From positions 1 to 64,000 of the forward strand of contig PABB01000072.1 of the NCBI GenBank assembly GCA_002702655.1: DNA of 64,000 bases. Direction: 5' to 3'. How positions within the stretch are numbered: the first letter of the stretch is position 1; each line of letters starts with the position of its first letter. The translations under genes and the position numbers were made by a program. The DNA comes from Planctomycetaceae bacterium (lineage in GTDB: Bacteria > Planctomycetota > Planctomycetia > Pirellulales > Lacipirellulaceae). Shown one piece after another: positions 1 to 64,000 of the stretch. A model generated the notes under the pieces. It was not told where the DNA came from and searched no databases. It saw only the letters and a list, made by a program, of their open reading frames with translations.

Positions 1-264
1 TAACGACGTCAGTCCTGCAGAAAGCAATGCTGCGATAGCGACGCTTACTCGATGATGCGAAAGACCTTATCTAAAACTAAGTGCCATTCGTGGTTTTGAC
101 CTCAGTAGGATACAGAGAGGCGACGGCGTGCCGGGTCCTTGCCTCGCGAAGGCCGCAGGGAGGCACTATTGCTGATCTGAGTTCGCGAAATCCGGTCGGC
201 CGCCGCGGTCGCCTGACTGCCTCAAACGGAGCTTGCCGCAGAACGCTTGCTGTGCGGCGGCCCC

Positions 265-1146
265 TCAGCGCTTGCGCATCGCGCGCGTGGCCTGCTTGGC
301 ATCAAAGGCGTCCGGGTCGTGGGGACCGCGCCACTCTAAGTATTCCTCGTGGAGCTCATAGTCGGGATCCGCAAGGGCCGCCAAGTACTCGGCGTAGCCC
401 CAGGGACCGCCGATATCCTCGGGGGGACAGGCGCGTTCGCCCTCCACGCAAAGCGGGTACTTCGCCTGGGGGTCGATCGGCGGGTAGCCCTCGAAGATCA
501 CGTCGTGTCGCCAGCCGTCGCCGAAATCGTACTCATAGAGCCATTTCTGTCGTGCGCCTGACTTCGGCGCCAAATCGCTCAACAGGACGTTCGACTCGTC
601 AAGCATCTCGAAACCGAAGTCGTCGTCGTCCAGCCCGAGGGGGCCGTATCGCTGGCCGTCGATCTCAAATCGATGCAGGTGATCGTCGTCCCAGCCGAAA
701 GCCGCTTGGACGTGGCCGTGCAGATCGGCCAAGGACCCGTCCAGGACCTGGATGCGACGCCAGATGACCGGGCTGACCTCTTGCAGCGTGATCTTGAACT
801 GAAACAGCCGGGAGGAGGAACTCGCAGGCCGTTTTCTCGGGGACGGCGGCGGCCTCCGCAAGGCCGCCTCCTGCTGTTCATTCAGGAAGGCCTGCACCTT
901 CTTCAGCACGGCGACAATCCGCTGCTTGGCGGGATGGGGCGTGTAGACCGCAGCCTGGCCCAGCTCGTTCTCCAGGTGGTCCAGTTCCTGCCTTGAAAAA
1001 CCGATGACTTGAGGCCCCTCGTCAGGCGCTGACAACCGGTCCTTGATGGACGCCTTCAGACGCGTGTAGCTCCTCAGGGCCTCTCTCTGCAGCGGCGTGA
1101 GCTTCATGGCGAATACTGGGGACGCTTGCCGGCTCTTCTTGGCCAT
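265..1146 (-). CDS. plasmid pRiA4b ORF-3-like family protein
   Basis: C-terminal WLYEYDFGDGWRHDV motif is typical of the pRiA4b ORF-3 family. Start moved to the internal ATG at 1144-1146, which is preceded by GGAGG. The 468-aa ORF N-terminus is Arg/Pro-rich and likely spurious. Confidence 0.55.
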   Translation of the reverse strand: MAKKSRQASPVFAMKLTPLQREALRSYTRLKASIKDRLSAPDEGPQVIGFSRQELDHLENELGQAAVYTPHPAKQRIVAVLKKVQAFLNEQQEAALRRPPPSPRKRPASSSSRLFQFKITLQEVSPVIWRRIQVLDGSLADLHGHVQAAFGWDDDHLHRFEIDGQRYGPLGLDDDDFGFEMLDESNVLLSDLAPKSGARQKWLYEYDFGDGWRHDVIFEGYPPIDPQAKYPLCVEGERACPPEDIGGPWGYAEYLAALADPDYELHEEYLEWRGPHDPDAFDAKQATRAMRKR

Positions 1147-2066
1147 CGGTTCAGCCTCCACGGACGGACGAGATCGCTGCATTCTATCGCTGCCACAAGA
1201 GGCGTTGTAGTTCGGCCGCAGGGGACCGTGGGCACGGGTCATCGTCAGCGACCTTTCTGGACAGCGAGCCCACGCAACCCCAGGAGTAGAGTCACAGCCG
1301 CAAGGCGGCCGTCGTCCTCTCTGAGGGCCTGCACTGCGTGCTGAGCGTGGCCTGGGCTCCCAGGCAGGCTGAGACCGCAGAAACGCCGCTTGCACTGCGC
1401 TGCGGCCTCGCGAGAGGGCTTTGTCCGGCCGGCCCGTTCTGGCCTCGGCTGCCACGCGATCCGATCGCAGGCTGAGGGGAGCGGAACGTCCTCGTGGCCG
1501 GCCCAGCCGTTTCTCATCCTGCCAGTCGTCGCTCAGGATGAGCAGAGCGGACTTGATGGGTTGTGCATCGCAGGCTGAGTCGACCGCCGTTCTATGGTTC
1601 GGCGGCTTGCGGCTGAAGTCGCTGCGAGTGCAAACGCTCCGTGATGCCACTTGCACCGCCGGCGGGACCAAGCTGAGTGACTTCGGCCGGACAAAATTTC
1701 ATGTCAACTTCAAAATCAAGCTGATCGACGAGCACTCGCGGGGATCGCGTGTCGATGGTGTACTGGCTGAGAGCGGCGTGCTAGGGACGCAACGCGCCAG
1801 CGGGCGGGCCCAATTGGCGCGGGGCGATCTGGATCGCTTCGTCACTGGAGGGCCGTGTGGAGAGATACCATGAGCGGAGGACTGGGCAATTTTTAGCCAG
1901 AAACATCGCGAATCCGAGTGGACAGAGAGCTCAAAACTCCCGCGTCTCCGAGTTTGAGACCACCCGCTCCGGTCGTCTTCCGGTCGCTAAGCTCGACCAC
2001 TTGTTAGAGTTGAGCGCGTGTATCGTCGGGGCCAGCACAAGCAACGATTGAGTCTCTCAATAACAC

Positions 2067-2795
2067 TTACTCGGCAGGCCTGCCCACAACCTCCAAAGGC
2101 AGCTGGACCTCGCCCCATCTCTTTGGTTGCGGCACGTCTGGTCCGTTGTAGCCCAACACCCGAGGCTCGCCGATTACCCGCCACTTCCCTGAGTCCGTGA
2201 TGATGTCGTTCAGCTTGGCGATCGACGCGCTCACTTTGTCCAGGGTCACGTCGCCGGCCACGCCAATCGCGACCACCAGTACTGGCTTCGCGTCGGCGAC
2301 AGTAATCTTGCCGTAGGACTCAATCTTGCCGTCGCTCTTCGCCCGGTACAGGAACGACATTTCGTAGCTGTCAGGCTCGGTGTCATTCTCGGTCAGCCCC
2401 GAGTAGTCGATCTCGACGGGGGCGGTCATGGCGATACCGCGCAGCTTGATATGGGCGAACAGCGGAAAAAACGCCTTCGAGGAGTTCTTCATGCCGTTGG
2501 GACCGGCACCTCGGCCAGTGAACGTTGCCCGACGGACCTCGGGGTATTGTTTCACCTCCACGACGCCTGGCGGCGTCGGGCGCGGATAGCCCTCAGGAAG
2601 GGGCGTGGTCACACGGAAGTCGCCCGCGCGATAGAAGACGGCTCCGTCCTTCTGCGGCGCCGGCGTCACCTCGATGTCGCCTGTCAGACGCTCGATGATT
2701 GGGGATGTTTTGGTCACGGAGTCTTCAGCGAGAGCGGTTCCCGGACCGCAGCACGCGGCGGAAAGGGCAATCAGAGTCGATAGGCGCACGTTCAA
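2067..2795 (-). CDS. SOUL/HBP heme-binding family protein, secreted
   Basis: N-terminal signal peptide (LIALSAACCGPGTALA) followed by the SOUL family fold region. The ORF start is TTG, and a GTG two codons in has better SD spacing (AGGGAG). Confidence 0.6.
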   Translation of the reverse strand: MNVRLSTLIALSAACCGPGTALAEDSVTKTSPIIERLTGDIEVTPAPQKDGAVFYRAGDFRVTTPLPEGYPRPTPPGVVEVKQYPEVRRATFTGRGAGPNGMKNSSKAFFPLFAHIKLRGIAMTAPVEIDYSGLTENDTEPDSYEMSFLYRAKSDGKIESYGKITVADAKPVLVVAIGVAGDVTLDKVSASIAKLNDIITDSGKWRVIGEPRVLGYNGPDVPQPKRWGEVQLPLEVVGRPAE

Positions 2796-3255
2796 TCTCC
2801 CTGCATCTCACCAACGAATTTGGCTGTCGAGGTTACGAATCTTCACCGAAAGATTTTGTGAGTCTCGTCTCCTTCACAATCTTACCGTGGAGCGGTCGAC
2901 GTGAGGCGGTAGAATTAGCGCAACTACATGCGGTTCGACAAAGACTTCGCATTTCGGAATGGACAGTCGCACCCTGCCGGCGCGAATTTGCAGACTGAGC
3001 GTGGCGTCCATTGCAACCTACGCGAAGACATGATCGTACCGGCGGTCCGTCGACGATCGAATCGACCAAGCAGCCATTGAGGTCATCAAGACTGCCGGCA
3101 GTGCTGTGGTGAGCGTAAAGTCAGTGACTGGTTCACCCGCTGACGCGAAGAAGGGCCGCGAATTTCCGGACGAGACGCTTCCGGCGCAGTTCGCGAAGGG
3201 AAGCACAGCGCCGTAATCCTGAGTGCCGGCGAATCCTGCAGTTTGCTGCCAGTAG

Positions 3256-4743
3256 CTAATCGGTGTCTGTTTTGTCCTGCCCAGTGAGGCCCAGCCGTCT
3301 CAGCATCGGCCCCATGGTCAGCCCGCCGACGAGGATCGAGAAGGCGACGACGACGTAGGTCATGGTCAGGACCAGTTCGCCGACGTTATCGTACTGCGAT
3401 TGCTGGGCGTGAATCTCTTCCTTGAGCGATAGGGCGAGTGCAACACTGATCCCGCCGCGCAGGCCGCCCCAGGTCATGACCTTGATCGCGTGCGGCGTGA
3501 ACTCTCGGCCGGTCGCCTTTTTCAAGGCGGTCACCACCGTACCGACAGACAGGAACCTCGCCATCAGCGCCGCGGGGATCGCCAGGGCCCCGGCGAGCAG
3601 ATACTGCCTCTCGAACGAAAGCACCAAGACCTCCAGCCCGATCAGCACAAACAGCACCGCGTTGAGCAATTCGTCCACCAACTCCCAGAACGTGTCCAGG
3701 TGCTCGCGCGTTTTGTCGGACATCGCCAGCGTTCGGCCATGGTTGCCCAGGATCAGTCCCGCGACCACCATCGCCAACGGCCCGGACAGGTGCAGCTTCA
3801 TCGCCAGCGCATATCCGCCCGTCACCACCGCCAGCGAAAGCAAGATTTCCGTCGCGTAGTGATCGATTGATCGCAACAGGAAGAAGGCGAGCAGCCCCAG
3901 CACAAAGCCCAACGCAATCCCGCCGCCGGCTTCGAGGGCGAAGAGCTTGGCGACGTCGATTGCTTGCGTCTCTGTCTCGCCCAGGCCTTCTTGAACATCG
4001 TGCGGATGTTCACGTTCGAGCTGTTTCGCATCATGAGGTGCGTGAAGCATGACGGTTGGCGAAGCGCCAGCGTTGGGTCGCATGCCGACATCGCCCTGGA
4101 CCTGCTCAATGACGCCATCGAAATCAGCCTTCTTCTTGAGGTCTTCAGGCGACTCACCATGCCCGCCCAACCCCGCGATCCCCAAGAGCGCAATAAACAC
4201 CACCACGCCCACGCCATCGTTGAACAGCGACTCGCCCGCGATCTTGGTTTCCAGCGACTTGGGTGCGCCGAGGCTCTTGACGATCCCCAAGACCGCGATC
4301 GGGTCGGTTGGCGCAATGATCGAGCCAAAGATCAGGCAGTAGACGAAGCGGACCTCGATGCCGAGCCAGCCGGTGATGACGTAGGCGAGTCCCCCGACGA
4401 TGAACGTCGTGGCGAGGACGCCGACGGTTGCGAGCAGGACGATGACCGCGGTTTGTTGCTTGAGGTCGTTGAGGTTGACATGCAACGCCCCGGCAAAGAG
4501 CAGGTAGCCGAGCATCCCCTGCATCAGCGTCTGGTCGAAGTCGATCGAGCCGATGAGCGTCTCGGCCAAGGTGAGCACGCCCGCCCCCGGCACGATCCAA
4601 TCAGTCAGCAGCAATGCGACCGCGTGCAGCATGGCCAGCAGCATCAAGCCCACCGTCGTTGGCAGCTTGAGCAGTTTGTGGTTGATGAACGCGAAGGCCG
4701 CTGCGAGGGCCACGAGGACGCCGGCGATATCGAAGAAGCTCAT
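3256..4743 (-). CDS. Na+/H+ (cation:proton) antiporter, CPA1/NhaP type
   Basis: 10-12 TM segments with the [11 protein letters not shown] and SLFNDG motifs. Start ATG at 4741-4743 is preceded by AAGGAGGG. Contains an unusual hydrophilic insert of about 75 aa. Confidence 0.8.
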
Positions 4744-5401
4744 GCCCTCCTTTGTACGGTACTTCGCCCGAGGAAGAAATCGCGTAACGCTTTCGGACCG
4801 TCTGCCGAAACGTCGGACGTGGGCGCGCTTCGGGGGGACTGGTCGTCTCACCCATTCGAATCCAGCCAGTCAAGTCACCCCTGCCGCAACAGCGAGCCAT
4901 GGAGGAAGGTCTCTCACCGTTCCGCTGCCACTTTGCGGAGAAACTGCCCTTGTTCAGCGAGCGGGGCAACCTTGATCGGGTCTTTCTTCTCCGATTTGTC
5001 CGCCGTCGCCATTTCAGATCCTCGCCCCGCAAATGCCGCTGATGTGTAAGCACGCCGTCCTGCCTATCATGCGGCTTGATCGAACGTGCGCCCACTTCGT
5101 GACGGATTTCACGAACTCAATTTTCTCATTTTCTTAGAAATTGTGCGTGAACCTTTCCCGGTTTCCGACATCTATACATGTAGCCCGCGACCGACAAGGG
5201 AAATGCGAGCTTAGATTTGAGTAGTGCAGTTTTCGATTTCGTTGTTGGAGAACGAATCATGTTACGGCTGAGTTTCATATGCTCATCGCTCGCGGCGAAT
5301 ATCGCCGGCTTGCCGTTCGCCCATCAGGCGAGCGATAAGCCCGGTTGTGCGCCCGCCGGCGAACAAAGGCGCAGATGACACTTGGCCGAACTCTTTGATG
5401 A

Positions 5402-5410
5402 GCCACAAGG
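5402..5410. repeat. 9-bp direct repeat GCCACAAGG, left copy; the right copy is at 11272-11280
   Basis: Identical 9-mer occurs immediately before the first tRNA-like gene and immediately 5-prime of the terminal tRNA-Asn. Confidence 0.35.
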
Positions 5411-5444
5411 CCCGGTGTCACTGCGACATCGGGCCTTTTTCTTT
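5409..5444 (+). terminator. Rho-independent terminator-like hairpin
   Basis: GGCCCGGTGTCACTGCGACATCGGGCC stem-loop followed by TTTTTCTTT. Confidence 0.5.
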
Positions 5445-5485
5445 GGCCGAGTGCCGATCGAAGAGGCCGACCCCCTACGGAATTT

Positions 5486-5557
5486 GGGCTGGTAGCTGAG
5501 ACGGTCTAGCGGCGGTCTGAAGAACCGCAGACGAGGATTCGAGCGCCTCCCGGCCCA
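5486..5557 (+). tRNA. tRNA-Phe(GAA)
   Basis: Acceptor GGGCTGG/CCGGCCC, D stem GCTG/TAGC, anticodon stem GCGGT/ACCGC with loop CTGAAGA. T-loop TTCGAGC with a noncanonical A53.G61 pair. 4-nt variable loop. Confidence 0.5.
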
Positions 5558-5593
5558 CTCTGCGCACCCGGTGCGCGCACTGCGAAACAACAC

Positions 5594-5666
5594 GGCCCGT
5601 TCGACTTCGGGTGAGGTCATCGGTCTTTCAAGCCGATCAGGTAGGGTTCGACTCCCACACGGGTCA
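5594..5666 (+). tRNA. tRNA-Glu(TTC)
   Basis: Acceptor GGCCCGT/ACGGGTC, anticodon stem TCGGT/GCCGA with loop CTTTCAA. T-loop TTCGACT with only a 3-bp T stem. Confidence 0.45.
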
Positions 5667-5739
5667 CTGCAAATCAGAACGTAGCGAAGTTTGGCATCGC
5701 GCTTGGCTGGGGGCCAAGAGATCGTCGGTCGATTTCTTG

Positions 5740-5788
5740 CTACCGCCCTGCGCTCGGCTGACGTTGAGTCAGCCGTGCTCGGTTGCTC
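5740..5788 (+). ncRNA. conserved-flank hairpin element, copy A
   Basis: Flanks CTACCGCCCTGCGC and GCTCGGTTGCTC are identical to copy B at 8799-8847. Between them is a perfect 7-bp hairpin GGCTGAC/GTCAGCC. The stem sequence differs between copies but the structure is kept. Confidence 0.4.
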
Positions 5789-5812
5789 GTTCTGACTTAC
5801 GCAATGACAACT

Positions 5813-5885
5813 CGGGCGGAGGTGCAGATGGGAGCACGCCGGTTTTGGGAACCGGAGGCTCTGGGTTCGACCCCCAGGCGCCCGA
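5813..5885 (+). tRNA. tRNA-Pro(TGG)
   Basis: C1-G72 first pair typical of bacterial tRNA-Pro. D stem GTGC/GCAC, anticodon stem CCGGT/ACCGG with loop TTTGGGA, T arm CTGGG-TTCGACC-CCCAG. Confidence 0.6.
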
Positions 5886-5903
5886 CTGATACGCAAACCA
5901 CGG

Positions 5904-5973
5904 TAGTCGAGGGCTGGTCGCCCCTACCCGGCTGATAACCGGGTCGCGCTGAGTTCGATTCCCTGGGCTACCA
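5904..5973 (+). pseudogene. degenerate tRNA-like, Ile(GAT)-type anticodon arm, with encoded CCA
   Basis: Anticodon arm CCCGG-CTGATAA-CCGGG and a TTCGATT T-loop, but the acceptor and T stems cannot be paired. Ends in CTACCA. Confidence 0.3.
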
Positions 5974-6057
5974 CTCGCATTCAACTTCACAAGCCACGAG
6001 GAACAACACGATGACGATCGTCCGGCGATGTAAACGGATACGCCCAACCCTGAACTT

Positions 6058-6129
6058 GGGGCTGTGGTGTAGCGGCTGCACAGCGGACTTTTAATCCGCA
6101 CGGTGAGGGTTCAAGTCCTTCCGGCCCCA
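6058..6129 (+). tRNA. tRNA-Lys(TTT)
   Basis: Acceptor GGGGCTG/CGGCCCC, D stem GTGT/GCAC, anticodon stem GCGGA/TCCGC with loop CTTTTAA, T arm GAGGG-TTCAAGT-CCTTC. Confidence 0.6.
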
Positions 6130-6133
6130 CTAT

Positions 6134-6207
6134 TGGCGCGTAGCGCAGTGGTGAGAGCGGCGACATTATAAGTCGCACCCTCGGAGGTTCGATTCCTCCC
6201 GCGCCAA
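6134..6207 (+). tRNA. tRNA-Ile(TAT), rare anticodon
   Basis: Perfect acceptor TGGCGCG/CGCGCCA with U1-A72. Anticodon stem GCGAC/GTCGC with loop ATTATAA, giving anticodon TAT. T arm GGAGG-TTCGATT-CCTCC. 6-nt variable region. Confidence 0.5.
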
Positions 6208-6218
6208 CTGAATAACAC

Positions 6219-6291
6219 GGGACTGAGGTGTTAGCGGCAGCATCCCTGGTTCTTACCCAGGCGGGTGAGGGTTCAAGTCCCTCTGGTCCCA
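6219..6291 (+). tRNA. tRNA-Lys(CTT)
   Basis: Acceptor GGGACTG/TGGTCCC, anticodon stem CCTGG/CCAGG with loop TTCTTAC, T arm GAGGG-TTCAAGT-CCCTC. Confidence 0.6.
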
Positions 6292-6380
6292 CTGAGTTTG
6301 ATGTCGGATGGCAAGCACGAGGCGTGTCGCAGCATTGCTCGGCGTGGATGACTCGTAAGGCGTTCGGCGCGAAAAAGGCA

Positions 6381-6530
6381 CTGGTCGTCTAGCGGCGAAG
6401 ACTCCGCTCTCGTACAGAGCAACTGAGGCCGCTGAGCGATAGCGAGGAGGGAGGCCGAAGGCGGTAGTAAGACACTGCTTCGAGTCCGGCCCGGTGCTCT
6501 GCCGTTCTTTGACAACTTACTTCGCATTGC
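6381..6530 (+). other. degenerate tRNA-like segment carrying repeat copy R1
   Basis: Has a D-arm-like GTCT-AGCGGCGA-AGAC and an anticodon-like GCTCT-CGTACAG-AGAGC. No pairing acceptor or T arm. Contains the 49-nt repeat at 6419-6467. Confidence 0.25.
6419..6467 (+). repeat. 49-nt repeat family copy R1 (GCAACTGAGGCCGCTGAGCGATAGCGAGGAGGGAGGCCGAAGGCGGTAG)
   Basis: 45/49 identical to R2 at 8629-8677. A more diverged copy R3 lies at 8955-9004 inside a long tRNA-like element. Confidence 0.6.
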
Positions 6531-6533
6531 TTT

Positions 6534-6604
6534 GCGCCCATGATGTAGTGGCAGCCTTCCTGCTTGCCATGCAGGGTGTGTCGGTTCGATTCCGGCTGGG
6601 CGCA
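6534..6604 (+). tRNA. tRNA-Gly(GCC)
   Basis: Perfect acceptor GCGCCCA/TGGGCGC, anticodon stem CCTGC/GCAGG with loop TTGCCAT, T arm GTCGG-TTCGATT-CCGGC. Followed by a T6 run. Confidence 0.55.
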
Positions 6605-6610
6605 TTTTTT

Positions 6611-6684
6611 CAGGACGTGGGAAAGCTTGGTATTCCGCGTGCTTCGGGCGCACGAGATCGCTGGTTCAAATCCAGCCGTCCTGA
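6611..6684 (+). tRNA. tRNA-Pro(CGG)
   Basis: Perfect acceptor CAGGACG/CGTCCTG with C1-G72, D stem GGAA/TTCC, anticodon stem CGTGC/GCACG with loop TTCGGGC, T arm GCTGG-TTCAAAT-CCAGC. Confidence 0.65.
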
Positions 6685-6692
6685 CTGACTAT

Positions 6693-6767
6693 TGCGGTGG
6701 GTCCTGTGCTGGTACGGGAAGGCGACTGTTAATCGTCGTGACGCAGGTTCGATTCCTGCCTCCGCAG
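6693..6767 (+). tRNA. tRNA-Asn(GTT)
   Basis: Acceptor TGCGGTG/CTCCGCA with one mismatch. Anticodon stem GGCGA/TCGTC with loop CTGTTAA, T arm GCAGG-TTCGATT-CCTGC. Confidence 0.55.
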
Positions 6768-6779
6768 CTCAAACGGACG

Positions 6780-6865
6780 GGCAAGCCAACGGGCGATGGC
6801 AGCTGCCTCGAAAGCAGTCGAGCGCCGAGCGCGCCTTGTGAGTTCGACTACCTCTCCTTCCGCTT
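6780..6865 (+). pseudogene. tRNA-like remnant
   Basis: Anticodon-like arm CTGC-CTCGAAA-GCAG and a T-loop-like GAGTTCGACTACCTC, but no acceptor pairing. Confidence 0.2.
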
Positions 6866-6868
6866 CAC

Positions 6869-6940
6869 GTGCCCTTGACCGAGCGGCCAAGGTGCCAGTC
6901 TTCCAAACTGGATAGGCGGGTTCGACTCCCGCAGGGCACT
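6869..6940 (+). tRNA. tRNA-Gly(TCC)
   Basis: Perfect acceptor GTGCCCT/AGGGCAC, anticodon stem CCAGT/ACTGG with loop CTTCCAA, T arm GCGGG-TTCGACT-CCCGC. Confidence 0.55.
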
Positions 6941-6949
6941 CTCAAGCTT

Positions 6950-7024
6950 TCCGGGGTCGTCGCTGTTGGTAGTGATGCCTGGCCTTGAACCAGGAGTCCG
7001 TAGGTTCGATTCCTACCCCCGGAA
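6950..7024 (+). tRNA. tRNA-Gln(TTG)-like with C33
   Basis: Perfect acceptor TCCGGGG/CCCCGGA, anticodon stem CCTGG/CCAGG with loop CCTTGAA, T arm GTAGG-TTCGATT-CCTAC. Confidence 0.45.
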
Positions 7025-7080
7025 CTCGCGAACCGTCCCCCACATGGGCTGGTCATGGTTCGACAACGCGAGGAGCTTCC

Positions 7081-7680
7081 ATGACCCAATTCCGTGAGAT
7101 ACGAGCCGATTTTGATCGCGACTCGATCGTCGTTTACCAGGCGTACCGTCCAGCCATCGCTGATGCAGCTTTGGAGGCCGGGCGATTCGTTGCTCCGTTC
7201 TCGTTCGGTCGTATGACTTGGATCAAGCCGTCGTTCCTATGGCTGATGGAGAGAAGCAATTGGGCCCGAAAGTCGGGCCAAGAGCGTATCTTGGCCATCC
7301 GCATAAAACGCAGCGGATGGGATTTGGCGTTAAGTGAGGCAGTGCTGACGTGTTTCGAGCCGAGGACTCATGGATCGATCGACCAATGGCGAGAGAAGTT
7401 TGACGAAGCCCACGTCCACGTGCAGTGGGATCCAGAGCGATCAATTCACGGGAAGAAGCTTGAGCATCGGTCGATTCAGGTCGCTATCGGCAGACAAGTG
7501 ATCAGCGAGTACGTGGAAGACTGGATTATCGAGCTAACGGACCTGACGCCACTTGCCAACAAAATCCGCCGACTGTGCGAGGAGGGCCACGCCGACCGAG
7601 GCAAGAGACTCCTCCCGTCGGAGAAACCATACGAGGTGTCGAATGAAACGGCTACACGACTGGCTATGACCGCCAGCTGA
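7081..7680 (+). CDS. DUF4291-like protein embedded in the tRNA array
   Basis: ATG at 7081 preceded by GAGGAG. The VYQAY and MTWIKPSFLWLM motifs match DUF4291 from memory. Stop TGA at 7678-7680, three nt before the next tRNA. Confidence 0.55.
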   Translation: MTQFREIRADFDRDSIVVYQAYRPAIADAALEAGRFVAPFSFGRMTWIKPSFLWLMERSNWARKSGQERILAIRIKRSGWDLALSEAVLTCFEPRTHGSIDQWREKFDEAHVHVQWDPERSIHGKKLEHRSIQVAIGRQVISEYVEDWIIELTDLTPLANKIRRLCEEGHADRGKRLLPSEKPYEVSNETATRLAMTAS

Positions 7681-7683
7681 CAC

Positions 7684-7754
7684 TGCGGGGTCGCGTAACG
7701 GCAGGACGGGGCGCTCTGAACGCCTTGGTGTTGGTTCGATTCCAGCCCCCGCAG
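7684..7754 (+). tRNA. tRNA-Gln(CTG)
   Basis: Perfect acceptor TGCGGGG/CCCCGCA, anticodon stem GGGCG/CGCCT with loop CTCTGAA, T arm GTTGG-TTCGATT-CCAGC. D arm irregular. Confidence 0.45.
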
Positions 7755-7759
7755 CTTAC

Positions 7760-7844
7760 GGAAGTCATCCGGCTGGATGAGGACGCTGTCTTGAAAACAG
7801 TTGGTCGCACCGGCGACTTGGGGATTCGAGTCCCTCGGCTTCCG
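7760..7844 (+). tRNA. tRNA-Ser(TGA), class II
   Basis: Acceptor GGAAGTC/GGCTTCC, anticodon stem GCTGT/ACAGT with loop CTTGAAA, long variable arm TGGTCGCACCGGCGACTT. T loop ATTCGAGT carries one extra nt. Confidence 0.55.
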
Positions 7845-7857
7845 CTCAACTCAACAC

Positions 7858-7930
7858 GGTCCTGTGGCCTAGCGGCAAAGGCAGCTTCCTTACAAGAAGA
7901 TGATCGGTGGTTCGAGTCCACCCAGGACTA
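7858..7930 (+). tRNA. tRNA-Val(TAC)
   Basis: Acceptor GGTCCTG/CAGGACT, D stem GCCT/AGGC, anticodon loop CTTACAA, T arm GGTGG-TTCGAGT-CCACC. Confidence 0.55.
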
Positions 7931-7940
7931 CTGGATAAGC

Positions 7941-7995
7941 GATGAACGATGAACGCGGAACTATGAACGGAGCGTTCAACGCTCATAGTTCATAG
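7941..7995 (+). other. AT-rich repeat/palindrome element between tRNAs
   Basis: Tandem GATGAAC GATGAAC is followed by nested inverted repeats CTATGAAC-GGAGCG-TTCAA-CGCTC-ATAGTTCATAG. Confidence 0.4.
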
Positions 7996-8010
7996 CTCGT
8001 TGTTCCAATT

Positions 8011-8085
8011 GTCCTCGTGGAGCAGCCTGGAGTGCTCGCCTGCCTGTCACGCAGGAGGACGCGGGTTCAAATCCCGCCGGGGACG
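8011..8085 (+). tRNA. tRNA-Asp(GTC)
   Basis: Acceptor GTCCTCG/CGGGGAC, D stem GAGC/GCTC, anticodon stem CCTGC/GCAGG with loop CTGTCAC, T arm GCGGG-TTCAAAT-CCCGC. Confidence 0.7.
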
Positions 8086-8167
8086 CTTTTGATGGCGGAT
8101 TGCGACATTCGCTATGTGCATGGATCTCAATCGGTTGTCGATTCGTGACTCGCATGCCAATAGGAAA

Positions 8168-8244
8168 GGCACGGTACGCAAACAGGAAAAGCGACGAAGC
8201 TCAAACCTTCGTGACGTTTGCGGGTTCGACTCCCGCCCGTGCTA
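8168..8244 (+). tRNA. tRNA-like with Leu anticodon CAA but class-I-like architecture
   Basis: Acceptor GGCACGG/CCGTGCT, 3-bp D stem CGC/GCG with an 11-nt loop, perfect anticodon stem CGAAG/CTTCG with loop CTCAAAC, 8-nt variable loop, T arm GCGGG-TTCGACT-CCCGC. Confidence 0.4.
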
Positions 8245-8259
8245 CTGACCGAGACACAT

Positions 8260-8358
8260 GCGTCGGCTGGGCACTGGCGAGCCGCAGTATTATTTGGAAA
8301 CGCGGGGCTGTAACCCACCCGCTTCCGAGCTATGCAGGTTCAACTCCTGCCCGGCGCA
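8260..8358 (+). tRNA. 99-nt tRNA-Tyr(GTA)-like with an AT-rich insertion
   Basis: Acceptor GCGTCGG/CCGGCGC pairs, T arm GCAGG-TTCAACT-CCTGC is perfect, and the Tyr-type loop CTGTAAC is present. A 17-nt AT-rich insert AGTATTATTTGGAAACG and an irregular anticodon stem disrupt the fold. Confidence 0.35.
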
Positions 8359-8368
8359 CTGACAACAC

Positions 8369-8439
8369 GGCCCGTTGGTCTAGCGGCAGGATGCGAGACC
8401 CTCAATCTCGCGGCGCGGGTTCGATTCCCGTACGGGCTA
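8369..8439 (+). tRNA. tRNA-Glu(CTC) with C33
   Basis: Acceptor GGCCCGT/ACGGGCT, anticodon stem CGAGA/TCTCG with loop CCCTCAA, T arm GCGGG-TTCGATT-CCCGT. Confidence 0.5.
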
Positions 8440-8446
8440 CTGATGC

Positions 8447-8549
8447 AGCCAAGTGGTGGAATAGGCGGGCACCAACCGTAGGTTGGTCGGCGCGACACTC
8501 AGAATGTCGTGCCACTTGTGGCGTGGGAGTTCGACTCTCCCCTTGGCTA
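8447..8549 (+). tRNA. tRNA-Leu(CAG), class II, with a 17-nt hairpin inserted in the D region
   Basis: Perfect acceptor AGCCAAG/CTTGGCT, anticodon arm CGACA-CTCAGAA-TGTCG, variable arm TGCCACTTGTGGCGT, T arm GGGAG-TTCGACT-CTCCC. An extra hairpin ACCAA-CCGTAGG-TTGGT sits between the D region and the anticodon stem. Confidence 0.45.
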
Positions 8550-8558
8550 CTGATTGAT

Positions 8559-8625
8559 GCGGGTGAGCCAGGCTCAGCCGGGCCTCATAAGCCCGGACCG
8601 TCGGGTGCGACTCCCGGACCCGCTA
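8559..8625 (+). pseudogene. degenerate tRNA-Met(CAT)-like
   Basis: Anticodon arm CCGGGC-CTCATAA-GCCCGG. T-loop TGCGACT, with G in place of the conserved U55. No room for a D arm. Confidence 0.3.
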
Positions 8626-8628
8626 CTA

Positions 8629-8677
8629 GCAACTGAGGCCGCCGAGCGATAGCGAGGATGAAGGCCGAAGGCGGTAG
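8629..8677 (+). repeat. 49-nt repeat family copy R2
   Basis: GCAACTGAGGCCGCCGAGCGATAGCGAGGATGAAGGCCGAAGGCGGTAG, 45/49 identical to R1. Confidence 0.6.
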
Positions 8678-8710
8678 CTCACCAAGAACTGCCGCGCAGC
8701 GACGATTGAT

Positions 8711-8786
8711 GACTGGGTACGCAAACTGGAAAAGCGACCAGGTCGAGAGCCTGGTGATTCTGTGGGTTCGACTCCCACCCTAGTCA
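8711..8786 (+). tRNA. tRNA-like with Leu anticodon GAG, class-I-like, paralogue of 8168-8244
   Basis: Acceptor GACTGGG/CCTAGTC, 3-bp D stem CGC/GCG with an 11-nt loop, anticodon stem CCAGG/CCTGG with loop TCGAGAG (C33), 7-nt variable loop, T arm GTGGG-TTCGACT-CCCAC. Confidence 0.4.
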
Positions 8787-8798
8787 CTTCGTGACAAA

Positions 8799-8847
8799 CT
8801 ACCGCCCTGCGCATACATGCCTTTTGGGCATGTATGCTCGGTTGCTC
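8799..8847 (+). ncRNA. conserved-flank hairpin element, copy B
   Basis: Same flanks as copy A. Perfect 11-bp hairpin GCATACATGCC-TTTTG-GGCATGTATGC. Confidence 0.4.
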
Positions 8848-8852
8848 TGAAT

Positions 8853-8925
8853 GATCCCGTGGTCCAACGGCAACGACGCCTGGGTGACAACCAGGAGAGC
8901 GATGGTTCGACTCCATCCGGGATCA
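8853..8925 (+). tRNA. tRNA-Val(GAC)
   Basis: Perfect acceptor GATCCCG/CGGGATC, anticodon stem CCTGG/CCAGG with loop GTGACAA, T arm GATGG-TTCGACT-CCATC. Confidence 0.6.
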
Positions 8926-8929
8926 CTTT

Positions 8930-9055
8930 GGTCTGTAAGTGTTGCGGCCGCACAAGCAAGGGCCGCCGCCGAGCAGTGCGCAGGAAGGAGGCTGGCCCGC
9001 GGTAGCAGAAAACACATAAGGACGAGGGCCGGGTTCAATTCCCGGACACGGACCT
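8930..9055 (+). other. 126-nt tRNA-like element with acceptor and T arm but a roughly 50-nt internal insertion (repeat copy R3)
   Basis: Acceptor GGTCTGT/ACGGACC pairs and T arm CCGGG-TTCAATT-CCCGG is intact. The interior carries the palindrome TTGCGGCCGCAA and an R-family repeat at 8955-9004. Confidence 0.3.
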
Positions 9056-9119
9056 TCAACCGAGCACGCTTGCCCAGAAGGCAAGCGAGCGCAGGGCGAA
9101 AGCAACTGACGAAAATCGC

Positions 9120-9192
9120 GGGCTGGCATGTTCCAAGGGGGCGACTGACTCTTGCAAGGTCGGTGCGAAGGGTTCGATTCCCTTCCGGTCCA
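9120..9192 (+). tRNA. tRNA-Ala(TGC)-like
   Basis: Acceptor GGGCTGG/CCGGTCC with 2 GU pairs, anticodon stem TGACT/GGTCG with loop CTTGCAA, T arm AAGGG-TTCGATT-CCCTT. D stem poor. Confidence 0.4.
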
Positions 9193-9202
9193 CTCACGAC
9201 GA

Positions 9203-9273
9203 GGGCTCATGGTCCAACGGGACGACACCGGCTCGGCAGGTCGGAGATCTGGGTTCGATTCCCAGTGGGTCCA
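9203..9273 (+). tRNA. tRNA-Ala(GGC)-like with C33
   Basis: Acceptor GGGCTCA/TGGGTCC, anticodon stem CCGGC/GTCGG with loop TCGGCAG, T arm CTGGG-TTCGATT-CCCAG. Confidence 0.45.
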
Positions 9274-9277
9274 CTCA

Positions 9278-9568
9278 TCAATCAGGCCAGATGCCGGCGT
9301 CAACGGCGGCTTGGCGATTGTGACCGCAGTCGACTTTGGCGCCATCTATCAGGACTTCAGGATAGTCACCCCGTTCAACATACAGTTGAGTATTGCCATC
9401 AGTCTCAACCATAGCGAACCAAGGCCCTTGATCTGTGTCAGAAACCATCGTTGAAGCGACAAGTTTTTCCTTGGGAAGCATGGTGTAGTCTTCGCCCCAG
9501 GGCTCGATCCATACGATGTGAGGACGAGGACGATCGTTGTAGATCTCGATTGAGGAGACTCGCTGCAT
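9278..9568 (-). CDS. hypothetical small protein (low-GC cargo ORF inside the array)
   Basis: ORF sits in a roughly 50% GC stretch between tRNAs. Start chosen at MQRVSS. No clear SD. Confidence 0.2.
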   Translation of the reverse strand: MQRVSSIEIYNDRPRPHIVWIEPWGEDYTMLPKEKLVASTMVSDTDQGPWFAMVETDGNTQLYVERGDYPEVLIDGAKVDCGHNRQAAVDAGIWPD

Positions 9569-9589
9569 GGCACCAGGATAGCGACTTCG

Positions 9590-9700
9590 AAACACGGAAG
9601 GTAGCCGGATACGGCTCGCCGGGCCAGTTTGCTCGGGCCGTGCGACTCCACAAGGGTCATGTGGGATCAAATCGGGCACCGACGCGCAGCGTTGGTCTAC
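9590..9700 (+). pseudogene. degenerate tRNA-like remnants
   Basis: TGCGACTCC T-loop variant and ATCAAAT loop fragments without a complete cloverleaf. Confidence 0.2.
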
Positions 9701-9729
9701 CTTCCGCTCGCGTTGATCGAATACGACAC

Positions 9730-9801
9730 AGCTCGATGGTGAAACGGACATCATGTCTCGCTTCTAACGAGAGGTTCCAGGTTCGAATCCTGGTCGAGCT
9801 G
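9730..9801 (+). tRNA. tRNA-Arg(TCT)
   Basis: Perfect acceptor AGCTCGA/TCGAGCT, D stem GTGA/TCAT, anticodon stem TCTCG/CGAGA with loop CTTCTAA, T arm CCAGG-TTCGAAT-CCTGG. Confidence 0.65.
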
Positions 9802-9812
9802 CTGAAGAGTAA

Positions 9813-9897
9813 GGAAGGGCAACCCGATTGGCGACGGGACCCGGTTGGAAGCCGGTTGAGCTTCATGGCCTTGAGGGTTCGACTCCCTCTCCTTCCG
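9813..9897 (+). tRNA. tRNA-Ser(GGA), class II
   Basis: Acceptor GGAAGGG/TCCTTCC, anticodon stem CCGG/CCGG with loop TTGGAAG, roughly 15-nt variable arm, T arm GAGGG-TTCGACT-CCCTC. Confidence 0.5.
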
Positions 9898-10519
9898 CTG
9901 GTTTGGTACGACCCTTTCCTGAGCGACTGTGGAAAACACGGAATGGGACAGATGCTACCAAAGAAATCCCAACAGAGATTAACCATATCAATAGCCAGGT
10001 ATGCCACCCGGAGTCCAGGAATCGCCCCCAATAGTCGATAACGCCGTGCTCACGCGACCAGCTTGCATCAGCAATGATGAGCGATGCAGTCACACAACTT
10101 GCCGCCCAACAGCCCAGGAACAACCACCACCCGGACGCCAGAACGCAGATCGCTAGAGGAAGTAGCAAGTTCAAAAGGCAACCAACGACCCAGCCGCCAA
10201 ATCCAAAACCGCGTATGAAAGGGCCAGCCCAATATACGGCCGAGGTCGCAACCAGGAATGCAACTACCGTCGAAACCGACTTTCCAGTCTCCGTTCCTGC
10301 AAACAGCTTTCTCTTGAAACTAACCGATCGAGGATGACACAAGATAGCAATCGCGAGTGCCGGCACAAACCCGATTGCAGAAAACACTGCCGCGATCCAA
10401 GGCGCGTCAGCAACACCTCCCCGAATCCATGACATCGCCACTGAAGTAAACAACCCAAATGCCGCTGCGCACAAGACCGCTTCCGAAGGAGAAAACGACT
10501 TTTGGTTCGAGTTGGCCAT
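9863..10519 (-). CDS. hypothetical multi-pass membrane protein (low-GC cargo ORF)
   Basis: 5-6 predicted TM helices. Roughly 50% GC, against above 60% for the surroundings. The ATG at 10517-10519 is preferred over the upstream TTG. The 3-prime 35 nt overlap tRNA-Ser on the opposite strand. Confidence 0.35.
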   Translation of the reverse strand: MANSNQKSFSPSEAVLCAAAFGLFTSVAMSWIRGGVADAPWIAAVFSAIGFVPALAIAILCHPRSVSFKRKLFAGTETGKSVSTVVAFLVATSAVYWAGPFIRGFGFGGWVVGCLLNLLLPLAICVLASGWWLFLGCWAASCVTASLIIADASWSREHGVIDYWGRFLDSGWHTWLLIWLISVGISLVASVPFRVFHSRSGKGRTKPAEGEGVEPSRP

Positions 10520-10551
10520 GAATCGCAAGTTACCACACAAATGAAGTCTGT

Positions 10552-10617
10552 GGTGTACACGGTACGCACGCCTGCCTGTGAAGCAGGAGGTACGGGTTCG
10601 ATTCCCGTCGGATACCC
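10552..10617 (+). pseudogene. tRNA-His(GTG)-like, degenerate
   Basis: Anticodon arm CCTGC-CTGTGAA-GCAGG and T arm ACGGG-TTCGATT-CCCGT, but a truncated D arm and a poorly pairing acceptor. Confidence 0.35.
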
Positions 10618-10622
10618 CTTAT

Positions 10623-10692
10623 GCGAGTGTGCTCCTGGGAGAGCAGTCAGCCTCCAAAACTGACGAACAGGGTTCGAATCCTTGCGCTCGTG
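10623..10692 (+). tRNA. tRNA-Trp(CCA)
   Basis: Acceptor GCGAGTG/CGCTCGT with 2 GU pairs. Anticodon loop CTCCAAA is closed by GTCAG/CTGAC plus a C.A pair. T arm CAGGG-TTCGAAT-CCTTG. Confidence 0.5.
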
Positions 10693-10696
10693 CTTT

Positions 10697-10784
10697 GCCG
10701 ACGTGGCCGAATAGCTAGGCGCCGGTTTTGCCCCGTCCCTAGATAAAGCAGCGGTTGATGCTGGTGCGACTCCAGTCGTCGACC
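10697..10784 (+). pseudogene. class-II-like tRNA-like with G55 T-loop variant
   Basis: Acceptor GCCGACG/CGTCGAC pairs 6/7. T arm GCTGG-TGCGACT-CCAGT. Anticodon region ambiguous. Confidence 0.3.
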
Positions 10785-10788
10785 CTAC

Positions 10789-10852
10789 ATCTCGATGGTG
10801 TAACGGACCGCACGGGGCTCTCCAAGTCCTGGTTCGATTCCAGGTCGAGATG
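10789..10852 (+). pseudogene. truncated tRNA-like, 64 nt
   Basis: Perfect acceptor ATCTCGA/TCGAGAT, D arm and T arm intact, CTCCAAG loop, but the 3-prime half of the anticodon stem and the variable loop are missing. Confidence 0.3.
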
Positions 10853-10860
10853 CTGCGAAC

Positions 10861-10932
10861 AGCCCGTGAGTGTGCCGGATAGCATGTCAGCTTCCGAAGC
10901 TGTTGGACCAGGTTCGATTCCTGGACGGGCTA
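10861..10932 (+). tRNA. tRNA-Arg(CCG)
   Basis: Perfect acceptor AGCCCGT/ACGGGCT, anticodon stem CAGC/GCTG with loop TTCCGAA, T arm CCAGG-TTCGATT-CCTGG. Confidence 0.6.
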
Positions 10933-10936
10933 CTAC

Positions 10937-11009
10937 GCCTTGCGAGTGTGACGGACGAGCACGGCAGACTTCGAATCTGCAAGACGGGGTTCGATTCCCT
11001 GGCGAGGTA
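10937..11009 (+). tRNA. tRNA-Arg(TCG)
   Basis: Acceptor GCCTTGC/GCGAGGT, D stem GTGT/GCAC, perfect anticodon stem GCAGA/TCTGC with loop CTTCGAA, T arm CGGGG-TTCGATT-CCCTG. Confidence 0.65.
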
Positions 11010-11013
11010 CTTC

Positions 11014-11084
11014 AGCCTGTGAGTGTGTTGGATGCACGCGACCGTGCGAAGGTCGTAGGCCAGGTTCGATTCCTGGACGGGCTG
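11014..11084 (+). tRNA. tRNA-Arg(GCG)
   Basis: Acceptor AGCCTGT/ACGGGCT, D stem GTGT/GCAC, perfect anticodon stem CGACC/GGTCG with loop GTGCGAA, T arm CCAGG-TTCGATT-CCTGG. Confidence 0.6.
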
Positions 11085-11091
11085 CTAATTT

Positions 11092-11162
11092 GACGCTGGA
11101 GCCAGATGGCCAGGCAGCCGGCTGCAACCCGGCCAAAGTGGGTTCGACTCCCACCGGCGTCT
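11092..11162 (+). tRNA. tRNA-Cys(GCA)
   Basis: Acceptor GACGCTG/CGGCGTC, perfect anticodon stem GCCGG/CCGGC with loop CTGCAAC, T arm GTGGG-TTCGACT-CCCAC. Confidence 0.6.
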
Positions 11163-11274
11163 CTTTGTAAGCGAGGTTTTGAAAGCGCTGGGCCAGCGGC
11201 GCCCTCGGCCCCTTTCACCAGGTTGGCCGGGTGTGTTCCGTGGATGGATTGTTACGAAGGCGCGCGAGACCGCC

Positions 11275-11348
11275 ACAAGGTTAGCTCAGTTGGTTAGAGC
11301 ACCAGGCTGTTAACCTGGCTGTCACGGGTTCGACTCCCGTACCACACC
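11275..11348 (+). tRNA. tRNA-Asn(GTT) with canonical body but non-pairing acceptor stem
   Basis: Canonical D arm TAGCTCAGTTGGTTAGAGC, anticodon arm CCAGG-CTGTTAA-CCTGG and T arm ACGGG-TTCGACT-CCCGT. The 5-prime acceptor ACAAGGT pairs with the 3-prime ACCACAC over only 3 of 7 positions. The 9-bp direct repeat abuts its 5-prime end. Confidence 0.5.
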
Positions 11349-11807
11349 GCAGGCTGAAAACCTGCTCCCTACGTGAGGGACCGACGCGGAAGCGTCACCA
11401 TGAAGCCCGAGGGTAGCGGACGGTCGATTGGTCTGCCGCGCGTGAGTGCGAGGCTTTGGCCTAGGCAAGCTCGTAGCGGCAGCACAGACCGGCGCTATGC
11501 AGTGCGTGGATACCGCTTTCACGCACGCTGTGTCCGAAGGTTGTGGAAGCCAAGTGTCGCCCAACGAGCAATGCTCGTGACGGCCTCACCGGTGAAAGCA
11601 ACTGGGAGATACAGCGAACATGACCGCTCAAATTGCACTCCGCGCACGGATGTGTGACCAGGCGAACCAGTTCGCTGCCCGAGGGCCTTTTTCCGTGAAC
11701 CAAGTACAGGCAACCGTCGTCCTGCACTTCCTATACACACCGTTTCTGTATTCGGGGCGGGCAGCCGACCGCCAACCTATCTCGGCTGGAAAGGAGGTAC
11801 ATGCCTC

Positions 11808-12914
11808 ATGTTGTTTTTCAAGAAGGTGAAGATCAAGAGTTACGAGGTCGGCCTGTACTTCCGTGACGGCGAGTTCAAGCGATTGCTGACCACCGGTCGA
11901 CACTGGTTGTTCGATCCGCTGTGGAAGGTCCGCGTCGACGTCGTGTCGCAGCGTGATCCGTGGCTGGTCCACGACAAGCTGGACGTGATCGTCAAGAGCG
12001 GCGCCCTGACGGGTCTGGCCAAGGTCGTCGACCTCAAGGACCACGAGCGGGCGCTCGTGTGGATCGAGGGCCGCTTCAGCCATGTTCTGCCGCCGGGACT
12101 GTACGCCTACTGGACCGGCTTCAAGGACGTGCGGGTCGCGGTGATCAACGCCCGTGAAGTTCGGCTGCAGCATGCGGACTTCAAGGCGATCGTCCGTTCG
12201 CCGCACGCTGCGCAGGTGCTCGACATCTGCACGGTCGAGCGGAACCACGTGGGCGTTGCCTTCGTCGACGGCGAGTACGTCGAGACGCTCACCCCGGGCC
12301 AGTACGCCTGGTGGCGTGGCGTCGCCGACGCGAAGGTGGTCGAGGTCGACCTACGCGAGCAGGCCTTGGACGTGGCGGGTCAGGAAATCATGACCGCCGA
12401 TAAGGTCACGCTCCGCATGAACGCCTTGGTCAACTACCGCGTGACCGACGCTCGCAAGGCTGTGATGGTCAGCGACGGCGCGACGCAGTCGCTGTACCGC
12501 GAGGCTCAGCTGGCGTTGCGTGCCGTGGTTGGGATTCGCGACTTGGACTCGTTCCTGACGGACAAGGACGCCGTCGCCAGCGAGTTCGCGGAGCAGGTCA
12601 GCCGACGGGCGGGTGAGTTGGGTCTGGAAGTGGTTTCGGTAGGTGTCCGCGACGTCATCTTGCCGGGCGACATGAAGGACCTGATGAACAAGGTCACCGA
12701 GGCCAAGAAGGCCGCCGAGGCGAACCTGATCTCGCGACGCGAGGAGACGGCGGCCATGCGTAGCCAGGCGAACACCGCCAAGCTGCTCGCCGACAACCCG
12801 ACGCTGATGCGTCTCCGGGAACTGGAGGTCCTGGAGAAGGTCGCCACGAGCGGCAAGCTCAACGTCGTCTTGGGCGAGAAGGGCCTCGCCGATCGCGTGG
12901 TCAACCTGTTGTAG
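11808..12914 (+). CDS. SPFH/band 7 domain protein (stomatin/slipin-like)
   Basis: ATG at 11808 preceded by AAGGAGG. SPFH core with a C-terminal coiled coil. Followed by a strong terminator. Confidence 0.8.
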   Translation: MLFFKKVKIKSYEVGLYFRDGEFKRLLTTGRHWLFDPLWKVRVDVVSQRDPWLVHDKLDVIVKSGALTGLAKVVDLKDHERALVWIEGRFSHVLPPGLYAYWTGFKDVRVAVINAREVRLQHADFKAIVRSPHAAQVLDICTVERNHVGVAFVDGEYVETLTPGQYAWWRGVADAKVVEVDLREQALDVAGQEIMTADKVTLRMNALVNYRVTDARKAVMVSDGATQSLYREAQLALRAVVGIRDLDSFLTDKDAVASEFAEQVSRRAGELGLEVVSVGVRDVILPGDMKDLMNKVTEAKKAAEANLISRREETAAMRSQANTAKLLADNPTLMRLRELEVLEKVATSGKLNVVLGEKGLADRVVNLL

Positions 12915-12937
12915 CCAATCCCCTTGTTGATGCGGGA

Positions 12938-12972
12938 CCGGAGCCCGGGAGTGATCTCGGGCTCCGGTTTTC
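12938..12972 (+). terminator. Rho-independent terminator
   Basis: CCGGAGCCCGGGAGTGATCTCGGGCTCCGG followed by TTTT. Confidence 0.7.
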
Positions 12973-13147
12973 CGTGCGCGAACCTTCGTTGCCATGCCGT
13001 GTCATTCCCGCGGCACAACCGCAACCCCACCTTCAGCTATGAACACGTTCGAATCAAGCCAAACATCCTCGTCAACCTCGTCAGACGCTTCGGCGTCGGG
13101 CCGTAGGACAGCGCTTGCGTATGGCTGATTAATTTCAGAACGCTAGC

Positions 13148-13186
13148 AAAGCCCGCCCGGCTCACGAGCCTGGCGGGCTTTTTTCG
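13148..13186 (+). terminator. Rho-independent terminator-like hairpin
   Basis: AGCCCGCC...GGCGGGCT stem followed by TTTTTT. Confidence 0.55.
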
Positions 13187-13347
13187 TTTCTGGAGATGGG
13201 GAACGGCTTCGTTTGCCAACAACCCCTGTCGAGTTGCGACCGCTGCCCTGGCGCTGCATGGGCACAAAAAGGCCGTTGAGGCTGCTCACCTCTCCGGCTG
13301 GCCAGCGGTCGCGACGCAATTCCTTGTAGGAAAGGAGTGATAGAGCG

Positions 13348-14529
13348 ATGGTTCAAAAGATCCACGTCAACGTCGGCACGATCGGTCACATCGACCACGG
13401 GAAGACGACGCTTACCACCGCGAACTTGCGCGTGCAGTCCGGGCGCGGCCTGGCCGAGTATAAGTCCTACGCCGAGGTCGCCAAGGGCGGCGTCACCCGC
13501 GACAAGAACAAGACCGTCACGGTCATCACTTCGCACGTGCAGTACGAGACGGAGTCGCGCAGCTACGCGCACGTCGACTGCCCGGGCCACGCGGACTACA
13601 TCAAGAACATGATCACCGGCGCCGCCCAGATGGACGGGGCCGTGCTCTTGGTGTCGGCCGTGGACGGCCCGATGCCGCAGACGCGGGAGCATATCCTGCT
13701 GGCGCGGCAGGTCGGCGTGCCTCACCTGGTCGTCTTCATGAACAAGTGCGACCTGGTCGAGGACCCGGAGTTGCTCGACCTCGTGGAGCTGGAGATGCGC
13801 GAGATGCTCACGCACTACGGGTTCCCAGGAGAGGACGTTCCGTTCGTGCGGGGCTCCGCGCTCTTGGCGCACGACAACCCGGCGGACGCGGAGTCGAGTC
13901 GTTGCATCGGCGAGTTGCTGGACGCGCTCGACACGTACGTGCCTGCCCCCAAGCGGGCGGTCGACAAGCCGTTCCGGATGTCGATCGAGAACGTGTTCTC
14001 GATCGAGGGGCGGGGCACCGTTGTGACCGGCGTGGTCGATCAAGGCCGGATCGCTCCCGGCGACTCGGTCGACATCGTCGGCCTGGCGGACCAGCCGCGG
14101 ACGGTCGTGTGCACGCAGCTCAAGACGTTTCAGGACGTCTTGGAGTCCGCCGAGGCGGGCGACAACGTCGGTTGTTTGCTCCGTGGCGTCGGCCGCGATG
14201 AGGTCGAGCGCGGGCAGGTGATTGTCGCTCCCGGATCGCTCGCGCCGCACACACGGTTCGAGTCGGAGGTGTACGTGCTCGACCAAGGAGAGGGCGTCCG
14301 GCACACGCCGTTCATAAACGGTTACACGCCGCAGTTCTTCTTCCGCACGACGGACGTGACCGGAGAGGTGAGCCTGCTGGGAGGCGCCGAGGTCGCGATG
14401 CCGGGCGACGGCATCAAGCTCGGTGTCCGGCTGCAGAAGCCAATCGCCCTGGATGCTGGCTCGCGTTTCGCGATCCGCGAAGGGAACCGCACGGTTGGTT
14501 CCGGTGTCGTGACGTGTATTATTGAGTAG
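13348..14529 (+). CDS. tuf: elongation factor Tu paralogue with a divergent switch I
   Basis: 393 aa with G1 [24 protein letters not shown] and the EF-Tu C-terminal [10 protein letters not shown]. The switch I/effector region is [15 protein letters not shown] where canonical EF-Tu has [19 protein letters not shown] SD. Not in a str/S10 ribosomal context. Confidence 0.85.
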
Positions 14530-14589
14530 CTTGAACGCCGGAGGCCGGGAGCTATCCCGGCCTCCGGCCTGTTTCAGTGGAGAGAGTTC

Positions 14590-15150
14590 ATGGCCAACGA
14601 GCGCATTTACCTCGCCCTCGGCGATAGTATGAGCATTGATGACTACACCGGCGTGAAGGGCGGCGGTGCGGTCAATCAGTTCTTTCGCTCCTTGGGCAGC
14701 GACTGGTCGCTCGACGACCGTACGTTTGACGGTTGTCAGATGGCCGGTGTCCCGAGAGACGGGGTCGGCGATATCGTCACGCTGACTATCGGCGGCAATG
14801 ACCTGTTGTGGAACAAAGAAGAGTACCTCCGTGAAGGAGTTGCCGACTTCGCGGCGGAGCATCTCGCCCTGCTGCGGGCGCTCCGGAAGCAGAACCCGAC
14901 CTCGCTGCTGATCGTGGGAGACATCTACGGCCCCGCAGCGCCCCTTACGGACGCCGAGGCGCATGGTCTGGCGCACGCGAATCAAGCGATCCACGAGAAC
15001 TGCCGCGAGGTGGGGGCCCGACTCGCCACGATTCACGAGGCATTCCAGGGCCGCGAAGATTCGCTGTTGTGTCTTGGAATCGAGCCGACTCTTAAAGGGG
15101 CTGAAGTGATTGCAGGGCTGTTTGCGGATGCAATGACACGCGAGCGGTAG
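14590..15150 (+). CDS. SGNH/GDSL hydrolase family protein
   Basis: GDSMS block I and GGNDL block III. GGAGAG SD. Confidence 0.75.
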   Translation: MANERIYLALGDSMSIDDYTGVKGGGAVNQFFRSLGSDWSLDDRTFDGCQMAGVPRDGVGDIVTLTIGGNDLLWNKEEYLREGVADFAAEHLALLRALRKQNPTSLLIVGDIYGPAAPLTDAEAHGLAHANQAIHENCREVGARLATIHEAFQGREDSLLCLGIEPTLKGAEVIAGLFADAMTRER

Positions 15151-15199
15151 TTCGTCGTTGCCTTGCTGCGAGAGTGGCTTTGGTGCTGCCTTTCGAGTC

Positions 15200-16833
15200 A
15201 TCAGTAGCAACGTGGCGTCGTGAGGTTGAAGAGCCTTCGGTCCAGGTTGGTTTGGTTCGCTGTCATAAACGTTTGAAGCATGTTTCGGCCACCCGGTTCG
15301 CTTCTCACCGCCCCACCAGCGCTTCGGCGGGACCGGGACAACCGTTCCTCGCAGCGGCAGCACGCGGTCGTGCAGCTTCTCCATCTCGTAGTTGATCGTC
15401 TCGTCGCTCATCCGCAGGCTCATCTCCGTCATGCTGATGAACGGGCCTTCCTCCGCCTCACGCGGGTGACGGGCCTCCCATTCCCGGACCTTCTCGTGCG
15501 CCTCCCGCGAGTGCGTCGTCATCAGCGCCGAACGGCACTCGGACGTCTGCTCGTGGTCATCGCTCGCGTCCAGAGCGCCGGCCAGCTCCGCGCGGCCCCA
15601 GGGCTGGTCGACGATCGCCAGCGCCGCCGCAGCCGTGATGCGGTTGCAGGGAATCTCTGAACGCAGCGCCCGCCGAAACGTCTCTACCGCGATGTCGGGA
15701 AAGAACTCCAGCGCCAGCAGCGCAGCGTCTCCCAGGCAGTTCGACTCGATGCGGCGGAGCGTCTGCTTGATCCCCGAGGAGCGTCCCCGCCGCAGCAGGT
15801 ACTCGGCGCAGGCGCGCCACACGTACGGCTGCGGGATCTCCCCGTTGGCGTTGATGCGGTTGATCAGCGCCTCGACCTCGTCGGTCCAGTCAGAATCGAT
15901 CTGGGCGAGCACTTCTAGCGCCGCGGAAGTCTCGCCCGAGGGCGGGCCCGCCAGGCACCGGCGGAGCACCCCTTCGAGCCGGTCGCTGCCGAGCGCCCGC
16001 AGCGCGTGCAGCGACTCCGCCCGGTCGACCCCGGCGTCGAAGTCGGATTCGAGGGCCGCCGCCCTCTCCGCCACGTGCTCACTGTGCAAACGCTCCGCCG
16101 TCGCCGAGTCGTCCCCCTCGACCAGCGACGCGACACAACCCCAGTCCCCGAGCGCCGCCCCCAGGCAGCAGCGGACCTCGGCGCTGCCCCAGCGCTCTTC
16201 AATCCGCGCGAGCAACTCGGCGATCGCTTCATGCTGAAAACCAACCCGAACGCCGCTGCTCTCCTCGAACGTCTCGAGCAGGCCCGCGTCCTTGAGCCGC
16301 CTCATCGCCAGCCGGACCGCGGCCCCGCGGGGGTGCAGCGCCTTGACCCGCTCCTCGACAAACGCCGGCGCCTTCAGCGACTCGAGATACCATACAAAGA
16401 AGTACGGGTCGGTCCAGTCGCAGGAGTCGTCGTAGAAGTCGACGTCGATGGCCTCGCCGCTTTGCCGGTGGGTGAGGCAGCAGCCCCGGCCGTGGAAATA
16501 GTACTCCCAGTCATCATCCCCGGGCACTACTCCTCGCCCCGGCCGATCCGGGTGGCCGGCGTATCCAGATGTCGCCAGGGCCTGAAGGCTGCCGCCAAGT
16601 CGAGCGACCACCGTGTCGGCGACGAACTGCTGGCGTTCCCGGTGCCGCACCAAGCAGAGCAGTGTCCAGGCCTCCCACGGAGAGATGGGCAGCGGCGCAC
16701 TGAGCCAGCGCCGCCAGAGACCAGGGTGGTCAACGTCATCGGCGATGGATCTGAGTCGCTCGGTCAGTGCTCTTATAGTTTTTTCCAACCTACTGACGCC
16801 CTGTAATCTCCGGCCTTCATCGGCCACTCCCAT
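15200..16833 (-). CDS. hypothetical protein (N-terminal third of a 1223-aa ORF)
   Basis: The first roughly 500 aa have protein-like composition (W/F/Y/D/E-rich). The remainder of the ORF is antisense to the GDSL and EF-Tu genes and is regarded as spurious read-through. There is no in-frame stop, so the C-terminal boundary is unknown. Confidence 0.3.
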
Positions 16834-17155
16834 ATACTGGCGATGACAGCAATTCTAAACGCTCTCCCGGTTCTTGCGAACCTTTCGTGGCACGCCGCGG
16901 TCTGTCTGGCGGTAAATGTTCCAAGCTGATCTGGAGGACAGACTCGTGTACGCCCAACTCTCCACTCTTGCCCCGCTGAGCCCGCGCTGCTGCTAGGCTC
17001 GGCCGCTGCGCCTTTCGTGGCGTCGGTTCGGTCTGCCTTCGCGGGCTCCTCTTGCCGCTGATTGTTCTTGATCAGTTCGGCCGGCGCGGTGTTGCGCCGG
17101 TGCTTCTTAATCAGGCAAGGGTCCCAAGCTGGGGCCACGTACCACGAGGATGGCT

Positions 17156-17590
17156 ATGGCGCTTGATAAGCGTACGCGCGAGCAGATGCTCGCAATGTGT
17201 GGAGAGATCCACGAGGACGACGGGGTCGACCCCCGCGAATTCTTCAAGTCGGGACGTGGTCCCCGCAAGCAAGACCACAAAGCGCGGCAGCTCTGCCGCC
17301 AGGCGGCGGCGACCTTGGACCAGGTACTCTCTGGAGAGACGGGCGACGATCGACTGGCCTGCCTGCGGGTCGTCTCGGTGCAGCCAGCACCGGACGCATC
17401 GCGGCTGCTGGTCACAGTTGTGGCGACCTGCGCTGCAGTGGACTTCTGTCGAGATGCGACAGCAGCCCACCTGCAAGGGTCCGCAGGGCGATTGAGGACC
17501 GCGGTCGCGGCGGCGATCACGCGTCGCAAGGCGCCGACGCTGGCGTTCGTCTTGCTCGGCCCCGATGGAGAGGAGGCCCAACATGGTTGA
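17156..17590 (+). CDS. hypothetical small protein, translationally coupled to rtcB
   Basis: ORF ends 7 nt into the rtcB start region and has plausible composition. No recognised domain. Confidence 0.4.
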   Translation: MALDKRTREQMLAMCGEIHEDDGVDPREFFKSGRGPRKQDHKARQLCRQAAATLDQVLSGETGDDRLACLRVVSVQPAPDASRLLVTVVATCAAVDFCRDATAAHLQGSAGRLRTAVAAAITRRKAPTLAFVLLGPDGEEAQHG

Positions 17591-18716
17591 GCCACAACTC
17601 GCGGAACTGCAAACCTGGCTCACCGAACCGCTGACGTCGGCCGTCGCGGAGTCCGTATCAAGACTCCGCGCGGCCGAGGGCGTGAAGAAGGTTTGCCTGA
17701 TGCCCGACGTGCACCTCGCTGCAGAGGTGTGCGTCGGCGCTGTGGTCGCTACCGAGGGCGCCCTCTACCCACAAGCGGTTGGAGGCGACATAGGTTGTGG
17801 CATGGCGGCGCTGCGTTTCGACCTCGAAGCCGAAGCGCTTAGCAACGAGCGGCCGGCCGGCGCCGTGCTGGCCGCCCTGTACCGGTCTGTGCCCAGCAAC
17901 AAGCACCGCCAGGCGGTCCCTCTCCCTGAGGCGTTACGCCCCGCCGATCTGAGCGAGCAGACACTGGCTAAGCTCGCCACGCGTGACGGCGCTGTGCAAC
18001 TCGGAACGCTCGGTCGCGGCAACCATTTTCTGGAGTTCCAAGTAGACGAAGCCGGGCAGCTGTGGGTGATGCTGCACAGCGGCTCGCGGGCGATGGGGCA
18101 GGCGATCACCGCTCTCCATGTATCAAACGGAGAGCCAAACCGTTTCGGGCTCCGCGGCCTCGACGCCGAAACCCATCTCGGCGCCGCCTATCTTAAGGAC
18201 GTGGCTTGGGCGAGGAAGTACGCCACGGAGAACCGGTTGGCGATGCTGCGGGCGGTTGAAGAGCTCATGTCTCGGCTCTTCCGAGCCGACGCGGACTGGA
18301 AATCACTCATCCACGCCGACCACAACCACGTGCAGAGAGAGGCTTACGGCGGGCGGAGCTATTTCGTCCACCGCAAAGGCGCTCAATCCGCGGCGGACGG
18401 CGAATCCGGCGTCGTTCCCGGTTCGATGGGCGCCGCCAGTTTCCACACCGTCGGCCGAGGCTGCGCAGCGTCACTCTCGTCCTGTTCCCACGGGGCCGGA
18501 AGGCGCATGAGCCGGACAGAAGCCCGCCAAGAGATCACCAGTAAGTCGTTCCAGCGGCAAGTTGGCGGGCTCTGGTACGATCACCGCCGCGTCGATCGCC
18601 TGCGAGACGAGTCGCCCGGCGCCTACAAGAACATCCGTGAGGTGATGCGCGCCCAGCGCGAGCTCGTCAAAATCGTCCGCAAACTCCGGCCCCTGCTGAG
18701 CTACAAGGGCGTCTAA
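17583..18716 (+). CDS. rtcB: RtcB-family RNA ligase (3-prime-phosphate/5-prime-OH)
   Basis: PDVHLA, GGDIGCGM, GRGNHFLE, HADHNH and SHGAGR motifs. GGAGGAGG SD before the ATG at 17583. Short, about 378 aa form. Confidence 0.85.
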   Translation: MVEPQLAELQTWLTEPLTSAVAESVSRLRAAEGVKKVCLMPDVHLAAEVCVGAVVATEGALYPQAVGGDIGCGMAALRFDLEAEALSNERPAGAVLAALYRSVPSNKHRQAVPLPEALRPADLSEQTLAKLATRDGAVQLGTLGRGNHFLEFQVDEAGQLWVMLHSGSRAMGQAITALHVSNGEPNRFGLRGLDAETHLGAAYLKDVAWARKYATENRLAMLRAVEELMSRLFRADADWKSLIHADHNHVQREAYGGRSYFVHRKGAQSAADGESGVVPGSMGAASFHTVGRGCAASLSSCSHGAGRRMSRTEARQEITSKSFQRQVGGLWYDHRRVDRLRDESPGAYKNIREVMRAQRELVKIVRKLRPLLSYKGV

Positions 18717-18787
18717 TTGCTGAGAAGGTGGGAGTCGTTAGCAGCTTATCACCTACGAGGGCGGCACGTGATGGACCTTCGCTTGGA

Positions 18788-18807
18788 TGACTGACCTATA
18801 TCAACCT
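18788..18807. repeat. tandem 10-bp repeat CCTATATCAA x2
   Basis: Seen in the convergent intergenic region between rtcB and mcrC. Confidence 0.3.
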
Positions 18808-18817
18808 ATATCAATTG

Positions 18818-19852
18818 TCAGCTCAAGACCGTCAATAGTCGATCGTGAATGATGGGCCACGGCCGATCGAGATCGATGCTCTTGATGCCGATCGCGTGGC
18901 CGAGCAGCGTGAAATCGAGGTCCAGGTGGTGGTTCACCGCGGGGTAGAGCAGGACCCCCGCGACCGACTCCCACCCGGGGTCGCGGGATTTGTTGCTCAG
19001 GTAGGCGGTCAACTGGTAGAGGTGCGCCGAGTGCAGGCGGTGGCGGTTGTGGCGGGTCGCCAAGGCTGACTTGTAGAACTTGCAATCGAGGATCGTTTTC
19101 TTGGCGGGCCGGTCGAGCGTCACGTCGGTGTGCATCCGCGGCAGCACCTGCTCGACCTCGTCCCCCCATGACCCGTCCCAGTTGATCGCCATGGCCGACA
19201 CCCTGGCGTCGGGGCAGTGCCGGATCGCGAACTTTCGCACAAACGCCTCGAAAACCCGGTGCATGACCGTTTCCGATTCCAGGATGCTCCGGAACCGCTT
19301 GCCGCCCGCTTGCTGCGAGGGCAGGTGCGCCTCGTGCAGCAGCTGGCACACGTGCATCAGCAGACGGTAGTGCCGGTTGTTGCGGTGCAGCTGATAGCGG
19401 CGGAAGGTTCTCGAAGTAATCGCCACCGGCTGGATGTCCGACAGCAGCGCGAGCGCGTGCCGCGCCTCCAGCCGGTTTTCCTTGGTGAGCTGGGAGCCGG
19501 CGGCCGCGAGCCGCAGGCAGGTGCTCTTGAGGATGCGGTTGGGGAGCGTGTTCGCCGTCAGCTCGTCATACTCGCAGAGCATCCGCCCGGAGACGTGCAT
19601 CATCCGCCGGCAGCTCGCCAGCACGTCGACGCGACCGCGCAGACGCGGCGTCGCCTCCCGAAACTCATGGTAGCCCTTGTCCATCCCTTGGCTGGCTAGG
19701 CAGCGCACCCCGCCGGTCAACAGCATCGCCAGCAGGTTGTGGGCGTCGGGGCACTGCCGCGGGTCGATGTTGACCTCCTCGCCGCTGCGGAAGTGGTCCC
19801 ACGCGTAGGCGAGCAGGTAGTAGACGTTCTGAACGGGGATCGCACTGATCAT
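18818..19852 (-). CDS. mcrC: McrC-like restriction system subunit
   Basis: PD-(D/E)xK-like LDCKFYK motif. ATGA overlap with the upstream McrB gene. Confidence 0.8.
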   Translation of the reverse strand: MISAIPVQNVYYLLAYAWDHFRSGEEVNIDPRQCPDAHNLLAMLLTGGVRCLASQGMDKGYHEFREATPRLRGRVDVLASCRRMMHVSGRMLCEYDELTANTLPNRILKSTCLRLAAAGSQLTKENRLEARHALALLSDIQPVAITSRTFRRYQLHRNNRHYRLLMHVCQLLHEAHLPSQQAGGKRFRSILESETVMHRVFEAFVRKFAIRHCPDARVSAMAINWDGSWGDEVEQVLPRMHTDVTLDRPAKKTILDCKFYKSALATRHNRHRLHSAHLYQLTAYLSNKSRDPGWESVAGVLLYPAVNHHLDLDFTLLGHAIGIKSIDLDRPWPIIHDRLLTVLS

Positions 19853-21981
19853 TCGACCGGCCCGTCGAGCAGTTCCAGCGCCGCGGCCAGTTGCGTGGCG
19901 TCGTCGCAGTAGTACTCTTCCAGCAGCGGCCTGATCTCATAGGCGAGCACCTGATTGAGCCAGGCGGCGTTGGCCGGCTCGCCGTCGGTCGGGCAGAAGA
20001 AGCTGTGGCCGATGCGGTAGCCCCGGCCCAGGTTCGACTCGTCCGCGGCGATCATCTCGTTAAGCCGTTTCATGCGACTCGCAATCTCGGCGGTCAGCTC
20101 AGCGGGAGCGCCGCGGCTTTGTAACAGGCTCGTGAAGACCGGCGAGTCGAAGCCGGGGGCGAGCTCGACGAACGCAAACCGGCGGCGCAGCGCGTAGTCG
20201 ACCATCGAGAGCGACCTATCGGCGGTGTTCATGGTGCCAATGAGGTGGACGTTGGGCGGGACGTAGAAGGTCTCTTCGGGGTCGGAGGAGTAGCTCAGCG
20301 GGATCGCGAACTCGGACGACCGCTTGTCCGGCTCGATGAGCATCATCAGCTCTCCGAACACCTTGGACATGTTGCCGCGGTTGATCTCGTCGATGATGAA
20401 CACAAACGGCAGCGTGGGTTTCGCGAGCGCCGCGTCGACGAAGCCGTGGAACGTCCCGTTCTCCAGCTTAAAGCCGCCGTCGCCGCTCGGCTTGAACCCC
20501 TGCACAAAATCCTCGTAGGTCAGGGACTGGTGAAACTGCACCATCTGCACGCGGGACTCGTCCTGCTGCCCCATCAGCAGGTAGGCGAGCCGCTTCGCCA
20601 CGAACGTTTTGCCGGTGCCGGGCGCGCCCTGCAGCACGAGGTTCTTCTTCCGCTTCAGCAGCTCGACGCAGGACTCGACCTGCAGCTGAGGCAAGAACAG
20701 GTCGGTCATTGCTTCGGTGATGCCGTAGGCGCGGTGAACGGGCTTGGGCGTAACTTTACGGGCGGGCTCCGGTGGAGGCCCCACCGATTCCAGGCCCGGG
20801 ACGCCCTGGTACTCCTGGGCCATCTGGGCCAGGAAGCTGGTCTTGGTCGTGACGCGGGTGATCGTCTTGAGCGGCAACTGCGTCCCGGTCGGCATCTTCG
20901 CCTCGGTGTCGCCCTGCCAATCGATCTTCCGGACGTTGTAGTACGGGTCGCGGCTCTCGTCGTACTGATAATCGCCGGCGACGACCCCCCAGCCGCAGAT
21001 CTTGTGCAGGCCCTGCTTCGCGAACACGACGTCGCCCGGCCGCATCTCGCGTGCGAACTCCCACAACATATGGGCGACGTGCAGCGGCCCGGAGTCCTCG
21101 TAGACCTTGGGCAGGTACTCCATCATCGCTTCTTTCGAGGGGTACTCGTTGAGGTCCCCCATACCGTTCCAGCCGATCGCCCCAAGCCCTTCGGCAAACC
21201 AGGTATCCCACAGCACGGCCCCTCGCCCCGGGGCGAGCAGCCAGTAGTTGCGGTCGGAAGCGGGGGCGGGGCCCACATCTTCGTCATCGTCCGGCACGGG
21301 CTTCTCCTCCAGGGTGTTGAGGTGCGCTTGGAGTGAGAATTCGCAGGTTGATTTGTCGGTCTTCTGCCGGACCTCTTCGAGCCACTTCAGGTAGTCCGCC
21401 CCGCCGGCGACCTGGCGGGTGACGCCCAGCGAGGAGGCGTACTCGCGATTCTTCTTGTCGACCGCGATCCACAATTCCGGTCGGCTCCAAAACATCCCCA
21501 TGGTTAGCGACGCGGGGGCGACCTTCCGCAATGCACAGCAGGCGTCGAACAGTTCGGTGTCAAGCTCGCTGGGGGCGTCGATCTCCAGGCAGTGCCGGTA
21601 GAAACGCCAGAGAGTCGCCACGTGGTGAGGTTCGCGGCGTTTCTGATACGGCATGAACCAGCTCGATTGCAGGTTCATGATTGGCAAGCCATCAAAATCC
21701 TGCGGCAACTCCGCGCCCAGTTTCCACTCGTCTTTGATCGCTGCAATGATGGCCCGGCGGTTGTCGTAGGTCACGCCCCGGTTGAAGTTGGCGAAGAACG
21801 AGAAGGGGTCGATCTCCGCCATGGGGACTTCCTTGTCGTTCACGTCCCGATCCACGACGCTCGACACTTTGAGGCCTTGGTCGTGCAGCTTGATCATCAG
21901 CGCGACAAGCTGGTCGTGCGAGTGCTCGAACTCGCAAAGCTTCTGGGCAATCTCTGCGTAAATGGGCTTCCATGTGAACAT
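19849..21981 (-). CDS. mcrB: McrB-like AAA+ GTPase restriction subunit with N-terminal domains including an EVE/PUA-like reader domain
   Basis: Walker A GAPGTGKT, FIIDEINRGN and the McrB GTPase core. N-terminal region YWLLAPG...GDVVFAKQG..ICGWGVV resembles the EVE/PUA-like fold. Confidence 0.85.
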   Translation of the reverse strand: MFTWKPIYAEIAQKLCEFEHSHDQLVALMIKLHDQGLKVSSVVDRDVNDKEVPMAEIDPFSFFANFNRGVTYDNRRAIIAAIKDEWKLGAELPQDFDGLPIMNLQSSWFMPYQKRREPHHVATLWRFYRHCLEIDAPSELDTELFDACCALRKVAPASLTMGMFWSRPELWIAVDKKNREYASSLGVTRQVAGGADYLKWLEEVRQKTDKSTCEFSLQAHLNTLEEKPVPDDDEDVGPAPASDRNYWLLAPGRGAVLWDTWFAEGLGAIGWNGMGDLNEYPSKEAMMEYLPKVYEDSGPLHVAHMLWEFAREMRPGDVVFAKQGLHKICGWGVVAGDYQYDESRDPYYNVRKIDWQGDTEAKMPTGTQLPLKTITRVTTKTSFLAQMAQEYQGVPGLESVGPPPEPARKVTPKPVHRAYGITEAMTDLFLPQLQVESCVELLKRKKNLVLQGAPGTGKTFVAKRLAYLLMGQQDESRVQMVQFHQSLTYEDFVQGFKPSGDGGFKLENGTFHGFVDAALAKPTLPFVFIIDEINRGNMSKVFGELMMLIEPDKRSSEFAIPLSYSSDPEETFYVPPNVHLIGTMNTADRSLSMVDYALRRRFAFVELAPGFDSPVFTSLLQSRGAPAELTAEIASRMKRLNEMIAADESNLGRGYRIGHSFFCPTDGEPANAAWLNQVLAYEIRPLLEEYYCDDATQLAAALELLDGPVE

Positions 21982-22105
21982 GCTGTGCTCTCGTCCGTCG
22001 TCGTGCCTTACGGGTGGATGTAACCATCCGCCGCTCGACGCCCATTATCGCGGATCGGCGACCACCCGCCAGGACCGCCCCCTGCGTTGAGCAAGTCAGT
22101 CGCCC

Positions 22106-23380
22106 CTACCGGGGCTTGCGAGGGATGTGACCCTCACGCGCGAGCAGGTCTTCGTCTACCTTCTCATCGAGAACGGAATGCGGGCTGGGGCGCAGCGGGT
22201 CAAGACGGTCCGCCTGCTCAAAACCCCACCTCAAGTAGTCGGCAAGGCGGCTGTCAATCGCCACAACCCCGTCGGGGGCCTTCGCCCAGCACAGCTGGTC
22301 CAGGTATTCGCGTAGCACCTCGCTCTGACGCAACGAGTCGGCGTGATGGATCAGCCGCTCGACACAGGCACGCTCCTCGTCCTGGCGCTGCTTTAGAGCG
22401 TCGCGCAGACGCTTCAGTTCTGCCTCACGTTCCAGACGGACCCGCTCTGCCTCGGCTCGACGACGCTCTTTTTCCTCGCGTTCACGGCGGGCAATTCGCC
22501 CCTCCCCGGCCTCCTTCACGAATCCGATCACCAAGCCCTCCAGCTTGTCTTCAATCTTCTTCGCCTTGCCGTCGATCGCGAGCGGGGAGCGGTAGCTCGA
22601 CGGCCCATCGTCCAGCAAGAGATTACCGCTGGGCACCAGGTCGAGTTGGTCACGCTCCCATGAATACTGCGCGTCCGGATTCTTGGTGCGGACCTGGTTG
22701 TGCTTCTCACGGATCCGCAGCGTCGTCACGGTCTCGCCGGCGAAGCGAACCACCGTCTCGTACTGATTGGCGTTGTAATGCTTCGGCTCGACTTGGACGA
22801 CTCCCCCGACTTGCTCGATCCGCTTGATGAGGGCGTCCATAATGCGCAGCGCTCTCTTTAGCAAAGAGCCGCCTACCTCCACCGACAAACCACGCGGGGC
22901 CTTGTCGCGACAGTCGCTGGAACGCTGCGACCAAGGGAGTCTCTGCTGAGCCGCTTCGCGCTGTAGGCGTTCTTTCGTGGCCAGGATCAGGGGGTGCGGC
23001 TTGCGGAGCTTCTCGGGAACCAACACGGCGCCGAGAGACGTCGCCTTGGCGAGCAGCTGGCGAATGTCGTCATCGTACTGGAGTTCGCGTGGCGGTTCGT
23101 CGACCGTCGATTCATAGTCTTCGTGCTGATGAAAGACGATCCTGCGTTGGTCCGCCTCTTCGTCCGGCGGCAGCGGCGTCTTCTTGGTCGTTTTGCCGTT
23201 GGCCAGCTTGACCCAGTAGCCGGGGTAAGGCTTGGGGATGTTGTACGAACGGCAGGTCTTGCCAATGGTGACGTCCGAGCACCCTAGCTCTTTTGCCAGT
23301 CGGGTCGCCGGCGCAGACCACACAAAGTCGTAAAACTCTTGGCGAGTGAACGAACGAGTTTCACATTCTGTTACTGGCAA
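22106..23380 (-). CDS. hypothetical protein with N-terminal HTH-like region and a central Arg/Glu coiled coil
   Basis: TRLAKELGCSDVTIGKTC helix-turn-helix-like segment. RREREEKERRRAEAERVRLEREAELKRLR coiled coil. GGGAG SD. Confidence 0.5.
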   Translation of the reverse strand: MPVTECETRSFTRQEFYDFVWSAPATRLAKELGCSDVTIGKTCRSYNIPKPYPGYWVKLANGKTTKKTPLPPDEEADQRRIVFHQHEDYESTVDEPPRELQYDDDIRQLLAKATSLGAVLVPEKLRKPHPLILATKERLQREAAQQRLPWSQRSSDCRDKAPRGLSVEVGGSLLKRALRIMDALIKRIEQVGGVVQVEPKHYNANQYETVVRFAGETVTTLRIREKHNQVRTKNPDAQYSWERDQLDLVPSGNLLLDDGPSSYRSPLAIDGKAKKIEDKLEGLVIGFVKEAGEGRIARREREEKERRRAEAERVRLEREAELKRLRDALKQRQDEERACVERLIHHADSLRQSEVLREYLDQLCWAKAPDGVVAIDSRLADYLRWGFEQADRLDPLRPSPHSVLDEKVDEDLLAREGHIPRKPR

Positions 23381-23804
23381 TAGTCCGCTCCCGTATTGAT
23401 TAAACCTTGAGACGTCCCTGGCAACCTATCAATAGGCAGGATCTCGTGAGTAAGCAAACATGGTGGGGCTCGATCGCTGTTCAGTAAACTGAGGCAGTGC
23501 TCCAACCCGGCCGAACTGAGGGCGCTGTTGCCTTGATCTTGCAATACGGTGTGTATTCACCCCTTGATGTTTGTGTCGAGGTCGAAGCGAACTTAGAAAA
23601 CGCGATGAAGCTCCCAAACCACCATCTCGGATGCGTTGGGGCAAGGGATCAAAACGCCATGTTGGGCAACTCCGTGGATTGTAACAGCTGCGAGGCTTGG
23701 CAACCCGGCCGAGGGCTCACTGCATGAATACGCGGCATTGATGCGTGGTCACAAATGCGCGCCCGGCGGGTATCATAGGGGTTTTCATACACGATCGATT
23801 CCGC

Positions 23805-25028
23805 ATGCCCGACGAAGAGAAGCACGACCCGCGTCAGCCGCTTCCGTACCATTTTGCGATCCGCGACTACCTCAAGAACGAGGAGTCGCAGATTTGGGAG
23901 TGGTACGCGTCGAACCGCGTGCGCGCTGAGCAGAACGAGGCGATCCGCTTCGACCTGCTCAAGTCGACCTACCGCATCGACCGGGACGCCCAGCCGGCCC
24001 TATACGACATGGCCGACAAGGTCGCAAAGAGTCTCGGGATGGAGGTCCCGGTGACGCTCTACCAGGCCCAGAACCCGCAGGGCCTGAATGCGTCGCTGGC
24101 GTACATCCCCGACGAAGCCCACGTCGTCTTGCACGGCCCCATCGCGTCTCGCCTGACCGAGCCGGAACTGCGGGCGTTGCTGGCCCATGAGTTGGGCCAT
24201 CTTCTGCTCCACAGCCGGTGGGGCGGGGACCTCCTGGTCGCCGAGCAGGTCCTCGCGGCGATGACCCACGACCGCGACGCCGACACGCCGCACTTCGCCA
24301 GCGCCCGGCTGTTCGGGCTTTACACGGAGGTGTTCTGCGACCGGATCGCGCTCGACGTGTCGGGCTCTCCGCTGGAGGTGATCTCGATGCTGGTGAAGAT
24401 CGCCACCGACCTGGACGAGGTGAACCCGGAGAGCTACCTGAAGCAGGCCGCCGAGATACTCGGGAAAGGCCCGATCAAGACCGCCGGCCTGTCCCACCCC
24501 GAAGCGTACATCCGCGCGCACGTGCTGCAGCTGTGGCATGAACAAGCCGTCGAGGCAAACGCGCGGATCGCGGAGCTGATCGAGGGCCCGCCCGCGCTCG
24601 ACGAGCTTGACCTCACGGCCCAGGTGCGCGTCATGGGCGTCACGCGGCGACTGATCGACGCCATGCTGGCGCCGAAGTGGCTGCAGACCGACGTGATCCT
24701 CGCCCACGCCCGCCTCTTCTTCGAGGAATACGCACCGGCCGACAACGACATCGCAATCGAATCGCTCCGCGAAGATATCCAACAGAGCGACCAGCCCCTC
24801 CGGGACTACTACTGTTACGTCCTATTGGACTTCGCCTCGGCCGACCGGGAATTGGAGGAAGCGCCTCTGGCGCAGGCGATCGGCGTGGCGGACGCCGTGG
24901 GCCTCGATGATGGCTTTCTCAGCATCGCCGCAAAAGAACTCAAACTCCGCAAGAAGCAGGTCGAGAAGATCTCCGCCGACCGAGAACGCATTGTCGCCGC
25001 CGCGGCCAAGCTGGAGGCGGCGTCATGA
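23805..25028 (+). CDS. soluble M48-like zinc metallopeptidase-fold protein
   Basis: HELGH motif with a downstream EVFCDRIA third-ligand motif, M48/HtpX-like, and no TM segments. The stop overlaps the start of the downstream helicase gene (ATGA). Confidence 0.6.
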   Translation: MPDEEKHDPRQPLPYHFAIRDYLKNEESQIWEWYASNRVRAEQNEAIRFDLLKSTYRIDRDAQPALYDMADKVAKSLGMEVPVTLYQAQNPQGLNASLAYIPDEAHVVLHGPIASRLTEPELRALLAHELGHLLLHSRWGGDLLVAEQVLAAMTHDRDADTPHFASARLFGLYTEVFCDRIALDVSGSPLEVISMLVKIATDLDEVNPESYLKQAAEILGKGPIKTAGLSHPEAYIRAHVLQLWHEQAVEANARIAELIEGPPALDELDLTAQVRVMGVTRRLIDAMLAPKWLQTDVILAHARLFFEEYAPADNDIAIESLREDIQQSDQPLRDYYCYVLLDFASADRELEEAPLAQAIGVADAVGLDDGFLSIAAKELKLRKKQVEKISADRERIVAAAAKLEAAS

Positions 25029-28000
25029 CAACACTCGCCGATTTCCTACGCGACCGTTTCGAGGTCGACGGCTTCACGACCGAAGACGCGCTGGCCAGCT
25101 TCCTACCCCTGGCGCGGGAGGTCCTCGACGCCCACGCGGCGGGCATGGCCGCGCCATTGGACGGCCTCGACGAACTCCGTGTCGAGGGCGTGCGGATCTG
25201 GTTTGAAGAGGCCAAACGACGGGAAGTCCGCCGCGTCAGCAGTGACTTGCAGCGGATCGAACGGGCGGGCCGAGCGGCCGTCGAGATCGTCTCGGAGACG
25301 CGCATTACAACCGAACTGGACGACGGCGTCGAAAAGGTCGTCGACCTGGCGATTGGCGACGCCGACGAGACGCCGACGCGGCCGATTTATCTGCCGGGCT
25401 ATCGCTGCTGGGAGCACCGGCTGGGCGTCCACGACCCGCTGACGGACGTCTTTGCCCTGGGCATGATCCTGGCGAGCCTGGCGTGCGGGCTCGACTTCTT
25501 TGACAAAGAGCAACTCGAAGAGTTTGTCGCCCACCGCAAGAACCTCTTCGCGCTCAACTCCGGCCTGCACCCGGTTATTGCGCGCGTGATCGTGCGGATG
25601 ACCCAGCTCGATCGGCGGGACCGCGCGCAGGACCTCGCGTCGCTGGTCAAGACGCTCCAGAGCTACCGCGACCAGGAAGTCGACTTCGAGTTCGATCTTG
25701 CGCACTCCTCGGAATTCGCCAAGGGATCGAAACGCGACCGGCAAACGGTCATCCTCGCCAAGCTCCGCGAGCGGCTCTTCGAGATTTCCCGCCGCAACAA
25801 GCTGCTGCATTTTCGGCCGACGATGCAGAGCGTGAACCTCACGCACGCGTCGGTGCCGTTGTCCTTCGACATCCAGAGCATCCGCCCCGGGCAGATCCTG
25901 GTCTGGAACGATCGGTTGCATCGCGAGGTGACAGGCGGCAAGCCGATCTCGTTGAACAAGTACCTGAATTTCTCGGAGGTCCTCTACCTGCCAAGCCAGC
26001 TGGAGCGGTTGATCGCCGAGGCCCGGCGCGACCAATCCGAATTCGGCTTCGCCCAGCTGCGGCTGGTGATCTGCTTCTTGCACTGGGCCAACCTCAAGGA
26101 AAAACCGGTCGAGCAGTACGACTCGCCGCTGGTGCTGCTGCCGGTCCAGCTGCGCAAGAAGAAGGGGATCCGCGACACCTACTACCTGGACGTCGTCTCG
26201 ACCGAGGCCGAAATCAATCCAGTGATCCGGCACCAATTCAAGCAGCTGTACGACATCTCCCTGCCCGAGTCGATCGACTTGGCCACGTCGTCGCTCGACG
26301 GGCTGTTTGAACTGCTGTCGCGCAAGATCGCGGCGTCCGAGTCGGCGGTGAATCTCACCAAGATCGATCGTCCGCGTATTGCGCTGATCCACGAGAAGGC
26401 CCGCCGCAAGCTGGACCAGTACCGCCGCCGTGCGCGGCTGGCCGGTCGCGGGGTCCGCAAGTACCTCGATCTCGACTACAGCTACGACCCGGCCAACTAC
26501 CACCCGCTGGGGATCAAGTTGTTCGGGGCCAAGGTGCGGCCCGCGCAGACCCACCTCCGCGAGATCATCGAAGAGAAGCCCCGGCCCAGGACGTTTGCGA
26601 CCGCCGAGCCGGACCCGCCCGTTGCCGAGAAGGAGCGACAGTTCTATGCGTTGCAATCGGGCGGCGAGGCGAACCCCTATGACTGGACGTTCGACCTGTG
26701 CAGCGTAACGCTCGCGAATTTCAAGTACCGCCGCATGTCCCTGGTGCGGGACTACGAAGCGCTATTGGGCGATGGGCTGACGAACCCCGCGTTCGAGGCG
26801 ACGTTCTCCCTGGCGCCGCGCCCGATCGACAACCAGCCGCTCGACGCCCGCGCGTTGGCGGACCGCTTCGACGTGGTGCCCTGCGATCCGACGCAGGCCC
26901 GCGCGATCGCCGAGGCCGAGCTGGGCAAGAGCTTCATTATCCAGGGCCCGCCGGGCACGGGGAAATCGCAGACGATCACCAACCTGATCGCCGACTACGT
27001 CGCGCGGGGCAAACGCGTCCTGTTCGTGTGCGAGAAGCGGGCCGCGATCGACGTGGTCTATGCGCGATTACGGCAGTGCGGCCTGGCCGACCTCTGCTGC
27101 CTGATTCACGACTCGCAGACCGACAAGAAAGAGTTCGTGATGGACCTCAAGCAGTCTTACGAGAAGCTGCTTGAATCGCCGCAAACAAAGTCCCAGGCGG
27201 CTGGCCGGGGCGAGATGATCCAGCAATTGAGCCGGACAATTACGCCGCTGGATCGATTCAGCGCTGCGATGCAGTCAGATCGCCCGGAGCTTGGGACGTC
27301 CGCCCGCGATCTGTTGGACCGCTGCATTGAGCTCCGCCGCGATCTGCCTGAGTTGGATGCCCTCACCCGCGAACAGCTCCCGACGCACGCTGAGTGGCTT
27401 GCCAGCCGGTCCGCAGTGGGGCGTTTCGAACGCGCCCTGGCCGACGCGGGGGGCGGAAAGGTGCTCGCCGAGCATCCCATGCGCATCCTGTCACCGCGGC
27501 TTGCCTCCGAGGAGCACCCGCTGGAGACGATTTCCCACTGCGTGCGTGAAGCTATCCCGCAGTTGGACCAAGCGGAACAATTGCTCGGCCGGTGCGGCGT
27601 GCCTCGTAGCGGGTGGGAACCGTTGGAGCGGGCGGTGCAGCTTACGCAATTCGCGTCTCGACTCAAGGAAGTGGCCGAGGCGGGTCTGGTGCACCTCTTG
27701 GATCCCCAGCACGAGCAGGCCAGGTGGCTGGGCGAGCAGGTCAAGGCCCTGCAGAAGTCCAAGCAGGCGGTTACAGTGGCCGAGCAGGTGAACGTCAACT
27801 GGGCGGAGAAACTGACCGCCGAGGAGACGGGGCTCGCCCTGGAGCAGGCCCGACAATTCGAGCAAGCGAGGTTCGCTTGGCTCTCGCCCGCTTGGTGGCG
27901 GCTGCGCAGCGTTCTGAAGCGTGGTTACCGCTTCGGGGCCCACAAGATTCGGCCGCCTTGGTCGCGAGTCCTTGAGCAACTCGCCAGCGAGCATGAAGCG

Positions 28001-30538
28001 GTCGCAGCTCGGCGTCGTCTGTTGCAAGAGACGGCCGACCGCTTGGGGGTGGACGTCGAAGCTGCGCCGGGGCTGATCGAAACCATTGGCGAGGTCTCCA
28101 CGCACGCCCCGAAGCTTCCCCGTTGGCTCTCCGCGGTTCACGCCGCGCTCGTGAAGTCGCCGCGGGCGGGCGAGATCGTCGCGCGGGTGCTCCAAGCGAA
28201 GACCGCCGTAGAATCCGCTCACGGGCAGCTGGCGAGGATCTCCGACTCGGCCGCTCAGCTGCCGCTTGCTGAGTTGAAGAGTTCCCTTAAGCACGTTAGC
28301 AACAACCTCGAATCTGTTCCCGACTTTCTGGAGTGCATCCGCGAACTGCGGGCGACTCCGCAGGCGGTCGCCGCCGCCCTGCGGACGCTGCCGCATACAC
28401 CGCGCGAAATCGAAGCGGCCGTAGCGGACCGCGGCCTCGCCGAGCTGTATCGGCAGGACAAGCAGTTCGAACGGTTCACCGCCAGAACCCGCCACGCGCT
28501 GGCCTCGCGCCTGGAGGGGAGTTACGACCAATGGCTCGGGCTCAATGCGGCCGAGATCCGTGATCGCGTGCGGCGCCAGTTCCTCAAGAGCCTGCACGTC
28601 ACTGAGCAGCCGGCGGCAAAGCTGTCGGCGGAAGAGAAGGAGTTCAAGCGACGCTACAACCGGGGCCGCCGGGAACTGGAGCACGAGTTCGGCAAGCAGA
28701 TGCGCTACAAGGCGATCCGCGACTTGGTCAGCGACGAGTCGGGCGACGTGGTCAACGACCTGAAGCCGGTCTGGCTGATGAGCCCGTTGAGCGTTTCGGA
28801 CACGCTACCGCTCTCGCCAGACCGGTTCGACGTAGTCATCTTCGACGAGGCGAGTCAGATCACGCTCGAAGAGGCGGTGCCTGCGCTGTTTCGCGCCGCG
28901 CAGTCGATCATCGTTGGCGACGAGATGCAGCTGCCGCCGACCGACTTTTTTTCCGCGAAGCAGTCGGCCGAGGAAGAGGAGGAATTGCTCGTCGAGTCGG
29001 ATGGGGAACTCGTGCAGTACGACCTCGATTCGGGCAGCTTCCTCAGCCACGCTGCGAAGAACCTTCCTTCGACGATGCTCGGTTGGCACTACCGCAGCCG
29101 GAGCGAATCGCTGATCAGTTTCTCGAACTGGGCATTTTACGACGGCCGGCTGCTGACGGTCCCGGAGGAGTCGCTCGCCAATGTCCAGCGGGAGCCGATC
29201 GTCGCCGAATCGCCGGAGCACGGCGCGGTTGGCGCTCAGGAGGCGTTAGCCCGCCCCATTAGCTTCCACCTCCTGCGGCACGGCGTCTATGACAAGCGTC
29301 GCAATCGCGCCGAGGCAGAATACATCGCCGAGATGGTGCGGCAAGTGTTGACCGACTCGCCGCAGCAGACGATCGGGATCGTGGCGTTCTCCGAGGCGCA
29401 GCAGGACGAGATCGAGCAAGCGCTCACGCGCCTGGCAGCCGACGACAAGCCTTTTGGCGAAGCCTTGGAGCAGGCCTACGAGCGGGAGGACGACGGGCAG
29501 TTCGTCGGACTGCTGGTCAAGAACCTGGAGAACATCCAAGGGGACGAGCGGGACATCATTATCCTCAGCGTTTGCTACGGTCGTCCCCCGACGGGCAAGA
29601 TGCGGATGAACTTCGGGCCCATAAACAAGAGCGGCGGCGAGAAACGGCTGAACGTCGCCTTCTCCCGCGCCAAGCAGTACATGGCAGTCGTCAGCTCGAT
29701 TGAGTCGACTGAGATCACTAACGACTACAACGACGGCGCCAACTGCCTGAAGAGCTACCTGCGCTACGCCGAGGCGGTGTCGGCCGGGGATGCGGAGGCG
29801 GCCGCAAGGGTTACGAGAAGTCTCTCCCGTTGGACGCACGACGAACAGGACCAGGCGACGCCCGCAAGGGAACTGCTCGCCGAGCAGCTGGCCGAGCGAC
29901 TCGCGGCCGCGGGCTATCAGGTGGATCACGCCGTGGGGCAGTCCCATTTCCGGTGTGATTTAGCCGTTCATCGCGAGGGAGATTCCGTCTATCGACTTGG
30001 CATCCTCATCGACGGCTGCGGTTACTACGAGCAGTCGGATCTGCTCGAACGCGACATGATGCGCCCCCGGCTGCTGCGTGCGTTCGGCTGGCGGATTGTG
30101 CATGTCCTGGCGAAGGACTGGTACGCCGACAGTCAGGATGTAATGGATCGACTTGTCGCCATCCTTGAAGGGGGTGAGATTGACGACGACGAAGACGTCG
30201 ACCTTGAGCTGGATGACCTCGATGTCACCAATGACTCGACTGCGATCGAGGAAGACGCCGACGCATCCGCAGGGGGCGATACGAATCAGCAAGGTGGCGA
30301 TTCGGACGCGGCTGGCTCAAGCAGCCAAGGCTCGCGCCGATTCGAACTGCGAGATGGCAAGTCGAGCAAGTTCTGGGAAATCTCTCTCGCGGGCGAGCAG
30401 CATTCGGTCACGTTCGGACGAATCGGGACGACCGGCCAGACTCGTACAAAGTCGTTCAACGACGAAGCGGCGGCTCGCAGAGACTGCGAGCGACTTATTC
30501 GCGAGAAGACGAAGAAGGGCTATGTCGAGGTCGACTAG
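25025..30538 (+). CDS. DUF4011-family Upf1-like SF1 helicase with C-terminal DUF559/MTES-like endonuclease domain and terminal WGR domain
   Basis: 1837 aa with an N-terminal DUF4011-like region (LRLVICFLHWANLKE) and an AAA_11/AAA_12 helicase core (GPPGTGKSQT, DEASQ, VGDEMQLPP, GDERD). DUF559-like block GYQVDHAVG...RLGILIDGCGYYEQ...GWRIVHV. An acidic linker is followed by a WGR domain (SKFWEISL...GRIGTTGQTRTKSF...LIREKTKKGY). Confidence 0.85.
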   Translation: MTTLADFLRDRFEVDGFTTEDALASFLPLAREVLDAHAAGMAAPLDGLDELRVEGVRIWFEEAKRREVRRVSSDLQRIERAGRAAVEIVSETRITTELDDGVEKVVDLAIGDADETPTRPIYLPGYRCWEHRLGVHDPLTDVFALGMILASLACGLDFFDKEQLEEFVAHRKNLFALNSGLHPVIARVIVRMTQLDRRDRAQDLASLVKTLQSYRDQEVDFEFDLAHSSEFAKGSKRDRQTVILAKLRERLFEISRRNKLLHFRPTMQSVNLTHASVPLSFDIQSIRPGQILVWNDRLHREVTGGKPISLNKYLNFSEVLYLPSQLERLIAEARRDQSEFGFAQLRLVICFLHWANLKEKPVEQYDSPLVLLPVQLRKKKGIRDTYYLDVVSTEAEINPVIRHQFKQLYDISLPESIDLATSSLDGLFELLSRKIAASESAVNLTKIDRPRIALIHEKARRKLDQYRRRARLAGRGVRKYLDLDYSYDPANYHPLGIKLFGAKVRPAQTHLREIIEEKPRPRTFATAEPDPPVAEKERQFYALQSGGEANPYDWTFDLCSVTLANFKYRRMSLVRDYEALLGDGLTNPAFEATFSLAPRPIDNQPLDARALADRFDVVPCDPTQARAIAEAELGKSFIIQGPPGTGKSQTITNLIADYVARGKRVLFVCEKRAAIDVVYARLRQCGLADLCCLIHDSQTDKKEFVMDLKQSYEKLLESPQTKSQAAGRGEMIQQLSRTITPLDRFSAAMQSDRPELGTSARDLLDRCIELRRDLPELDALTREQLPTHAEWLASRSAVGRFERALADAGGGKVLAEHPMRILSPRLASEEHPLETISHCVREAIPQLDQAEQLLGRCGVPRSGWEPLERAVQLTQFASRLKEVAEAGLVHLLDPQHEQARWLGEQVKALQKSKQAVTVAEQVNVNWAEKLTAEETGLALEQARQFEQARFAWLSPAWWRLRSVLKRGYRFGAHKIRPPWSRVLEQLASEHEAVAARRRLLQETADRLGVDVEAAPGLIETIGEVSTHAPKLPRWLSAVHAALVKSPRAGEIVARVLQAKTAVESAHGQLARISDSAAQLPLAELKSSLKHVSNNLESVPDFLECIRELRATPQAVAAALRTLPHTPREIEAAVADRGLAELYRQDKQFERFTARTRHALASRLEGSYDQWLGLNAAEIRDRVRRQFLKSLHVTEQPAAKLSAEEKEFKRRYNRGRRELEHEFGKQMRYKAIRDLVSDESGDVVNDLKPVWLMSPLSVSDTLPLSPDRFDVVIFDEASQITLEEAVPALFRAAQSIIVGDEMQLPPTDFFSAKQSAEEEEELLVESDGELVQYDLDSGSFLSHAAKNLPSTMLGWHYRSRSESLISFSNWAFYDGRLLTVPEESLANVQREPIVAESPEHGAVGAQEALARPISFHLLRHGVYDKRRNRAEAEYIAEMVRQVLTDSPQQTIGIVAFSEAQQDEIEQALTRLAADDKPFGEALEQAYEREDDGQFVGLLVKNLENIQGDERDIIILSVCYGRPPTGKMRMNFGPINKSGGEKRLNVAFSRAKQYMAVVSSIESTEITNDYNDGANCLKSYLRYAEAVSAGDAEAAARVTRSLSRWTHDEQDQATPARELLAEQLAERLAAAGYQVDHAVGQSHFRCDLAVHREGDSVYRLGILIDGCGYYEQSDLLERDMMRPRLLRAFGWRIVHVLAKDWYADSQDVMDRLVAILEGGEIDDDEDVDLELDDLDVTNDSTAIEEDADASAGGDTNQQGGDSDAAGSSSQGSRRFELRDGKSSKFWEISLAGEQHSVTFGRIGTTGQTRTKSFNDEAAARRDCERLIREKTKKGYVEVD

Positions 30539-30619
30539 GTTTCTTCTCTGAGGGGTGTCAAGGTGATGACAGGTAGGTAAGGCACTTCATCAGGCGATCT
30601 TTACCACTGCCTGGCACGG

Positions 30620-31792
30620 TCAAGCTATTCGTTTAGTTGGTGACGCGGGCGACCACCCGCCCAGGACTGCCTCAACCTCAGCCTCGTAGGCGTTCACGCC
30701 GCGGTGGACGACGTTCGGCAGCAGGTCGCCAAAGGCGTTGATTTCAAGCAGGTAGTGCGATCGAAACCCAGGCGTAAAGAGCACGTCTAATCCGAGATGG
30801 AGCGACTCTGGGAACAACCGAGCGCACCTCCGGCATGTTTCCCACAATTGACGCTGCTGCTCTTCCGGGATACGGCGCCAGAACTCCTCGATGTCGCCGC
30901 GACGGTTGCCAAGGTGAAGGTTCGTAAGCGGAGAGCGACTCGTTCGGACGACGGTATGGCGGGGCTCGCCCGCGATGACCAGCAAACGCAAGTCGCACAC
31001 CCTCCCGGACAAAGAGGCTTTGGGCAACCACTGCTCCGCGCAGGCTCGATGAGCGGCCAGCGCGTCGATCAGCTGCTGAACTTCCTCCGTGCTCGTGTAG
31101 CGTTTGATCTTGAGCGAATTGTACATCTCCACGGCCCGGGCGCCTTGCACGACTTCCACCGACGTCGTCGCCGAGACTTCGCCTCGGCGTCGGTGGAGTG
31201 CGACGACGCCGCTGGCGGAGGAGCTGTTGGCCAGCTTCACGAAGACGCGTTCGATGCCCTGATCCGACATCTTCTGGCAGAGCTCATCAAAACCGGAGAT
31301 GACGCCAAGTGGCGTGGGCGTGGGAATGCCGGCCTGGCGACACCGCGTCTGACAGAGCGGCTTGTCGAACTGCAATGCGAGCGCATCGGCCGTGGTCGTC
31401 CACAGCTGCTCGGATGACTCCGAGCAGGTCGCGGCCCAGTCCCTCATCGACGTGACGTACCCCAGGTACCACTGCCGCGGCGCGATGATTCTGCCGTGAT
31501 CTCGCGGCAGTTGCGAGAGCGTCTGACCGGCATAGATACACGAGTTCTCACGCTTCGCCGCAGACTCGCCCGCTTGCACCAACAGGTGCTCGACGGCTAG
31601 GTTCTCCCCGGGGGACTCCACGCGGACAATCGCACTGCGTGGCAGGGATTGCAGGGCCGTACTGTCCGCCAGCAAGTCCTCGTAGCTCAGCACGACCGCC
31701 GGCGCCAATCCGCGGCTCTTCAGCGCGTGCTGAAATCCTGCGACCCGTCGGTTCTCCGGGTTGCCGATGATCGCCCACGGGCGCTGGGCCAT
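30620..31792 (-). CDS. ATP-grasp fold protein, STM4014-like
   Basis: ATP-grasp-like C-terminal LEINAFGDL. Neighbourhood matches the STM4011-STM4015 family set. Confidence 0.55.
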   Translation of the reverse strand: MAQRPWAIIGNPENRRVAGFQHALKSRGLAPAVVLSYEDLLADSTALQSLPRSAIVRVESPGENLAVEHLLVQAGESAAKRENSCIYAGQTLSQLPRDHGRIIAPRQWYLGYVTSMRDWAATCSESSEQLWTTTADALALQFDKPLCQTRCRQAGIPTPTPLGVISGFDELCQKMSDQGIERVFVKLANSSSASGVVALHRRRGEVSATTSVEVVQGARAVEMYNSLKIKRYTSTEEVQQLIDALAAHRACAEQWLPKASLSGRVCDLRLLVIAGEPRHTVVRTSRSPLTNLHLGNRRGDIEEFWRRIPEEQQRQLWETCRRCARLFPESLHLGLDVLFTPGFRSHYLLEINAFGDLLPNVVHRGVNAYEAEVEAVLGGWSPASPTKRIA

Positions 31793-32730
31793 TATTCGCC
31801 GACCGCGACGTAGCGGTGCGGCTCGCCATCCCAGTCATCCGGCTGCTGGACGTCGTCCGCGTTGACTGCAGGAACCACGGACTTGAGTTGCGATACGGCC
31901 TCAGCGGACATGTAGTGGAAGTGCATATCGAGAACCTTAAGCTGTCCCAGCCAAGGACAGCCGGAAAGGGCGCTGGCCCCTTCGTCACCCAATGTCCCCA
32001 ACGACAGGTCGAGGGTCTTCAGGGTCGGCGGGACAGATGTCTCCGCGAGGAGCTTGGCCGTAGCGTCGGCGTTGCAGTCATCCCGCAGGCCGAGATAGGT
32101 GAGCCGACTACACGCCCCGCTGGAGAGGAGGCCGCGCAGGTCGTCTTCCGAGACGTCGTTGCCATAGCCATCGTCCCCCAGCCACAGCTCAAGGTGCACG
32201 AGCTCGGGAAACTCGCCCGAGGCCACCTCGCGAACGATTGCGCCGCTCATTCCCCCGGTTTCGATCACCAATTTGCGAAGGGCTTTGTGCCGCGGCTTGC
32301 CTAGTCGTAGATCGTTGCCTCCTCTGATGCAGAATGTTTCCAGCAACGGAAAGGCTTCGAAGATGGGAGACACATCGCTCTGGGTGATCCAGGAGATTTC
32401 GGACTCCTCCATCGTCATCTCGCCAAGGAACAGATGACGAAGGTTGGGCAATCGGTCTCGTGCGCTCACTAGCGCCTCCACGACTGGCCCCGAGTCATTA
32501 CCCTCGCCAGTGCCGCCCCAGTCGCCTATTAGAAGGGCAAGCACTTCGGCGGACCCGGGCGCATCGAGAAATGCCGCGAAGAGGTCGAGGAAAGACTGGC
32601 CCGAATCATGGGCCTCCCAGTCCAGCGCGATGCGGATCGCCTTCGATCCGTCCGACGGTAAAGCGGAATCGCACGAAAAGTCGACTACAGGCAAACCCTG
32701 GAACTCATCCAAGTGAGCGTTGATGGTCAT
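31792..32730 (-). CDS. leucine-rich-repeat-like protein, STM4015-like
   Basis: Repeated LxxLxL segments. Start chosen at MTINAHLDEF. Abuts the ATP-grasp gene. Confidence 0.5.
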   Translation of the reverse strand: MTINAHLDEFQGLPVVDFSCDSALPSDGSKAIRIALDWEAHDSGQSFLDLFAAFLDAPGSAEVLALLIGDWGGTGEGNDSGPVVEALVSARDRLPNLRHLFLGEMTMEESEISWITQSDVSPIFEAFPLLETFCIRGGNDLRLGKPRHKALRKLVIETGGMSGAIVREVASGEFPELVHLELWLGDDGYGNDVSEDDLRGLLSSGACSRLTYLGLRDDCNADATAKLLAETSVPPTLKTLDLSLGTLGDEGASALSGCPWLGQLKVLDMHFHYMSAEAVSQLKSVVPAVNADDVQQPDDWDGEPHRYVAVGE

Positions 32731-32836
32731 GCGGCCCTCGCACAGGACGGGTGTTAGATTGGCTAACCAAGGACCGTAGTGTACAACAAAGCCTACGGTC
32801 GTGGTACTAAAGCCCCTGCGTGGAGAGGAGCATAGA

Positions 32837-33133
32837 ATGTGGCGACATGGCGATGTCTTTATCGAGAAAGCTGGCAGCGTTCCGCCGTCGGCAGCGGAAC
32901 TGCCACACTGTATCCTCGCCAAGGGGGAACTGACGGGGCATGCGCATCGAGTCGAACCTCGCGGCGCCGCAACGCTCTACCGGTCCGGCGATTCGCTTTA
33001 CCTCCGGGTGACAGCGGACCGAGCTACGCTGATGCACGAGGAGCATGCTCCGATCAACCTCGATAAGGGCGTCTATCGCGCCTGGATTCAACGCGAGTAC
33101 TCTCCACAAGAGATCCGCCGCGTAGTCGACTGA
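32837..33133 (+). CDS. hypothetical small protein
   Basis: GGAGAGGAG SD before the ATG at 32837. 98 aa. Confidence 0.35.
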   Translation: MWRHGDVFIEKAGSVPPSAAELPHCILAKGELTGHAHRVEPRGAATLYRSGDSLYLRVTADRATLMHEEHAPINLDKGVYRAWIQREYSPQEIRRVVD

Positions 33134-34120
33134 ATGATGGGCGGTGGCATGTTTCGATGGCTCTACGAGCGGATCAAAGACTTTCAGGCGACGAGGGAGC
33201 TGGCGCGAGCTTACAAGGACGGCTTCCACTTCGATGCGGACGAACACAAGAGAAAAGAAGTGGGCAAGAAGATGGAACTGGCGAACTCGCTAGCCCCCAA
33301 CTCGCGGCGCACTTCTCTTGATCTTTCCGAGTCGGACATTGAAGAGCTGCCGGAAGGGCTCACCGTCCAGTTTGGGCTCAACCTCCATGGCTGCCACCGC
33401 CTGAAGCGACTGCCCGCCGGCTTGCGAGTCGGTTCGCTGAACGTCAGCGATTGCCCGGCGCTCGAGGCCTTGCCGGAGGGCATTGAGGCGTCGTTCCTGG
33501 ACATCAGCGATTGCCCGCAACTCGAGGAGTGGCCCATGACAGGCTCGCTGCAAGTAGGTCGGCTGCGAGCGCGCAACTGCCTCGGCATCCGAACGTTGCC
33601 ACTGTGGCTGGGCAGGCTTTCGCAGCTCGACCTCGCGGGTTGCACGCCGATCGCGGAGCTTCCCGAGGGCCTGGAGGTGACCTCTTGGATCGACCTCGCA
33701 GATACCTCGATTCGATCGCTTCCCGCATCACTGACGGGCGTGGGGCTTCGCTGGAGAGGGGTGGCTATCGACCAGCGCATCGCTTTCCGTCCAGTGGAGA
33801 TCACCGCGAACGAGGTGCTCAGCGAACAGAACGCCGAGCTTCGCCGGGTCAAACTTGAGCGGATGGGGTTTGAACGCTTTCTTGCCGAGTCGAATCCCGA
33901 GCTGCTTGACTCCGACGTAGATGCAGGCGGCGAGCGAAAGCTCTTCCGCGTTGAACTCGGAGACGACGAGCCGCTGGTATGCGTCTCGGTGAATTGTCCC
34001 TCGACGGGCCGCCACTACCTGCTCCGAGTGCCCCCTGCCACGACGAGCTGCCGACAGGCGGTTGCGTGGACCGCCGGTTTTGACAACCCGGACGACTATC
34101 GACCGCTCATTGAGACGTAG
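33134..34120 (+). CDS. leucine-rich repeat protein with conserved C-terminal domain
   Basis: Repeated LPEGL/LxxLP LRR units and a C-terminal RHYLLRVPP...AVAWTAGF block. Confidence 0.55.
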   Translation: MMGGGMFRWLYERIKDFQATRELARAYKDGFHFDADEHKRKEVGKKMELANSLAPNSRRTSLDLSESDIEELPEGLTVQFGLNLHGCHRLKRLPAGLRVGSLNVSDCPALEALPEGIEASFLDISDCPQLEEWPMTGSLQVGRLRARNCLGIRTLPLWLGRLSQLDLAGCTPIAELPEGLEVTSWIDLADTSIRSLPASLTGVGLRWRGVAIDQRIAFRPVEITANEVLSEQNAELRRVKLERMGFERFLAESNPELLDSDVDAGGERKLFRVELGDDEPLVCVSVNCPSTGRHYLLRVPPATTSCRQAVAWTAGFDNPDDYRPLIET

Positions 34121-34128
34121 AGGGCGGA

Positions 34129-34956
34129 ATGGTCGACTGGGACATGAATCAGATCGTCGGCGGTCGCGACATCTTCGTGATGACCCTCGACACGCTCCGC
34201 TACGACGTCGCTCAATCATGCTGGCAACGGGGAGCGACCCCGAATCTGGCCAAGGTGATGCCAGCGACGGGCTGGCAGCGCCGTCACTCGCCCGGCAGCT
34301 TCACGTACTCGGCCCACCAAGCGATCTTCGCGGGATTCCTGCCCACCCCGGTCGGGCCCGGCCCGCACCCCCGCTTGTTCGCGGCCAGGTTCGAGGGGAG
34401 CGAAACGACCACCTCCGAAACGTTCGTTTTCGATGAAGCCACGTGGATTGAGGGCCTTGCTGCCGTGGGGTACCACACGGTGTGTATTGGCGGCGTGGGC
34501 TTCTTCAACAAGCAAACCGCTCTCTGCCGCGTGCTGCCCGGGCTGTTCAGCGAGAGCCATTGGTCGCGGGAGATGGGGGTCGCCAGTGCACAGTCGATGG
34601 AGACCCAGGTCCAGTTGGCGGTGGACCGATTGGGCGAGTCCCCGGCGGATCGACGGATTCTGCTGTTTATAAACGCCTCCGCCATTCACCAACCGAATTG
34701 CCTCTTCGGCATGCAAACCGAGGACTCCTGCTCGACGCAAGCCGAGGCGCTGCAGTACGTCGATGCGTGCCTGCCTCCGCTGTTCGAGGCGTTGCGTCGC
34801 CGAGGTCCGTCGTGCTGCTTGATCTTCTCCGATCATGGGACTGCTTATGGAGAGGATGGCTACCATGGGCACCGTCTTGCCCACCAAGTCGTGTGGGACG
34901 TCCCGTACGCTCAGTTCTTGCTCGACGCCGTCGAGGGCGAGGCAGCCAATGTCTAG
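34129..34956 (+). CDS. DUF229/sulfatase-like (alkaline phosphatase superfamily) protein, STM4013-like
   Basis: N-terminal VMTLDTLRYD metal-site motif of the sulfatase/AP superfamily. Confidence 0.65.
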   Translation: MVDWDMNQIVGGRDIFVMTLDTLRYDVAQSCWQRGATPNLAKVMPATGWQRRHSPGSFTYSAHQAIFAGFLPTPVGPGPHPRLFAARFEGSETTTSETFVFDEATWIEGLAAVGYHTVCIGGVGFFNKQTALCRVLPGLFSESHWSREMGVASAQSMETQVQLAVDRLGESPADRRILLFINASAIHQPNCLFGMQTEDSCSTQAEALQYVDACLPPLFEALRRRGPSCCLIFSDHGTAYGEDGYHGHRLAHQVVWDVPYAQFLLDAVEGEAANV

Positions 34957-36268
34957 TCTCAGCGCAGTCATCAACGGCTCGCCTTATGCCGGCTATACCT
35001 ATTCCTACCCGCACAAGTCGGCCTACCGCACATTCGATCCACCGATTCCGCTGCAGCAGGCCTGGGCCGACGAACCGCGTGACTCGCTGTTTCTCTATCT
35101 GCACGTTCCTTTCTGTGAATACCGGTGCGGCTTCTGCAATCTGTTCACAATGGCGAATGCAGAGGGCGGTTGGGTCGGGCGCTACCTGGACCAGATTCGC
35201 TGCGAAGCGGACGCCGTTGGCAGGATATTGTCAGATGCGAAGTTCGCTAGTGTGGCGATCGGCGGCGGCACTCCAACGTATCTTGACGAAGCAGGGTTGT
35301 CCGAGCTGATGGCAACCGCCAACCTCCTGCTTGGTGAAGAATCGAGAGTCGTGCCAACATCGTGCGAAGCGTCGCCGGCGACGCTCACCATTGGTAAGGC
35401 CCGGCTGCTGCGAGACTGGGGCGTCGATCGACTGAGCGTAGGGGTGCAGACGTTCGATGACGGTGAAGCGCGATCGCTGGGCCGGCCTCAGACGACGCTG
35501 GAGATCGAGCGCGCCATTGATGTCGTGCGCCAGGCAGGGGTTCCCGTTCTTAACCTTGATTTGATCTACGGTTCGAGCGAGCAAAGCTTCGACTCGTGGC
35601 GCCGCACCGTGGATAGCGCCATTCGCCACCAGCCAGAGGAGGTGTACCTCTACCCCTTGTATGTGCGGGAGCTGACAGGGTTGGGTCGAATTGGCGCGGC
35701 GCCCCGGGATGACCGACTTGCGCACTATCGGGCCGGTCGCGACGCTCTGCTCGCCGCCGGGTACGAGCAAGTCTCGATGCGGATGTTCCGCAAGCCGGTC
35801 CCGGTTGCGGCAGCAGGGCCGATCTACTGCTGCCAATCGGATGGCATGGTCGGGCTCGGCTGCGGGGCCCGTTCCTACACGCGAAGCCTGCACTACTCGT
35901 CGGAGTTCGCGGTGGGGCGCGCTGGCGTGCGGTCGATCCTGGAGGGCTATCTCGTACGGAGCCCCGAGTCTTTTCGCTATGCCCACCACGGCTATCGCTT
36001 GTGCGACGGGGAACAGAAGCGTCGGTACCTGCTGCAGGGCCTCCTGCAGTCGGCAGGATTGTCGATCTCGGCCTACGAAGGCCGCTTCGGCACACGGGTT
36101 GGTGAGGACTTCCCTCAAGTGGCCTCGTTGCAGGAGGCGGGTTTGGCCCGGCGGGACAAGGACGCCTTGCAGCTCACGACAGCGGGGCTGGAGCGTTCGG
36201 ATGCGATCGGTCCGTGGCTTTACTCGCCGCAGGTCGTCGATTTGATGGAGGCATTCGAGTGCGTTTGA
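34949..36268 (+). CDS. radical SAM protein, HemN-like, STM4012-like
   Basis: CEYRCGFC CxxxCxxC cluster motif. 8-nt overlap with the upstream gene. Confidence 0.75.
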   Translation: MSSLSAVINGSPYAGYTYSYPHKSAYRTFDPPIPLQQAWADEPRDSLFLYLHVPFCEYRCGFCNLFTMANAEGGWVGRYLDQIRCEADAVGRILSDAKFASVAIGGGTPTYLDEAGLSELMATANLLLGEESRVVPTSCEASPATLTIGKARLLRDWGVDRLSVGVQTFDDGEARSLGRPQTTLEIERAIDVVRQAGVPVLNLDLIYGSSEQSFDSWRRTVDSAIRHQPEEVYLYPLYVRELTGLGRIGAAPRDDRLAHYRAGRDALLAAGYEQVSMRMFRKPVPVAAAGPIYCCQSDGMVGLGCGARSYTRSLHYSSEFAVGRAGVRSILEGYLVRSPESFRYAHHGYRLCDGEQKRRYLLQGLLQSAGLSISAYEGRFGTRVGEDFPQVASLQEAGLARRDKDALQLTTAGLERSDAIGPWLYSPQVVDLMEAFECV

Positions 36269-37134
36269 ATCTCTCCATCCTCTACCGTGGGACGTTGTCG
36301 AGCTGCAACTACGAATGCCCCTACTGTCCGTTCGCCAAGCACTGGGAATCGCCTCAGGAACTGCTCAAGGACAGGCGGGGACTTGAGCGTTTCGTAGACT
36401 GGGTCAGCCGACGTGATGGGGATCGGATTTCCGTGTTCTTTACGCCTTGGGGGGAGGCTCTGGTGCGACGCTGGTACCGCGACGCGATCGTTCAGCTCAG
36501 CCACCTACCGCACGTGCCCAAGGTCGCGGTGCAAACCAATCTATCGTGCCAACTTGCTTGGCTCGAACAAGCGGACGTCGACAAAATCGGGCTCTGGTGC
36601 ACGTATCACCCTGGGGAGACGACCCTCGAATCATTCCTCCGCCAGTGCCAGCGACTCGCCAGCCTCGGCGTCGCGCACAGCGTGGGATGCGTCGGCCTGC
36701 GTGAGCATCTCGTTGAGATTCAGCGACTGCGTGATGCGTTGTCCCCGTCCACCTACCTCTGGGTCAACGCCTACAAGTCGTCCCCCGACTACTACGATGA
36801 GCCGCTGCTGACTTCGCTTGAAGCAGTGGACCCCCTGTTCCCCATCAACAATCAACGCCATGCGAGCCAAAGTCGCGCCTGTCGGACGGGGGTGAGCGTC
36901 GTGACCGTCGACAGCGATGGCGACGTTCGCCGCTGTCACTTTGTGAAGGACAAGATAGGAAACCTTTACGACGAGCGCCTTGAGAGCGTGCTTTACGAGC
37001 GGCCGTGTCCGAATGAAACCTGCGGCTGTCATATTGGCTATGTCCATCTCGAACATCTTAAGTTGGACGGCCTATTCGAAAGCGGTGTCCTAGAACGAAT
37101 CCCCAAGGGACTGGCTGCGTCGGAACAGATGTGA
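36259..37134 (+). CDS. radical SAM protein, STM4011-like
   Basis: CNYECPYC motif. GTG start at 36259 with a GGAGG SD, overlapping the upstream stop. Confidence 0.7.
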   Translation: MRLNLSILYRGTLSSCNYECPYCPFAKHWESPQELLKDRRGLERFVDWVSRRDGDRISVFFTPWGEALVRRWYRDAIVQLSHLPHVPKVAVQTNLSCQLAWLEQADVDKIGLWCTYHPGETTLESFLRQCQRLASLGVAHSVGCVGLREHLVEIQRLRDALSPSTYLWVNAYKSSPDYYDEPLLTSLEAVDPLFPINNQRHASQSRACRTGVSVVTVDSDGDVRRCHFVKDKIGNLYDERLESVLYERPCPNETCGCHIGYVHLEHLKLDGLFESGVLERIPKGLAASEQM

Positions 37135-37149
37135 CAACGCCGCCGCTGG

Positions 37150-38300
37150 TCCCCTCGCGATCGCAGCGCTACGACGTCACATCCTCACGCGGCGGCCCGC
37201 TCATAGTGCTTCAGCACGCCGCCGAGCCACTCGCGACAGACCACCTCCTCGACCTTGCCTGGCGGATCATCTACCTCCGGCCAGACCCCAAGCAGAGGCT
37301 TGTTGTCCTTCCGTTGGTGCGGACGCGCCTGGTGATAGTATTCGAGATACCAAGCCACCAGATGATCGAGGTGCCCCAGGCCGAAGGCGATAAACCGATT
37401 GAGGCACTCGTTTCGGATTGAGCCGATCCAACGCTCCACGAAGGCATTTTGATTTGGCGCCCGCGGGGCGGTGGGTTCGATCGCCACGCCGGCGGAAGTG
37501 AAGACTTGGTCAAACCGCTTGGAGTACTTGAAGTCGAGGTCCCGCACCAAGTAGCTGACTGGGAGGTTCATACCGCGGGCTTGTTCGAGCATCGATTGCG
37601 CCTGCGTCGTGACCCACTTGTCATCCGGCTCGATCGTCGCCGGCGAGCAAATCCCCCGCCGCGAATCGACGTGCAGAAAGGCCAGCACATAGGCCTGCCG
37701 CTGGCCGCTGCTGGTCATCACTATTTTGGAGAAGAAGTCGCATTGCCAGAGCGTGTCGGCATGGACCTTGATGAACTCGTCCCAGCTGCCCTTGCCTCGC
37801 TTGGGACTGGGATGGACTCCCTCGTCTTTGAGGATCGTGCGGACGGTGGTCCGTCCGACGCAGCGGATACGGAGCTTGCGGAGTTCTCCCACAATCCGGC
37901 CGTACCCCCAACCGTTCTCGCGGGCGAGCCTGACAACGATCTGCCGAGTCGTTTCGGACGTGCCTTTACGGCCCATCTTCTTGGCGGGCTCTTGTCCCCC
38001 GCTTCTCCGCTCCAGCCAGCGACGGTAAGTTCGGGGATGAACGATGGAAACCAACTTCAACACATCTGAGCCGATGCCGTCCCCCAGTTCAAGCAACCTC
38101 TGTCGTTCGTCGTTGGTGAGGAAGATGCGCTGCTTCTCGACCCGCTGGCGGGTCATTTCCAACTCGGCCTTGAGGAACAGGAGTTGTCGTCGGAGTTGCT
38201 CCTCGCTGGAGCGGGCGAACAGGAAGAATAGCGGCGAGAACCAACTCGACATTGGCGGACAGTCCTGGCAAAAAACGAGGCGCTGGTGTGGTGACAATCT
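37150..38300 (-). mobile_element. IS481-family insertion sequence (approximate ends)
   Basis: Single transposase ORF with DDE/rve core. Possible imperfect terminal inverted repeats near 37154-37170 and 38286-38300 (TGTGAC-like). Ends not resolved. Confidence 0.55.
37185..38252 (-). CDS. IS481-family transposase (DDE integrase core)
   Basis: HADTLWQCDF, RDLDFKYS and NAFVERWIGSIRNE motifs with an N-terminal HTH region. Confidence 0.8.
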   Translation of the reverse strand: MSSWFSPLFFLFARSSEEQLRRQLLFLKAELEMTRQRVEKQRIFLTNDERQRLLELGDGIGSDVLKLVSIVHPRTYRRWLERRSGGQEPAKKMGRKGTSETTRQIVVRLARENGWGYGRIVGELRKLRIRCVGRTTVRTILKDEGVHPSPKRGKGSWDEFIKVHADTLWQCDFFSKIVMTSSGQRQAYVLAFLHVDSRRGICSPATIEPDDKWVTTQAQSMLEQARGMNLPVSYLVRDLDFKYSKRFDQVFTSAGVAIEPTAPRAPNQNAFVERWIGSIRNECLNRFIAFGLGHLDHLVAWYLEYYHQARPHQRKDNKPLLGVWPEVDDPPGKVEEVVCREWLGGVLKHYERAAA

Positions 38301-38356
38301 TTCCGCACCCCTGGGGTTGGCCCGATTCTTCGCGGCGGCGCGCGGCCGCCATCGGT

Positions 38357-38429
38357 TCCTAGTTTGGGATGCTAACGCTTGCTAATCGATGACAATCATC
38401 GCTAATGTTTGCAAGCCTCCCAAACTAGG
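38357..38429. repeat. 13-bp inverted repeat TCCTAGTTTGGGA / TCCCAAACTAGGA flanking a GCTAA-rich 47-bp spacer
   Basis: Lies immediately upstream of the IS481 transposase start. Confidence 0.4.
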
Positions 38430-39028
38430 ATAGACTCATAAAAACCGCTGTAAATACAGGGTTTCTCAGGGCTGATCGTGGGTCCTCATGACCTCGAGGT
38501 CGTCGCGGCAGGTACATTGCTGCCGAACCGGTGTGCATGACAAGTGGGCCTGCCGAGTAGCTCGTGACGATTCGGTCGGCTTCTTCATTCGGCTCGAAGG
38601 GTTCTGCTTCGTCTGTCGTGACAGCCTGGTCAGGGGCGTTGATCCCCTCGCACTGCTCGGCATTGAAGACGTTGTAGTGTCGCAGTACCGGGATGCAGAT
38701 CTCTTCTCCGCTCTCTTTGTCTTTCGTGGCTGCTTGCTTCCAGAACACGACACCCACTTGGCGACCGACCCAGGCGGCTCGGGGGCCACTTTGGCCCGAA
38801 GTCTCGGTTGTTTCTGTGTCGCGCCAGGGGGCGGGTTATCAGGACGTTCGGTCCGCTCTTCCGGGCCGGAGCGGACTCCTCCCAATACGAAATACGAAGG
38901 GGTGGAGCCAGAGATTCTTTGTCCGCGAAATCGGGCCGTAGGCTGCGCCGTTCCGGACCACCCGCCTGGGACACGTTGCGAATCCCGAACCAATTTGTCG
39001 AAGCCTGAATCGGTGGAAGCCCAATCAC
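38425..39028 (-). pseudogene. ArdC-like (DUF1738 N-domain) antirestriction protein, frameshifted and truncated
   Basis: VLRHYNVFNAEQCEGI matches the ArdC N-domain motif. The upstream part lies in another frame, and the 3-prime end abuts the IS481 region. Confidence 0.35.
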
Positions 39029-39059
39029 AAAAGGGGTTGTAGGCCTGTGGCGTCAGGAG

Positions 39060-39473
39060 GGCCTGAAAACGCTAAAGAAACGGCCCAAACGGAAACGTCT
39101 GTGGTTGGTCGACGGATCGTGCTTCCGCCTGCAACGAAAGTATCGCGATCACGTCTGGAGCTACGACTTCGCGCAGGATCGCACGAGCGACGGCCGGGCG
39201 TTCCGGATGCTGACGCTGATCGACGAGCACACGCGGGAATGCCTGGCGATCGATGTCGCCCCGTGGTTGTCGACCGAAGGCATGCTCCGGCGGCTGAGCG
39301 ACCTGTTCATCCGCCGGGGCGTGCCCGGGCGTCTGCAGAGCGACAATGGTTCGCAGTTTACCGCGATGAAGGTTCGCCAGTGGTTGGTGCGTGTCGACGT
39401 GAGGGAGTTTGGTCCGCACTCTTTCCGCGCGACTCCGGACGAGCGCCAGCACGCTTCGTGGTGTCGATTTTAG
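39060..39473 (+). pseudogene. IS3-family OrfB transposase fragment
   Basis: KRKRLWLVDGSCF...VWSYDF...DRTSDGRAFRMLTLIDEHTRE...QSDNGSQF rve core. Truncated after about 135 aa with no OrfA. Confidence 0.5.
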
Positions 39474-39931
39474 TCTGCGTGCTGGCTCGGCATGTCGGGC
39501 TGCGAGGTCGGGGGAAGCAACTCAATGTCGGCGGGCTCGGGCTGATCCTCCTGGGGCGCCCATGATTGCTCCAGCGGATCGGCGTCGCTGGGCTGCACGA
39601 TCGGCGTCGGCGACCCGACGGAGTCCCCTGGGACCGGGGCCGCGTAGCAACCGCCATCCGGGCAATGACCGCCGTAGCAGTGAGAATCTCGCCATTCCGC
39701 CGCCGTTCCGGGCCACGGTCGCCAACACGTCGGTTTCAGCCCGTGGTATGCCTGCGCGGGGCCACAGGGGCACATGAAGATTGCGTCTTCGCCGTAGCAC
39801 CAGGGGACGGTCTTTCGTACGTCCGTGGGACAACGGACTTCTGATTCCCGCTTCACGAAGGGACCGTGGGCGCGACAGCCCAGCGCGGTCGCGGCGAGCA
39901 TCAACATGAAACAGATGCGTGAACGTGGCAT
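39470..39931 (-). CDS. hypothetical secreted Cys-rich protein
   Basis: Signal peptide MPRSRICFMLMLAATALGC followed by a Cys/Pro/Gly-rich region. Start at the internal ATG 39929-39931. Confidence 0.35.
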   Translation of the reverse strand: MPRSRICFMLMLAATALGCRAHGPFVKRESEVRCPTDVRKTVPWCYGEDAIFMCPCGPAQAYHGLKPTCWRPWPGTAAEWRDSHCYGGHCPDGGCYAAPVPGDSVGSPTPIVQPSDADPLEQSWAPQEDQPEPADIELLPPTSQPDMPSQHAD

Positions 39932-40067
39932 GGCAGATCTCGGCAAGCCGCGGAAGCGCTTGCCGTCGCGATGGTGGGGAAACGACAGGCGCGTTGTCGT
40001 AGTTCCTGGGGAGCGCCGTCGATGAACCTCGTTGTGCTGGTGTATGTCTCTGGGCTGAGCGAGATTT

Positions 40068-41123
40068 CTAGAATCCGAAACCGCGCGTTGCGGTCTCCTC
40101 AAAATAGATGGCCCGTTGTGCCGTCTGCGTGCCGAGCAACGTGACGCCGAATATTCGCTCCAGCGGCGAGAACACCTTGCCCAGCGTGGTGTCGAATGCC
40201 ACGAGCTTATCCTCGGACACGTAGACACGGTCGCCGGGGAGAACCTGGTAATTCGTCGCCACGTCGCCGCGTTGGGTCACAGCCAGCCAATCCACAGGTA
40301 GGATTTGATCGCCGCCGCACTCATTGCCGCCGGGGCGCGCAATCCACATTCGCGTGGACGACGTCGATTCCAGACCTTGCACTTGGCCGATCGCGTCGAG
40401 AACTGTCTCATTGCCCCGGGAGGGCAAGATGATGACGCGGTCGCCCAGGCCGGCTCCTTGCGTGATGACGTAGAATACCTTGCTATTGAAACCGACGACA
40501 TCCAGCGCAATTCTGGGCGACTCGAGATACAGCGACAGGTGCGCTTCGATGGTCGCGCGGGCCTCTTCCATGGTCAGGCCGACGACGCGGACGCGCCCGT
40601 AAGCGCCGAGATTGACTTTGCCGTCCGGCGCCACTAGGTGCTCGCCGGCGATCTGCTGCAGTGCGGCGACTTGGGCGAGAGCGACGACGACCTGGGGCTT
40701 GTTGTAGGTCTGCTGGAGCTTGGCCAAGAGCTGTTGTTGCAACTCCTCGACCGTGAGGCCGGCGGCCGGAATCGCCCCAAATTCGAAGCCGAGTTGCACC
40801 GTCCCATTCGCCTGAACGATAAACTCGCCGCTGAGATTCGCGCTGTCCGGCAACCCCTCGGTCAATATCGTGACCGAATCCAACGGTCCCAAGCGATACG
40901 GCTGCTTTGGGACGAGGCTGATCGCTTCGATAGTCAGCACGTCCGGCGGCTCGATAATGTAGTCGGGCAGCGAGACCTTGCAGAGTTCGCGGGCGGTCTG
41001 CGGCGGTACGCAGGGCGCCGGACCGTCGAGTTTGCGGCCCGGGTAGACGACGTGGCATCCGCACGCGCACGCAGCCAAGGCGACGTACAAGACGGTCATG
41101 TGTAAATTGAGGCGTGCTTTCAT
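40068..41123 (-). CDS. polysaccharide export protein, Wza/Poly_export + SLBB
   Basis: Lipoprotein-like signal followed by the Poly_export and SLBB domain pattern. Confidence 0.8.
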   Translation of the reverse strand: MKARLNLHMTVLYVALAACACGCHVVYPGRKLDGPAPCVPPQTARELCKVSLPDYIIEPPDVLTIEAISLVPKQPYRLGPLDSVTILTEGLPDSANLSGEFIVQANGTVQLGFEFGAIPAAGLTVEELQQQLLAKLQQTYNKPQVVVALAQVAALQQIAGEHLVAPDGKVNLGAYGRVRVVGLTMEEARATIEAHLSLYLESPRIALDVVGFNSKVFYVITQGAGLGDRVIILPSRGNETVLDAIGQVQGLESTSSTRMWIARPGGNECGGDQILPVDWLAVTQRGDVATNYQVLPGDRVYVSEDKLVAFDTTLGKVFSPLERIFGVTLLGTQTAQRAIYFEETATRGFGF

Positions 41124-41332
41124 GCGTCCGCTAGTCGTTGCGAACTGTCCGCGGGATAACTCGCGACCGATTCGAGGAACTGTGATCGACGACAGGACCC
41201 AGCCTGCCGCTGTCGGTAAAATCGGGACAGACGGCAGAATCCTTGAGGGCGTCTGGGGGGCTTGCCGAAAATACGAGAAGCAGCGTCGCGCCGGCGGCGT
41301 CGCTCACAGCTCAGTTGAACGGTGAAATCGCA

Positions 41333-41719
41333 ATGCGAATTGCTCATACGGGCTTTACTGCCAGCGCATGCTTGCTAGCACTCGCGCTCGTCGCCGACGC
41401 GGCGCACTGTCAGGTTCAGCGGTATCAGCCGTCGACCCCGACAGTCAGCCCGTACCTCAATCTGACGCGCACGAACCTGTCGGGCCTGCCAAATTACTAC
41501 AGTTTGGTGCGGCCGCAGCTCAATCAGCGGGCGTTCAATCAGCAACAGTTGCAAACACAGGCTCGGCAGGCGCAAACCCTGGATCAATTACGGGCCGATG
41601 TGCAGGGGTCGCTGACCCCCACCGGAAAGAATGCGGGCTTCATGACCCTGGGGCAGTCAGGGGCGTTTCTCGACACGACGCGCTACTATCCGTCGCCGCC
41701 CGCGATACGTCGTCGCTGA
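41333..41719 (+). CDS. hypothetical secreted Gln-rich protein
   Basis: Signal peptide MRIAHTGFTASACLLALALVADAAHC. Low confidence. Confidence 0.3.
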   Translation: MRIAHTGFTASACLLALALVADAAHCQVQRYQPSTPTVSPYLNLTRTNLSGLPNYYSLVRPQLNQRAFNQQQLQTQARQAQTLDQLRADVQGSLTPTGKNAGFMTLGQSGAFLDTTRYYPSPPAIRRR

Positions 41720-41836
41720 CGCGATTCTCGAGAACCGGGACGATTCGCGCGCAGCTCGCGCCCGTCAGCATCGAATCCGTGATGTCGTGAACGCTCCGTC
41801 GCCGTCGACGGGCGGACTGAGGGTGCGGCCCCAGGA

Positions 41837-42826
41837 TCAGACGGGCGCCTGCTCGGCCGGGGCGACGCAACCCAGCGGCGGGGTGCGGAGATGCTCCGTG
41901 GTTTTCGTCTTGCGACTGAAGTCGCCGTACGCGCGTCGCACCTGCTCCTCGGTCAGGTCGACGACATTCGCTGCGTCGTCGGCGGGGACCTCGTGCTCCC
42001 ACGCGTACCACAGCAGGTCAAGCATCTCAAACGGCAGGCGGAAGAAGAATTCCTGCTGCGTACTATTGGCACTGTACGTGTCGGAGGTCGGCGGGCGCAC
42101 CAGAATCTCCTGCGGCACGTCCAGGTACTCGGTCAGTTGATAAATCTGCGACTTGTACAGATGCACGATCGGTCGCAGATCCATGGCGCCGTCGCCGTAC
42201 TTCACGAAGAATCCCAGGTCGTGCTCGTTCTTAGGGGGCGTGCCGATCACGGCGTAGTCGTTCAATTCCGCATGGTAATAGAGCAATGCGGCGCGGCTCC
42301 GCTGTTTGAAATTCGAGGCCGCGACAATCTGCCGCAATTGGTCGGGCTTCAGGCGTTTCTTCTTGATCTCGCCCTCGGGGCTGACGATCGTCGCGCTGTA
42401 CACGCTGAGCGTATCGCGGGTGAGCAGAGTCTCGGGCAGCGTGATTTTGAGCCGATAGGTGCTGTCGTATTCGGGAAAGAGGGCCCGGACGGCGGCGTCG
42501 CGGCGACGGTAGCAGCCAAAACCGATCAACGGCGCCGTCACGTCCTCCACGACGGCGTGGACCCCGAACTGCCGGCACACTTGGCGCGCCAGTCGCGCGC
42601 TTTCTGGACTTGATTCCATTTCCGGCAAGATCAAGGCAACGAGCCGCTCGGGGCCCAGGGCGCGCACTGCCATGGCCAGCACCACCGCCGAATCGACGCC
42701 GCCGCTCACGCCCATCACGCCGCCGCGTTTGCCGAGCGTCGTCAACACGTCGCGGTGGATCTGGCGAACGATCTGGTTCGTCTCGGCCTCGGCATCAAGC
42801 TTCAAGACGTCGCGATGAAAACTCAT
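41837..42826 (-). CDS. nadE: NAD+ synthetase
   Basis: SGGVDS PP-loop. GGGAG SD. Confidence 0.8.
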   Translation of the reverse strand: MSFHRDVLKLDAEAETNQIVRQIHRDVLTTLGKRGGVMGVSGGVDSAVVLAMAVRALGPERLVALILPEMESSPESARLARQVCRQFGVHAVVEDVTAPLIGFGCYRRRDAAVRALFPEYDSTYRLKITLPETLLTRDTLSVYSATIVSPEGEIKKKRLKPDQLRQIVAASNFKQRSRAALLYYHAELNDYAVIGTPPKNEHDLGFFVKYGDGAMDLRPIVHLYKSQIYQLTEYLDVPQEILVRPPTSDTYSANSTQQEFFFRLPFEMLDLLWYAWEHEVPADDAANVVDLTEEQVRRAYGDFSRKTKTTEHLRTPPLGCVAPAEQAPV

Positions 42827-44916
42827 GATTGGTCGCTCCCGATTGGCGTCGTGGCAACGGATTGCCAGTGCGGCAGACCTGCCTCCGCCGCTCTCGTGTG
42901 GCCGTCGCCGCGCAAGACCACCTTCACGCGATCACGACCGTCGATGGGGGCCGGCGGACGGAAGTCGACCACGAATTGTTGCTGAATCAACTGCGTCGAC
43001 AGCACGCCCGCCAACGCCATTTGTTCCGTTTCGCTCAACTCGCCGCGGCGTTGGAGTTTGTGGACGAGTTTGCCCACGGCGGCAGCATCGAAGCAGCCTG
43101 CCGCGTCGAGCGCCCGGGGGTCGAGCATCTCCGCGACCCATTCGAGCGGCTTGCCGCCCGGAAAGAAGCACGCGTGAATGGGGGCCCGATAGGGCTGCTT
43201 CGCTCGCTGGCAGACGCCGCGCGGCAAGCGGTCGCGCATGGCTCGTTTGAGAACGTGCTTTTCATTCAGGCCGCACAACTTGAGCCGCGGCTTCATCTGA
43301 TTGCACAATTGAATGACGCGGTGATCGAGAAACGGGAATCGCCCCTCGACGGAATTCGCCATCGCCATCCGATCCCCCTGGGAGCAGAGCAGGTACTCCG
43401 CGAGGAATAACTTCGCCTCCAGGTACTGCGCTTGGGCCAGCGGGCTCCACCGCGAGAAGTCATCTGGCAGCGACAGCGGAGGTCGCTCTCCGGCGATCGC
43501 GCTCTCCGATCGTCCTGCTTCGGCGATCCGCGCCTGCAGGTCGGCCGAGAAGAGCCGCCGAGTTCGGCTTGTGTTTGTCCACCGCAGGCGGTGCGAGTAG
43601 CAGGGGTCGTCGACTTGCTCGAAGTCCTGCCCGAAGAATTGTTGCAGGCATGCCCGATTGGCGCCCGCGAGCGAACTGATATACGGATACAGCCTCGTCA
43701 GCAGCAACGGCCGGCGCGCCGACCCCGGCTGACGAGCCCAGAATCGTCGGACTTTCGCTTCTTTGAAGATGTTGTACCCCGCCAGCGTTTCGTCGGCTCC
43801 CTCGCCGGTCAACACGACCTTCAGTCGATTGTCGCGTACCAGCCGTGACAGCAAGAACAGCGGCACGGGGGAGGTGCGCAGAATCGGCGTCTCGGCGTGC
43901 CAGACGACTGCAGGAAACGCGGCTCCGATCTCCGCGGCCGTGCATGCGATTAGATGATGGCGTGTTCCGAGCCATCGTGCCATCTCAGCCTGAAACGCCC
44001 GCTCGTCGAAGGCCGCGTCCTCAAAGGCAATCGAAAACGTCTGGAGGCATCGCGGCGAGCCGTCCTGCACCAGCGCGGCGATCGTCGACGAGTCGAGGCC
44101 GCCGCTCAAGTACGCACCCACTGGCACGTCGGCGCGCAATCGCAATCGCACGGCGTCGGCGAGCAGTTCACGGAGCTGCTCGCACGCCTCTTCAAGTCGG
44201 ACAAGCGTCTCCCCGCCGCGGGCGGGGAACTCAAAGTCCCAGTATCGAACCACGCGTTCCGGTTGGCCGGGCTCCATGACCGCGTAATGCCCGGGCGGCA
44301 GGCTCGCAATGTTGCGGAATGCCGTGTGCGGCGGCAGGGGCGACCAGACCGAGAATACCTCGTCGAGCGCCGTCGGATGCAGTTCCGCGCGGACCCGTCG
44401 GCTCGCCAACAGAGCCTTGATCTCCGAGGCGAACGCGATCCCGCCGTCTTGCTGGCAGTAGTATAGCGGCCGAATTCCCACGCGGTCGCGAGCCAAAACC
44501 AGCCGCTGCCGCCGCTCATCCCAGATCGCAAAGGCAAACTGCCCGTTCAGTTGCGAGACGGCCTCCGGGCCGTACTGCTCAAACAGGTGGATCACGACCT
44601 CGGTGTCAGAATTCGTCGCGAACCGATGCCCTGCCGCTTCGAGCGTTCGCCGCAACTCGAGGTGGTTGTAGATTTCCCCGTTAAAGACGATCCACAGGTC
44701 GCCAGATTCGTTGGAGATCGGTTGTTGCCCGCCGACCAAGTCGACGATGCTCAGTCGCGCGCTGCCGAGTCCCATTGAGGACCCGCCGCGATGGTGTAGG
44801 TAGACGCCAAACTCGTCGGGACCACGGTGGCGGACGGCGCCCAACATGCAACGTATGTCCGCCTCGCCGACCGGCCGGCGGCCGTCACGCTCCCAGATCC
44901 CAACGATGCCGCACAT
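42823..44916 (-). CDS. asnB: asparagine synthase (glutamine-hydrolysing), exosortase-system-type amidotransferase
   Basis: N-terminal MCGI Ntn Cys, SGGLDSS PP-loop. Stop overlaps the nadE start. Confidence 0.85.
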   Translation of the reverse strand: MCGIVGIWERDGRRPVGEADIRCMLGAVRHRGPDEFGVYLHHRGGSSMGLGSARLSIVDLVGGQQPISNESGDLWIVFNGEIYNHLELRRTLEAAGHRFATNSDTEVVIHLFEQYGPEAVSQLNGQFAFAIWDERRQRLVLARDRVGIRPLYYCQQDGGIAFASEIKALLASRRVRAELHPTALDEVFSVWSPLPPHTAFRNIASLPPGHYAVMEPGQPERVVRYWDFEFPARGGETLVRLEEACEQLRELLADAVRLRLRADVPVGAYLSGGLDSSTIAALVQDGSPRCLQTFSIAFEDAAFDERAFQAEMARWLGTRHHLIACTAAEIGAAFPAVVWHAETPILRTSPVPLFLLSRLVRDNRLKVVLTGEGADETLAGYNIFKEAKVRRFWARQPGSARRPLLLTRLYPYISSLAGANRACLQQFFGQDFEQVDDPCYSHRLRWTNTSRTRRLFSADLQARIAEAGRSESAIAGERPPLSLPDDFSRWSPLAQAQYLEAKLFLAEYLLCSQGDRMAMANSVEGRFPFLDHRVIQLCNQMKPRLKLCGLNEKHVLKRAMRDRLPRGVCQRAKQPYRAPIHACFFPGGKPLEWVAEMLDPRALDAAGCFDAAAVGKLVHKLQRRGELSETEQMALAGVLSTQLIQQQFVVDFRPPAPIDGRDRVKVVLRGDGHTRAAEAGLPHWQSVATTPIGSDQS

Positions 44917-44967
44917 GGAGAGTTTTTACGAAATGGCTTCGGAACGTCGCTGCTGGGCGACGTCCCG

Positions 44968-46503
44968 TCAGGTCAATGTCGTTTTGCGGATCTTTCCGCT
45001 CGTTGTTTTCGGCAGTTCGTCGACGAACTCGACGTACTTGGGCACCATGAAGTCTTCCAGGTGTGCCCGGCAGTGGCGTTGGACGTCGGCCGCGGATAAG
45101 GCGCCGTTTTGAGTCACGACGAACGCTTTCACCGCTTGCCCGAGGATCGGATCGGGAACGCCGATGACCGCCGCCTCGGCGACGCCGTCCAGCGCGTATA
45201 GTCGGTTCTCGACTTCTTTGGGCGCGACCTTCTCGCCGCGGCTCTTGATGATGTCATCTTGCCGCCCGACGAAGTAGAAGTAGCCCTCTTCGTCCATGCG
45301 AAACAGATCGCCTGTGTAGCACAGCGTCTCCCCTGGCAACGAGCCGGGGCGGTACCGTTGGGCCGTCGCCTCGGGTTTCTCCCAGTAGCCGCGCATCACG
45401 TGACGACCGCGGACGACCAATTCGCCGATCTGATTCGGCCCGAGCCGTTGGTCACGCTCGTCGACCAGCCACGCCTCCGTTCCCGGAATCGGAATGCCGA
45501 CCGAATCGGGTCGTCGGGCCAGCTGCTCCGGCGGCAGATACAGCGTGCGCTTGGTCTCAGTCAGACCGTACATCGAGTACAGCCGCGCGTGCGGAACGGC
45601 CTGCTGCAACCGAAGGATATGGCTGGGCGGCAACGCCGCGCCGGTGTTCGTCAGATACCGCAAGCTGCTGAGGTCGTAGCCGCTGAGGTCCATCTGCAGC
45701 AACAGGGCGAACATCGTCGGCACGCCGGGAAAGCCAGTGGCCCGCTCCGCCACCAGCCGCTGCAGAAACTGCACGGGATAAGCAAAGGACCGCTCCAACA
45801 CCAACGTGGCGCCCACGCGGACCGACATGATTAGCTGGTACAGACCGTAGTCGAACGACAACGGCAACGCGCTGATGATGACATCCTCGGACGCGTTCTC
45901 CAGGTAGGTGCAGATCGACCACGCGGCAAAGACGACATTGGCGTGCGACGACATGACGCCTTTCGGTTCGCCGCTGCTGCCCGAGGTGTAGATCAGACAC
46001 GCGAGATCCTGATCGATCGCAGCGCTGGCCGGCGGGTTGGCCGAGGCGTTCTGCTGAATGTCGTCGTAACGCAGCACGCCCGCTTGCTGCTCCGCGGATT
46101 TCGCATCGGCATCGCCCGTGAGAATGATCAATCGCACGGATTCGGCATCGGCCATGACGGCGGCTGCCGCATCGCCGTAACGGGTTGGCGCGACAATCGC
46201 AGCCGCGCGGCAATCGTGGATCATCCGCGTCAGTTTGTCGGGCTTCGTCGAGGTGTTCGCCATAACGAACACGCCGCCGGCCTTCAGCACGGCAAAGATG
46301 CCAACGGCGGCTTCAATGTTGTTTGGCAGCCACAATACGACGCGATCGCCACGCACGACGCCTTGCTTCAGCAGCGCATTGGCCAAACGGTTGGCAGCCG
46401 CGTCGAGCTCGGCGTAGGTCAATCGCTGCGATTCACTGACGACGGCGACCTTGCACGGGACGCGGCGAGCGCTGTGTTCTAGAAAGTGATGGACCATCAA
46501 CAT
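44968..46503 (-). CDS. AMP-dependent synthetase/ligase (acyl-CoA/acyl-ACP ligase)
   Basis: YTSGSSGEPKGV AMP-binding motif. Confidence 0.8.
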   Translation of the reverse strand: MLMVHHFLEHSARRVPCKVAVVSESQRLTYAELDAAANRLANALLKQGVVRGDRVVLWLPNNIEAAVGIFAVLKAGGVFVMANTSTKPDKLTRMIHDCRAAAIVAPTRYGDAAAAVMADAESVRLIILTGDADAKSAEQQAGVLRYDDIQQNASANPPASAAIDQDLACLIYTSGSSGEPKGVMSSHANVVFAAWSICTYLENASEDVIISALPLSFDYGLYQLIMSVRVGATLVLERSFAYPVQFLQRLVAERATGFPGVPTMFALLLQMDLSGYDLSSLRYLTNTGAALPPSHILRLQQAVPHARLYSMYGLTETKRTLYLPPEQLARRPDSVGIPIPGTEAWLVDERDQRLGPNQIGELVVRGRHVMRGYWEKPEATAQRYRPGSLPGETLCYTGDLFRMDEEGYFYFVGRQDDIIKSRGEKVAPKEVENRLYALDGVAEAAVIGVPDPILGQAVKAFVVTQNGALSAADVQRHCRAHLEDFMVPKYVEFVDELPKTTSGKIRKTTLT

Positions 46504-46579
46504 GGTTGGCCCTCTTTGATGTGTATATGCGTGCGCATTGCACGCAGCGACAGACTGCGCGGCTTCGGATCCCGCCAGC

Positions 46580-46849
46580 CTACGACTTCACGGCGCAATC
46601 GGCGCCATGCCGCTTCTGCTGAATGAAAGCGGCGATCTTGTCGACCGAGTCGAAATTTCCGGGAACGACGTCGTCGTCGGCCACAGGCACGCCCAGATCG
46701 CCCTCGAGAAACTGAATGAGTTCCAGCACGCCGGTGGAATCGACGACACCGTTCTCAAGCAACGAATCGTCGTCAGCCAGATCGAAGCCGTGCGCCGAAA
46801 ACAGGAAGTTCTCGGCAAGAAAGTCGCGAATTCTCTGCTTGGTGTCCAT
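46580..46849 (-). CDS. acyl carrier protein
   Basis: DSTGVLELIQFLE phosphopantetheine-site motif. AAGGAAGG SD before the ATG at 46847-46849. Confidence 0.7.
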   Translation of the reverse strand: MDTKQRIRDFLAENFLFSAHGFDLADDDSLLENGVVDSTGVLELIQFLEGDLGVPVADDDVVPGNFDSVDKIAAFIQQKRHGADCAVKS

Positions 46850-46875
46850 GATTCGCCTTCCTTGTGTTGAACAGG

Positions 46876-47904
46876 TCAATTGCACAACCCGGCCCGCCGG
46901 ACGGCCTGGTTGAGAAACGGCACAAAGGCGGCCGTCGCGCGGCGGTTGCCAGCGGCATTGGGGTGACTATCTTCTCCGCGGCGACCGGTCGGGTACTTCG
47001 AGAAATTGGACTCGCCGTTGTCGGTGAGCAGGTCGTATAGGTCAAACACGGCGACGTTGGTCGCGTCGTAGTCAGCCAGCCACCCGTTTTTGGCGTCTGT
47101 CAGCCAGTTGTTGAATTCCCGCGCCAACGGTCCGGAGGCGGTCACGTCGCCGCGACGCAGCAGACGCTTTGCGACGGCTTTGTACAGCGGCTCGACGCTG
47201 CGCGCGATAGGCGGCGCTGTGACAGCGACGAACAGCGTTTCAGGCCGCTTGCGGAATTCGGGCAGCAGCTCGCGATAGGCGTCCTTGGCATTGGCGACAG
47301 TCAGTCGCCAGCCGCCGCCGTTGCCTGACGGCGCGTCGGCAGCCACGAAGAGGCTTTGCGTGAAGCACGATTTGAAAACGACAATGTCATTGCAGCCCGA
47401 GTCGCTGTACGGCGTGTCCTGTCTGTCGCATCGCAGGACATCGTCCATCTGCCGCCGGAACTTCTCCGGCCAATCGGGCACGTCGGTCGCGGCGCCAAGG
47501 CGACTGCCGTACGACGCTTCGTGCACGCTGTAGCCGGCGCCTGTGAGTGCGTCGCGCAATCCTCCGCCGTTGACGGCCGTCCGATAAATGCAGTTTTCGC
47601 CATCATCCGGGCCTGGCGTAGCCAGCCACTGCCCGCCGCAGGAGTGATGGATGAAAAGCAGACGGAGTGGTTGCGACGGCGCCGCGTCCGAAAATGCGTT
47701 GAAATTCATCGGTTTGACTTTCGCCCGATCGAGTTGCTCTGGCGGCGGCGACACCGGCAGGGCAAGCACGGCGCCAGCCAGCAATCCGCCAGCGAGCCCT
47801 CCAATGACGCGTCGGCGCGTCAGCGTGCGGGGTCGACGAGAATCTTGCAGCGACACCTGTCCGTTGCGGTCAAGAGTCGGCATGGCAGCATTCGGTCCGC
47901 TCAT
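46876..47904 (-). CDS. hypothetical secreted protein, possible Tat signal
   Basis: SRRPRTLTRRRVIGGLAGGLLAGAV N-terminus. ATGA overlap with the upstream gene supports the start at 47904. Confidence 0.4.
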   Translation of the reverse strand: MSGPNAAMPTLDRNGQVSLQDSRRPRTLTRRRVIGGLAGGLLAGAVLALPVSPPPEQLDRAKVKPMNFNAFSDAAPSQPLRLLFIHHSCGGQWLATPGPDDGENCIYRTAVNGGGLRDALTGAGYSVHEASYGSRLGAATDVPDWPEKFRRQMDDVLRCDRQDTPYSDSGCNDIVVFKSCFTQSLFVAADAPSGNGGGWRLTVANAKDAYRELLPEFRKRPETLFVAVTAPPIARSVEPLYKAVAKRLLRRGDVTASGPLAREFNNWLTDAKNGWLADYDATNVAVFDLYDLLTDNGESNFSKYPTGRRGEDSHPNAAGNRRATAAFVPFLNQAVRRAGLCN

Positions 47905-48611
47905 GGGCTCAGTAGCTTCGACGACGGCTGGGAGAAGGTTTTTTCGTCGGTGGCCGACAAGGCGACCGCTGCACGGTACGCCCGTTCGGCGTCTCTGATG
48001 ATCGTCTGAATCTCCGCGTTGACGTACCACGGGTCATCCCGCGGCACGCCGCGGATGTAGGCCGCCGACGCGTCCTGTACCGCTTGGCGAATGTCATCGA
48101 CGGTCACCCGGCCCTGCTCCACGTCCTCTTTGCGAATCACCGTTGCGCCGCACAGCGCCTTGGCGTGCGATTGCAGCAGGTCGGCGTACGTTCCGTAGGG
48201 ACGAGCGGGATTGCCCGCCGCGGCCATGCCCGAGCCGATGTCGCGATTGACCAGCGCTCCGGCTGCGATGAGCGCGTCAGGCCCAATCGTGACGCCCGGC
48301 ATAATGATGGCCCGCTCGCCGATGAAGCTGCCTTCGAGGATCCGCACGGGCGCCAGCCGAGTCGCTCCCAAGTGACGGAACACCGTTGCGTCGTGCGTGA
48401 GAATCCGCACTCCTCGGCAGATACGACAGTTGTCGCCAATTTCGATCAAGAAGGGATAGTTGCTGTCGAACTCCACGCCCTCGGTGATGTACACGTTCTT
48501 GCCCACGCGCATGCCGCGGCTGATGTAGCGAGCCAGGCGAATGCGATCGAGCCGATGCCGCACCTGCGAGGCCAACCATGCCAGAGGACTTACAAGACGG
48601 GCAACAGACAT
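47901..48611 (-). CDS. hexapeptide-repeat acetyltransferase (left-handed beta-helix)
   Basis: Repeated [LIV]GxxxxI hexapeptides. Confidence 0.75.
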   Translation of the reverse strand: MSVARLVSPLAWLASQVRHRLDRIRLARYISRGMRVGKNVYITEGVEFDSNYPFLIEIGDNCRICRGVRILTHDATVFRHLGATRLAPVRILEGSFIGERAIIMPGVTIGPDALIAAGALVNRDIGSGMAAAGNPARPYGTYADLLQSHAKALCGATVIRKEDVEQGRVTVDDIRQAVQDASAAYIRGVPRDDPWYVNAEIQTIIRDAERAYRAAVALSATDEKTFSQPSSKLLSP

Positions 48612-48623
48612 GGGACTTCTCGA

Positions 48624-49694
48624 CTAAACTGCATTGCGCCGCATGCGGCGCCACAGCGCCGCATCGTTGGCTCGGTTTATCAGCCAGTGGACATTGGCCT
48701 GGACGACCGGTCGGTCCAAGACACGTCGCAGCCATGGACGCTGCGGCGCCGCCACCACGCCGGCAATCACAGCAATGCGATGCATCGTTTCGCAGAGCAG
48801 CAACAGGGCCGCGGGGAACGCCGGCGCCGGGCCCAATCCGGCGAGAAACGCCCGCTGCAGCGCTTGCACGCGCCGCGCACTGTTGGGAATCTCCAGCCCG
48901 ACAGATTCCAGGTAGACGAGCATCTTCAGGGCGTCGATCGGAACCAGACCGAAGCGATATCCGTAGAAGTCAATGACAGTGACGTTGCCACGATTCACGA
49001 TGACATTCCACGGGCCGAAGTCGCCATGCCGGCCCGTTTCGAGCAGATCCTCGCCCTGCAGGTTGTCGGCGCAGCGTTGCATGAGCTCCGCGGTTTGGTA
49101 GTGCAGCTGTTTCGACCACGCGCGATGTCCCGCTTCTTCAATCATCCGCAATCGCTCGTGACACCTGATCAGCACGTCGCGCAAGGCATCGGGGCCGGCC
49201 GGCCGCATGCCGGTAAACTTCTGAAAGCACCGCAGCCACAGCCCGCAGTTGAAATACGCGGTTTTCAACGCGTCCAAGCGACGCCGCCCCCCCAAGTAAT
49301 GGACCGCCCGAAACCGATCGACGAGCAACTCGCCGTCGACGTGTTCCATGACCACCGTATTCACCGCCGGCAAGCACGCGATCGGGCGCGGCGCCGCACA
49401 ATGCGGGATCGAGGTAAACTTCCCGTGCAGTAACTGGAGAATCCCAAATTCGACCGACGCCTGATCCGGTTCACGCACCAAAGTTGTGTTGGCGGGGTGG
49501 GCCAGTTGTCGTTTGGCAACCAGCCGATGAATTCCGCGCTGCGTGACGGCGGTGAGAAAGGTCGTCTCGGAAAAAGGCTTGCGCAGAACTCGCTGCACTT
49601 GCACTCGCAACAGTTGCTCGCCATGCTCTCTTGCAAAATAGGTGCGGAGCGTCTCGTCCAGCGAGTCCGCAGCAGCATTTTGAACAGCGTTCAT
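48624..49694 (-). CDS. phosphotransferase/kinase-like (APH/choline-kinase fold) protein
   Basis: HGDFGPWNV catalytic-loop motif. Confidence 0.6.
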   Translation of the reverse strand: MNAVQNAAADSLDETLRTYFAREHGEQLLRVQVQRVLRKPFSETTFLTAVTQRGIHRLVAKRQLAHPANTTLVREPDQASVEFGILQLLHGKFTSIPHCAAPRPIACLPAVNTVVMEHVDGELLVDRFRAVHYLGGRRRLDALKTAYFNCGLWLRCFQKFTGMRPAGPDALRDVLIRCHERLRMIEEAGHRAWSKQLHYQTAELMQRCADNLQGEDLLETGRHGDFGPWNVIVNRGNVTVIDFYGYRFGLVPIDALKMLVYLESVGLEIPNSARRVQALQRAFLAGLGPAPAFPAALLLLCETMHRIAVIAGVVAAPQRPWLRRVLDRPVVQANVHWLINRANDAALWRRMRRNAV

Positions 49695-51199
49695 GTCGTT
49701 GTTTGTGCGGCGAGCGAACGCGTGTCGCCGTTGTCGCCAAACGCGACGTGTCCCCGCCACCCTGACGGCGGCTGGAATTGATATCGCCGATATGGCTCGC
49801 CGACGCGCACGTCGGCCAAGACCGCGCTGTCCGTCACGATGCCAATGTCCTCGGGCGAGAAGTCTGTCAACGCGAACGAGCGACTCTGAAAAGCTCGAGC
49901 GATCAGCGGAATACGGCGATAGTCGAAGCCTGCCAAGGTGGCCGCCACCGCATCGACTGCGGCCGCGTTGACGCCCCCCAGCAGCAGGCCGCAGCGCCGT
50001 GTGGTGGGTTCCATGGGGCCTTCTCCGTCACCGGCGATGATGCCGTCGACGACGCTGAAGCACGTCCGCTGCGTCGTCGGTTTCATGCGGCCGTCGCGGT
50101 CGCAATAGAGCACAATGCGGTTGAGGTCCAGGACGGTGCGCCATAGCGTGTCATTGCCATACCAACTCCCCTCGCGGTAGGGATCGCGTGAGCAACGGCG
50201 ACCGGCCCGGTTGGCAATGCGGATGGCAAGCGCCCGTACGCGACTGCCCGCCGAGTGCGGCGCCCGGTCCGCGGCTTCAATTAGCCGCGTCTGAATTCGC
50301 TTGAGCCACGAGCGGTGCTCGTACTCGTCGCCGCCCTCAGCGGGCGATTTCACGCGATGGTGGGGAAGCCAGTCCTTGTGACCGTTGACGCCCACCATGT
50401 TCTTCAGAGCGGCCGTCAGTCCGACCTTGCGATGGGTCTTCAGCTTGGGGAGATTGATAACGACGTTGGACTCCAACACGGTCCGCGGAATCAGGTATTC
50501 GTGCGACTTGAGATTGTGGTGTTCGCGCATCTCCCGCGGGTCGTAGTTCGTCACGCGAAACTGTTGAAAATCGTCCGAAATGGCTGCCAGCAGGCTGTCG
50601 TTTCCTAGATCGACGGGACAATAGCCTCGCGAATCGCCCGGCCGTGCCGTGCGCGCTGTCAGCCGGTGATCCGCATCGACGTCTACGGACTCCCGTCGGA
50701 AATCTATGAGTTCAACGGGAATTTCCCAACGATGCGCCGCATCGTCACACGCGGCACGAAGGCCCGTGCGAGCGACCGCTTCCTCGAAGTTCGCGCTCTG
50801 CACCGGCGCGTCGCCGACAATCAGGCGTCCTCGCCCGCTCAGCGCCAGCGCTGCGTAGTCCAACAGACACCGAACGACTGACGCGTGCGTGACGACCGCT
50901 TGGTAGCTTCCGCCGGCCAAGTGATTGTGCCGCACCAGGTTCGGTTTCAGGAGCACTTGGTCCCCAGGCGTGATCAACTCGCCGAGGGGATTCCAGTCAC
51001 TGCCTCCGAGACGCCTCTCGTCGAGGCTCAGCGTAGCGAGCAACTGCCGAACCGCTGCGTACGCATTATTGCGTTCGGCGCCGGCAGGCGCTCGCCCCGC
51101 GAACTCCGGGTATTGTTCGTGCGGAGGGAACGGGGCCGTCGCGGGATAGTCCCAGGGCTGCCCGGCCACTGTCACGCCGACAATTTCAGGATTAAACAT
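49691..51199 (-). CDS. DUF362 domain protein
   Basis: VLLKPNLV and INLPKLKTH motifs. Confidence 0.6.
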   Translation of the reverse strand: MFNPEIVGVTVAGQPWDYPATAPFPPHEQYPEFAGRAPAGAERNNAYAAVRQLLATLSLDERRLGGSDWNPLGELITPGDQVLLKPNLVRHNHLAGGSYQAVVTHASVVRCLLDYAALALSGRGRLIVGDAPVQSANFEEAVARTGLRAACDDAAHRWEIPVELIDFRRESVDVDADHRLTARTARPGDSRGYCPVDLGNDSLLAAISDDFQQFRVTNYDPREMREHHNLKSHEYLIPRTVLESNVVINLPKLKTHRKVGLTAALKNMVGVNGHKDWLPHHRVKSPAEGGDEYEHRSWLKRIQTRLIEAADRAPHSAGSRVRALAIRIANRAGRRCSRDPYREGSWYGNDTLWRTVLDLNRIVLYCDRDGRMKPTTQRTCFSVVDGIIAGDGEGPMEPTTRRCGLLLGGVNAAAVDAVAATLAGFDYRRIPLIARAFQSRSFALTDFSPEDIGIVTDSAVLADVRVGEPYRRYQFQPPSGWRGHVAFGDNGDTRSLAAQTTT

Positions 51200-51395
51200 T
51201 GCTTTGGCTTGATACCAACCGACCAGTGCGAGCGACCTGCGCCAACAGATTCTGCGAGACATGCTGACTTGAATCTGCGCGGGAACGCGACGATACGTCA
51301 TGGGGCCGCGACGCAGCGGGCGCCGCCGACGCCGCCCTAGCGCCTCGCGCGTCCCGGCATCGCTGGATGGTCAGCGGGAGCATTTGATCCTCGAT

Positions 51396-52730
51396 TCAAT
51401 CGCACGGCGCGGGTTCGCGAAATACGAATCGAAACTTGCCCGTCGGCGTCTTGACGAAGTGGTCCACCTCTTCGAATCGCAACGTCACGCAGGATGGCAA
51501 GTAAGGCCGATATGTGTTGGCGATTCGTCGTCGTAGTGCATCGTCGACCGCGTCTTGACGGCGCGTGCGCAGGACGACTGTCGCGTCCGACGTCTGGACG
51601 AACTGGTACTCATTCAGCGGCAGGTCTTTCATCAGGTGGATGAACATCTCGCCGGCAATGCGCGTGCCGTCGACGAAGCGGAACACCTCAGTCGTCCGGC
51701 CGATCACCCGCCTGATCAGCGGCAACCCGCGTCCGCAATCGCACGACTCCGCCGAACTGGGGACCCCAATGTCGCCGATCCGATAGCGAATGAAGGGCAT
51801 CGCGTAGTTGTTGAGGTTGGTCACCAGGATATTGCCGGCGTCGGGATGCCCCGGCAGGGTAATTGGCTCGAACTCGAGATAGTTGTTCTCCGACACCTCG
51901 TGCAGCCCGGCGTGAGCAGCGCATTCCATGGCCATCAGGCTTGCTTCGCGCCCGCCGTAAGTGTTGTAGGTGCGGGCCTGAAGAACGCGCTCGACGTAGT
52001 CGCGCGACGGCGCGTCGACCGTCTCAGCGCACAGCAAGACGCCCTTCAGCGGTGGAAGGCGAACTTTGTTCTCGTCGATGAACCGGGCGAAATCCTTCAC
52101 TGCCGTAAAATATCCCCGCAGCAACGTCGGTCGCAGCTTTTGGCAGCGGCGTACGAGGTCCCACTTGCGGTCGTCGCTCAGGTTGAAGGAATTGAGCTTG
52201 ATCTCCCCGTTCAGCAACAGATCGCTGAGCCGCTCCCAACGGGAGAAGTCGGACTTTAACTCGTGCATGCAGCCCCAGAGCACGGCGCAGCGGTCGCCCG
52301 GCACGCAATCGGCGATGCTGTACCACCCGCGCCACCGCGCGGCGCTGGCCCACAACTCGAACCGTCGGTCCTGGAAATATTGCAGTGGTTCGCCAGTCGA
52401 TCCTCCGGTGGCATTGGGCAAGAACTCGTGTTGGGCGAGATTGCTTGCTTTCAATTCGGATGCGTGAGCGCGAATGTCCTGCTTCGTCAGCACCGGCACC
52501 GCGACCAAGTCCTCGAAACGACGAATGTCGTCAGGAGTTGCGCCGATCTGATCGAACTGCCGACGGTAGTAAGGCACGTTGTCAAAGGCATGCCTAAGCA
52601 ATCGCTTGAGCTTGCCGAACTGGTACTGCCGGATTCGCTCGCGCGACCAGAACTGCGTGGTTAGCAGGAGCCTCAGCACGCGCCACTCGCGGGGACGTCT
52701 CAATCGCTGGTAGCACGTCGCAGTGGTCAT
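51396..52730 (-). CDS. phenylacetate-CoA ligase family (PaaK/CapK-like adenylate-forming enzyme)
   Basis: TGGSTGEP motif. Confidence 0.7.
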   Translation of the reverse strand: MTTATCYQRLRRPREWRVLRLLLTTQFWSRERIRQYQFGKLKRLLRHAFDNVPYYRRQFDQIGATPDDIRRFEDLVAVPVLTKQDIRAHASELKASNLAQHEFLPNATGGSTGEPLQYFQDRRFELWASAARWRGWYSIADCVPGDRCAVLWGCMHELKSDFSRWERLSDLLLNGEIKLNSFNLSDDRKWDLVRRCQKLRPTLLRGYFTAVKDFARFIDENKVRLPPLKGVLLCAETVDAPSRDYVERVLQARTYNTYGGREASLMAMECAAHAGLHEVSENNYLEFEPITLPGHPDAGNILVTNLNNYAMPFIRYRIGDIGVPSSAESCDCGRGLPLIRRVIGRTTEVFRFVDGTRIAGEMFIHLMKDLPLNEYQFVQTSDATVVLRTRRQDAVDDALRRRIANTYRPYLPSCVTLRFEEVDHFVKTPTGKFRFVFREPAPCD

Positions 52731-54193
52731 GCTAGGTCCCTTTTCTCCTTGCTGAGGCGGCGCTGGCAGTCAGCGGCCACAAGTCCGAACGCGGCCAACC
52801 ACAACCAATTGAATCGGTACAAGTTGTGTCCAAACAGACCCGCGAATAGCAACAAGACGACCGACGCCTGTGCAGCCACGGCAAATTGGCGCAGCGTATC
52901 GGAAGTTGCCGAACAATTGCGATTCGCCGCTGCCTTCACGCGTCGATAATTCCCAACCAAAGCCCACAGCAGCCACAGAAAGCCGCCCGCGCCGCAAAGC
53001 CCCGTCTCGCCGAGCAACTGTCCCGCCAGGTTGTGCGCCTGCAGCGGGACGCCGTCGACGGCTTTGACGCGATAGTCGACAAAGTTGCCGACGCCGACGC
53101 CCGACAACGGAAACCGCCGGAACATCGTCATCCCGGCGTGGAATCCCTCGACGCGCCCCTCGGCGGAGACCTGCGCATTGTGCGGCCCCGCGTCGGGGTC
53201 CCAAATCGTCCGCAGGCGACCCTGAATTTCCGCTGGGAGCACGCACCATAGAAGGGCGAGCAACGCTATTGCCCCGACCAGGCAGTAGGCCTTGCCCGCG
53301 GCATTGCGACGCTGAAACGCCATCAACAACACAAACACGACGAATCCGAGCATTCCGCTGCGGCTATTGGTCATCGTAAGCGACGTCAACGCCAGGACCA
53401 CGTACGACCACAGTCCCCACTTGAACCATTTCTCGTAGCGTAGCGGCCATTCGCAGCAGAAGTCGCGCCGCACGCGCTGCAGCAGCACCAGCATTGGCAT
53501 CGACACGACAATCGACATCGCGAGCGCGTTGGGGCCGCCGAAGGTCGACTCGATTCCCACGAGCCGAATGACCCCCTGGTCATAGCGATGCTGGCCGTGA
53601 ACAAAGAACTCCCACAGCGACTTGGCCAGGTACAGCCACATGGTCGCTACGTAGCAGGCAACCATGAAAACCAACTCATAGGGCGTCCGCACAATGGCGA
53701 CCAGCACCATGAAGAACACGACAAGCGTCAAGTACGTGTAGTAGGGCTCCCAGCACAGGCTGGGGTCTTTGGCAAATGCCCAAGACACTGTCAGCGCACC
53801 AAGAAAGGCGCCGACAGCAAGAGTCTGAGACGCACCAATGTGCCTGAGACCGCGCGTGCAGAGGACGGTGCCGATCATGGCCACGGCGTAGAGTCGCTCG
53901 AAGTGCCAATCGCCCAGCGCCGGCCAAAGCTGCTCCCAGGGACGGGTGATGAACAGCGCCACGTAGATTGCCGCCATCCAGACCGCCACACTTTGCGGCC
54001 AGATTCCGTTTCGCACGCGGTCCAGAGGGCCGATCAGGCCGTCGCCGACGTCCGCGGGCGGAGCTTCGCCATACGTCTGACTCCGAGCGATGTCGCTTCG
54101 TCTTGCAGATGTTGCTATCGACTGTCGCACGATGAAACCAACGATGCTGCCTGTTGTTTGCCTACCCTGCCTGCACTTGCGAAATCGCAGCAA
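52727..54193 (-). CDS. O-antigen ligase/polymerase family membrane protein (Wzy_C)
   Basis: Multi-TM protein with a Wzy_C-like loop. Confidence 0.7.
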   Translation of the reverse strand: MLRFRKCRQGRQTTGSIVGFIVRQSIATSARRSDIARSQTYGEAPPADVGDGLIGPLDRVRNGIWPQSVAVWMAAIYVALFITRPWEQLWPALGDWHFERLYAVAMIGTVLCTRGLRHIGASQTLAVGAFLGALTVSWAFAKDPSLCWEPYYTYLTLVVFFMVLVAIVRTPYELVFMVACYVATMWLYLAKSLWEFFVHGQHRYDQGVIRLVGIESTFGGPNALAMSIVVSMPMLVLLQRVRRDFCCEWPLRYEKWFKWGLWSYVVLALTSLTMTNSRSGMLGFVVFVLLMAFQRRNAAGKAYCLVGAIALLALLWCVLPAEIQGRLRTIWDPDAGPHNAQVSAEGRVEGFHAGMTMFRRFPLSGVGVGNFVDYRVKAVDGVPLQAHNLAGQLLGETGLCGAGGFLWLLWALVGNYRRVKAAANRNCSATSDTLRQFAVAAQASVVLLLFAGLFGHNLYRFNWLWLAAFGLVAADCQRRLSKEKRDLA

Positions 54194-54209
54194 GCGCTGC
54201 CATGAGTGG

Positions 54210-55820
54210 TCATTTCAGCAGGCTCCGATTCGGGTCCTCAAACTGCTTCGCCAACTCGTGCGAATTGCGGGGCGTCCACGCGCGGCCGACTCGCTCGATC
54301 GCGTCTGCGAGCGGCGATAACAGGAACCTGCGTCGCTCCTGCCGGGTCAACCCAATCGACGCGATGAGTCCCACGGCCGCTCCGCCCGCGAGGGCGCCTT
54401 GCCAAGCCAACTCCGACCACGACGCGGCGGTGGGGAGCGCAGCCTTCAACAGAGCGACGGCGCCCCCGCACAACGCGGCCACGACGATCGGCCGCACGTA
54501 CGTTGTCCGAACAAACTCGCTCAGGGGAATTTCAAGCAGCCGACACACGAGCACCGGGTGCACGCACCCCTGGAAAGCGACGGCGGCGCCCGCCACAGCA
54601 CAGGCAACGCCGGCGAGCCCGAACGGCTCGGCCAACAGGCAGGCCGCCGTGAAGCTGGTCAGGCCCTCGATTGCCGTGAGCTGACCCAACGTCTTCAACC
54701 GGCGGGTCGCGTAGAAGACCTGATTGCCAATTGACTGACCGGCGACGAAGATCGAACCGGAGATGAGCACGCAAAACACTCCGGCGATTGACTCGGCGTC
54801 CTGGTAAGCGCCGCTGCGAGTTCCAAGCCACAGCGCGTAGAACTCGCCCGCCCACGCAAACGCGATGATCCCGGCCGCAGAGGCCAGCAGCAGCAGGATG
54901 CGCGACCCGTGCATGTATACATTGCGCAACTGTTGACGCTCTCCGCGGGCGTCGAGGTCGGTCATCGCCGGGAAGAAGACGTTCCCAATTGGTACGAACA
55001 GACGTTCGAAATGCTGGACTAACCCCTGCGCTAACGCAAAGGCGCCGATCGCGGCAATCGGCATCGTCAGGCCCACGATGACGGCATTCGCGTTGTATTT
55101 CAGACCGCGCGCTGCAGCGACGAGAAAACTCCACGCCCCGAACGTCACGATCGCGCCCAGGCTGCGGTAGTTCGCCACAGACAACGAGATCTTCAGCTGC
55201 GGCAAGATGCGGTACGCCAGGCGCCACCGCACCGCATAGCTCGCGTGGTTTCCCGCGACGGTGATCAAGCTGAGACTGATCAGCCCGAAACCCGCCCGCA
55301 GCGCGAGGTAGGTTGCTGTCGCGATGCACAGCGTGCTGCAAATGCCAACCGCATTCGCGAGATCAAACCGCTGCGTGACAGTAAATACGGTAGAGAACGG
55401 ATACCATAGGAATTGCAGAGCCACCGACGCGCCGATCACCAGCAGGCAGATTTGCGTCTCGCGCACGGCCGTGGCCGGCATGTCGAACCAGCGGGGAGCG
55501 AAGGCGGCCAGCAGCAACGTCGCCGGCAGCAAGATCACACTGCAGGTCGCCAACGCAGCGAACCCCGTACTGGCCGTTTCGTTAAGCTTCGCAAAGTCGC
55601 GCGCCGCCATGTGCCTTGTCATGTACTGAGCCATCCCGGCCCGGCAGCCCAGGTCGAGCAGTCCGTAGTAGCCAGTCACGCCGACGACCAACGCCCACAC
55701 GCCATATCGCACTTCGCCCAGACTGGCGACGACGAACGGCGTCAGAAAGAACGTGACAACCGCCTGAACGGCAAACCCGGCCCAGTTGCTCGTGACGTTT
55801 CGTAGCAGAGTTTTGTACAC
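54210..55820 (-). CDS. polysaccharide flippase (Wzx/MOP family)
   Basis: 12-14 TM protein with a Wzx-like N-terminus. Confidence 0.75.
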   Translation of the reverse strand: MYKTLLRNVTSNWAGFAVQAVVTFFLTPFVVASLGEVRYGVWALVVGVTGYYGLLDLGCRAGMAQYMTRHMAARDFAKLNETASTGFAALATCSVILLPATLLLAAFAPRWFDMPATAVRETQICLLVIGASVALQFLWYPFSTVFTVTQRFDLANAVGICSTLCIATATYLALRAGFGLISLSLITVAGNHASYAVRWRLAYRILPQLKISLSVANYRSLGAIVTFGAWSFLVAAARGLKYNANAVIVGLTMPIAAIGAFALAQGLVQHFERLFVPIGNVFFPAMTDLDARGERQQLRNVYMHGSRILLLLASAAGIIAFAWAGEFYALWLGTRSGAYQDAESIAGVFCVLISGSIFVAGQSIGNQVFYATRRLKTLGQLTAIEGLTSFTAACLLAEPFGLAGVACAVAGAAVAFQGCVHPVLVCRLLEIPLSEFVRTTYVRPIVVAALCGGAVALLKAALPTAASWSELAWQGALAGGAAVGLIASIGLTRQERRRFLLSPLADAIERVGRAWTPRNSHELAKQFEDPNRSLLK

Positions 55821-55821
55821 G

Positions 55822-56901
55822 TCAGGCCGTACTTTTTCGCTGGGCAGTTGCCAGAGGTTGATGCCGCCCCCGCAACGGCGACGACCACGGCCGCCCCGCG
55901 ACGGTCTCTTTCACCAAGCCCCAGCCGAGCCCCAAGTGCGTCGTCGCAATGGCCGCCGCGATCTTCAGCGACGCCAGCAGTCCCTTGTGCTTCGGCGGGG
56001 AGGCAATTCCAGTCGCCAGCAAGATTGCCGCGTAGACGGCGAATCCGGTTGCGTAGACGGCGGCCCACAGGGGACGCCACACCCCCAACGCCGCGACAGC
56101 CGCCAGGAGGGCGAAGTACAAGAAGATTCCCGCAGGCACGAGCGTTTCGATTGAAAAGGCGTCCCGATGCTTGCCGATCAGGCGGATTCGCCCGACGCCG
56201 TACCGCGTCATCTGCCGAAACAGTCCCCGCAACGACGAGCGAGGGAACGAGTAGATCGTGAGTTCCGCCGATGTGTACGCCTGAATGCCCGCCCGCTTCA
56301 ATCGGTGGTGAAACTCCACGTCCTCGGCTGCGTCGAAACTCTCGTCGAAGTAGCCAACCTGCTCGAAAATCGCGCGGTCGTAGGCAAATCCGCTGCTGAC
56401 CGGGTCGACGAAACCCTCGTGGTCGCTGTAGATGTACGATACCTGACTGTGCGCCAGCCAAGTCTTGCGGGCCCTGGCGATCCACTCGGCCATCGTTCCT
56501 TTGCCATCGGACATGAACAACGGCGCCGGCCGGGCGAGGCAAAGCGCTGCATGTTGCGTCTTTAACCTTTGCATCGACGCAAAGAGCTGCCGCGTGGGGA
56601 TCTTTACATGGCCGTCGATGACGGCGATCAATTCGCCACGCGCAGCCCGCACGCCAAGGTTACGCGCACAACTCGACAAGCGACCCGGGTTGTCCAACAA
56701 CCGCACTTGCCGGTCCGAACGCTCGCTGATCACGTGCCGAACGACTTGACTCGTGTTGTCGTCCGAACGCCCGTCGACGACTATCACTTCGTACCGATCC
56801 GGCGAATAGTCTTGATCGAGCAATTCCGTCAGCGTCGCTCGAATATTTCGGCCTTCGTTGCGGACCGGTACGACCACAGTGATGTCGATTGGAGACTCCA
56901 T
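55822..56901 (-). CDS. glycosyltransferase family 2
   Basis: VVVPVRNE...VDGRSDD GT-A motifs. Confidence 0.8.
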   Translation of the reverse strand: MESPIDITVVVPVRNEGRNIRATLTELLDQDYSPDRYEVIVVDGRSDDNTSQVVRHVISERSDRQVRLLDNPGRLSSCARNLGVRAARGELIAVIDGHVKIPTRQLFASMQRLKTQHAALCLARPAPLFMSDGKGTMAEWIARARKTWLAHSQVSYIYSDHEGFVDPVSSGFAYDRAIFEQVGYFDESFDAAEDVEFHHRLKRAGIQAYTSAELTIYSFPRSSLRGLFRQMTRYGVGRIRLIGKHRDAFSIETLVPAGIFLYFALLAAVAALGVWRPLWAAVYATGFAVYAAILLATGIASPPKHKGLLASLKIAAAIATTHLGLGWGLVKETVAGRPWSSPLRGRHQPLATAQRKSTA

Positions 56902-56919
56902 CTCTCACGCTCCTTCAAT

Positions 56920-57792
56920 CTAGCCGGGCGAGGACGTCCGTGCGGGGCGCCCCGCGCCGTCGGCCAGTCGCAAGATTGCGCGTTTCACGCGGTCGTACCG
57001 GGGCATGCCCAAGGCGACCTTGGGAAGTCGCAGCAACTCATAGCGAATCCGATTACGCCAGAGCAGCCGGCGGTCCCGCGCGACGAGCCGATCGATGTCG
57101 TACGCCGTGTGATGCGCCTGCACGTGGTTGCGGCGCAGTTCGACCCAGCGCGCGTCAGCCACGGAAAGGCCCGGGACCATTGTTGCAAACGCAACGTAGC
57201 CGACTTGCCGGGCGTATCGGCTCATCCAAACCTGGTGATGCCCGCCCACCGGGGCGAACGCGCGGACGCGCAGGCCAAGCTGATGTTCGATTTGCAGCTT
57301 GGAGTCGCGCATCTCGCGCATGGCGTCGCGCCGCGGCTTCGTGACGAGATACTCGTGACGGATTCCGTGACTGGCGATTTCCATCCCGGCGTCCGCCATT
57401 TGCCGCAGATGGTCCCAGGTCGCGTAGCCCGGGCGTCCGACATTACTCGTGGTGACGAAGAAGGTCCCGCAGAGCCCCGCTTCCGCGAGCATCGGAGCGA
57501 CCACGTCGAAGTCGCTGAGCAAACCGTCATCGAATGTCAGGACCAACCACGCCCCGGACCGCTGCTCGCTAAACGCTGCCGCACGGCACACCGGAGCAGC
57601 AGCACACGTCTCAACCAAATGCGCGAACAGCTCCGTTGCGACTCGATACCGCGCAGCCCCGGCGTCGTTCAGAGCGGTGGAGGCGTTTCCGACGCCGTGA
57701 AGCGTCACAACCAGCGCGGTAGCAGGTTCGTTAGGCACCGCTGAACCTTGGAACGGCCGCAAGCAAGCGATCATTGGTACGGCGGCTTTCAT
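56920..57792 (-). CDS. polysaccharide deacetylase (NodB homology)
   Basis: TFDDG motif. Start is uncertain and overlaps the end of the upstream GT4 gene. Confidence 0.65.
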   Translation of the reverse strand: MKAAVPMIACLRPFQGSAVPNEPATALVVTLHGVGNASTALNDAGAARYRVATELFAHLVETCAAAPVCRAAAFSEQRSGAWLVLTFDDGLLSDFDVVAPMLAEAGLCGTFFVTTSNVGRPGYATWDHLRQMADAGMEIASHGIRHEYLVTKPRRDAMREMRDSKLQIEHQLGLRVRAFAPVGGHHQVWMSRYARQVGYVAFATMVPGLSVADARWVELRRNHVQAHHTAYDIDRLVARDRRLLWRNRIRYELLRLPKVALGMPRYDRVKRAILRLADGAGRPARTSSPG

Positions 57793-58963
57793 CGTCGAGC
57801 CGTCCGTTCTCCAGCAGACTCGCGTAGAGCTGGCCGTGTCGCTCTGCACATCGGTCCGAGCGATACGCTTGCAGGACGCGCTGTCGCGCAGAAGCGCCCA
57901 GGCGGATCGCCATGCCAGGATCGCCGGTCAGACGGTCGATCGCCTCAGCCAGTGCTGCGGCGTCGCCGGGTCGGGCGAGCAACCCCGTGACCTCGTGCTC
58001 GACGATTTCGACGTTGCCTCCAACGGCGGTGGCGACGACCGCGCGGCCGGCCGCCATCGATTCCAAGAGCGCGTTGGACATCCCCTCGGCGTCCGAACAC
58101 AGGACGCAGATGTGCATCTTGTCCAATACGCTCGGCACGTCGCGAACTGCTCCGAGGAACTCCACGTAACGGTCCACGCCAAGCGACGCGGCAAGCCGCT
58201 GCAAGTCGCCCCGCAGCGGGCCGTCGCCCCCGACGACCAGTCGCAGGTTTCGGTTGCGAAGAACGAGCATCCGGATCGCCGAAAGCAGCAAGTCAATTCG
58301 TTTGATGCGGCGCAAATTTGCGATCGCGCCAACCACTAGCGGCTCCTGATTGCTGGTCGGCCACTGCAGGGGCCGGATGGTCTCGAACGGTTGGCAGGCA
58401 ATGGCGTTGGGAATCACGGCGACTGACTCGGGACGCGTGTGTTCGCCGGCTATGCTCGACTCGCGGCAGGCCTGGCTATTCGCAATCGTGGCTGTCGTCA
58501 TGACGTTGCACAGCCGTCCGAGGACGCGATCTCCTCGAGTCAGGGCGTGCCCCAGGTTGCGCCGCGTGCGGACGACCACAGGCACGCCGCTGAGCCTCGC
58601 AACCGGCACGGCAAAGTACGTGCTGTCGGAGAAGAATGTCTGGACGACGTCGATTTGTTCCCGATGCAGGAATCGCGCGAAACGGACCGCGGCGGAGAGC
58701 GAGGACACGGATCTCAGCGATTGAAGTCCAAGTCGAATCACCGGACAGTCCTGCGGTTCCAGTCGCTGCCGCCCTCCGCCGGCGCCGTCGAGCAAGCAGA
58801 GATACGGCCGGACGACGCGACGATCGAGCGCCCCAAGCAACAATAGCAACTGACCTTCGGTGCCGCCTATGATGTGTCCTTGTTCGTCAGGGCTGAGGTT
58901 GTCAATGACGTAGCACACCCGCAAGGGGCGGTGTCCTGCGGAGCGTCGGTGAAACACACTCAT
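57731..58963 (-). CDS. glycosyltransferase family 4
   Basis: EGMSNALLESMAAGRAVVAT GT-B motif. Start at the internal ATG 58961-58963. Confidence 0.75.
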   Translation of the reverse strand: MSVFHRRSAGHRPLRVCYVIDNLSPDEQGHIIGGTEGQLLLLLGALDRRVVRPYLCLLDGAGGGRQRLEPQDCPVIRLGLQSLRSVSSLSAAVRFARFLHREQIDVVQTFFSDSTYFAVPVARLSGVPVVVRTRRNLGHALTRGDRVLGRLCNVMTTATIANSQACRESSIAGEHTRPESVAVIPNAIACQPFETIRPLQWPTSNQEPLVVGAIANLRRIKRIDLLLSAIRMLVLRNRNLRLVVGGDGPLRGDLQRLAASLGVDRYVEFLGAVRDVPSVLDKMHICVLCSDAEGMSNALLESMAAGRAVVATAVGGNVEIVEHEVTGLLARPGDAAALAEAIDRLTGDPGMAIRLGASARQRVLQAYRSDRCAERHGQLYASLLENGRLDDESRRTNDRLLAAVPRFSGA

Positions 58964-58967
58964 TACG

Positions 58968-60146
58968 TCAACTGCGATTCGGTTTCCACGGAGAACTCGC
59001 GAGGCCGGCGTTTTGTGGCGTCGCGGTGGTCCCGCACTCCGATAGCAGTTCGGCAGCCAGTTGCTCGTATTGCCTTGCTTGATGTTCGAAGCTGAACGTC
59101 TGCTGGACGTACTCGCTGGCGGCACGTCCCATCGCGGTTCGCCGTGCCGGGGCGTCGACGAGCTGCACGATGCGCTCTGCGAGAGCCGTGGCGTCGTCAG
59201 GAGGGACGACGTAGCCTGTGACGCCGTCACGAACGACCTCGGCGTTGCCGCCAACGTCCGTTGCCACGATCGGCACTCGAGCCACGCTGGCTTCGAGCGC
59301 GACGTTGGACAGCCCCTCGGTACGCGACGGAATGACACAAAGGTCAAGGTGCGGCATTAGGCAATCCAAATCCGCGGTGAACCCCGCCAACACAAATCGA
59401 CTGGCGAGTCCTCGCACGCGCGCCCGTGCCACCAACTGGCGACGGCAAGCTCCCTCGCCAAACAGGATAAATCCGACTTGGTCGCGGCGCCGCACCACCT
59501 GGGCCGCCGCGTCAATCAGGACGTCGAAGCCCTTTTCCGGGCTGAGTCGCCCAGCCGCCCCCGCCACGATGGCCGGCCGATCTGGGAACAACGACCGCAG
59601 GCGGCAGGCGTACTCGGACGCCGCGTTCAGAAACCGCTCCGGACGAATCGCGTTGTGGATCATGCGGACCCGGTCGCCCGCCACGCCAGCCGCCAAGACG
59701 CGGCGAGCCTGGGCATGCGCGACGCACACCACGCGATCCATGCGTCGCAGCACCCAGCGGTCAAGCCGCTCGTACTGCGCGACCCGCCAGCTTTCTGCGG
59801 TCCAGCCGCGCGACACCGAAGCGATTGGCACGCGATGCCGACGCGCCGCCAGCAGGCCCAGCAGATTGGCTTTGTAGCCATGCGTCACGACAAGATCCGG
59901 GGACCAGTCGCCAACGAGTGCGCAGAGGTCGCGCAGGGCGCCAGCCAATCGCGGCGTGTCGCGCCGAAGTTCCGCCGTCTGGAAGCCGTCGGCCTGCACA
60001 CGGTCGAGGAATTCGCGGCAGCGACCGCCTTCTGAGAACGACACGAATCGCGAATCGCACCTCCCGGCCAGTGTTCGGGCCAGTTCGAGCATCTGCCGTT
60101 CCGGCCCGCCGAAAAACCGCGAGGACGTGACATGCACCAGGCGCAT
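58968..60146 (-). CDS. glycosyltransferase family 4
   Basis: GT4 fold. AAGGAGG SD before the ATG at 60144-60146. Confidence 0.8.
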   Translation of the reverse strand: MRLVHVTSSRFFGGPERQMLELARTLAGRCDSRFVSFSEGGRCREFLDRVQADGFQTAELRRDTPRLAGALRDLCALVGDWSPDLVVTHGYKANLLGLLAARRHRVPIASVSRGWTAESWRVAQYERLDRWVLRRMDRVVCVAHAQARRVLAAGVAGDRVRMIHNAIRPERFLNAASEYACRLRSLFPDRPAIVAGAAGRLSPEKGFDVLIDAAAQVVRRRDQVGFILFGEGACRRQLVARARVRGLASRFVLAGFTADLDCLMPHLDLCVIPSRTEGLSNVALEASVARVPIVATDVGGNAEVVRDGVTGYVVPPDDATALAERIVQLVDAPARRTAMGRAASEYVQQTFSFEHQARQYEQLAAELLSECGTTATPQNAGLASSPWKPNRS

Positions 60147-60273
60147 TAGGGGGCAGCCTCCTTCGTGCCAGCATGCCATGAGCACTGACAAGTAGCGGCG
60201 CCAACGCCATCGCCACGCTGAGGATCCCGCTGAGTTCGCCTGACCGGTCTATTCACAATGTGCGATGCCGATG

Positions 60274-61518
60274 TCACGGCCGATTCCCAGAGAGTCGTCT
60301 TGCAGTCGCCCATTCGTCCTCGGCGCGGGGCGTACGCCGCCATGTCACTGGCCGTTGTATAACGCCGCGCAGCGCAATAGCCGAATACCGCATGATGTTC
60401 CACGGGAGTTCCAACAGAAGCCGGCATCGCCGCCAAGTGAGACCAAATGCAATGACCGCGGCCAGGCCGTATGCCAGATAGAGTCCAGCCGCCGCGACGA
60501 CGCCGCCGATCAGCAGAGTCGACAATGGTCCTGGCGCAACAAAGCGACACAGCGCCGCGGCCGCCGCGGCGAGGATCAGTTCGGCGCACAGCAACGGTCG
60601 ACTCAACAACAACAAGGTCCACCCGGCATCAAACACTTGCAGCCGCCGCAGGCGGACGCCGTCTCGCAGCAACGGCCACGCCTCCCGTTTGACGACCTGA
60701 ACGGCGCCGAAGACCCAGCGCGCGCGCTGGACCGACAACGCTGCGACAGCCACCGGACACGACGTGGTGACCGTTGCGCGGCACGTGAAAGTGATCGGAA
60801 CGCCGGCGCGGAGCAAACGGCAGGAGTACTCCGTGTCCTCCGTCAACGAAGTCGCATGCCAAGGATGGGCAGTGAGAACCGCACGGTCGAACACCATTCC
60901 CGTGCCTTGCAGCAGGACTGCCAACCCGAGCGACGACTTTGCTAGGTAGAAGAATCGGTCCTCGACAAACAACGCGAGCCCCTGCAGATACGTCATTCCG
61001 GTATCATCCGGATTGGCGACGCGGTAGGCCGCTTGAATGACCTGACGTCCCTGCCGCAGTTCGCCGTCGAATACTCGTAGCGACTGACGGTTCAACTGGC
61101 AGTCCGCGTCCAGGACGACAACCGCCGCGTGATCGCGCTCGAGCACCTGCGGCAACGCCCACTGCAGCGCGAATCCTTTGCCAAACTCTCGATCAGTGCG
61201 ACGCACGAGGAGCCGAGCTCCTCCGGCTGCGGCTATGCGCGCCGTGTCGTCATCGCAGTTGTCGGCGATGACATACACGGCGTACAGCTCATCCGGGTAG
61301 TCAATCCGCGCGCACGATTGCAGTGCACTTTGGAGGACGCCGCTCTCGTTGTGCGCCGGGATAACGATCGCGAAATCAGTATACGGCTCACCGGGCGTCG
61401 GCGACGCCGTGTTCGGTAGTATGTGCGCCGCGACAGCCGCCGCCACCTGATACAGACACGCTGCCAGCGCCAGCAGGACGAGGGGGCAGGCGACGGCGTA
61501 GAGCACAAATGCAATCAT
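60274..61518 (-). CDS. membrane glycosyltransferase family 2 (processive GT2-like)
   Basis: GT-A core with flanking TM helices. Confidence 0.7.
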   Translation of the reverse strand: MIAFVLYAVACPLVLLALAACLYQVAAAVAAHILPNTASPTPGEPYTDFAIVIPAHNESGVLQSALQSCARIDYPDELYAVYVIADNCDDDTARIAAAGGARLLVRRTDREFGKGFALQWALPQVLERDHAAVVVLDADCQLNRQSLRVFDGELRQGRQVIQAAYRVANPDDTGMTYLQGLALFVEDRFFYLAKSSLGLAVLLQGTGMVFDRAVLTAHPWHATSLTEDTEYSCRLLRAGVPITFTCRATVTTSCPVAVAALSVQRARWVFGAVQVVKREAWPLLRDGVRLRRLQVFDAGWTLLLLSRPLLCAELILAAAAAALCRFVAPGPLSTLLIGGVVAAAGLYLAYGLAAVIAFGLTWRRCRLLLELPWNIMRYSAIALRGVIQRPVTWRRTPRAEDEWATARRLSGNRP

Positions 61519-62447
61519 TTCCAGAGGCCGATAGCTTGAGAGCGTTGATTCAACGCCGGTCCCCGCAGCATCGGCAAACGTCCGCCGGGAAGCCCCGCCG
61601 CATGGTGCGCCACCGAATCGCTAAGCCGCCCGAAACGGAACTCGCTAAGGAGGCAAGCGAAGCGCCGGTAGGTGGCCGTCAAGTTGAAGTAATGCCGCCA
61701 TCGGCTCAGGCGCGTCCCTGTGGTCAGTCGAGGTTGGCGGGGGTCCAGTTCCCAGGGATGGATGTAGAACACAAACGGACGCCCCGCACGGCGGTTTACG
61801 CTCGCCAGCGCCTGCCGCGTTATCTCGTACGGCAGGAAACGAAAGTAGCCGCCGCCGGAAACCGGCACGTTCAACTTCCCCAGCCGCAAGGCGGTCGCGG
61901 GAAACTCCGTCACCGTGCCGCCGGGCGTTTCAATGGCAAATGGCGCCCGCGGGGCGTGCGGAATTCCATAACGATCGTGACGAATCGGAAACACGCTGGA
62001 GTCAAGCGTGAAGCCTTCGTCAGCAAGAATATCGTACGCCCACAATGACTGCAGCGTGATCGAAAACGAAGGAGCACGGAAAGCGGACACCCGCTTGCCC
62101 AAGAGATCTTCCAGTACTCGCCGCGATTGACGTAGGTCTGCTCGGAATTCGTCGGGAGTCAAGCGATACGCCAACCGATGCCAGTAACTGTGGGAACCCG
62201 CCTCGTGCCCCGCGGCGTCAATCGCCCGCACCAACTCCGGGAATCGTTCAGCGACCCAGCCGAGAATGAAGAACGTGGCGTGTACGTCGCACTCCGCCAG
62301 GAGTTCAAGAACGCGTTCCGTGTTGCCGACAACGCGACTCTCGAACCGTTCCCAATGGTCACGAGGAATGTCGCGCTCGAATCCGGTGACCTGAAAATAG
62401 TCTTCCACGTCCACTGTCAATGCGTTGATGACTTCGGCGTCAGGCAT
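61515..62447 (-). CDS. DUF3473 polysaccharide deacetylase (exosortase/PEP-CTERM locus type)
   Basis: NALTVDVEDYF N-terminus and HSYWH motif. Confidence 0.75.
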   Translation of the reverse strand: MPDAEVINALTVDVEDYFQVTGFERDIPRDHWERFESRVVGNTERVLELLAECDVHATFFILGWVAERFPELVRAIDAAGHEAGSHSYWHRLAYRLTPDEFRADLRQSRRVLEDLLGKRVSAFRAPSFSITLQSLWAYDILADEGFTLDSSVFPIRHDRYGIPHAPRAPFAIETPGGTVTEFPATALRLGKLNVPVSGGGYFRFLPYEITRQALASVNRRAGRPFVFYIHPWELDPRQPRLTTGTRLSRWRHYFNLTATYRRFACLLSEFRFGRLSDSVAHHAAGLPGGRLPMLRGPALNQRSQAIGLWK

Positions 62448-62530
62448 CCGAATCAGGTTGATTCCGCGACGGCGTCATTTGTCCGAACAGTCGTTCGATG
62501 TTCTGACACTCGCAATCGGGCGGGAGACAA

Positions 62531-63433
62531 TCATCGAAAAGGGTTTGTTGGCACGACTCGGGTGCGTGAGCTCGCTTTGTGCCTGACGCCGATGGCGGCG
62601 TGCTTGGCGGGCGTATGCGGAGCGATTCGTGTGCGCCGACAATTCGCGACGGGGCAGCCATGTACGCGGCCGCGGCCGTTCCTTTCAGCCATTGCATATT
62701 CATCGTTGAATCCCGATGGGCGCTGCAGCCGCACGACTCGTGCCGCCGTCTCGCGCGGGCATCCCAGGCACTGCAGTAACGTGCCAAGCAGAATTCGACA
62801 GTCGATGCCCAAACTCGCGGTCGCAATGTACTCCAGATCGAGCGCGACCTTGTCGCGCACGCTTTCAGCGCCGTCGTTCGCCGGGAGGTTCAGCTGGGCG
62901 AGCCCCGTGATGCCCGGCAACACGCGCGTGCGCGCCGAAAACCCAGGCACAATCTCTGTCAGGTGATGACGGGCGACAATCTCCCGGCGTTCCGGACGCG
63001 GACCAACTAGGCACATTTCGCCGCGCACGACATTCAGCAGTTGAGGAAGTTCGTCAAGGTGCAGGTTGCGCAAGTAGCGCCCCAACGGCGTAATTCGTGG
63101 ATCGTCGCGGCAGCAAAACGTCGGGCCCGTGATCCGCTCGGCATCCGCATGCATGGTGCGGATCTTCAGCACGAAGAACTCTCTGCCGTTCTTGCCCAGT
63201 CGCCGTTGCCGGTAGAGCGCGGGCCCGCGCGAACTCATGCGCACCGCCAGCATCAGCAACAGCATCACGGGCGACGAAACCGTCAGCAGAAGGAGACCGA
63301 CGGCCCGCATCAGGGGGCGTTTGCGCGAGAAGTAGCGCGAGGCCCGTTGAGAGCCCATTGGATTGCCGTTGCCGTCAAAACGCGAACCTCGGTGACGTTC
63401 GCAACCGTTCCCGTTGTGAAGCGAGTTCATCAT
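62531..63433 (-). CDS. sugar transferase (polyprenyl-phosphate glycosyl-1-phosphate transferase)
   Basis: Bact_transf signature DELPQL...GEMSLVGPRP-like (DELPQLLNVVRGEMCLVGPRP). Start uncertain. Confidence 0.75.
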   Translation of the reverse strand: MMNSLHNGNGCERHRGSRFDGNGNPMGSQRASRYFSRKRPLMRAVGLLLLTVSSPVMLLLMLAVRMSSRGPALYRQRRLGKNGREFFVLKIRTMHADAERITGPTFCCRDDPRITPLGRYLRNLHLDELPQLLNVVRGEMCLVGPRPERREIVARHHLTEIVPGFSARTRVLPGITGLAQLNLPANDGAESVRDKVALDLEYIATASLGIDCRILLGTLLQCLGCPRETAARVVRLQRPSGFNDEYAMAERNGRGRVHGCPVANCRRTRIAPHTPAKHAAIGVRHKASSRTRVVPTNPFR

Positions 63434-63472
63434 CCGACCGTTACACCCGATCGTCGCCAGCCGCAACGAACG

Positions 63473-64000
63473 TCAGCCGTGACGTGTCGCTGCGGCTGTT
63501 CGATCTCTCGTGTCCTTGGCCGACTTCGTGTCGGTGTGCATATCGCGCGGTAGTTGCGCCGCTTCCCGCGTTTGCCCACCCGAATGCGAACGCGAGGCCC
63601 CGGCGCGGGGCGCTGCAGACCACGACAGTGCGGTCAACGCTTCAAGAAAGTCGCGACCAGCGTCGCGGGCGCCGCTCTCTGGTAATTGGCAGGCGAGTTG
63701 AATCTTCAGCAGCCATGGCGCGCCGGCAAAGCCCAGTCGCGGCGACTCCGACGCCGTCCACAGTTCGCCGCGGCTCCACGCGTAGTAAACTCTTAGCCCG
63801 CTGTCGCGGTTGTCGTGCTCGATGAAGTCGACGACCCAGAACGTATGTGACGGATCCGGCAGGTGCGGCAGACGAATGACACGTCGCTCATCACGCAATT
63901 CGTAGGCGCGACTGGAGAAACAGATCTCCGGCGTATGCACCGCAATGGGACCGGCCGGACCCACGAGAATCGCCATACTAATGACTTGTCCCGAAACCCG
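63473..64000 (-). CDS. EpsI-like exosortase-associated protein, 5-prime partial at window edge
   Basis: HTPEICF motif. The reading frame stays open to the window end. Confidence 0.4.
   Translation of the reverse strand, partial: RVSGQVISMAILVGPAGPIAVHTPEICFSSRAYELRDERRVIRLPHLPDPSHTFWVVDFIEHDNRDSGLRVYYAWSRGELWTASESPRLGFAGAPWLLKIQLACQLPESGARDAGRDFLEALTALSWSAAPRAGASRSHSGGQTREAAQLPRDMHTDTKSAKDTRDRTAAATRHG

Follow-up and report, generated by a model that had tools for sequence, protein, structure and literature searches.

The current view of long arrays of tRNA genes (L-arrays) is that they pass between bacteria and keep tRNAs in reserve, to be expressed when translation is under stress. They have been reported as supernumerary, horizontally transferred, pseudogene-prone and rtcB-linked (PMC8421152), and the Planctomycetes are among the phyla listed with them (PMC8421152; Tran et al. 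2016, PMC4758250). Here, a 64-kb stretch of DNA (the window) from a marine Pirellulales planctomycete was analysed, which carries an array of this known kind: an L-array, horizontally spread and with rtcB nearby. As in the L-arrays described before (PMC8421152, PMC4758250), dozens of tRNA genes stand at about 7 per kb in an order conserved between distant hosts, protein genes are embedded between them, the neighbourhood is rich in rtcB and translation factors, and pseudogenes as well as frequent insertions and deletions are present. It differs in that the same accounts give gain, loss and duplication of whole genes and a small number of pseudogenes, and no intragenic repeat families of 16-50 nt. 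A literature description of array-restricted micro-repeats that colonise tRNA genes was not found.

Rickettsia palindromic elements (RPEs) are selfish hairpin repeats of 100-150 bp that lie in functional genes. The cyanobacterial small dispersed repeats described by Elhai in 2008 reportedly measure 21-27 nt, and share with the array repeats the short palindromic form, the many copies in both orientations and the lack of coding capacity. Mitochondrial hairpin elements comprise the RHEs of sponges (PMC2800124) and the GC clusters of yeast (PMC4478555). Like the array repeats, RPEs and mitochondrial elements are selfish hairpin repeats that enter functional genes, including RNA genes, and are sometimes tolerated; unlike them, they belong to other hosts and other size classes and are not confined to tRNA arrays, and there is no sequence similarity. 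REP/REPIN sequences (Bertels & Rainey 2011, PMC3116915) resemble the array repeats as very short, imperfect, non-coding palindromes with many copies in both orientations, whose mobility is likewise deduced from presence or absence at orthologous sites. However, REPs are extragenic, genome-wide and tied to RAYT, whereas the array repeats lie inside RNA genes, were found only in arrays, delete target bases and have hypervariable cores, and no RAYT was seen in the window.

Among intervening sequences, the non-canonical protein-spliced tRNA introns of the Thermoproteales transpose between tRNA genes (PMC4090602, PMC4033280). Like the array inserts, they are short (12-60 nt), related to one another and spread over many tRNA genes and positions, including the D/anticodon junction, the anticodon stem and the T loop; their ligase is RtcB, and an RtcB gene also lies 6 kb from the array in the window. 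They have one orientation, a bulge-helix-bulge, precise excision and a dependence on EndA, whereas the array inserts occur in both orientations and in a bacterial host, target bases are lost and a bulge-helix-bulge was not found.

Results

A tRNA gene array common to several genomes

The array and the protein genes in and near it are located in the window as follows:

5486..11343, + strand: long tRNA gene array (L-array), from ARAGORN and the gene order common to related arrays
7081..7680, + strand: DUF4291 gene embedded in the array, in the same slot in L001, L016, L017 and L011
17565..18716, + strand: RtcB RNA ligase gene, 6 kb downstream of the array (context only)

In these 5.9 kb, 29 tRNAs were called by ARAGORN and about 12 further tRNA-derived elements were missed or miscalled, more than the 20 genes and the density of 2 per kb that an L-array requires as a minimum; no tRNAs were called by ARAGORN in the window outside the array. 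The recurrence across genomes that is characteristic of L-arrays was found as well: the gene order is also present in L001 (Bythopirellula sp. OZ245849.1), L005 (Pirellulaceae bacterium BC1.9) and L012-L017, of which L013 and L015 are JGI metagenomic contigs. Between arrays, intact tRNAs are 91-94% identical and spacers about 80%. L012-L015 were recovered from metagenome contigs by a scan with the Leu(CAG) anticodon and variable arms; a scan of metagenome contigs that demanded the D arm and the anticodon arm together gave no matches because of D-loop variants.

Genes for RtcB and RtcA adjoin the L016 array, and a Ro60/TROVE gene adjoins that of L001. The sequence search with DUF4291 gave no relative with a solved structure. 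A 218-aa ORF inside the array (9863-10519, − strand) is an orphan, and the 158-aa ORF at 9278-9754 (− strand) and the ORFs of the L001 and L012 arrays had no informative matches in Pfam, PHROG or PADLOC. Neither a transposase, an HUH nuclease, a homing endonuclease, a RAYT nor a splicing endonuclease was found among the scanned ORFs of the window. On another contig, P0016, an HNH gene is located close to the array. A phage origin was considered and rejected: blastn against phage genomes returned only scattered matches at the level of single tRNAs, and neither the Leu(CAG) anticodon arm nor the C repeat or AB core described below was found in the viral contigs scanned.

The tRNA-Leu(CAG) gene and its insertion

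The analysis started from the original prediction that one gene of the array is a tRNA-Leu(CAG) of 103 nt with an intact acceptor, anticodon arm, class-II variable arm and T arm, and with a 17-nt hairpin inserted between the D region and the anticodon stem.

8447..8549, + strand: tRNA-Leu(CAG) gene, 103 nt, all canonical helices intact, CCA not encoded
8466..8491, + strand: 26-nt block where the ancestral gene had TAGACAC (7 nt, D loop and 3′ strand of the D stem), from orthologue alignment

The identity of the gene, its length and the four intact parts were borne out by direct reading of the helices and by orthologues in related arrays. The acceptor AGCCAAG/CTTGGCT forms 7 of 7 pairs with discriminator A at 8549, the anticodon stem CGACA/TGTCG encloses the loop CTCAGAA with the CAG anticodon at 8500-8502, the variable arm is GCCA-CTTG-TGGC and the T arm GGGAG-TTCGACT-CTCCC. 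The gene has these features of a class II tRNA-Leu: the 7-bp acceptor, the 5-bp anticodon stem with 7-nt loop, U33, the long variable arm, the 5-bp T stem with GTTCGA loop and the discriminator A73. It departs from the rule that nucleotide 26 alone joins the D arm to the anticodon stem in a tRNA of about 85 nt, as 19 extra nucleotides lie between C25 and G26.

Orthologue comparison, which had been proposed as a check, defined the insertion exactly. Insert-free orthologues are present in L001, L005 and L012; they measure 84-85 nt and are near-identical to the gene apart from the insert (first 19 nt, 19/19, and last 60 nt, 58/60, in comparison with L001). The net insertion relative to L001 is 19 nt (8473-8491) instead of 17, and three D-loop bases beside it are also changed (TAGA to CGGG). 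The 26-nt block contains a 22-nt copy of repeat family C at 8467-8488 (GGGCACCAACCGTAGGTTGGTC). The hairpin was predicted at the right place; its stem has 7 bp and is closed by a GTA triloop (ACCAACC/GGTTGGT, 8471-8487). The first two bases of the hairpin double as D-stem 3′ strand, and a CAC within the block re-forms the D stem.

Leu(CAG) was not called by ARAGORN at 8447-8549 and had no match to the Rfam tRNA model RF00005; the tRNA-Sec model RF01852 reached only 17.8 bits against a gathering score of 47. Removal of 17-22 nt in silico made the tRNA-Leu(CAG) call return. Folding had also been proposed as a check. The hairpin can be drawn in a cloverleaf-constrained fold, where it is uninterrupted and followed by a tail of 6 nt. 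When the 103-nt RNA was folded freely, the minimum-energy structure differed from a cloverleaf (−43.5 kcal/mol versus −35.6 kcal/mol for cloverleaf plus hairpin). Free folding of the L001 orthologue did give a cloverleaf. Folding energy decides little about the function of Leu(CAG), because the folding z-score of the RNA is only −2.1 and because free folding can miss true cloverleaves. A bulge-helix-bulge around the insert was absent from both the free and the constrained folds, as read from the folds rather than by a dedicated motif search.

Contigs from ERZ17090024, TARA SAMEA2623741 and Logan ERR1726863 are 100% identical to the window over Leu(CAG) and the array. The homologous insertion with the same junctions is present in L013 and L015, with paired changes in the hairpin between the window and these two contigs, which also have a second insert in Leu(CAG) that removed the T-stem 3′ strand. 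Since the CAC of the repeat rebuilds the D stem and the other helices survive, the gene in the window could still yield a tRNA whose fifth arm projects from the junction of the D and anticodon arms; that it is crippled rather than fully functional is judged the somewhat likelier state.

Interrupted genes and repeat copies elsewhere in the array

Further copies of repeats and further damaged tRNA genes were located in the window:

5740..5787, − strand: AB copy B1, inverse, inside the T loop of the tRNA-Pro(GGG) remnant 5675-5796
6378..6498, + strand: tRNA-Thr(CGT) remnant with AB copy A1 (6418-6467), T-stem 5′ strand lost, insertion common to L016
8260..8358, + strand: tRNA-Tyr(GTA) gene with family-E repeat 8284-8305 (GCAGTATTATTTGGAAACGCGG), from orthologue alignment
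8628..8677, + strand: AB copy A2 in the spacer after a tRNA-fMet-like gene, identical to the Thr(CGT) copy of L016
8799..8846, − strand: AB copy B2 in the Leu(GAG)/Val(GAC) spacer
8930..9055, + strand: tRNA-Thr(GGT) remnant with a 63-nt block (8955-9017) that includes AB copy A3 (8955-9005)
9057..9102, + strand: AB copy B3 in the spacer between Thr(GGT) and Ala(TGC), diverged, with a hairpin core of a third kind
9674..9697, + strand: second family-C copy (GGGCACCGACGCGCAGCGTTGGTC) in the tRNA-Ser(GCT) remnant 9596-9708, in place of the T-stem 3′ strand
10697..10783, + strand: tRNA-Thr(TGT) remnant, anticodon interrupted by an inverse family-E copy (10731-10754)
10789..10853, + strand: tRNA-Arg(CCT) remnant with an 8-nt deletion in the anticodon arm

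In Tyr(GTA), the AT-rich insert of 17 nt that had been noticed before was found as a net insertion at 8289-8305, which separates positions 29 and 30 in the 5′ strand of the anticodon stem and forms a 17-nt bulge there; one D-stem pair is gone as well. The element at 8930-9055 had been described as carrying an insert of roughly 50 nt between an intact acceptor and T arm. The size was right, as the 63-nt block replaces about 10 nt (net +53), but the element is not an intact tRNA with an insert: it is a remnant, because it has neither an anticodon nor a 5′ strand for the anticodon stem, and no single excision restored a tRNA call. The Thr(TGT) remnant was miscalled by ARAGORN as an 89-nt tRNA-Gln(ttg) at 10697-10785. 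Among the array genes, Thr(GGT), Thr(CGT), Thr(TGT), Ser(GCT), Pro(GGG) and Arg(CCT) appear to be dead and beyond rescue. The Leu(GAG)/Val(GAC) spacer with AB copy B2 measures 65 nt in the window versus 3-5 nt in other arrays, and the family-C copy at 9674-9697 is identical to copies in L013 and L015. The one Rfam match near the inserts, a weak match of the Ser(GCT) repeat to CRISPR-DR20 (24 bits versus 42), was taken as chance.

Families of very short repeats

By sequence comparison, the repeats of the arrays fall into at least four families, AB, C, D and E. Family C measures 22-33 nt and has conserved arms (GGGCACCRAC...GTTGGTC) around a core that is variable yet always self-complementary; each copy folds into a hairpin, and four distinct cores were seen. 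Against an expectation of 0.00, the window has two occurrences of the pattern GGGCACCRAC-N3-20-GTTGGTC, and six further copies lie in tRNA genes of L013 and L015, three of them inverted. Family AB (about 50 nt, AGCAACYGAG...GGCGGTAG) has six copies in the window in both orientations and others in L016 and L017. The A-type and B-type copies are not two families, as both termini are common to them in opposite orientations; these termini are not inverted repeats. Family D is a perfect palindrome of 14 nt (CCCGGCGCGCCGGG) with four copies in L015, and family E (about 22 nt, CCAGT-N8-GRAAC-GSGG) has 16 copies across six arrays, again in both orientations.

Most copies are located inside tRNA genes and some in spacers, and in L015 at least a quarter of the array genes are hit. 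Identical sequences of 24 nt and 50 nt were found at unrelated sites and in different genomes. Full-length copies of C, D and AB outside arrays numbered 0 in 104 kb of non-array DNA, searched next to 30.6 kb of array DNA, and clear copies of all four families appear confined to arrays within the approximately 135 kb examined, 64 kb of which are from the source genome. As is typical of REP, REPIN and MITE sequences, the repeats are short palindromes with many copies in either orientation. They are not extragenic and genome-dispersed like REP/REPIN in the limited genome space covered (104 kb of non-array DNA), and they have neither the terminal inverted repeats with target-site duplication nor the RAYT or other transposase of MITE/REP sequences; target bases are deleted instead.

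The original prediction had offered mini-insertions, inactivated copies and processing substrates as possible explanations. The first two are both supported, and nothing was found in support of the third. Beyond that prediction, the inserts are recognisable as members of repeat families with further copies, in both orientations, in spacers, other tRNA genes and related arrays, and they take the place of target bases instead of only adding to them.

Comparison of insertion alleles

A single contiguous excision in silico restored the tRNA call in 18 of 26 insertion alleles (Leu(CAG), Tyr and 16 others); the remaining 8, including Thr(GGT), Ser(GCT) and Pro(GGG), were not rescued. Target bases are replaced at the insertions and stems are often destroyed. 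The tRNA flanks of insert-bearing alleles differ by 3-13% and are as conserved as intact tRNAs, and family-E inserts at the same site differ by 25-41%. For Leu(CAG), the flanks of the three insert-bearing alleles differ by 3.3%, versus 6-8% in intact tRNAs and about 20% in spacers. The idea that Leu(CAG) is an old pseudogene is weakened, as its flanking tRNA sequence has diverged no more than intact tRNAs. Neutral divergence in situ alone was rejected as the origin of the family-E inserts, as divergence is greater among same-site copies than among spacers, and copies from different sites are up to 82-87% similar, which is as high as for same-site copies. Identical junctions were found in more than one array at Ile 28/29, Pro(CGG), Pro(TGG), Leu(TAA) and the T loop of Leu(CAG).

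Group I introns are, to our knowledge, the only intervening sequences established so far in the tRNA genes of bacteria. They exceed 200 nt, have a P1-P9 catalytic core and interrupt the anticodon loop, whereas the array inserts measure 17-63 nt and match no Rfam intron or other RNA family even at E≤10, and that of Leu(CAG) sits at the D/anticodon junction; the early judgement that the inserts are too short for group I introns was upheld. The fixed orientation of protein-spliced introns was not found either, with families C, AB and E present in both orientations, nor were bulge-helix-bulge borders in the Leu(CAG) folds examined.

Discussion

The observations are best explained by DNA-level insertion of hairpin repeats and a piecemeal erosion of the tRNA genes of the array, to which a probability of about 0.68 is assigned. 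The occurrence in both orientations, the lost target bases and the alleles that excision does not rescue point to insertions at the DNA level and not to introns. The repeats would be copied into new places of the array, each displacing a few target bases, either by a hairpin-recognising enzyme or by microhomology-guided template switching or break repair as candidate routes. In Leu(CAG), such an event would have swapped 7 nt of the D loop and D-stem 3′ strand for 26 nt with a family-C copy, and the new CAC strand supplied by the repeat for the D stem may be due to chance or to selection. The outcome would be the piecemeal erosion of a dispensable tRNA set. Several observations count against this explanation. 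Conserved flanks with divergent inserts are the expected pattern where a gene is still under selection and its intervening sequence is tolerated or removed, and fit DNA-level erosion only if the insertions are both recent and recurrent, or if arrays recombine often. Repeated hits with identical junctions at several sites are unexpected for random insertion, no transposase, HUH nuclease or homing endonuclease was found in the window, and the paired hairpin changes in Leu(CAG) could reflect selection on an RNA arm.

It is also possible, though unlikely, that the inserts are kept in the mature RNA as extra arms or bulges and that the tRNAs still work, as decoders or as decoys or sponges for tRNA-cleaving toxins. 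In favour of this, Leu(CAG) keeps every canonical helix with a D stem rebuilt by the repeat, its flanks are less diverged (3.3%) than intact tRNAs (6-8%) or spacers (about 20%), its hairpin is preserved through paired changes, and the inserts of Tyr and Ile(GAT) can be drawn as bulges with the anticodon stem pairs intact. A role as sponges has already been proposed for L-array tRNAs (PMC8421152). However, the same families plainly wreck T stems, D stems and anticodons elsewhere and occur in both orientations and in spacers, the second insert of L013 and L015 takes the T-stem 3′ strand of Leu(CAG) itself, and cloverleaf plus hairpin is about 8 kcal/mol less stable than the minimum-energy fold. 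Nor do we know of a working bacterial tRNA in which a helix sits at the 25/26 junction.

Scars of site-specific DNA cleavage, for example by an array-associated homing endonuclease, with short templated filler that makes the filled alleles immune to re-cutting, are a quite improbable source of the inserts. The use of the same sites with identical junctions and different filler in several arrays, the loss of target bases and the palindromic cores, which are expected from snap-back synthesis, would fit such scars, as would the HNH gene near the P0016 array and the link of homing endonucleases to cyanobacterial L-arrays (PMC8421152) and to the T4 tRNA cluster (PMC2330249). On the other hand, the recurrence of the same 24-nt and 50-nt sequences in different genomes and at sites unrelated to one another indicates copying from an element already present and not fresh filler, and no endonuclease gene was found in or beside the array of the window.

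There is a slender chance that the inserts are the first protein-spliced or otherwise excised intervening sequences of bacterial tRNAs, that is, mobile hairpin cassettes in a stress-inducible array whose linked RtcB rejoins the RNA. In a weaker form of this idea, the cassettes would stay in the mature RNA as selected arms, and the array tRNAs would resist tRNA-cleaving toxins or act as decoys for them. Excision by an endonuclease with rejoining of the halves by the neighbouring RtcB is in itself very improbable. RtcB, with RtcA or with Ro60, adjoins three of these arrays, the tRNA call returns on excision in 18 of 26 alleles, Leu(CAG) and Tyr among them, and fast-evolving inserts lie between conserved flanks. 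The positions of archaeal non-canonical introns, which we take to be the D/anticodon junction, 28-30, the anticodon loop and the T loop, are similar to those of the inserts. Against this, the two orientations mean that the RNA would differ between copies, the deletion of target bases means that excision would not rebuild the original tRNA in 8 of 26 alleles, spacer copies exist, the bulge-helix-bulge is absent from free and cloverleaf-constrained folds, no splicing endonuclease was found among the scanned ORFs of the window, and the RtcB linkage is already accounted for as tRNA repair in L-arrays (PMC8421152). If splicing were true, bacterial RtcB would gain a splicing role like that of archaeal and eukaryotic RtcB.

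An assembly or sequencing artefact or a chance hairpin, which a metagenomic source and the repetitive nature of tRNA arrays might suggest, is refuted by three independent assemblies that are 100% identical over the array, by the homologous insertion with the same junctions in two JGI contigs and by the expectation of 0.00 for the repeat pattern.

With DNA-level insertion as the preferred explanation, L-arrays can be colonised from within by their own families of hairpin repeats of 16-50 nt, and these repeats would be a concrete route for array decay and diversification. Standard tRNA finders undercount or misname array genes, as in the case of the false tRNA-Gln at 10697-10785. It is a puzzle that interrupted genes are as conserved as intact ones and that the same sites are hit repeatedly. 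The answer may be a site-directed DNA process or, less likely, tolerance or removal at the RNA level beside an RtcB ligase, and either would be relevant to tRNA biology, RNA repair and very small mobile DNA.

The tRNA gene array and its neighbourhood

A dense run of tRNA genes occupies positions 5486-11343 (+) of the window; 29 tRNAs were called by ARAGORN, with concordant Rfam results, and about 12 more tRNA-like units marked by T-arm motifs were missed by both. The array, with unchanged gene order, is common to Bythopirellula sp. OZ245849.1 (L001, 40 clean tRNAs), Pirellulaceae bacterium BC1.9 (L005) and several metagenome contigs (L012-L017); Leu(TAA) and Leu(TAG) are missing from the window array. 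The nearest relatives of the array-encoded DUF4291 protein (7081-7680) belong to Pirellulales (Aeoliella, Blastopirellula, Bythopirellula), and its exact sequence was also found on contigs of three other marine metagenome assemblies. These are 100% identical to the window over the array, including the insert in tRNA-Leu(CAG), which therefore is not an assembly artefact. The DUF4291 gene (+) lies between Gln(TTG) and Gln(CTG), occupies the same slot in five arrays and is missing from the two JGI metagenome contigs L013 and L015; an ADP-ribosyltransferase-like fold was recently predicted for this family (PMC12522546). The opposite-strand ORFs at 9278-9754 (-) and 9863-10519 (-) showed no family match, and the latter (218 aa) matched only itself among 5.8 billion proteins searched. 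In L005, Pro(GGG) and Pro(TGG) have been fused into one gene (249-323) by loss of the DNA that separated their T arms, which illustrates how adjacent tRNA genes of an array can recombine.

Genes downstream (3') of the array
13348-14529 (+), EF-Tu paralogue
17156-17590 (+), RbfA-like gene
17565-18716 (+), RtcB
18818-21981 (-), McrBC pair
25025-30538 (+), 1837-aa helicase-nuclease (AAA_11/12, MTES_1575, WGR)

Together these genes resemble an island for translation, RNA repair and defence. [quoted passage not shown] The window array, together with the downstream EF-Tu paralogue, RbfA-like gene, RtcB and McrBC, matches this description.

Possible leaders, spacers and unusual tRNA-like units

A strong terminator-like hairpin at 5407-5437 (+), with 13 bp followed by TTTTTCTTT and a T-run to 5447, lies about 40 nt 5' of the first tRNA and is kept with its flanks in L001, L005, L013, L015 and the related locus L011; a role as attenuator or leader in the control of array transcription is possible. 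A conserved micro-ORF (6011-6049 onward, +) between Ile(GAT) and Lys(TTT), extending into the latter, is preceded by a Shine-Dalgarno-like AGGAG and has counterparts at L001 9027, L005 437, L015 9305, L016 6944 and L011 786. Its product, M-[ST]-[IT]-V-[RL]-R-C-K-R-I-R-P-T..., is a possible leader peptide. The window also has two additional spacers (+), each about 80 nt long: 7932-8010, at the slot of a small ORF, Leu(TAA) and Leu(TAG) in other arrays, includes GATGAACGATGAACG and the inverted repeat CTATGAAC...GTTCATAG, and 8087-8167, ahead of Leu(CAA), has no counterpart in the other arrays.

The tRNA-fMet-like gene at 8559-8625 (+) has the anticodon CAT, a 1/72 mismatch, a D arm with a loop of only 3 nt (GAGC-CAG-GCTC) and the T loop TGCGACT. 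It is kept in L001, L005, L012 and L013 and was missed by ARAGORN and RF00005, the sole match being weak (Tymo_tRNA-like, 27 bits). Directly after the last array gene, the unit at 11279-11343 (+), with anticodon loop GTT, matches RF00005 (54.8 bits) at model positions 5-66 only and thus lacks a proper acceptor stem. Similar T-arm units follow the arrays of L001 (~13837) and L013 (~5261), and since a Ro60/TROVE gene adjoins that of L001, the unit could be a Y-RNA-like tRNA mimic. The tRNAs with Leu anticodons CAA, GAG, TAA and TAG (window 8168-8245 and 8711-8787; L001 11231-11384) are only 74-79 nt long and lack the long variable arm that normal bacterial tRNA-Leu, a class II tRNA, possesses. 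Leu(CAG) alone is class II, and the short ones are putative leucine acceptors. The diverged tRNA-Ala(TGC) at 9120-9192 (+), missed by ARAGORN and only ~80% identical to its orthologues, retains G3:U70 and has the anticodon loop CTTGCAA and an aberrant D arm.

Structure of tRNA-Leu(CAG) and its orthologues

In tRNA-Leu(CAG), 8447-8549 (+), all helices of the original prediction were read in the sequence: a perfect 7-bp acceptor stem with discriminator A, a 5-bp anticodon stem (loop CTCAGAA, anticodon CAG), a 4-bp variable arm and a 5-bp T arm (loop TTCGACT). The extra hairpin between the D region and the anticodon stem was likewise confirmed; it has 7 bp (ACCAACC-GTA-GGTTGGT), and the net insertion is 19 nt, not the 17 nt claimed. 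The first two bases of the hairpin also serve as the D-stem 3' strand. The gene was unrecognised by ARAGORN and RF00005, and the class II-like RF01852 scored 17.8 bits.

Leu(CAG) is an ordinary class II tRNA of 84-85 nt in L001, L005, L012 and L014, to which the window gene is identical at 19/19 5'-terminal and 58/60 3'-terminal positions. Alignment to these orthologues placed CGGGCACCAACCGTAGGTTGGTCGGC in the middle instead of TAGACAC (26 nt for 7), with CAC within the new block re-creating the D-stem 3' strand. When 17-22 nt were removed in silico, ARAGORN called tRNA-Leu(CAG) again. L013 and L015, in which the local gene order is that of the window (Tyr ahead of Glu-CTC), have exactly the same insertion junctions around a different hairpin, ACCGACGC-GCA-GCGTTGGT, and carry a second insertion that takes out the T-stem 3' strand.

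Families of miniature hairpin repeats

The family-C pattern GGGCACCRAC-N3-20-GTTGGTC has two matches in the window, against 0.00 expected: one within Leu(CAG), the other in tRNA-Ser(GCT) (9674-9697), where it takes the place of the T-stem 3' strand. Six more copies, three of them inverted, were found in L013 and L015, in Pro(GGG), Ser(CGA) (two), Leu(CAG) (two) and Leu(GAG). All fold as hairpins in which a constant outer stem encloses one of four cores, each of them fully paired.

The Tyr-like gene at 8260-8358, predicted to hold a 17-nt insert, is a Tyr(GTA) orthologue with a net gain of 17 nt (8289-8305). Its insertion, GCAGTATTATTTGGAAACGCGG, belongs to family E, splits the anticodon-stem 5' strand at positions 29/30 and costs one D-stem pair. 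Sixteen copies of family E (CCAGT-N8-GRAAC-GSGG) were found in six arrays, in either orientation, with further hosts being Ile(GAT), Pro(CGG), Pro(TGG), Arg(CCT), Phe, Ala(GGC), Leu(TAA), the T loop of Leu(CAG) and Thr(TGT) of the window.

The element at 8930-9055 is a Thr(GGT) orthologue. The predicted insert of about 50 nt stood in size (a 63-nt block, net +53) but not as a plain insertion, since the block replaces the anticodon and the anticodon-stem 5' strand. It contains a copy of family AB, with termini AGCAACYGAG and GGCGGTAG, and five more lie in the window.

Further family-AB copies in the window
5740-5787, inverted, in the T loop of Pro(GGG)
6418-6467, in Thr(CGT)
8628-8677, spacer
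8799-8846, inverted, spacer
9057-9102, spacer

The inverted copies conserve the frame and enclose three different perfect hairpins. The Thr(CGT) insertion is common to L016, and another copy lies in L017. Family D, a 14-nt perfect palindrome (CCCGGCGCGCCGGG), replaces tRNA arms only in L015, where at least 12 of ~40 tRNA genes bear some insert.

Family-D copies in L015
10358-10371, arm replaced in Gln(CTG)
10723-10736, arm replaced in Leu(TAG)
11446-11459, arm replaced in Val(GAC)
11648-11661, arm replaced in Ala(TGC)

Probable insertion into DNA and candidate modes of copying

In a census of the window and eight related loci (30.6 kb array and 104 kb non-array DNA), full-length C, D and AB copies were all within arrays, and the degenerate E motif was likewise enriched there. 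The inserts nearly always displaced a few target bases and often removed one stem strand; all three Thr genes of the window are interrupted, and its Arg(CCT) has an 8-nt deletion. Each single contiguous deletion of 4-74 nt was made in silico in 26 insertion alleles, and success was scored as a tRNA call that had the correct anticodon. The call was restored in 18 alleles, including Leu(CAG) and Tyr, and never in the other eight, among them Thr(GGT), Ser(GCT) and Pro(GGG) of the window. The occurrence in both orientations, the spacer copies, the loss of target bases and the alleles that excision cannot rescue point to DNA-level insertions rather than introns. Group I introns are rejected, as predicted, the inserts being far too short and matching no Rfam family; the folds computed for Leu(CAG) show no bulge-helix-bulge arrangement at its insert.

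Among known elements, the inserts most resemble other minute palindromic repeats: REP/REPIN, cyanobacterial small dispersed repeats, Rickettsia palindromic elements and the hairpin elements of mitochondria. In contrast to REPs, the array repeats sit inside genes, appear confined to arrays and lack target duplications, and no transposase was seen in the window. A hairpin-recognising nuclease and microhomology-guided template switching are the two candidate routes of copying; short repeat/target matches, e.g. CAC and GTCGG, are visible in the orthologue alignments.

Divergence and functional status

The tRNA-homologous flanks of insert-bearing alleles are not more diverged than intact tRNAs (differences of 3-13% and 6-10%, respectively). 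Same-site family-E inserts differ by 25-41%, above the spacers (~20%), and E copies at different sites are up to 82-87% identical, equal to same-site copies; at seven sites, two or more arrays carry inserts whose junctions are the same. Taken together, these patterns suggest either that inserts have recently and repeatedly entered, or been replaced at, preferred sites, or that arrays often recombine with one another. For Leu(CAG) the difference between flanks (3.3%) and insert (14%) is not significant (p = 0.075). The combined pattern would not arise from long-standing pseudogenes. It also leaves some room for the minority readings in which the mature RNA tolerates certain inserts or has them removed.

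In favour of a functional Leu(CAG), no helix is broken, the D stem has been rebuilt, the D loop has kept its length and the flanks are conserved. Against it stand three changes in the D loop, 19 helix-forming nt at the 25/26 hinge, non-recognition by the tRNA models, a minimum-energy fold that competes with the cloverleaf, and the destructive second insert in sister arrays. Leu(CAG) is predicted, with a probability of roughly 0.6, to be inactive or crippled as a decoder.

No account of micro-repeat families living inside tRNA arrays and remodelling tRNA genes was found in the searchable literature. Arrays of this type, and their association with rtcB, are already known; the miniature hairpin repeats seem to occupy a new niche and to behave unusually in it.

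What the first reader, a model, noticed from the sequence alone, without database searches (positions are those of the whole stretch)
13348..14529. Divergent EF-Tu paralogue outside a ribosomal operon, 2 kb downstream of the tRNA array
The protein has every EF-Tu hallmark, but the switch I/effector loop is rewritten: [26 protein letters not shown] stands where [24 protein letters not shown] is expected. The gene sits between an SPFH gene and a GDSL hydrolase, not in a fusA-tuf or tRNA-tuf-secE context. Specialised EF-Tu paralogues that serve structurally aberrant tRNAs are established for nematode mitochondria. By analogy, this copy could be adapted to the noncanonical array tRNAs (weak D or T stems, insertions, the G55 T-loop variant). 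This is a hypothesis only.
Basis: partly seen in the sequence, partly recalled or inferred. Interest (0 to 1): 0.75.

Follow-up and report, generated by a model that had tools for sequence, protein, structure and literature searches.

The report
Spare EF-Tu tied to tRNA array
This is a divergent extra-type copy of the protein that carries charged tRNAs to the ribosome, inherited in planctomycete bacteria together with about 30 extra tRNA genes and RNA-repair genes as a mobile "spare translation kit"; the odd switch I loop that first drew attention is simply normal for this phylum.

Summary
The ORF at 13348-14529 is a real, intact EF-Tu that scores above the NCBIfam equivalog cut-off. The "rewritten" switch I (AKGGxxRDxxKTVT) does not mark a paralogue. 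It is the standard planctomycete form, present in the tuf that occupies the classical tRNA-tuf-tRNA-Trp/secE-nusG slot ("type 1").

The gene does belong to a separate, well-supported clade ("type 2", 97% bootstrap). This clade is never found in the operon, is under strong purifying selection, and has a remodelled aminoacyl-tRNA pocket and often a shortened N-terminus.

In at least five independent loci, type 2 or its relative L129 sits directly beside a collinear long tRNA array. It also recurs with an orthologous 368-aa SPFH/Band-7 gene, a tRNA-like RNA, Ro60, and an RbfA-RtcB pair. One locus adds HNH and an integrase.

Huge-phage contigs also embed N-terminally shortened EF-Tus in tRNA arrays, with parallel pocket changes.

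Best reading: the elongation-factor arm of a mobile backup and repair kit for translation.

The array tRNAs are mostly canonical, so the nematode-style "aberrant tRNA" analogy is weak. Co-residence with a type-1 tuf in one genome was not shown directly.

The parts
5486..11163 (+). Long tRNA array (L-array): 29 tRNA genes, all on the + strand, none encoding CCA. It lacks Thr, Tyr and Met.
   Evidence: ARAGORN and Rfam. The gene order is collinear with the arrays directly upstream of type-2 tuf in L086 and L198. Mean tRNA identity to L198 and L086 is 74-76%.
11279..11343 (+). tRNA-like RNA about 465 nt upstream of SPFH. It has an Asn-like GTT anticodon loop and a canonical T arm, lacks a proper acceptor stem, and is followed by a conserved 3' hairpin. 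[quoted passage not shown]
   Evidence: Rfam tRNA hit of 54.8 bits covering model positions 5-66; ARAGORN does not call it. Homologous elements lie at the same distance from SPFH in L196, L129, L198 and L086. The b7a-tRNA concept is taken from bioRxiv 10.1101/312249.
11808..12914 (+). SPFH/Band-7 protein, 368 aa.
   Evidence: Pfam Band_7, 6e-30. Orthologues at 68-87% identity lie next to type-2 tuf in L196, L082, L129, L198 and L086, and a remnant lies in L001.
13348..14529 (+). tuf2: type-2 EF-Tu, 393 aa. The GTPase motifs are intact. The N-terminus is 6 residues shorter than in type 1 and lacks the KPH motif. Substitutions (E. coli numbering): D216N, R230V, T254V, G257Q, E259K, R327T, Y331F, N355G, G380N.
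   Evidence: The type-2 clade has 97% bootstrap support. dN/dS is 0.05-0.2.
14590..15150 (+). GDSL-family hydrolase. It is a local neighbour and is not conserved in the other islands.
   Evidence: Pfam Lipase_GDSL_2, 35 bits. No homologue was found in the other type-2 loci.
15240..16833 (-). DUF6896-containing gene. It is not conserved in the other islands and, together with GDSL, is probably an insertion between tuf2 and rbfA-rtcB.
   Evidence: Pfam DUF6896. The GC3 frame plot indicates coding on the - strand from about 15250 to 16700. It is absent from the other loci.
17150..17590 (+). RbfA-like protein (ribosome-binding factor A family).
   Evidence: Pfam RBFA, E=4e-7, just below the gathering score. 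It is 75% identical to the RbfA gene that directly follows tuf2 in L197.
17565..18716 (+). RtcB RNA ligase.
   Evidence: Pfam RtcB, 2e-82. PHROG 'tRNA splicing ligase'. It is 68% identical to the RtcB that follows RbfA after tuf2 in L197.

Best explanation
tuf2 encodes a functional EF-Tu of an accessory planctomycete lineage, here called type 2. It travels with a horizontally mobile island. The island combines a long tRNA array, an SPFH/Band-7 scaffold with its tRNA-like RNA, sometimes Ro60, and an RbfA-RtcB pair. The proposed role is the elongation-factor arm of a self-contained backup and repair kit for translation. When housekeeping tRNAs or EF-Tu are cleaved, modified or inhibited by toxins, phage conflict or translation-targeting compounds, the island would supply fresh tRNAs, an RNA ligase with scaffolds to repair damaged RNA, and its own aa-tRNA carrier. 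That carrier has a remodelled aminoacyl/acceptor-end pocket, which should make it behave differently from the housekeeping factor. What is shown: the gene is an intact EF-Tu; it belongs to a distinct clade; it lies outside the operon; it is under purifying selection; its synteny with arrays and repair genes is conserved; and huge-phage EF-Tus in arrays show parallel changes. What is inferred: that a type-1 tuf co-exists in the same genome; that the island genes are co-expressed under stress; and what the pocket changes do biochemically.
For: The protein is an intact EF-Tu with complete G motifs, T61 and H84. Type 1 sits in the classical slot or operon, whereas none of 14 type-2 or L129 loci does. 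Type 2 is monophyletic at 97% bootstrap and unites Gimesia (Planctomycetales) with Pirellulales members, which conflicts with the operon-resident type-1 genes of the same orders. dN/dS is 0.05-0.2. Collinear arrays lie directly upstream of tuf in the window, L086/L087, L198, L196 (array tail at a contig end) and L129. The orthologous SPFH gene is present in 7 loci. The tRNA-like element upstream of SPFH is conserved in 5 loci. Ro60 is present in L086 and L197, and RbfA-RtcB follows tuf2 in L197 and, after an insertion, in the window. Signs of mobility include an HNH gene inside the arrays of L086 and L198, an integrase in L198, IS elements or transposases in L082 and L085, and defence genes beside the window island. 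tRNA identity tracks tuf2 identity across islands. At least 18 IMG/VR contigs, mostly 80-620 kb, embed an EF-Tu in a tRNA array; these proteins have a shortened N-terminus and D216G/F218H, E259Q, Y331F and R333G. Literature: L-arrays spread horizontally, occur in Planctomycetes, are induced by translational stress in Anabaena, and neighbour HNH, RtcB and translation genes (PMC8421152). Band-7 with b7a-tRNA, and Ro60 with Y RNA, are predicted RtcB cofactors (10.1101/312249).
Against: Five type-2 loci (L083, L084 in Gimesia, L085, L088, L089) have no array within 10 kb, so the linkage is frequent but not obligatory, and tuf2 evidently persists without the array. No expression data exist. No PADLOC defence model matches tuf2, SPFH or RtcB. 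A terminator-like hairpin lies between SPFH and tuf2, so co-transcription is not assured. The tree is a simple NJ tree, and the relationship of type 2 to L129 and to the phage clade is unresolved at 23-51% support.
Confidence: 0.55

Rival explanations
1. One reading: tuf2 is structurally adapted to carry non-canonical array tRNAs that the housekeeping EF-Tu binds poorly, as in nematode mitochondria.
For: The physical linkage of tuf2 to arrays is conserved. Type-2-specific changes include R327T and Y331F on the domain-3 strand that carries the T-stem-contacting Q329. A few array tRNAs are odd: Phe has an A53-G61 mismatch that is conserved in L086, the Glu(ttc) and Ile(gat) T stems pair only 3/5, and there is an 88-nt tRNA with a G55 T loop.
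Against: Twenty-four of the 29 window array tRNAs have full acceptor and T stems, canonical TTCRANY T loops and normal identity-type discriminator bases. tuf2 has no C-terminal or other extension; it is 393 aa and colinear with E. coli EF-Tu. The switch I argument fails. tuf2 persists in loci without arrays.
Confidence: 0.12
2. tuf2 is primarily an inhibitor-insensitive EF-Tu, a resistance determinant against small molecules or protein toxins that bind the aa-tRNA site. This would be analogous to Streptomyces EF-Tu3. On this view its array neighbourhood is just a shared island.
For: G257 is replaced by Q or S in type 2. R230 is replaced by V, K, L or A, and R333 by G in some members. From my own knowledge, not verified here, G257S confers GE2270A resistance and R230C, R333C and T334A confer pulvomycin resistance in E. 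coli. Both drugs block aa-tRNA binding at overlapping sites (PMC7136475). Atkinson 2015 describes stress-specific, antibiotic-resistant actEF-Tu.
Against: No biosynthetic cluster is nearby. The kirromycin-site residues L120, Q124, Y160, G316, Q329, A375 and E378 are unchanged. The same positions also contact the aa-tRNA 3' end, so changes there need not reflect drugs. Phage EF-Tus share several of the changes.
Confidence: 0.15
3. tuf2 has a non-canonical RNA-repair or rescue role. It would bind a tRNA mimic (the b7a-like RNA or a Y RNA tRNA-like domain) or damaged or repaired tRNAs, and hand them to RtcB, Ro60, SPFH or the ribosome. Ordinary elongation would not be its main function.
For: It is tightly adjacent to Band-7 plus a tRNA-like RNA, to Ro60 and to RbfA-RtcB. 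Acidic pocket residues are lost (D216N, and E259K in the query subclade). There is a precedent in EF-Tu binding the tRNA-like domain of tmRNA (10.1101/312249).
Against: All elements needed for ribosome-dependent GTPase activity and aa-tRNA binding are retained, with strong purifying selection over the whole length. No Y RNA was detected by Rfam. There is no direct evidence.
Confidence: 0.1
4. tuf2 is not a paralogue at all. It is the only, relocated and fast-evolving housekeeping tuf of these genomes.
For: Co-residence with type 1 was never demonstrated. No Gimesia type-1 protein appeared in the top 120 hits of two searches. Codon bias is high, with GC3 of 0.89. The Gimesia locus is surrounded by housekeeping genes.
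Against: Type 1 occupies the operon in every planctomycete order sampled, including Pirellulales-type sequences. The type-2 clade cuts across orders. It sits in variable, mobile-looking contexts that differ even between 85-94% identical copies. The window array lacks Thr, Tyr and Met tRNAs, so the genome must hold other tRNA loci.
Confidence: 0.08

Closest known systems
Streptomyces EF-Tu3 / 'actEF-Tu' (tuf3)
   Same: It is a divergent second EF-Tu outside the ribosomal operon. It is dispensable, stress-linked and insensitive to EF-Tu inhibitors, and it is the only EF-Tu-like subfamily singled out in Atkinson's trGTPase survey (PMC4342817).
   Different: It is a different lineage. tuf2 nests among planctomycete EF-Tus. 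actEF-Tu is not reported next to tRNA arrays or RNA-repair genes. The kirromycin-site residues of tuf2 are unchanged.
Nematode mitochondrial EF-Tu1 / EF-Tu2
   Same: They are specialised EF-Tu paralogues matched to a particular tRNA set (my own knowledge).
   Different: Those proteins carry C-terminal extensions and serve T-armless or D-armless tRNAs. tuf2 has no extension, and its linked tRNAs are cloverleaf-canonical.
Long tRNA arrays (L-arrays), e.g. the Anabaena trn operon
   Same: The window array has 29 co-oriented, non-periodic tRNA genes. HNH, RtcB and translation or RNA-processing genes lie nearby. Distribution is patchy and horizontal, and Planctomycetes are listed among the phyla with L-arrays (PMC8421152).
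   Different: That work does not mention an EF-Tu, SPFH or Ro60 partner. Here a dedicated EF-Tu clade co-diverges with the array.
Band-7/b7a-tRNA-RtcB and Ro60-Y RNA-RtcB RNA-repair systems (Burroughs & Aravind 2016, as cited in bioRxiv 10.1101/312249)
   Same: A Band-7 protein with an adjacent tRNA-like RNA, plus Ro60 and RtcB in the same neighbourhoods.
   Different: As far as I could read, an EF-Tu and a full tRNA array are not described components. The original paper could not be opened.
Huge-phage translation modules (IMG/VR contigs L096-L113)
   Same: An EF-Tu gene is embedded in arrays of 12-43 tRNAs. The N-terminus is shortened, and D216, E259, Y331 and R333 are altered. One phage group has the planctomycete AKGG switch I.
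   Different: The phage proteins form a separate clade with 100% bootstrap support. Their relation to type 2 is unresolved. They are viral, not chromosomal, and no SPFH or Ro60 linkage was examined.
Engineered EF-Sep / EF-pY
   Same: They carry neutralising substitutions of the pocket aspartate (D217G, with F219Y or F219G). These resemble the natural D216N in type 2 and D216G+F218H in L129, L090 and the phage copies (PMC6386890).
   Different: They are laboratory variants selected for phospho-amino acids. Nothing shows that the natural proteins carry unusual amino acids.

Membership tests
Bacterial EF-Tu (NCBIfam TIGR00485 equivalog) | Whole-protein score above the curated cut-off, and all three EF-Tu domains | tested here: met
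   569.4 bits against a cut-off of 522.4. Pfam GTP_EFTU, GTP_EFTU_D2 and GTP_EFTU_D3 all match.
Bacterial EF-Tu (NCBIfam TIGR00485 equivalog) | Intact P-loop, switch I Thr61, switch II DCPGH with His84, and NKxD | tested here: met
   Alignment to E. coli EF-Tu.
Bacterial EF-Tu (NCBIfam TIGR00485 equivalog) | GTP-dependent aa-tRNA delivery to the ribosome | not testable with these tools
   This needs biochemistry.
Planctomycete housekeeping tuf ('type 1') | Location in the tRNA-Thr-Tyr-Gly-Thr / tuf / tRNA-Trp-(rpmG-secE-nusG) slot | tested here: not met
   The window gene lies between SPFH and GDSL. Type 1 occupies the slot in L004-L008, L016, L115, L117 and L120.
Planctomycete housekeeping tuf ('type 1') | Sequence signature MAKExFxRxKPHVNVG ... 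GGTVRDxTKTVTIAVSHVEYE, with D216, G257, R327, Y331 and N355 | tested here: not met
   The query has [31 protein letters not shown], and N216, Q257, T327, F331 and G355.
Planctomycete AKGG-type switch I (phylum signature) | AKGGxxRDxxKTVT replacing D(N/K)APEEKxRGIT | tested here: met
   It is shared by type 1, type 2 and one phage group. It is therefore not specific to the paralogue.
Nematode-mitochondrial-type specialised EF-Tu | A C-terminal extension that binds arm-less tRNAs | tested here: not met
   The protein is 393 aa and ends in line with E. coli EF-Tu.
Nematode-mitochondrial-type specialised EF-Tu | Partner tRNAs that lack a T arm or a D arm | tested here: not met
   The array tRNAs are cloverleaf-shaped with 5/5 T stems in 26 of 29.
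actEF-Tu / Streptomyces EF-Tu3 | Phylogenetic membership in the actinomycete EF-Tu-like clade | tested here: not met
   All of the closest homologues are Planctomycetota, and type 2 nests among the planctomycete EF-Tus.
actEF-Tu / Streptomyces EF-Tu3 | A second, non-operon copy alongside a canonical tuf | tested here: inconclusive
   The non-operon location is shown. Co-residence with a canonical tuf is not shown.
L-array island (Santamaria-Gomez et al. 2021) | A long, co-oriented, non-periodic array of more than 20 tRNA genes | tested here: met
   29 tRNAs on the + strand at 5486-11163.
L-array island (Santamaria-Gomez et al. 2021) | Patchy or horizontal distribution, with HNH, RtcB or translation genes nearby | tested here: met
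   RtcB lies at 17565-18716. HNH genes lie inside the homologous arrays of L086 and L198, and L198 has an integrase. The flanks differ between loci. There is no HNH gene in the window itself.
L-array island (Santamaria-Gomez et al. 2021) | The tRNAs are supernumerary to a housekeeping set | not testable with these tools
   The whole genome is not available. The array lacks Thr, Tyr and Met tRNAs, so other tRNA loci must exist.
Band-7/b7a-tRNA-RtcB RNA-repair system | A Band-7 protein with an adjacent tRNA-like non-coding RNA | tested here: met
   SPFH lies at 11808-12914 and the tRNA-like element at 11279-11343. The pair is conserved in 5 loci.
Band-7/b7a-tRNA-RtcB RNA-repair system | An RtcB ligase in the same neighbourhood | tested here: met
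   RtcB lies 4.6 kb downstream of SPFH. In L197, RbfA-RtcB directly follow tuf2.
SelB | Score above the curated cut-off, and a C-terminal SECIS-binding domain | tested here: not met
   158 bits against a cut-off of 242, and no extra domain.

The most novel reading that the evidence does not exclude
Type-2 EF-Tu and the huge-phage EF-Tus may represent a natural class of array-dedicated elongation factors. On this reading, their neutralised aminoacyl pocket (D216N or D216G, F218H, E259K or E259Q, G257Q) and shortened N-terminus create a partly orthogonal, attack-proof elongation channel. Such a channel would keep working with tRNA or aminoacyl species, or in the presence of toxins or inhibitors, that disable the housekeeping EF-Tu. 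The whole tRNA + EF-Tu + repair package would move horizontally between cells and viruses.
Probability: 0.2. Interest if true: 0.85.

Novelty: new variant of a known kind. Interest (0 to 1): 0.62.

Why it matters
Long tRNA arrays are widespread, mobile and poorly understood. Divergent EF-Tu paralogues are known from only a few cases. If a dedicated EF-Tu lineage co-evolves with such arrays and with RtcB, Ro60 and Band-7 repair modules, and huge phages have arrived at the same arrangement with parallel pocket changes, then these islands are more than spare tRNAs. They would be portable elongation and repair modules for conflicts over the translation machinery. The idea is directly testable: purify EF-Tu1 and EF-Tu2 and compare their aa-tRNA binding and inhibitor sensitivity. 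It also offers natural pocket variants of interest for genetic-code engineering. Finally, it records a caution for annotation: the unusual switch I is a planctomycete-wide trait and is not a marker of specialisation.

Tried and rejected
1. I scanned genome contigs with the whole protein to find the source genome and a second tuf. The scan did yield useful type-1 loci.

2. I scanned metagenome contigs with a type-2-specific fragment alignment. One of the two patterns was again generic, and only L129 was a new island.

3. I used two further homologue searches, with the L004 and Maioricimonas type-1 proteins, hoping to find a type-1 protein on the same chromosome as a type-2 protein. No contig-length match appeared and no Gimesia type 1 was listed. 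This neither proves nor disproves co-residence.

4. The exact-sequence look-up of the query found nothing on record.

5. PLSDB plasmids and INPHARED phages gave only generic EF-Tu hits of 60% identity or less.

6. PADLOC found no defence model for tuf2, SPFH, RbfA-like or RtcB.

7. Rfam found no Y RNA near Ro60, only tRNAs.

8. Burroughs & Aravind 2016 (PMC5062991) is not held, so I could not check whether they already noted an EF-Tu. Searches for EF-Tu together with tRNA arrays or RNA repair found no such description.

9. I rejected switch I as the specialising feature.

10. I rejected the idea that the window is a phage genome. The remainder is chromosomal: a polysaccharide cluster, a Na+/H+ exchanger and similar genes.

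11. I did not run structure prediction, because 60-70% identity to solved EF-Tu structures makes the fold certain and model coordinates are not returned.
Full report
**The observation**

An in-frame stop and an AAGGAG ribosome-binding site lie just upstream of the ATG, so the short N-terminus ([10 protein letters not shown]...) is genuine. The protein scores 569 bits on the NCBIfam EF-Tu equivalog model, against a cut-off of 522. It has all three Pfam EF-Tu domains, and its E-values against solved EF-Tu structures are about 1e-160. The neighbours are an SPFH/Band_7 gene at 11808-12914 and a small GDSL hydrolase at 14590-15150. A 29-gene tRNA array at 5486-11163 ends 2.2 kb upstream. The quoted switch I peptide is present.

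**The switch I argument fails**

The closest 120 database homologues are all Planctomycetota, including Lacipirellulaceae, Aeoliella, Pirellulaceae, Anammoximicrobium, Mariniblastus and Gimesia. Of these, 117 carry the same AKGGxxRDxxKTVT switch I. The same form is found in tuf genes that occupy the classical tRNA-Thr-Tyr-Gly-Thr / tuf / tRNA-Trp slot. This holds in Planctomycetaceae, Phycisphaerae, Isosphaeraceae and Gemmataceae loci. It also holds in a complete tuf-rpmG-secE-nusG-rplKAJL-rpoB operon. The form is therefore a phylum-level signature of housekeeping EF-Tu. It keeps the Mg-coordinating Thr61. Other phyla have further non-canonical switch I versions.

**The gene is nevertheless a distinct lineage**

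Clustering and an NJ tree separate two groups.

- **Type 1** is 398-399 aa, starts MAKExFxRxKPHVNVG, carries GGTVRDxTKTVTIAVSHVEYE, and includes every operon-resident gene.
- **Type 2** includes the query.

Type 2 has 97% bootstrap support, and the query's subclade has 100%. Type 2 joins Gimesia (Planctomycetales) with Pirellulales members, while type-1 sequences from the same orders sit in the operon. That pattern fits a paralogous or horizontally spread gene and does not fit a vertically inherited orthologue.

None of the 14 type-2 or L129 loci examined is in the canonical context. Contexts differ even between copies that are 85-94% identical. Pairwise dN/dS is 0.05-0.2, so the protein is under strong purifying selection.

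I could not show directly that one genome holds both types. The collection scans were swamped by generic motifs, and the capped searches did not return a matching pair.

**What distinguishes type 2 from type 1**

In E. coli numbering, the substitutions specific to type 2 are A/T33R, T42I, I102V, V104L, L178H, D216N, T254V, G257Q/S, R327T, Y331F and N355G. The KPH proline is also lost. The query subclade adds R230V, E259K and G380N, and has lost six N-terminal residues.

D216 lines the amino-acid side-chain pocket. Engineered EF-Sep and EF-pY carry D217G with F219Y or F219G to accept charged or bulky residues (PMC6386890).

Three further statements rest on my own knowledge and were not verified here:

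- E259 stacks on A76 of the aa-tRNA.
- G257S gives GE2270A resistance.
- R230C, R333C and T334A give pulvomycin resistance.

Both drugs block aa-tRNA binding at overlapping sites (PMC7136475). The kirromycin-site residues are unchanged. So the changes concentrate on the acceptor-end and aminoacyl site and on a domain-3 strand, and not on switch I.

**The array linkage is real and conserved**

| Locus | tuf2 identity to query | Arrangement |
|---|---|---|
| L086 (and L087) | 71% | 23 collinear tRNAs directly upstream, then Ro60/TROVE, two more tRNA genes, then an SPFH gene 68% identical to the window's |
| L198 | about 70% | 37-tRNA array in the same order as the window's, an HNH gene inside it, tuf2, a tRNA-like gene, the 368-aa SPFH gene, an integrase |
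| L196 | 84% | Array tail (Arg-Arg-Cys) at a contig end, tRNA-like element, SPFH, tuf2, then RlaP, Tpt1, Macro and NUDIX repair genes |
| L129 | sister form | 11 or more tRNAs, SPFH (73% identical to the window's), then a short-N-terminus EF-Tu |
| L197 | 81% | Ro60, tuf2, RbfA, RtcB |

The RbfA and RtcB of L197 are 75% and 68% identical to the window's RbfA-like/RtcB pair at 17150-18716. In the window that pair is separated from tuf2 by the non-conserved GDSL and DUF6896 genes.

The orthologous SPFH gene occurs in seven loci, including a degraded remnant in L001. Array tRNA identity tracks tuf2 identity. For L086 against L198 the figures are 87% for tRNAs and 88% for tuf2. For the window against L198 they are 74% and about 70%. 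This indicates co-inheritance. Five loci, including Gimesia, have tuf2 without an array within 10 kb, so the association is frequent but not obligatory.

**The RNA-repair connection**

About 450 nt upstream of SPFH there is a conserved tRNA-like element. In the window it lies at 11279-11343; Rfam detects it and ARAGORN does not. It has an Asn-like anticodon loop and a canonical T arm, lacks a proper acceptor stem, and is followed by a 3' hairpin. This matches the predicted "band-7-associated tRNA". Together with Ro60 and Y RNA, that RNA has been proposed as a cofactor of RtcB-based RNA repair (Burroughs & Aravind 2016, as cited in bioRxiv 10.1101/312249).

L-arrays are reported to spread horizontally, to occur in Planctomycetes, and to be induced by translational stress in Anabaena. 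They neighbour HNH, RtcB and translation or RNA-processing genes (PMC8421152). That paper does not mention an EF-Tu, SPFH or Ro60 partner. Atkinson's trGTPase survey recognises only the actinomycete actEF-Tu as a distinct EF-Tu-like subfamily. Beside the window island lie McrBC and a PDC-S37/Hhe-like helicase-nuclease. The rest of the window is ordinary chromosome.

**Parallels in huge phages**

At least 18 IMG/VR contigs, most of them 80-620 kb, carry an EF-Tu embedded in arrays of 12-43 tRNAs. These proteins form their own clade with 100% bootstrap support. One subgroup has the planctomycete AKGG switch I. Almost all have lost the N-terminal AKEKFERTKP segment. Many carry D216G+F218H, E259Q, Y331F and R333G, and L129 and L090 share D216G+F218H. 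Whether this reflects common descent with type 2 or convergence is unresolved, with 23-51% support.

**Are the array tRNAs aberrant?**

Mostly they are not. Twenty-four of the 29 have 7/7 acceptor pairs and 5/5 T-stem pairs, TTCRANY T loops and appropriate discriminator bases. The exceptions are:

- Phe, with an A53-G61 mismatch that is conserved in L086
- Glu(ttc) and Ile(gat), with weak T stems
- His, with only 5/7 acceptor pairs
- an 88-nt tRNA-like gene with a G55 T loop

tuf2 has no extension comparable to those of nematode mitochondrial EF-Tu1 and EF-Tu2. The analogy to those proteins is therefore weak, even though the link to the array is sound.

**Conclusion**

The most likely reading (confidence about 0.55) is that tuf2 is the elongation-factor component of a mobile backup and repair kit for translation. 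Three sub-mechanisms remain open: an EF-Tu insensitive to inhibitors or toxins, an EF-Tu tuned to the array's tRNAs, or an RNA-repair cofactor. That it is the genome's only tuf is unlikely (about 0.08) but not excluded. As far as the accessible literature shows, an EF-Tu clade co-evolving with L-arrays and Band-7/Ro60/RtcB modules has not been described. I rate it a new variant of known kinds.

Noticed in passing
window 5486-11163; L086 5538-9756; L129 201-2172: None of the array tRNAs encodes CCA. The discriminator base is followed by 'CT' in 26 of 29 (window), 18 of 25 (L086) and 9 of 11 (L129) tRNAs. In the housekeeping tRNAs that flank type-1 tuf, the trailer is variable. This may be a shared 3'-processing signal.
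   Followed up: partly
window 10697-10785 (+): ARAGORN calls an 88-nt 'tRNA-Gln(ttg)' with a TGCGACT T loop (G55) and the acceptor stem GCCGACG/CGTCGAC. It sits right after the array tRNA-Trp. L129 has a tRNA-Thr(cgt) in the same position with the same acceptor stem and a G55 T loop, and L198 has a tRNA-Thr(tgt) there. The window copy probably carries an insertion.
   Followed up: partly
window 13162-16833 (-): The DUF6896 gene's reading frame has no stop codon until 13162. It therefore runs antisense through GDSL and the whole of tuf2, giving a 1223-aa ORF. GC3 supports coding only from about 15250 to 16700. This could be a lost stop codon, a pseudogene, or a high-GC antisense artefact.
   Followed up: partly
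window 18818-21981 (-), 23745-25028 (+), 25025-30538 (+): A defence cluster lies beside the island. It consists of McrC and McrB, an M48/M78-like peptidase, and a 1837-aa DUF4011-AAA_11/12-MTES_1575 nuclease-WGR protein that matches PADLOC PDC-S37 (706 bits) and Hhe.
   Followed up: partly
window 7025-7684, 9274-9730, 9898-10544: There are three gaps in the tRNA array. The last gap holds a 225-aa ORF on the - strand (9863-10540) that looks like a membrane protein and has no family hit. In L086 and L198 the gene within the array is an HNH endonuclease, positioned between His and Trp. The window has no HNH homologue.
   Followed up: partly
L096-L113 (IMG/VR contigs of 80-620 kb): Huge-phage contigs carry an EF-Tu inside arrays of 12-43 tRNAs. 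Group A (L096-L102, L105) has the planctomycete AKGGTVRD switch I, which suggests planctomycete hosts. L090 and L095 place an EF-Tu inside arrays made almost entirely of Leu, Ser, Tyr and Phe tRNAs.
   Followed up: partly
L003, L007, L009, L014, L031, L134-L153: Other non-canonical switch I families exist outside Planctomycetes. Examples are AKADAKMFRRDxTKILTV (Aminicenantes and Bipolaricaulota), AKASESQGRRDxTKILTI, and an AKGG form in an Elusimicrobia MAG. Some of these sit in canonical tRNA-flanked slots.
   Followed up: no
L196 4751-14660; L197 19556-21182; L083 16177-21182: NAD/ADP-ribose-linked RNA-repair genes recur a few kb from type-2 tuf in three loci. They include Tpt1/PTS_2-RNA, Macro, NUDIX, ADP-ribosylglycohydrolase, RlaP, NAPRTase and nucleoside deoxyribosyltransferase genes.
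   Followed up: no
window 5407-5437 (+) and 13166-13180 (+): A strong terminator-like hairpin with a 13-bp stem and a T run lies just before the first array tRNA. A weaker one lies between SPFH and tuf2, which suggests that tuf2 may have its own transcription start.
   Followed up: no
window 265-1671 (-), 37185-38297 (-): A PRiA4_ORF3-like (plasmid pRiA4b ORF-3) protein lies upstream of the array, and an rve_3 integrase/transposase lies about 20 kb downstream. Either could mark the edge of a larger variable region.
   Followed up: no

Follow-up and report, generated by a model that had tools for sequence, protein, structure and literature searches.

A phylum-wide operon of Planctomycetota joins an RbfA-fold protein to a short-form RtcB RNA ligase and recurs beside tRNA arrays and other translation genes

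Here, we analyzed a 64,000-nucleotide stretch of DNA from a Planctomycetaceae bacterium (contig PABB01000072.1, positions 1 to 64,000; hereafter the window) and found that its rtcB gene is the second member of a translationally coupled pair, the first member of which encodes a divergent protein with the fold of the 30S ribosome-binding factor RbfA. The pair is conserved among relatives together with a promoter motif and a leader, and it recurs close to tRNA arrays and other genes concerned with translation or RNA repair. Taken with these spare tRNA arrays, extra EF-Tu genes, and RNA-repair genes, the pair suggests a stress-induced repair kit for the translation machinery. As to the operon itself, the reading that we favor, with a confidence a little short of even, is that this conserved Planctomycetota unit would serve as a stress-induced repair module for the 30S subunit and its 16S rRNA, and perhaps for tRNA. 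The elements of the operon are as follows.

16878..16903, plus strand: ECF-sigma-type promoter motif, GAACC-N17-GTCT (putative promoter; positionally conserved)
16946..16996, plus strand: candidate leader peptide (uORF), GTG to TAG, reading VYAQLSTLAPLSPRCC and stop, with a Shine-Dalgarno (SD) sequence GGAGG at 16933-16937
16978..17048, plus strand: leader hairpin P1, in which GAGCCCGCG (uORF codons 11-14) pairs with CGCGGGCTC
17058..17101, plus strand: leader hairpins P2 (CTGAT/ATCAG, 17058-17075) and P3 (GC-rich, 17080-17101), followed by the CU-rich tail GCTTCTTAAT
17156..17590, plus strand: RbfA-like protein, 144 aa, with a conserved N-terminal extension (residues 1-45) and an RbfA KH-type core
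17583..18716, plus strand: short-form RtcB (377 aa), an RNA ligase joining 3'-phosphate and 5'-OH ends, whose gene is translationally coupled to that of the RbfA-like protein

The downstream gene matches Pfam PF01139 at 278 bits (cut-off, 27; E of 2e-82), and its motifs GGDIGCG, GNHFLE, HSGSR, HNH, and SHGAGR align with those of the Pyrococcus horikoshii and Thermus thermophilus enzymes. In alignment to solved RtcB structures, the metal-binding Asp, Cys, and His residues and the GMP-accepting His are all present; the active site is intact by this measure, and ligase activity is predicted. We place the start codon at ATG 17583 and rejected a start at 17565, since homologues are uniformly 375 to 377 aa long. 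The TGA of the RbfA-like gene (17588-17590) overlaps this ATG within ATGGTTGA, with an overlap of 8 nt, and GGAGAGGAGG lies 7 nt upstream of the ATG, from which we conclude that the two genes are translationally coupled. The original prediction had described an RtcB with a coupled small upstream ORF, with which both the Pfam match and the stop/start overlap agree. Of 56 loci, 38 have rtcB immediately after the RbfA-like gene, distant members included, with an overlap of 4 to 8 nt, and the operon is carried by the cultured organisms Pirellulimonas nuda, Adhaeretor mobilis, Lacipirellula, and Caulifigura coniformis. No RbfA-RtcB fusion protein was found among the best 150 family representatives.

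The small upstream ORF was originally held to have no recognizable domain, a view contradicted by a match to Pfam RBFA (PF02033; 30.6 bits and E of 4e-7, just under the gathering score of 34.7) and by its predicted fold. Several relatives match the same Pfam family at E of 1e-5 or better, and a profile of the RbfA-like family searched against the PDB returned RbfA chains as the only matches. The core of the AlphaFold model (pLDDT of 81 to 93) has the topology alpha-beta-beta-alpha-alpha-beta, and the best 20 Foldseek matches of the model in the PDB are all RbfA, headed by 2dyj (TM of 0.84; rmsd, 1.7 Å). As modeled, then, the ORF is a divergent copy of the RbfA fold. With canonical RbfA it has in common the KH-type fold (TM of up to 0.84), the helix-kink-helix AxG-like segment (SAGRLR in the family alignment), and the C-terminal basic P-x-L-x-F motif (conserved as R(R/K)KAPxLxF). 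It differs from canonical RbfA in its additional conserved 45-aa N-terminal extension, in which the family N-terminus reads MALDKRT and the acidic residues D23, D24, and D27 are invariant, and in falling below both curated cut-offs (PF02033, as above, and TIGR00082, where it scores 19.2 bits against 51.15). The prediction that the ORF is not an archease stood, in that no archease Pfam match was obtained at E<0.01 and the fold is that of RbfA.

At 50% identity, the RbfA-like family falls into 1379 clusters (E of 1e-10 or better), and it is phylum-wide in Planctomycetota, extending over Pirellulales, Planctomycetales, Isosphaeraceae, and Phycisphaerae, with a tree that is approximately congruent with taxonomy. 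No member was found on a viral contig. The genomic context, like the regulatory leader of its own, is unlike that of canonical rbfA: the nusA-infB-rbfA-truB arrangement is absent from every RbfA-like locus whose gene content was examined. RtcB is missing beside the RbfA-like gene in approximately 30% of family loci, and most of these members keep the N-terminal extension, which argues that the RbfA-like protein has a role apart from RtcB. Moreover, given that the partner of the ligase has an RbfA fold, the 30S subunit or 16S rRNA is at least as likely a target as tRNA halves.

Upstream of the pair, the promoter motif, the uORF, and the hairpins are kept in at least 35 loci. In approximately 40 loci, the motif, in the form GAACC-N16/17-GTC[TCG], precedes the RbfA-like start by 250 to 310 nt. 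Within the window it occurs at chance frequency (3 found versus 2.7 expected), so that its positional conservation alone counts as support for a promoter; for the same reason, and with the copy upstream of the SPFH gene not being kept in relatives, we rejected the motif as a regulon marker within the window. In five loci (L001, L003, L006, L025, and L030), a gene for an ECF-sigma/Ser-Thr-kinase fusion is located less than 3 kb upstream of the RbfA-like gene; it is on the same strand in L025 and divergent in the other four.

An SD sequence, a start codon, and an ORF of 10 to 23 codons are found at the aligned position in all 35 of 35 loci, making up a putatively translated uORF. The P1 pattern GAGCCYG-N35-65-CRGGCTC occurs once per locus and sits at the P1 position in 23 of 25 matching loci; 81% of P1 cells are paired, with one covarying pair (UA 18, CG 6, UG 3), and the P1 core is the only part retained in the RNAalifold consensus. 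Across 32 loci, pairing amounts to 80% of cells for P3 and 64% for P2. P3 was flagged as terminator-like, its tail being CU-rich rather than a clean U-tract. The covariation score of the leader was reached by 42 of 500 shuffles, a modest level of support because the leader stems are mostly invariant. A uORF with an SD sequence in all 35 loci, a P1 arm overlapping codons 11-14, and a terminator-like P3 make the leader a candidate attenuator, against which speak the weak covariation and the poor U-tract. Searched against Rfam, the segment 16600-17400 gave no significant match even at E<=10 (four chance-level matches fell far below the gathering score), and the whole window gave nothing but tRNAs at the gathering score.

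The original prediction had also placed rtcB near a tRNA array and tuf, which is confirmed at distances of 6 kb (the 29-tRNA array) and 2.6 kb (EF-Tu), and had described it as abutting McrBC and helicase defense genes, which we now identify as McrC and McrB on the minus strand and a PDC-S37-type helicase. These surroundings of the operon are listed below.

5486..11343, plus strand: long tRNA array (L-array), 29 tRNAs by ARAGORN, and in addition a tRNA-like element (11279-11343)
11808..12914, plus strand: SPFH/Band-7 (slipin-like) protein (Pfam Band_7, E of 6e-30), which travels with the array
13348..14529, plus strand: EF-Tu, 393 aa (TIGR00485, 569 bits against a cut-off of 522)
about 15200-16833, minus strand: gene with a DUF6896 domain (Pfam, 45.9 bits; lower boundary approximate)
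18818..21981, minus strand: McrC (18818-19852) and McrB (19849-21981), by Pfam, convergent with rtcB
23745..30538, plus strand: M48-like peptidase (23745-25028) and 1837-aa Upf1-like helicase-nuclease (25025-30538)

The 29 tRNAs occupy 5.7 kb (5486-11163), all on the plus strand, and cover 17 amino acids; 25 of them reach the Rfam gathering score. The array fits the published L-array definition of at least 20 tRNAs at a density of at least 2 per kb on one strand in a non-periodic arrangement (Santamaria-Gomez 2021; Tran 2016). Its gene order is common to the arrays of L014, L029, L035, L057, and L070, and it is colinear with the 36-tRNA array of L070, a terminase-bearing viral contig, at 69 to 93% nucleotide identity. 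In relatives, the arrays contain an HNH gene, which the window lacks. This conserved order, the viral contig, and the HNH gene in relatives indicate, at the level of sequence, shared ancestry and horizontal spread of the array. SPFH homologues 70 to 71% identical to that of the window directly follow the array in L033, L035, L057, and the phage contig L070. The window EF-Tu is probably a supernumerary copy; it shares 96% identity with its counterpart at the same relative position in L062 and 71 to 72% with the EF-Tu copies of L042 and L044, which come directly after the RbfA-like gene. Because a minus-strand gene separates the array, SPFH, and EF-Tu from the RbfA-like/RtcB unit, these are linked loci and not one operon. 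A megablast search of 11000-23000 against PLSDB and INPHARED gave no near match, only short tuf and McrB segments, and a plasmid or phage origin of the window was rejected on this ground.

Neighborhood conservation in related genomes, which the original prediction had proposed as a check, bore it out: the linkage of tRNA array, EF-Tu, RbfA-like gene, and RtcB recurs. Of 30 species-level loci spanning at least 15 kb, 5 carry a long tRNA array of the same gene order less than 10 kb from the RbfA-like gene (binomial P of 1.6e-7 under a generous null), and in the tree of RbfA-like proteins the array-linked loci are spread over five or more clades. In five or more clades, the RbfA-like gene has as a neighbor a long tRNA array with this gene order, SPFH, EF-Tu, Ro60/Y-RNA, or RtcA. 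EF-Tu is such a neighbor in L042, L044, and L062 (71 to 96% identical to the window EF-Tu). The sequence of the closest relative, L062, begins inside the same terminal tRNA-Cys as that of the window array and continues with a Y RNA, Ro60, EF-Tu, ApeA-HEPN, the RbfA-like gene, and RtcB. Ro60 with YrlA-like RNAs is found near the RbfA-like gene in L062, L036, and L044, and RtcA adjoins it in L064 only. The flanks of the pair vary strongly between close relatives in a cassette-like pattern, and most genomes with the pair have no tRNA array. The pair is an ancient operon of the whole phylum, has a promoter and a leader to itself, and is mostly array-less, so that its ligase cannot be regarded as one reserved for the array. 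The translation back-up and repair module first envisaged survives in part: its recurrent linkage holds, with the three amendments that the ligase also occurs apart from arrays, that the linked loci are separate transcription units, and that the partner has an RbfA fold. The module might also counter anticodon nucleases. Among the window ORFs compared with Pfam, there was neither an RtcA cyclase nor an RtcR sigma-54 activator, and the rtcA/rtcR context that had been named as an argument against the module is not present in the window.

Several known bacterial systems resemble the locus. RtcB2 and the ribosome-binding factor PrfH of E. coli and other bacteria (PMC9304027, PMC9223846, PMC13166195) repair 16S rRNA in the 30S subunit, not tRNA (PMC9304027, PMC13166195). 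As in the window, the operon there has two genes, one for a short-form RtcB and one for a small protein paralogous to a translation factor that binds the ribosome, and the implied logic would be common to both: the factor recognizes a damaged ribosome or opens it up, and RtcB then seals its 16S rRNA. The partners differ, however, being an RbfA-fold 30S assembly factor in the window and a release-factor homologue in RtcB2-PrfH; the partner gene comes first in the window, the opposite of the order in RtcB2-PrfH; and the window pair has a predicted ECF-type promoter and a uORF leader. The window RtcB scores 148.2 bits against TIGR03073 (release_rtcB, the PrfH-coupled RtcB2), below the cut-off of 271.8, and thus lies outside that subfamily. 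No prfH or other PCRF/RF-1 domain protein adjoins it by Pfam, its neighbors being the RbfA-like gene and McrC.

The second system is the TrcR regulon of Anabaena, which under translational stress co-induces a tRNA L-array, rtcB, the late-30S factor rsgA, slipin (SPFH), and an HNH endonuclease (PMC8421152, PMC10272220). This component list is mirrored in planctomycetes (long tRNA array, HNH endonuclease, RtcB, late 30S assembly factor, and slipin/SPFH), and the arrays on both sides are supernumerary, horizontally transferred, and also phage-borne. The Anabaena genes, though, are dispersed and tied together by the repressor TrcR and promoter repeats, whereas the planctomycete genes are physically clustered and the control elements of the window operon are different; the 30S factor is RsgA in the former and, in the window, an RbfA-like protein translationally coupled to RtcB. 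The planctomycete set further contains an extra EF-Tu, joined in relatives by Ro60/Y RNA. In this last regard, the RtcR-controlled rsr-yrlBA-rtcBA operon of Salmonella (PMC7790460, PMC4201824) unites RtcB with Ro60, tRNA-like Y RNAs, and RtcA, as is seen across L062, L036, L044, and L064. Unlike it, the window has no RtcR/sigma-54 control, no RtcA next to RtcB, and neither Ro60 nor a Y RNA, SPFH occupying that cassette position. No Y RNA was found in the window; the element at 11279-11343, with an acceptor stem of just 3 bp, is tRNA-like.

How might the operon work? Its core would consist of an ECF-type (stress) promoter, a structured uORF leader, a divergent RbfA-fold factor that would bind the 30S subunit, and a coupled short-form RtcB. 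Envelope or translation stress would turn it on, and the leader may sense the progress of ribosomes along the uORF, the last codons of which form the 5' arm of P1, with the terminator-like hairpin next. The RbfA-like protein would then bind damaged or immature 30S subunits at the 3' minor domain of 16S rRNA (h44/h45 and the anti-SD), where it might present or keep open broken rRNA ends (2',3'-cyclic phosphate and 5'-OH) for RtcB to seal; its binding to RtcB or to the 30S subunit is a conjecture. RtcB may additionally seal cleaved tRNAs. In the window, the operon together with a phage-type array of ~30 spare tRNA genes, SPFH, and an extra EF-Tu would make a plausible kit for restoring translation after RNA damage. 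A bolder version, which we consider doubtful though possible, is that the pair is a dedicated small-subunit repair system and an independently evolved second counterpart of PrfH-RtcB2: a paralogue of an assembly factor would re-open the 16S 3' minor domain, RtcB would reseal cuts made by ribotoxins or toxin-antitoxin systems, and the leader peptide would sense stalling, the whole forming a modular emergency kit with phage-derived tRNA arrays, spare EF-Tu, SPFH, and Ro60/Y RNA.

Repair of tRNA is an alternative that we regard as rather unlikely. Under it, RtcB would reseal the halves left by anticodon nucleases, the partner would be an archease-like cofactor for guanylylation or turnover, the array would supply replacement tRNAs, and EF-Tu would deliver them. 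It draws on the linkage of RtcB with the tRNA array and EF-Tu, on HEPN/ApeA and on Ro60 with its tRNA-like Y RNAs in the L062 island, and on the cyanobacterial precedent of an rtcB regulated together with an L-array at a time when tRNAs of the array undergo cleavage (PMC8421152); the invariant D23, D24, and D27 of the extension could, moreover, reach the RtcB active site. However, the partner has the RbfA fold, with no archease match in Pfam, the array is missing in most genomes carrying the pair, and the extension is retained where RtcB is not adjacent. In the one case studied, a short RtcB with a ribosome factor preferred the 30S subunit over tRNA (PMC9304027).

It is also conceivable, and in our estimation unlikely, that the small gene is simply the planctomycete rbfA, with RtcB as a passenger and with arrays, EF-Tu, and defense genes gathered at an integration or recombination hotspot without any functional tie. 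The phylum-wide distribution with a tree near to taxonomy, the variable, cassette-like flanks, and the phage-borne array and SPFH block would all fit, and many sources call the protein RbfA. So too would McrBC, which is absent from the position 3' of rtcB in all relatives examined and is therefore an insertion specific to the window. Against this, the recurrent neighbors are genes of RNA repair and translation (RtcB, RtcA, Ro60/Y RNA, EF-Tu, and tRNA arrays) in several arrangements and clades, the canonical rbfA context is absent from the loci examined, an ECF-type promoter with a uORF leader is unusual for a housekeeping assembly factor, and the same components are co-regulated while unlinked in Anabaena (PMC10272220). 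The defense genes raise the further idea, which we think very improbable, that RtcB and the RbfA-like protein undo collateral RNA damage by the adjacent helicase-nuclease or by other abortive-infection effectors. The 1837-aa protein (domains DUF4011/AAA_11/AAA_12/MTES_1575/WGR) matches the PADLOC candidate system PDC-S37 at 706 bits; an M48 and helicase-nuclease pair 71 to 72% identical to that of the window directly follows RtcB in L010, in L067 a distant helicase-nuclease homologue is encoded upstream of the RbfA-like/RtcB pair in divergent orientation, and ApeA-HEPN is part of the L062 island. Most loci, though, have no such neighbors, and the pair has a promoter and leader of its own. The target of McrBC is DNA, and the helicase nuclease domain (MTES_1575) has a restriction-endonuclease fold that presumably acts on DNA.

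The substrates of bacterial RtcB ligases, and the means by which the ligases are directed to them, form a largely open field in which partner guidance has been worked out in one case only, PrfH-RtcB2. The phylum-wide RtcB/RbfA-fold operon would offer a concrete, testable second case of ligation guided by an assembly factor on the ribosome, and its conserved promoter and uORF leader provide a handle on the inducing signal. The function of long tRNA arrays is likewise debated. Their clustering here with RtcB, a late-30S factor, SPFH, EF-Tu, and Ro60, given that the same list is co-regulated in dispersed form in Anabaena, argues that the arrays are part of a conserved translational-stress response and not just selfish DNA.

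Several overlapping reading frames were set aside in the annotation. Those across the RbfA-like gene at 17052-17495, 17197-17634, and 17111-17623 (plus and minus strand) were rejected, none having a family match. A 1223-aa minus-strand ORF (13162-16833) was likewise rejected as a giant gene: codon-position GC of the coding type is confined to its 5' third, and the remainder is an antisense artifact, a mirror frame of EF-Tu and a GDSL gene.

The 144-aa ORF upstream of the ligase, which the original prediction credited with no recognisable domain, in fact matches Pfam RBFA (E 4e-7, 30.6 bits, slightly below the gathering score) and, weakly, TIGR00082, and has an RbfA fold. It forms a pair with rtcB in the window:

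17156-17590, plus strand: RbfA-like ORF, 144 aa, placed by the family N-terminus MALDKRT
17583-18716, plus strand: rtcB, placed by PF01139 and homologue starts

A PDB search with a profile of 32 family members returned RbfA chains only. In an AlphaFold model built on the family alignment, residues 40-140 form a confident core (pLDDT 81-93) with alpha-beta-beta-alpha-alpha-beta topology, and every one of the best 20 Foldseek matches in the PDB is an RbfA, bacterial or mitochondrial (top match 2dyj, with a TM of 0.84 and an rmsd of 1.7 Å). The partner is therefore, as had been predicted, not an archease. In the family alignment, a family-specific N-terminal extension (residues 1-45) is more highly conserved than the core, with R10, C17, D23, D24, D27, P28 and F32 invariant; despite this conservation, the extension alone is predicted with low confidence. 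The closest matches are metagenomic proteins (85-92% identical), and Pirellulimonas nuda has a 75% identical protein; protein matches assign the window to an uncultured planctomycete of the Pirellulales.

The identity of the ligase is secure: a profile search of the window ORFs gave 278 bits against PF01139, and the metal-binding and GMP-histidine motifs of solved RtcBs all align with it. Its homologues are all 375-377 aa long and start at the equivalent of ATG 17583, which places the gene at 17583-18716. This ATG is overlapped by the TGA of the RbfA-like ORF (ATGGTTGA), and a Shine-Dalgarno sequence (GGAGAGGAGG) lies ahead of rtcB within the final codons of that ORF, bearing out the proposed translational coupling.

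The RbfA-like family has 386 word-sharing relatives in a 90% clustered database, and an exhaustive HMMER scan found 1,379 clusters (50% identity) at E of 1e-10 or better, a count from which canonical RbfA is excluded as too distant. Members occur in Pirellulales, Planctomycetales, Isosphaeraceae and Phycisphaerae; none of the best 150 representatives is fused to RtcB. Our locus sample comprised the window and 61 nonredundant loci (L numbers), 56 of which reach at least 1.3 kb downstream. Of these, 38 have RtcB directly behind the RbfA-like gene (overlap or gap of <50 nt), and distant members (E about 1e-29) show coupling of the same kind. RtcB is missing in about 30% of loci. EF-Tu stands in its place in two of these (L042 and L044), and an Isosphaeraceae-like locus without RtcB (L064, 8001-10351) keeps the uORF/P1 leader and has a convergent RtcA RNA 3'-phosphate cyclase gene 650 nt downstream of the RbfA-like gene.

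At the DNA level, the window resembles its relatives from a point about 230-280 nt ahead of the RbfA-like start. Alignment of the leader across 24-35 loci revealed four ordered elements (promoter motif, a short leader ORF or uORF, hairpin P1, and hairpins P2/P3), which in the window lie upstream of the RbfA-like gene:

16878-16903: promoter motif GAACC-N16/17-GTC[TCG], from the leader alignment
16946-16996: uORF, VYAQLSTLAPLSPRCC, with Shine-Dalgarno sequence, start and ORF at the aligned position
16978-17048: hairpin P1, 5' arm GAGCCYG in uORF codons 11-14, 3' arm CRGGCTC
17080-17101: hairpin P3, which follows P2 and is flagged as terminator-like

In about 40 loci, the promoter motif precedes the RbfA-like start by 250-310 nt, and its classical shape suggests an ECF-sigma promoter. 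Within the window it is about as frequent as expected by chance, and its significance lies solely in its conserved position. All 35 aligned loci have a strong Shine-Dalgarno sequence and an ATG or GTG that open an ORF of 10-23 codons. Of the 25 loci that match the P1 motif, which occurs once per locus, 23 have it at the aligned position. In the leader stems of 32 loci, 76.7% of cells are paired, versus 34-41% when the partners are slid. Covariation is modest because the stems hardly vary: there is a single clear compensatory pair (UA 18, CG 6, UG 3), and the covariation score was reached by 42 of 500 shuffles. No Rfam family matches the leader. From these sequence features, we infer that a stress promoter is followed by a ribosome-sensing leader.

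In five loci, a gene for an ECF-sigma-like/Ser-Thr-kinase fusion lies <3 kb upstream of the operon, divergent in four (L001, 7896-9380; L003, 7915-9309; L006, 62-1456; and L030) and on the same strand in L025, with a small ferredoxin gene beside it. This fusion, which is absent from the window, is a candidate regulator of the GAACC-N17-GTC promoter. A sigma-70-like promoter match (TTCGCA-17-TAGAAT, 16852-16880, minus strand) faces the DUF6896 gene, back-to-back and partly overlapping with the ECF-type motif.

The tRNA array and EF-Tu predicted near rtcB are both present in the window, whose G+C content is about 0.62:

5486-11163: array of 29 tRNAs, 25 at or above the Rfam gathering score
13348-14529: EF-Tu, profile-supported
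about 15200-16833, minus strand: DUF6896 gene, coding-type, with normal codon-position GC

The linkage recurs in several loci and clades of related genomes. Arrays of 12-42 tRNAs lie <10 kb from the RbfA-like gene in L014, L029, L034, L035 and L057, and shorter remnants lie near it in L003, L004, L033, L038 and L044. The arrays have a single gene order in common (Phe-Glu-Pro-Pro-Ile-Lys-Ile-Lys-Thr-Gly-Pro-Asn ... Arg-Arg-Arg-Cys), while their position relative to the pair varies (upstream codirectional, upstream divergent, or downstream). On the RbfA-like tree, the loci with a linked array are dispersed among at least five clades. Among the 30 species-level loci that span at least 15 kb, 5 have an array of at least 10 tRNAs (binomial P of 1.6e-7 under a null of one randomly placed array in every genome). 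Homologues (70-71% identical) of the SPFH (Band-7/slipin-like) gene that lies behind the window array follow the arrays of L033, L035 and L057.

The closest relative with context, L062 (RtcB 90% and EF-Tu 96% identical to those of the window), begins inside a tRNA-Cys identical to the final tRNA of the window array. Two YrlA-like Y RNAs, Ro60, EF-Tu, ApeA-HEPN, a phosphoesterase, the leader, the RbfA-like gene, RtcB and a NAD-salvage cluster then follow:

L062 303-441 and 493-571: YrlA-like Y RNAs (51 and 32 bits, E 7.5e-10 and 3e-4, short of the gathering score of 69)
L062 918-5741: Ro60 orthologue, then EF-Tu and ApeA-HEPN, downstream of the Y RNAs

This layout defines three blocks common to both loci: the end of the array, EF-Tu plus 410 nt of its upstream sequence, and the pair together with its leader. 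The cassettes separating these blocks are swapped: SPFH in the window versus Y RNA/Ro60 in L062, and GDSL and DUF6896 genes versus HEPN and phosphoesterase. In L036 and L044, too, Ro60 lies next to the RbfA-like gene; operons combining Ro60, Y RNA, RtcB and RtcA have been described in Salmonella (PMC7790460). In the window, the minus-strand DUF6896 gene separates the array and EF-Tu from the pair, which form separate transcription units. A 1,223-aa minus-strand ORF at 13162-16833 was rejected as mostly an artifact, a frame left open where it mirrors EF-Tu and the GDSL gene; its coding-type codon-position GC is limited to about 15200-16833.

SPFH homologues are present on IMG/VR contigs. One, a 94-kb putative planctomycete phage contig (L070, IMGVR_UViG_3300007072_000340; array-to-terminase region 4911-18327), carries 36 tRNAs colinear with the window array at 69-93% nucleotide identity, together with:

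L070 8244-8840: HNH endonuclease, embedded in the array
L070 9995-11107: SPFH
L070 16654-18327: gpA-type large terminase subunit, 5.5 kb beyond SPFH

The HNH gene, absent from the window, also lies within the arrays of L014, L035, L038 and L057. Since array and SPFH stand together on a terminase-bearing contig, the block they form is a phage-type mobile cassette. Viral contigs yielded no RbfA-like gene; its operon with RtcB is an old, chromosomal one.

RsgA and RbfA both act late in 30S maturation, since RsgA releases RbfA from the 30S subunit. Under translational stress, the Anabaena repressor TrcR coregulates an array, rtcB, rsgA, rimK, an HNH gene and a gene of the slipin (SPFH) family (PMC10272220); parts of the same kinds are physically clustered in the planctomycete island. 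The long planctomycete arrays, their horizontal spread and HNH genes, and the cyanobacterial association with rtcB have already been published (PMC4758250, PMC8421152). In RtcB2-PrfH, a short RtcB and a ribosome-binding factor repair 16S rRNA in the 30S subunit rather than tRNA (PMC9304027). The window RtcB falls outside that subfamily (148 bits versus a cutoff of 272). The full-text literature searched held nothing relevant on RtcB together with RbfA, and neither the operon nor its leader seems to have been described there.

In the best-supported reading, to which we would give slightly less than an even chance, the operon would be induced by stress, its RbfA-fold factor would bring RtcB to damaged 30S/16S rRNA (possibly also to tRNA), and the whole would form part of a recurrent island that backs up the translation apparatus. 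The original prediction of a translation back-up and repair module is thereby partly upheld and sharpened: the linkage recurs, and array/EF-Tu and pair belong to separate transcription units. A module for repairing tRNA halves with an archease-like cofactor seems unlikely, given that the partner is not an archease. Marginally less probable again is a housekeeping rbfA at a hotspot, with the other genes as passengers; among loci whose gene content was examined, none had the nusA-infB-rbfA-truB context. Least probable by far is self-protection against the adjacent defense nucleases, a reading kept alive by the recurrence of the M48 and helicase-nuclease genes beside RtcB in L010 and L067. The predicted McrBC/helicase neighborhood is real: McrC and McrB are convergent with rtcB, and the large helicase-nuclease is PADLOC PDC-S37/Hhe-like. 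An M48-like peptidase and a giant Upf1-like helicase (DUF4011/AAA_11/AAA_12/MTES_1575/WGR) occupy 23745-30538 and directly follow RtcB in Bythopirellula (L010, 11663-18018; 71-72% identical); in L067 (1781-7585), a distant helicase homologue is divergent, upstream of another RbfA-like/RtcB pair. McrBC and the ORF at 22106-23380, which separate RtcB from the M48/helicase pair, seem to have been inserted later.

Where the window has McrBC, Pirellulimonas-like relatives (L001, L002, L003, L004, L006, L010, L026 and L062) have a conserved NAD-salvage/ADP-ribose-removal cluster abutting the pair (NAPRTase, NAD synthase, NrtR-Nudix, a nicotinamidase-like isochorismatase, PARG, ADP-ribosylglycohydrolases and Macro), with Tpt1/KptA RNA 2'-phosphotransferase added in L001 and L003. 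A PRiA4b ORF-3-like domain protein (265-1671, minus strand) and an rve-family transposase (37185-38297, minus strand) flank the variable region, and a polysaccharide/O-antigen-type cluster starts at about 40 kb.

Just upstream of the first array tRNA, about 140 nt (5335-5490) are strongly conserved in six arrays (window, L003, L014, L029, L035 and L057). Inverted repeats (GTGACAC/GTGTCAC) allow two alternative hairpins with a common segment (GGCCCGGTGTCAC), one of them followed by a T-run; the folding z-score is -3.9, and 0 of 200 shuffles fold as well. The element, for which Rfam has no family, looks like an attenuator or operator. ARAGORN called no tRNA for Met, Thr or Tyr in the window array and missed three tRNA-like sequences: one at 11279-11343 (Rfam tRNA model 54.8 bits, anticodon GUU, acceptor stem of only 3 bp), and two, at about 8555-8626 and about 9594-9673, that align to tRNA-Met and tRNA-Ser(gct) of the L070 phage array.
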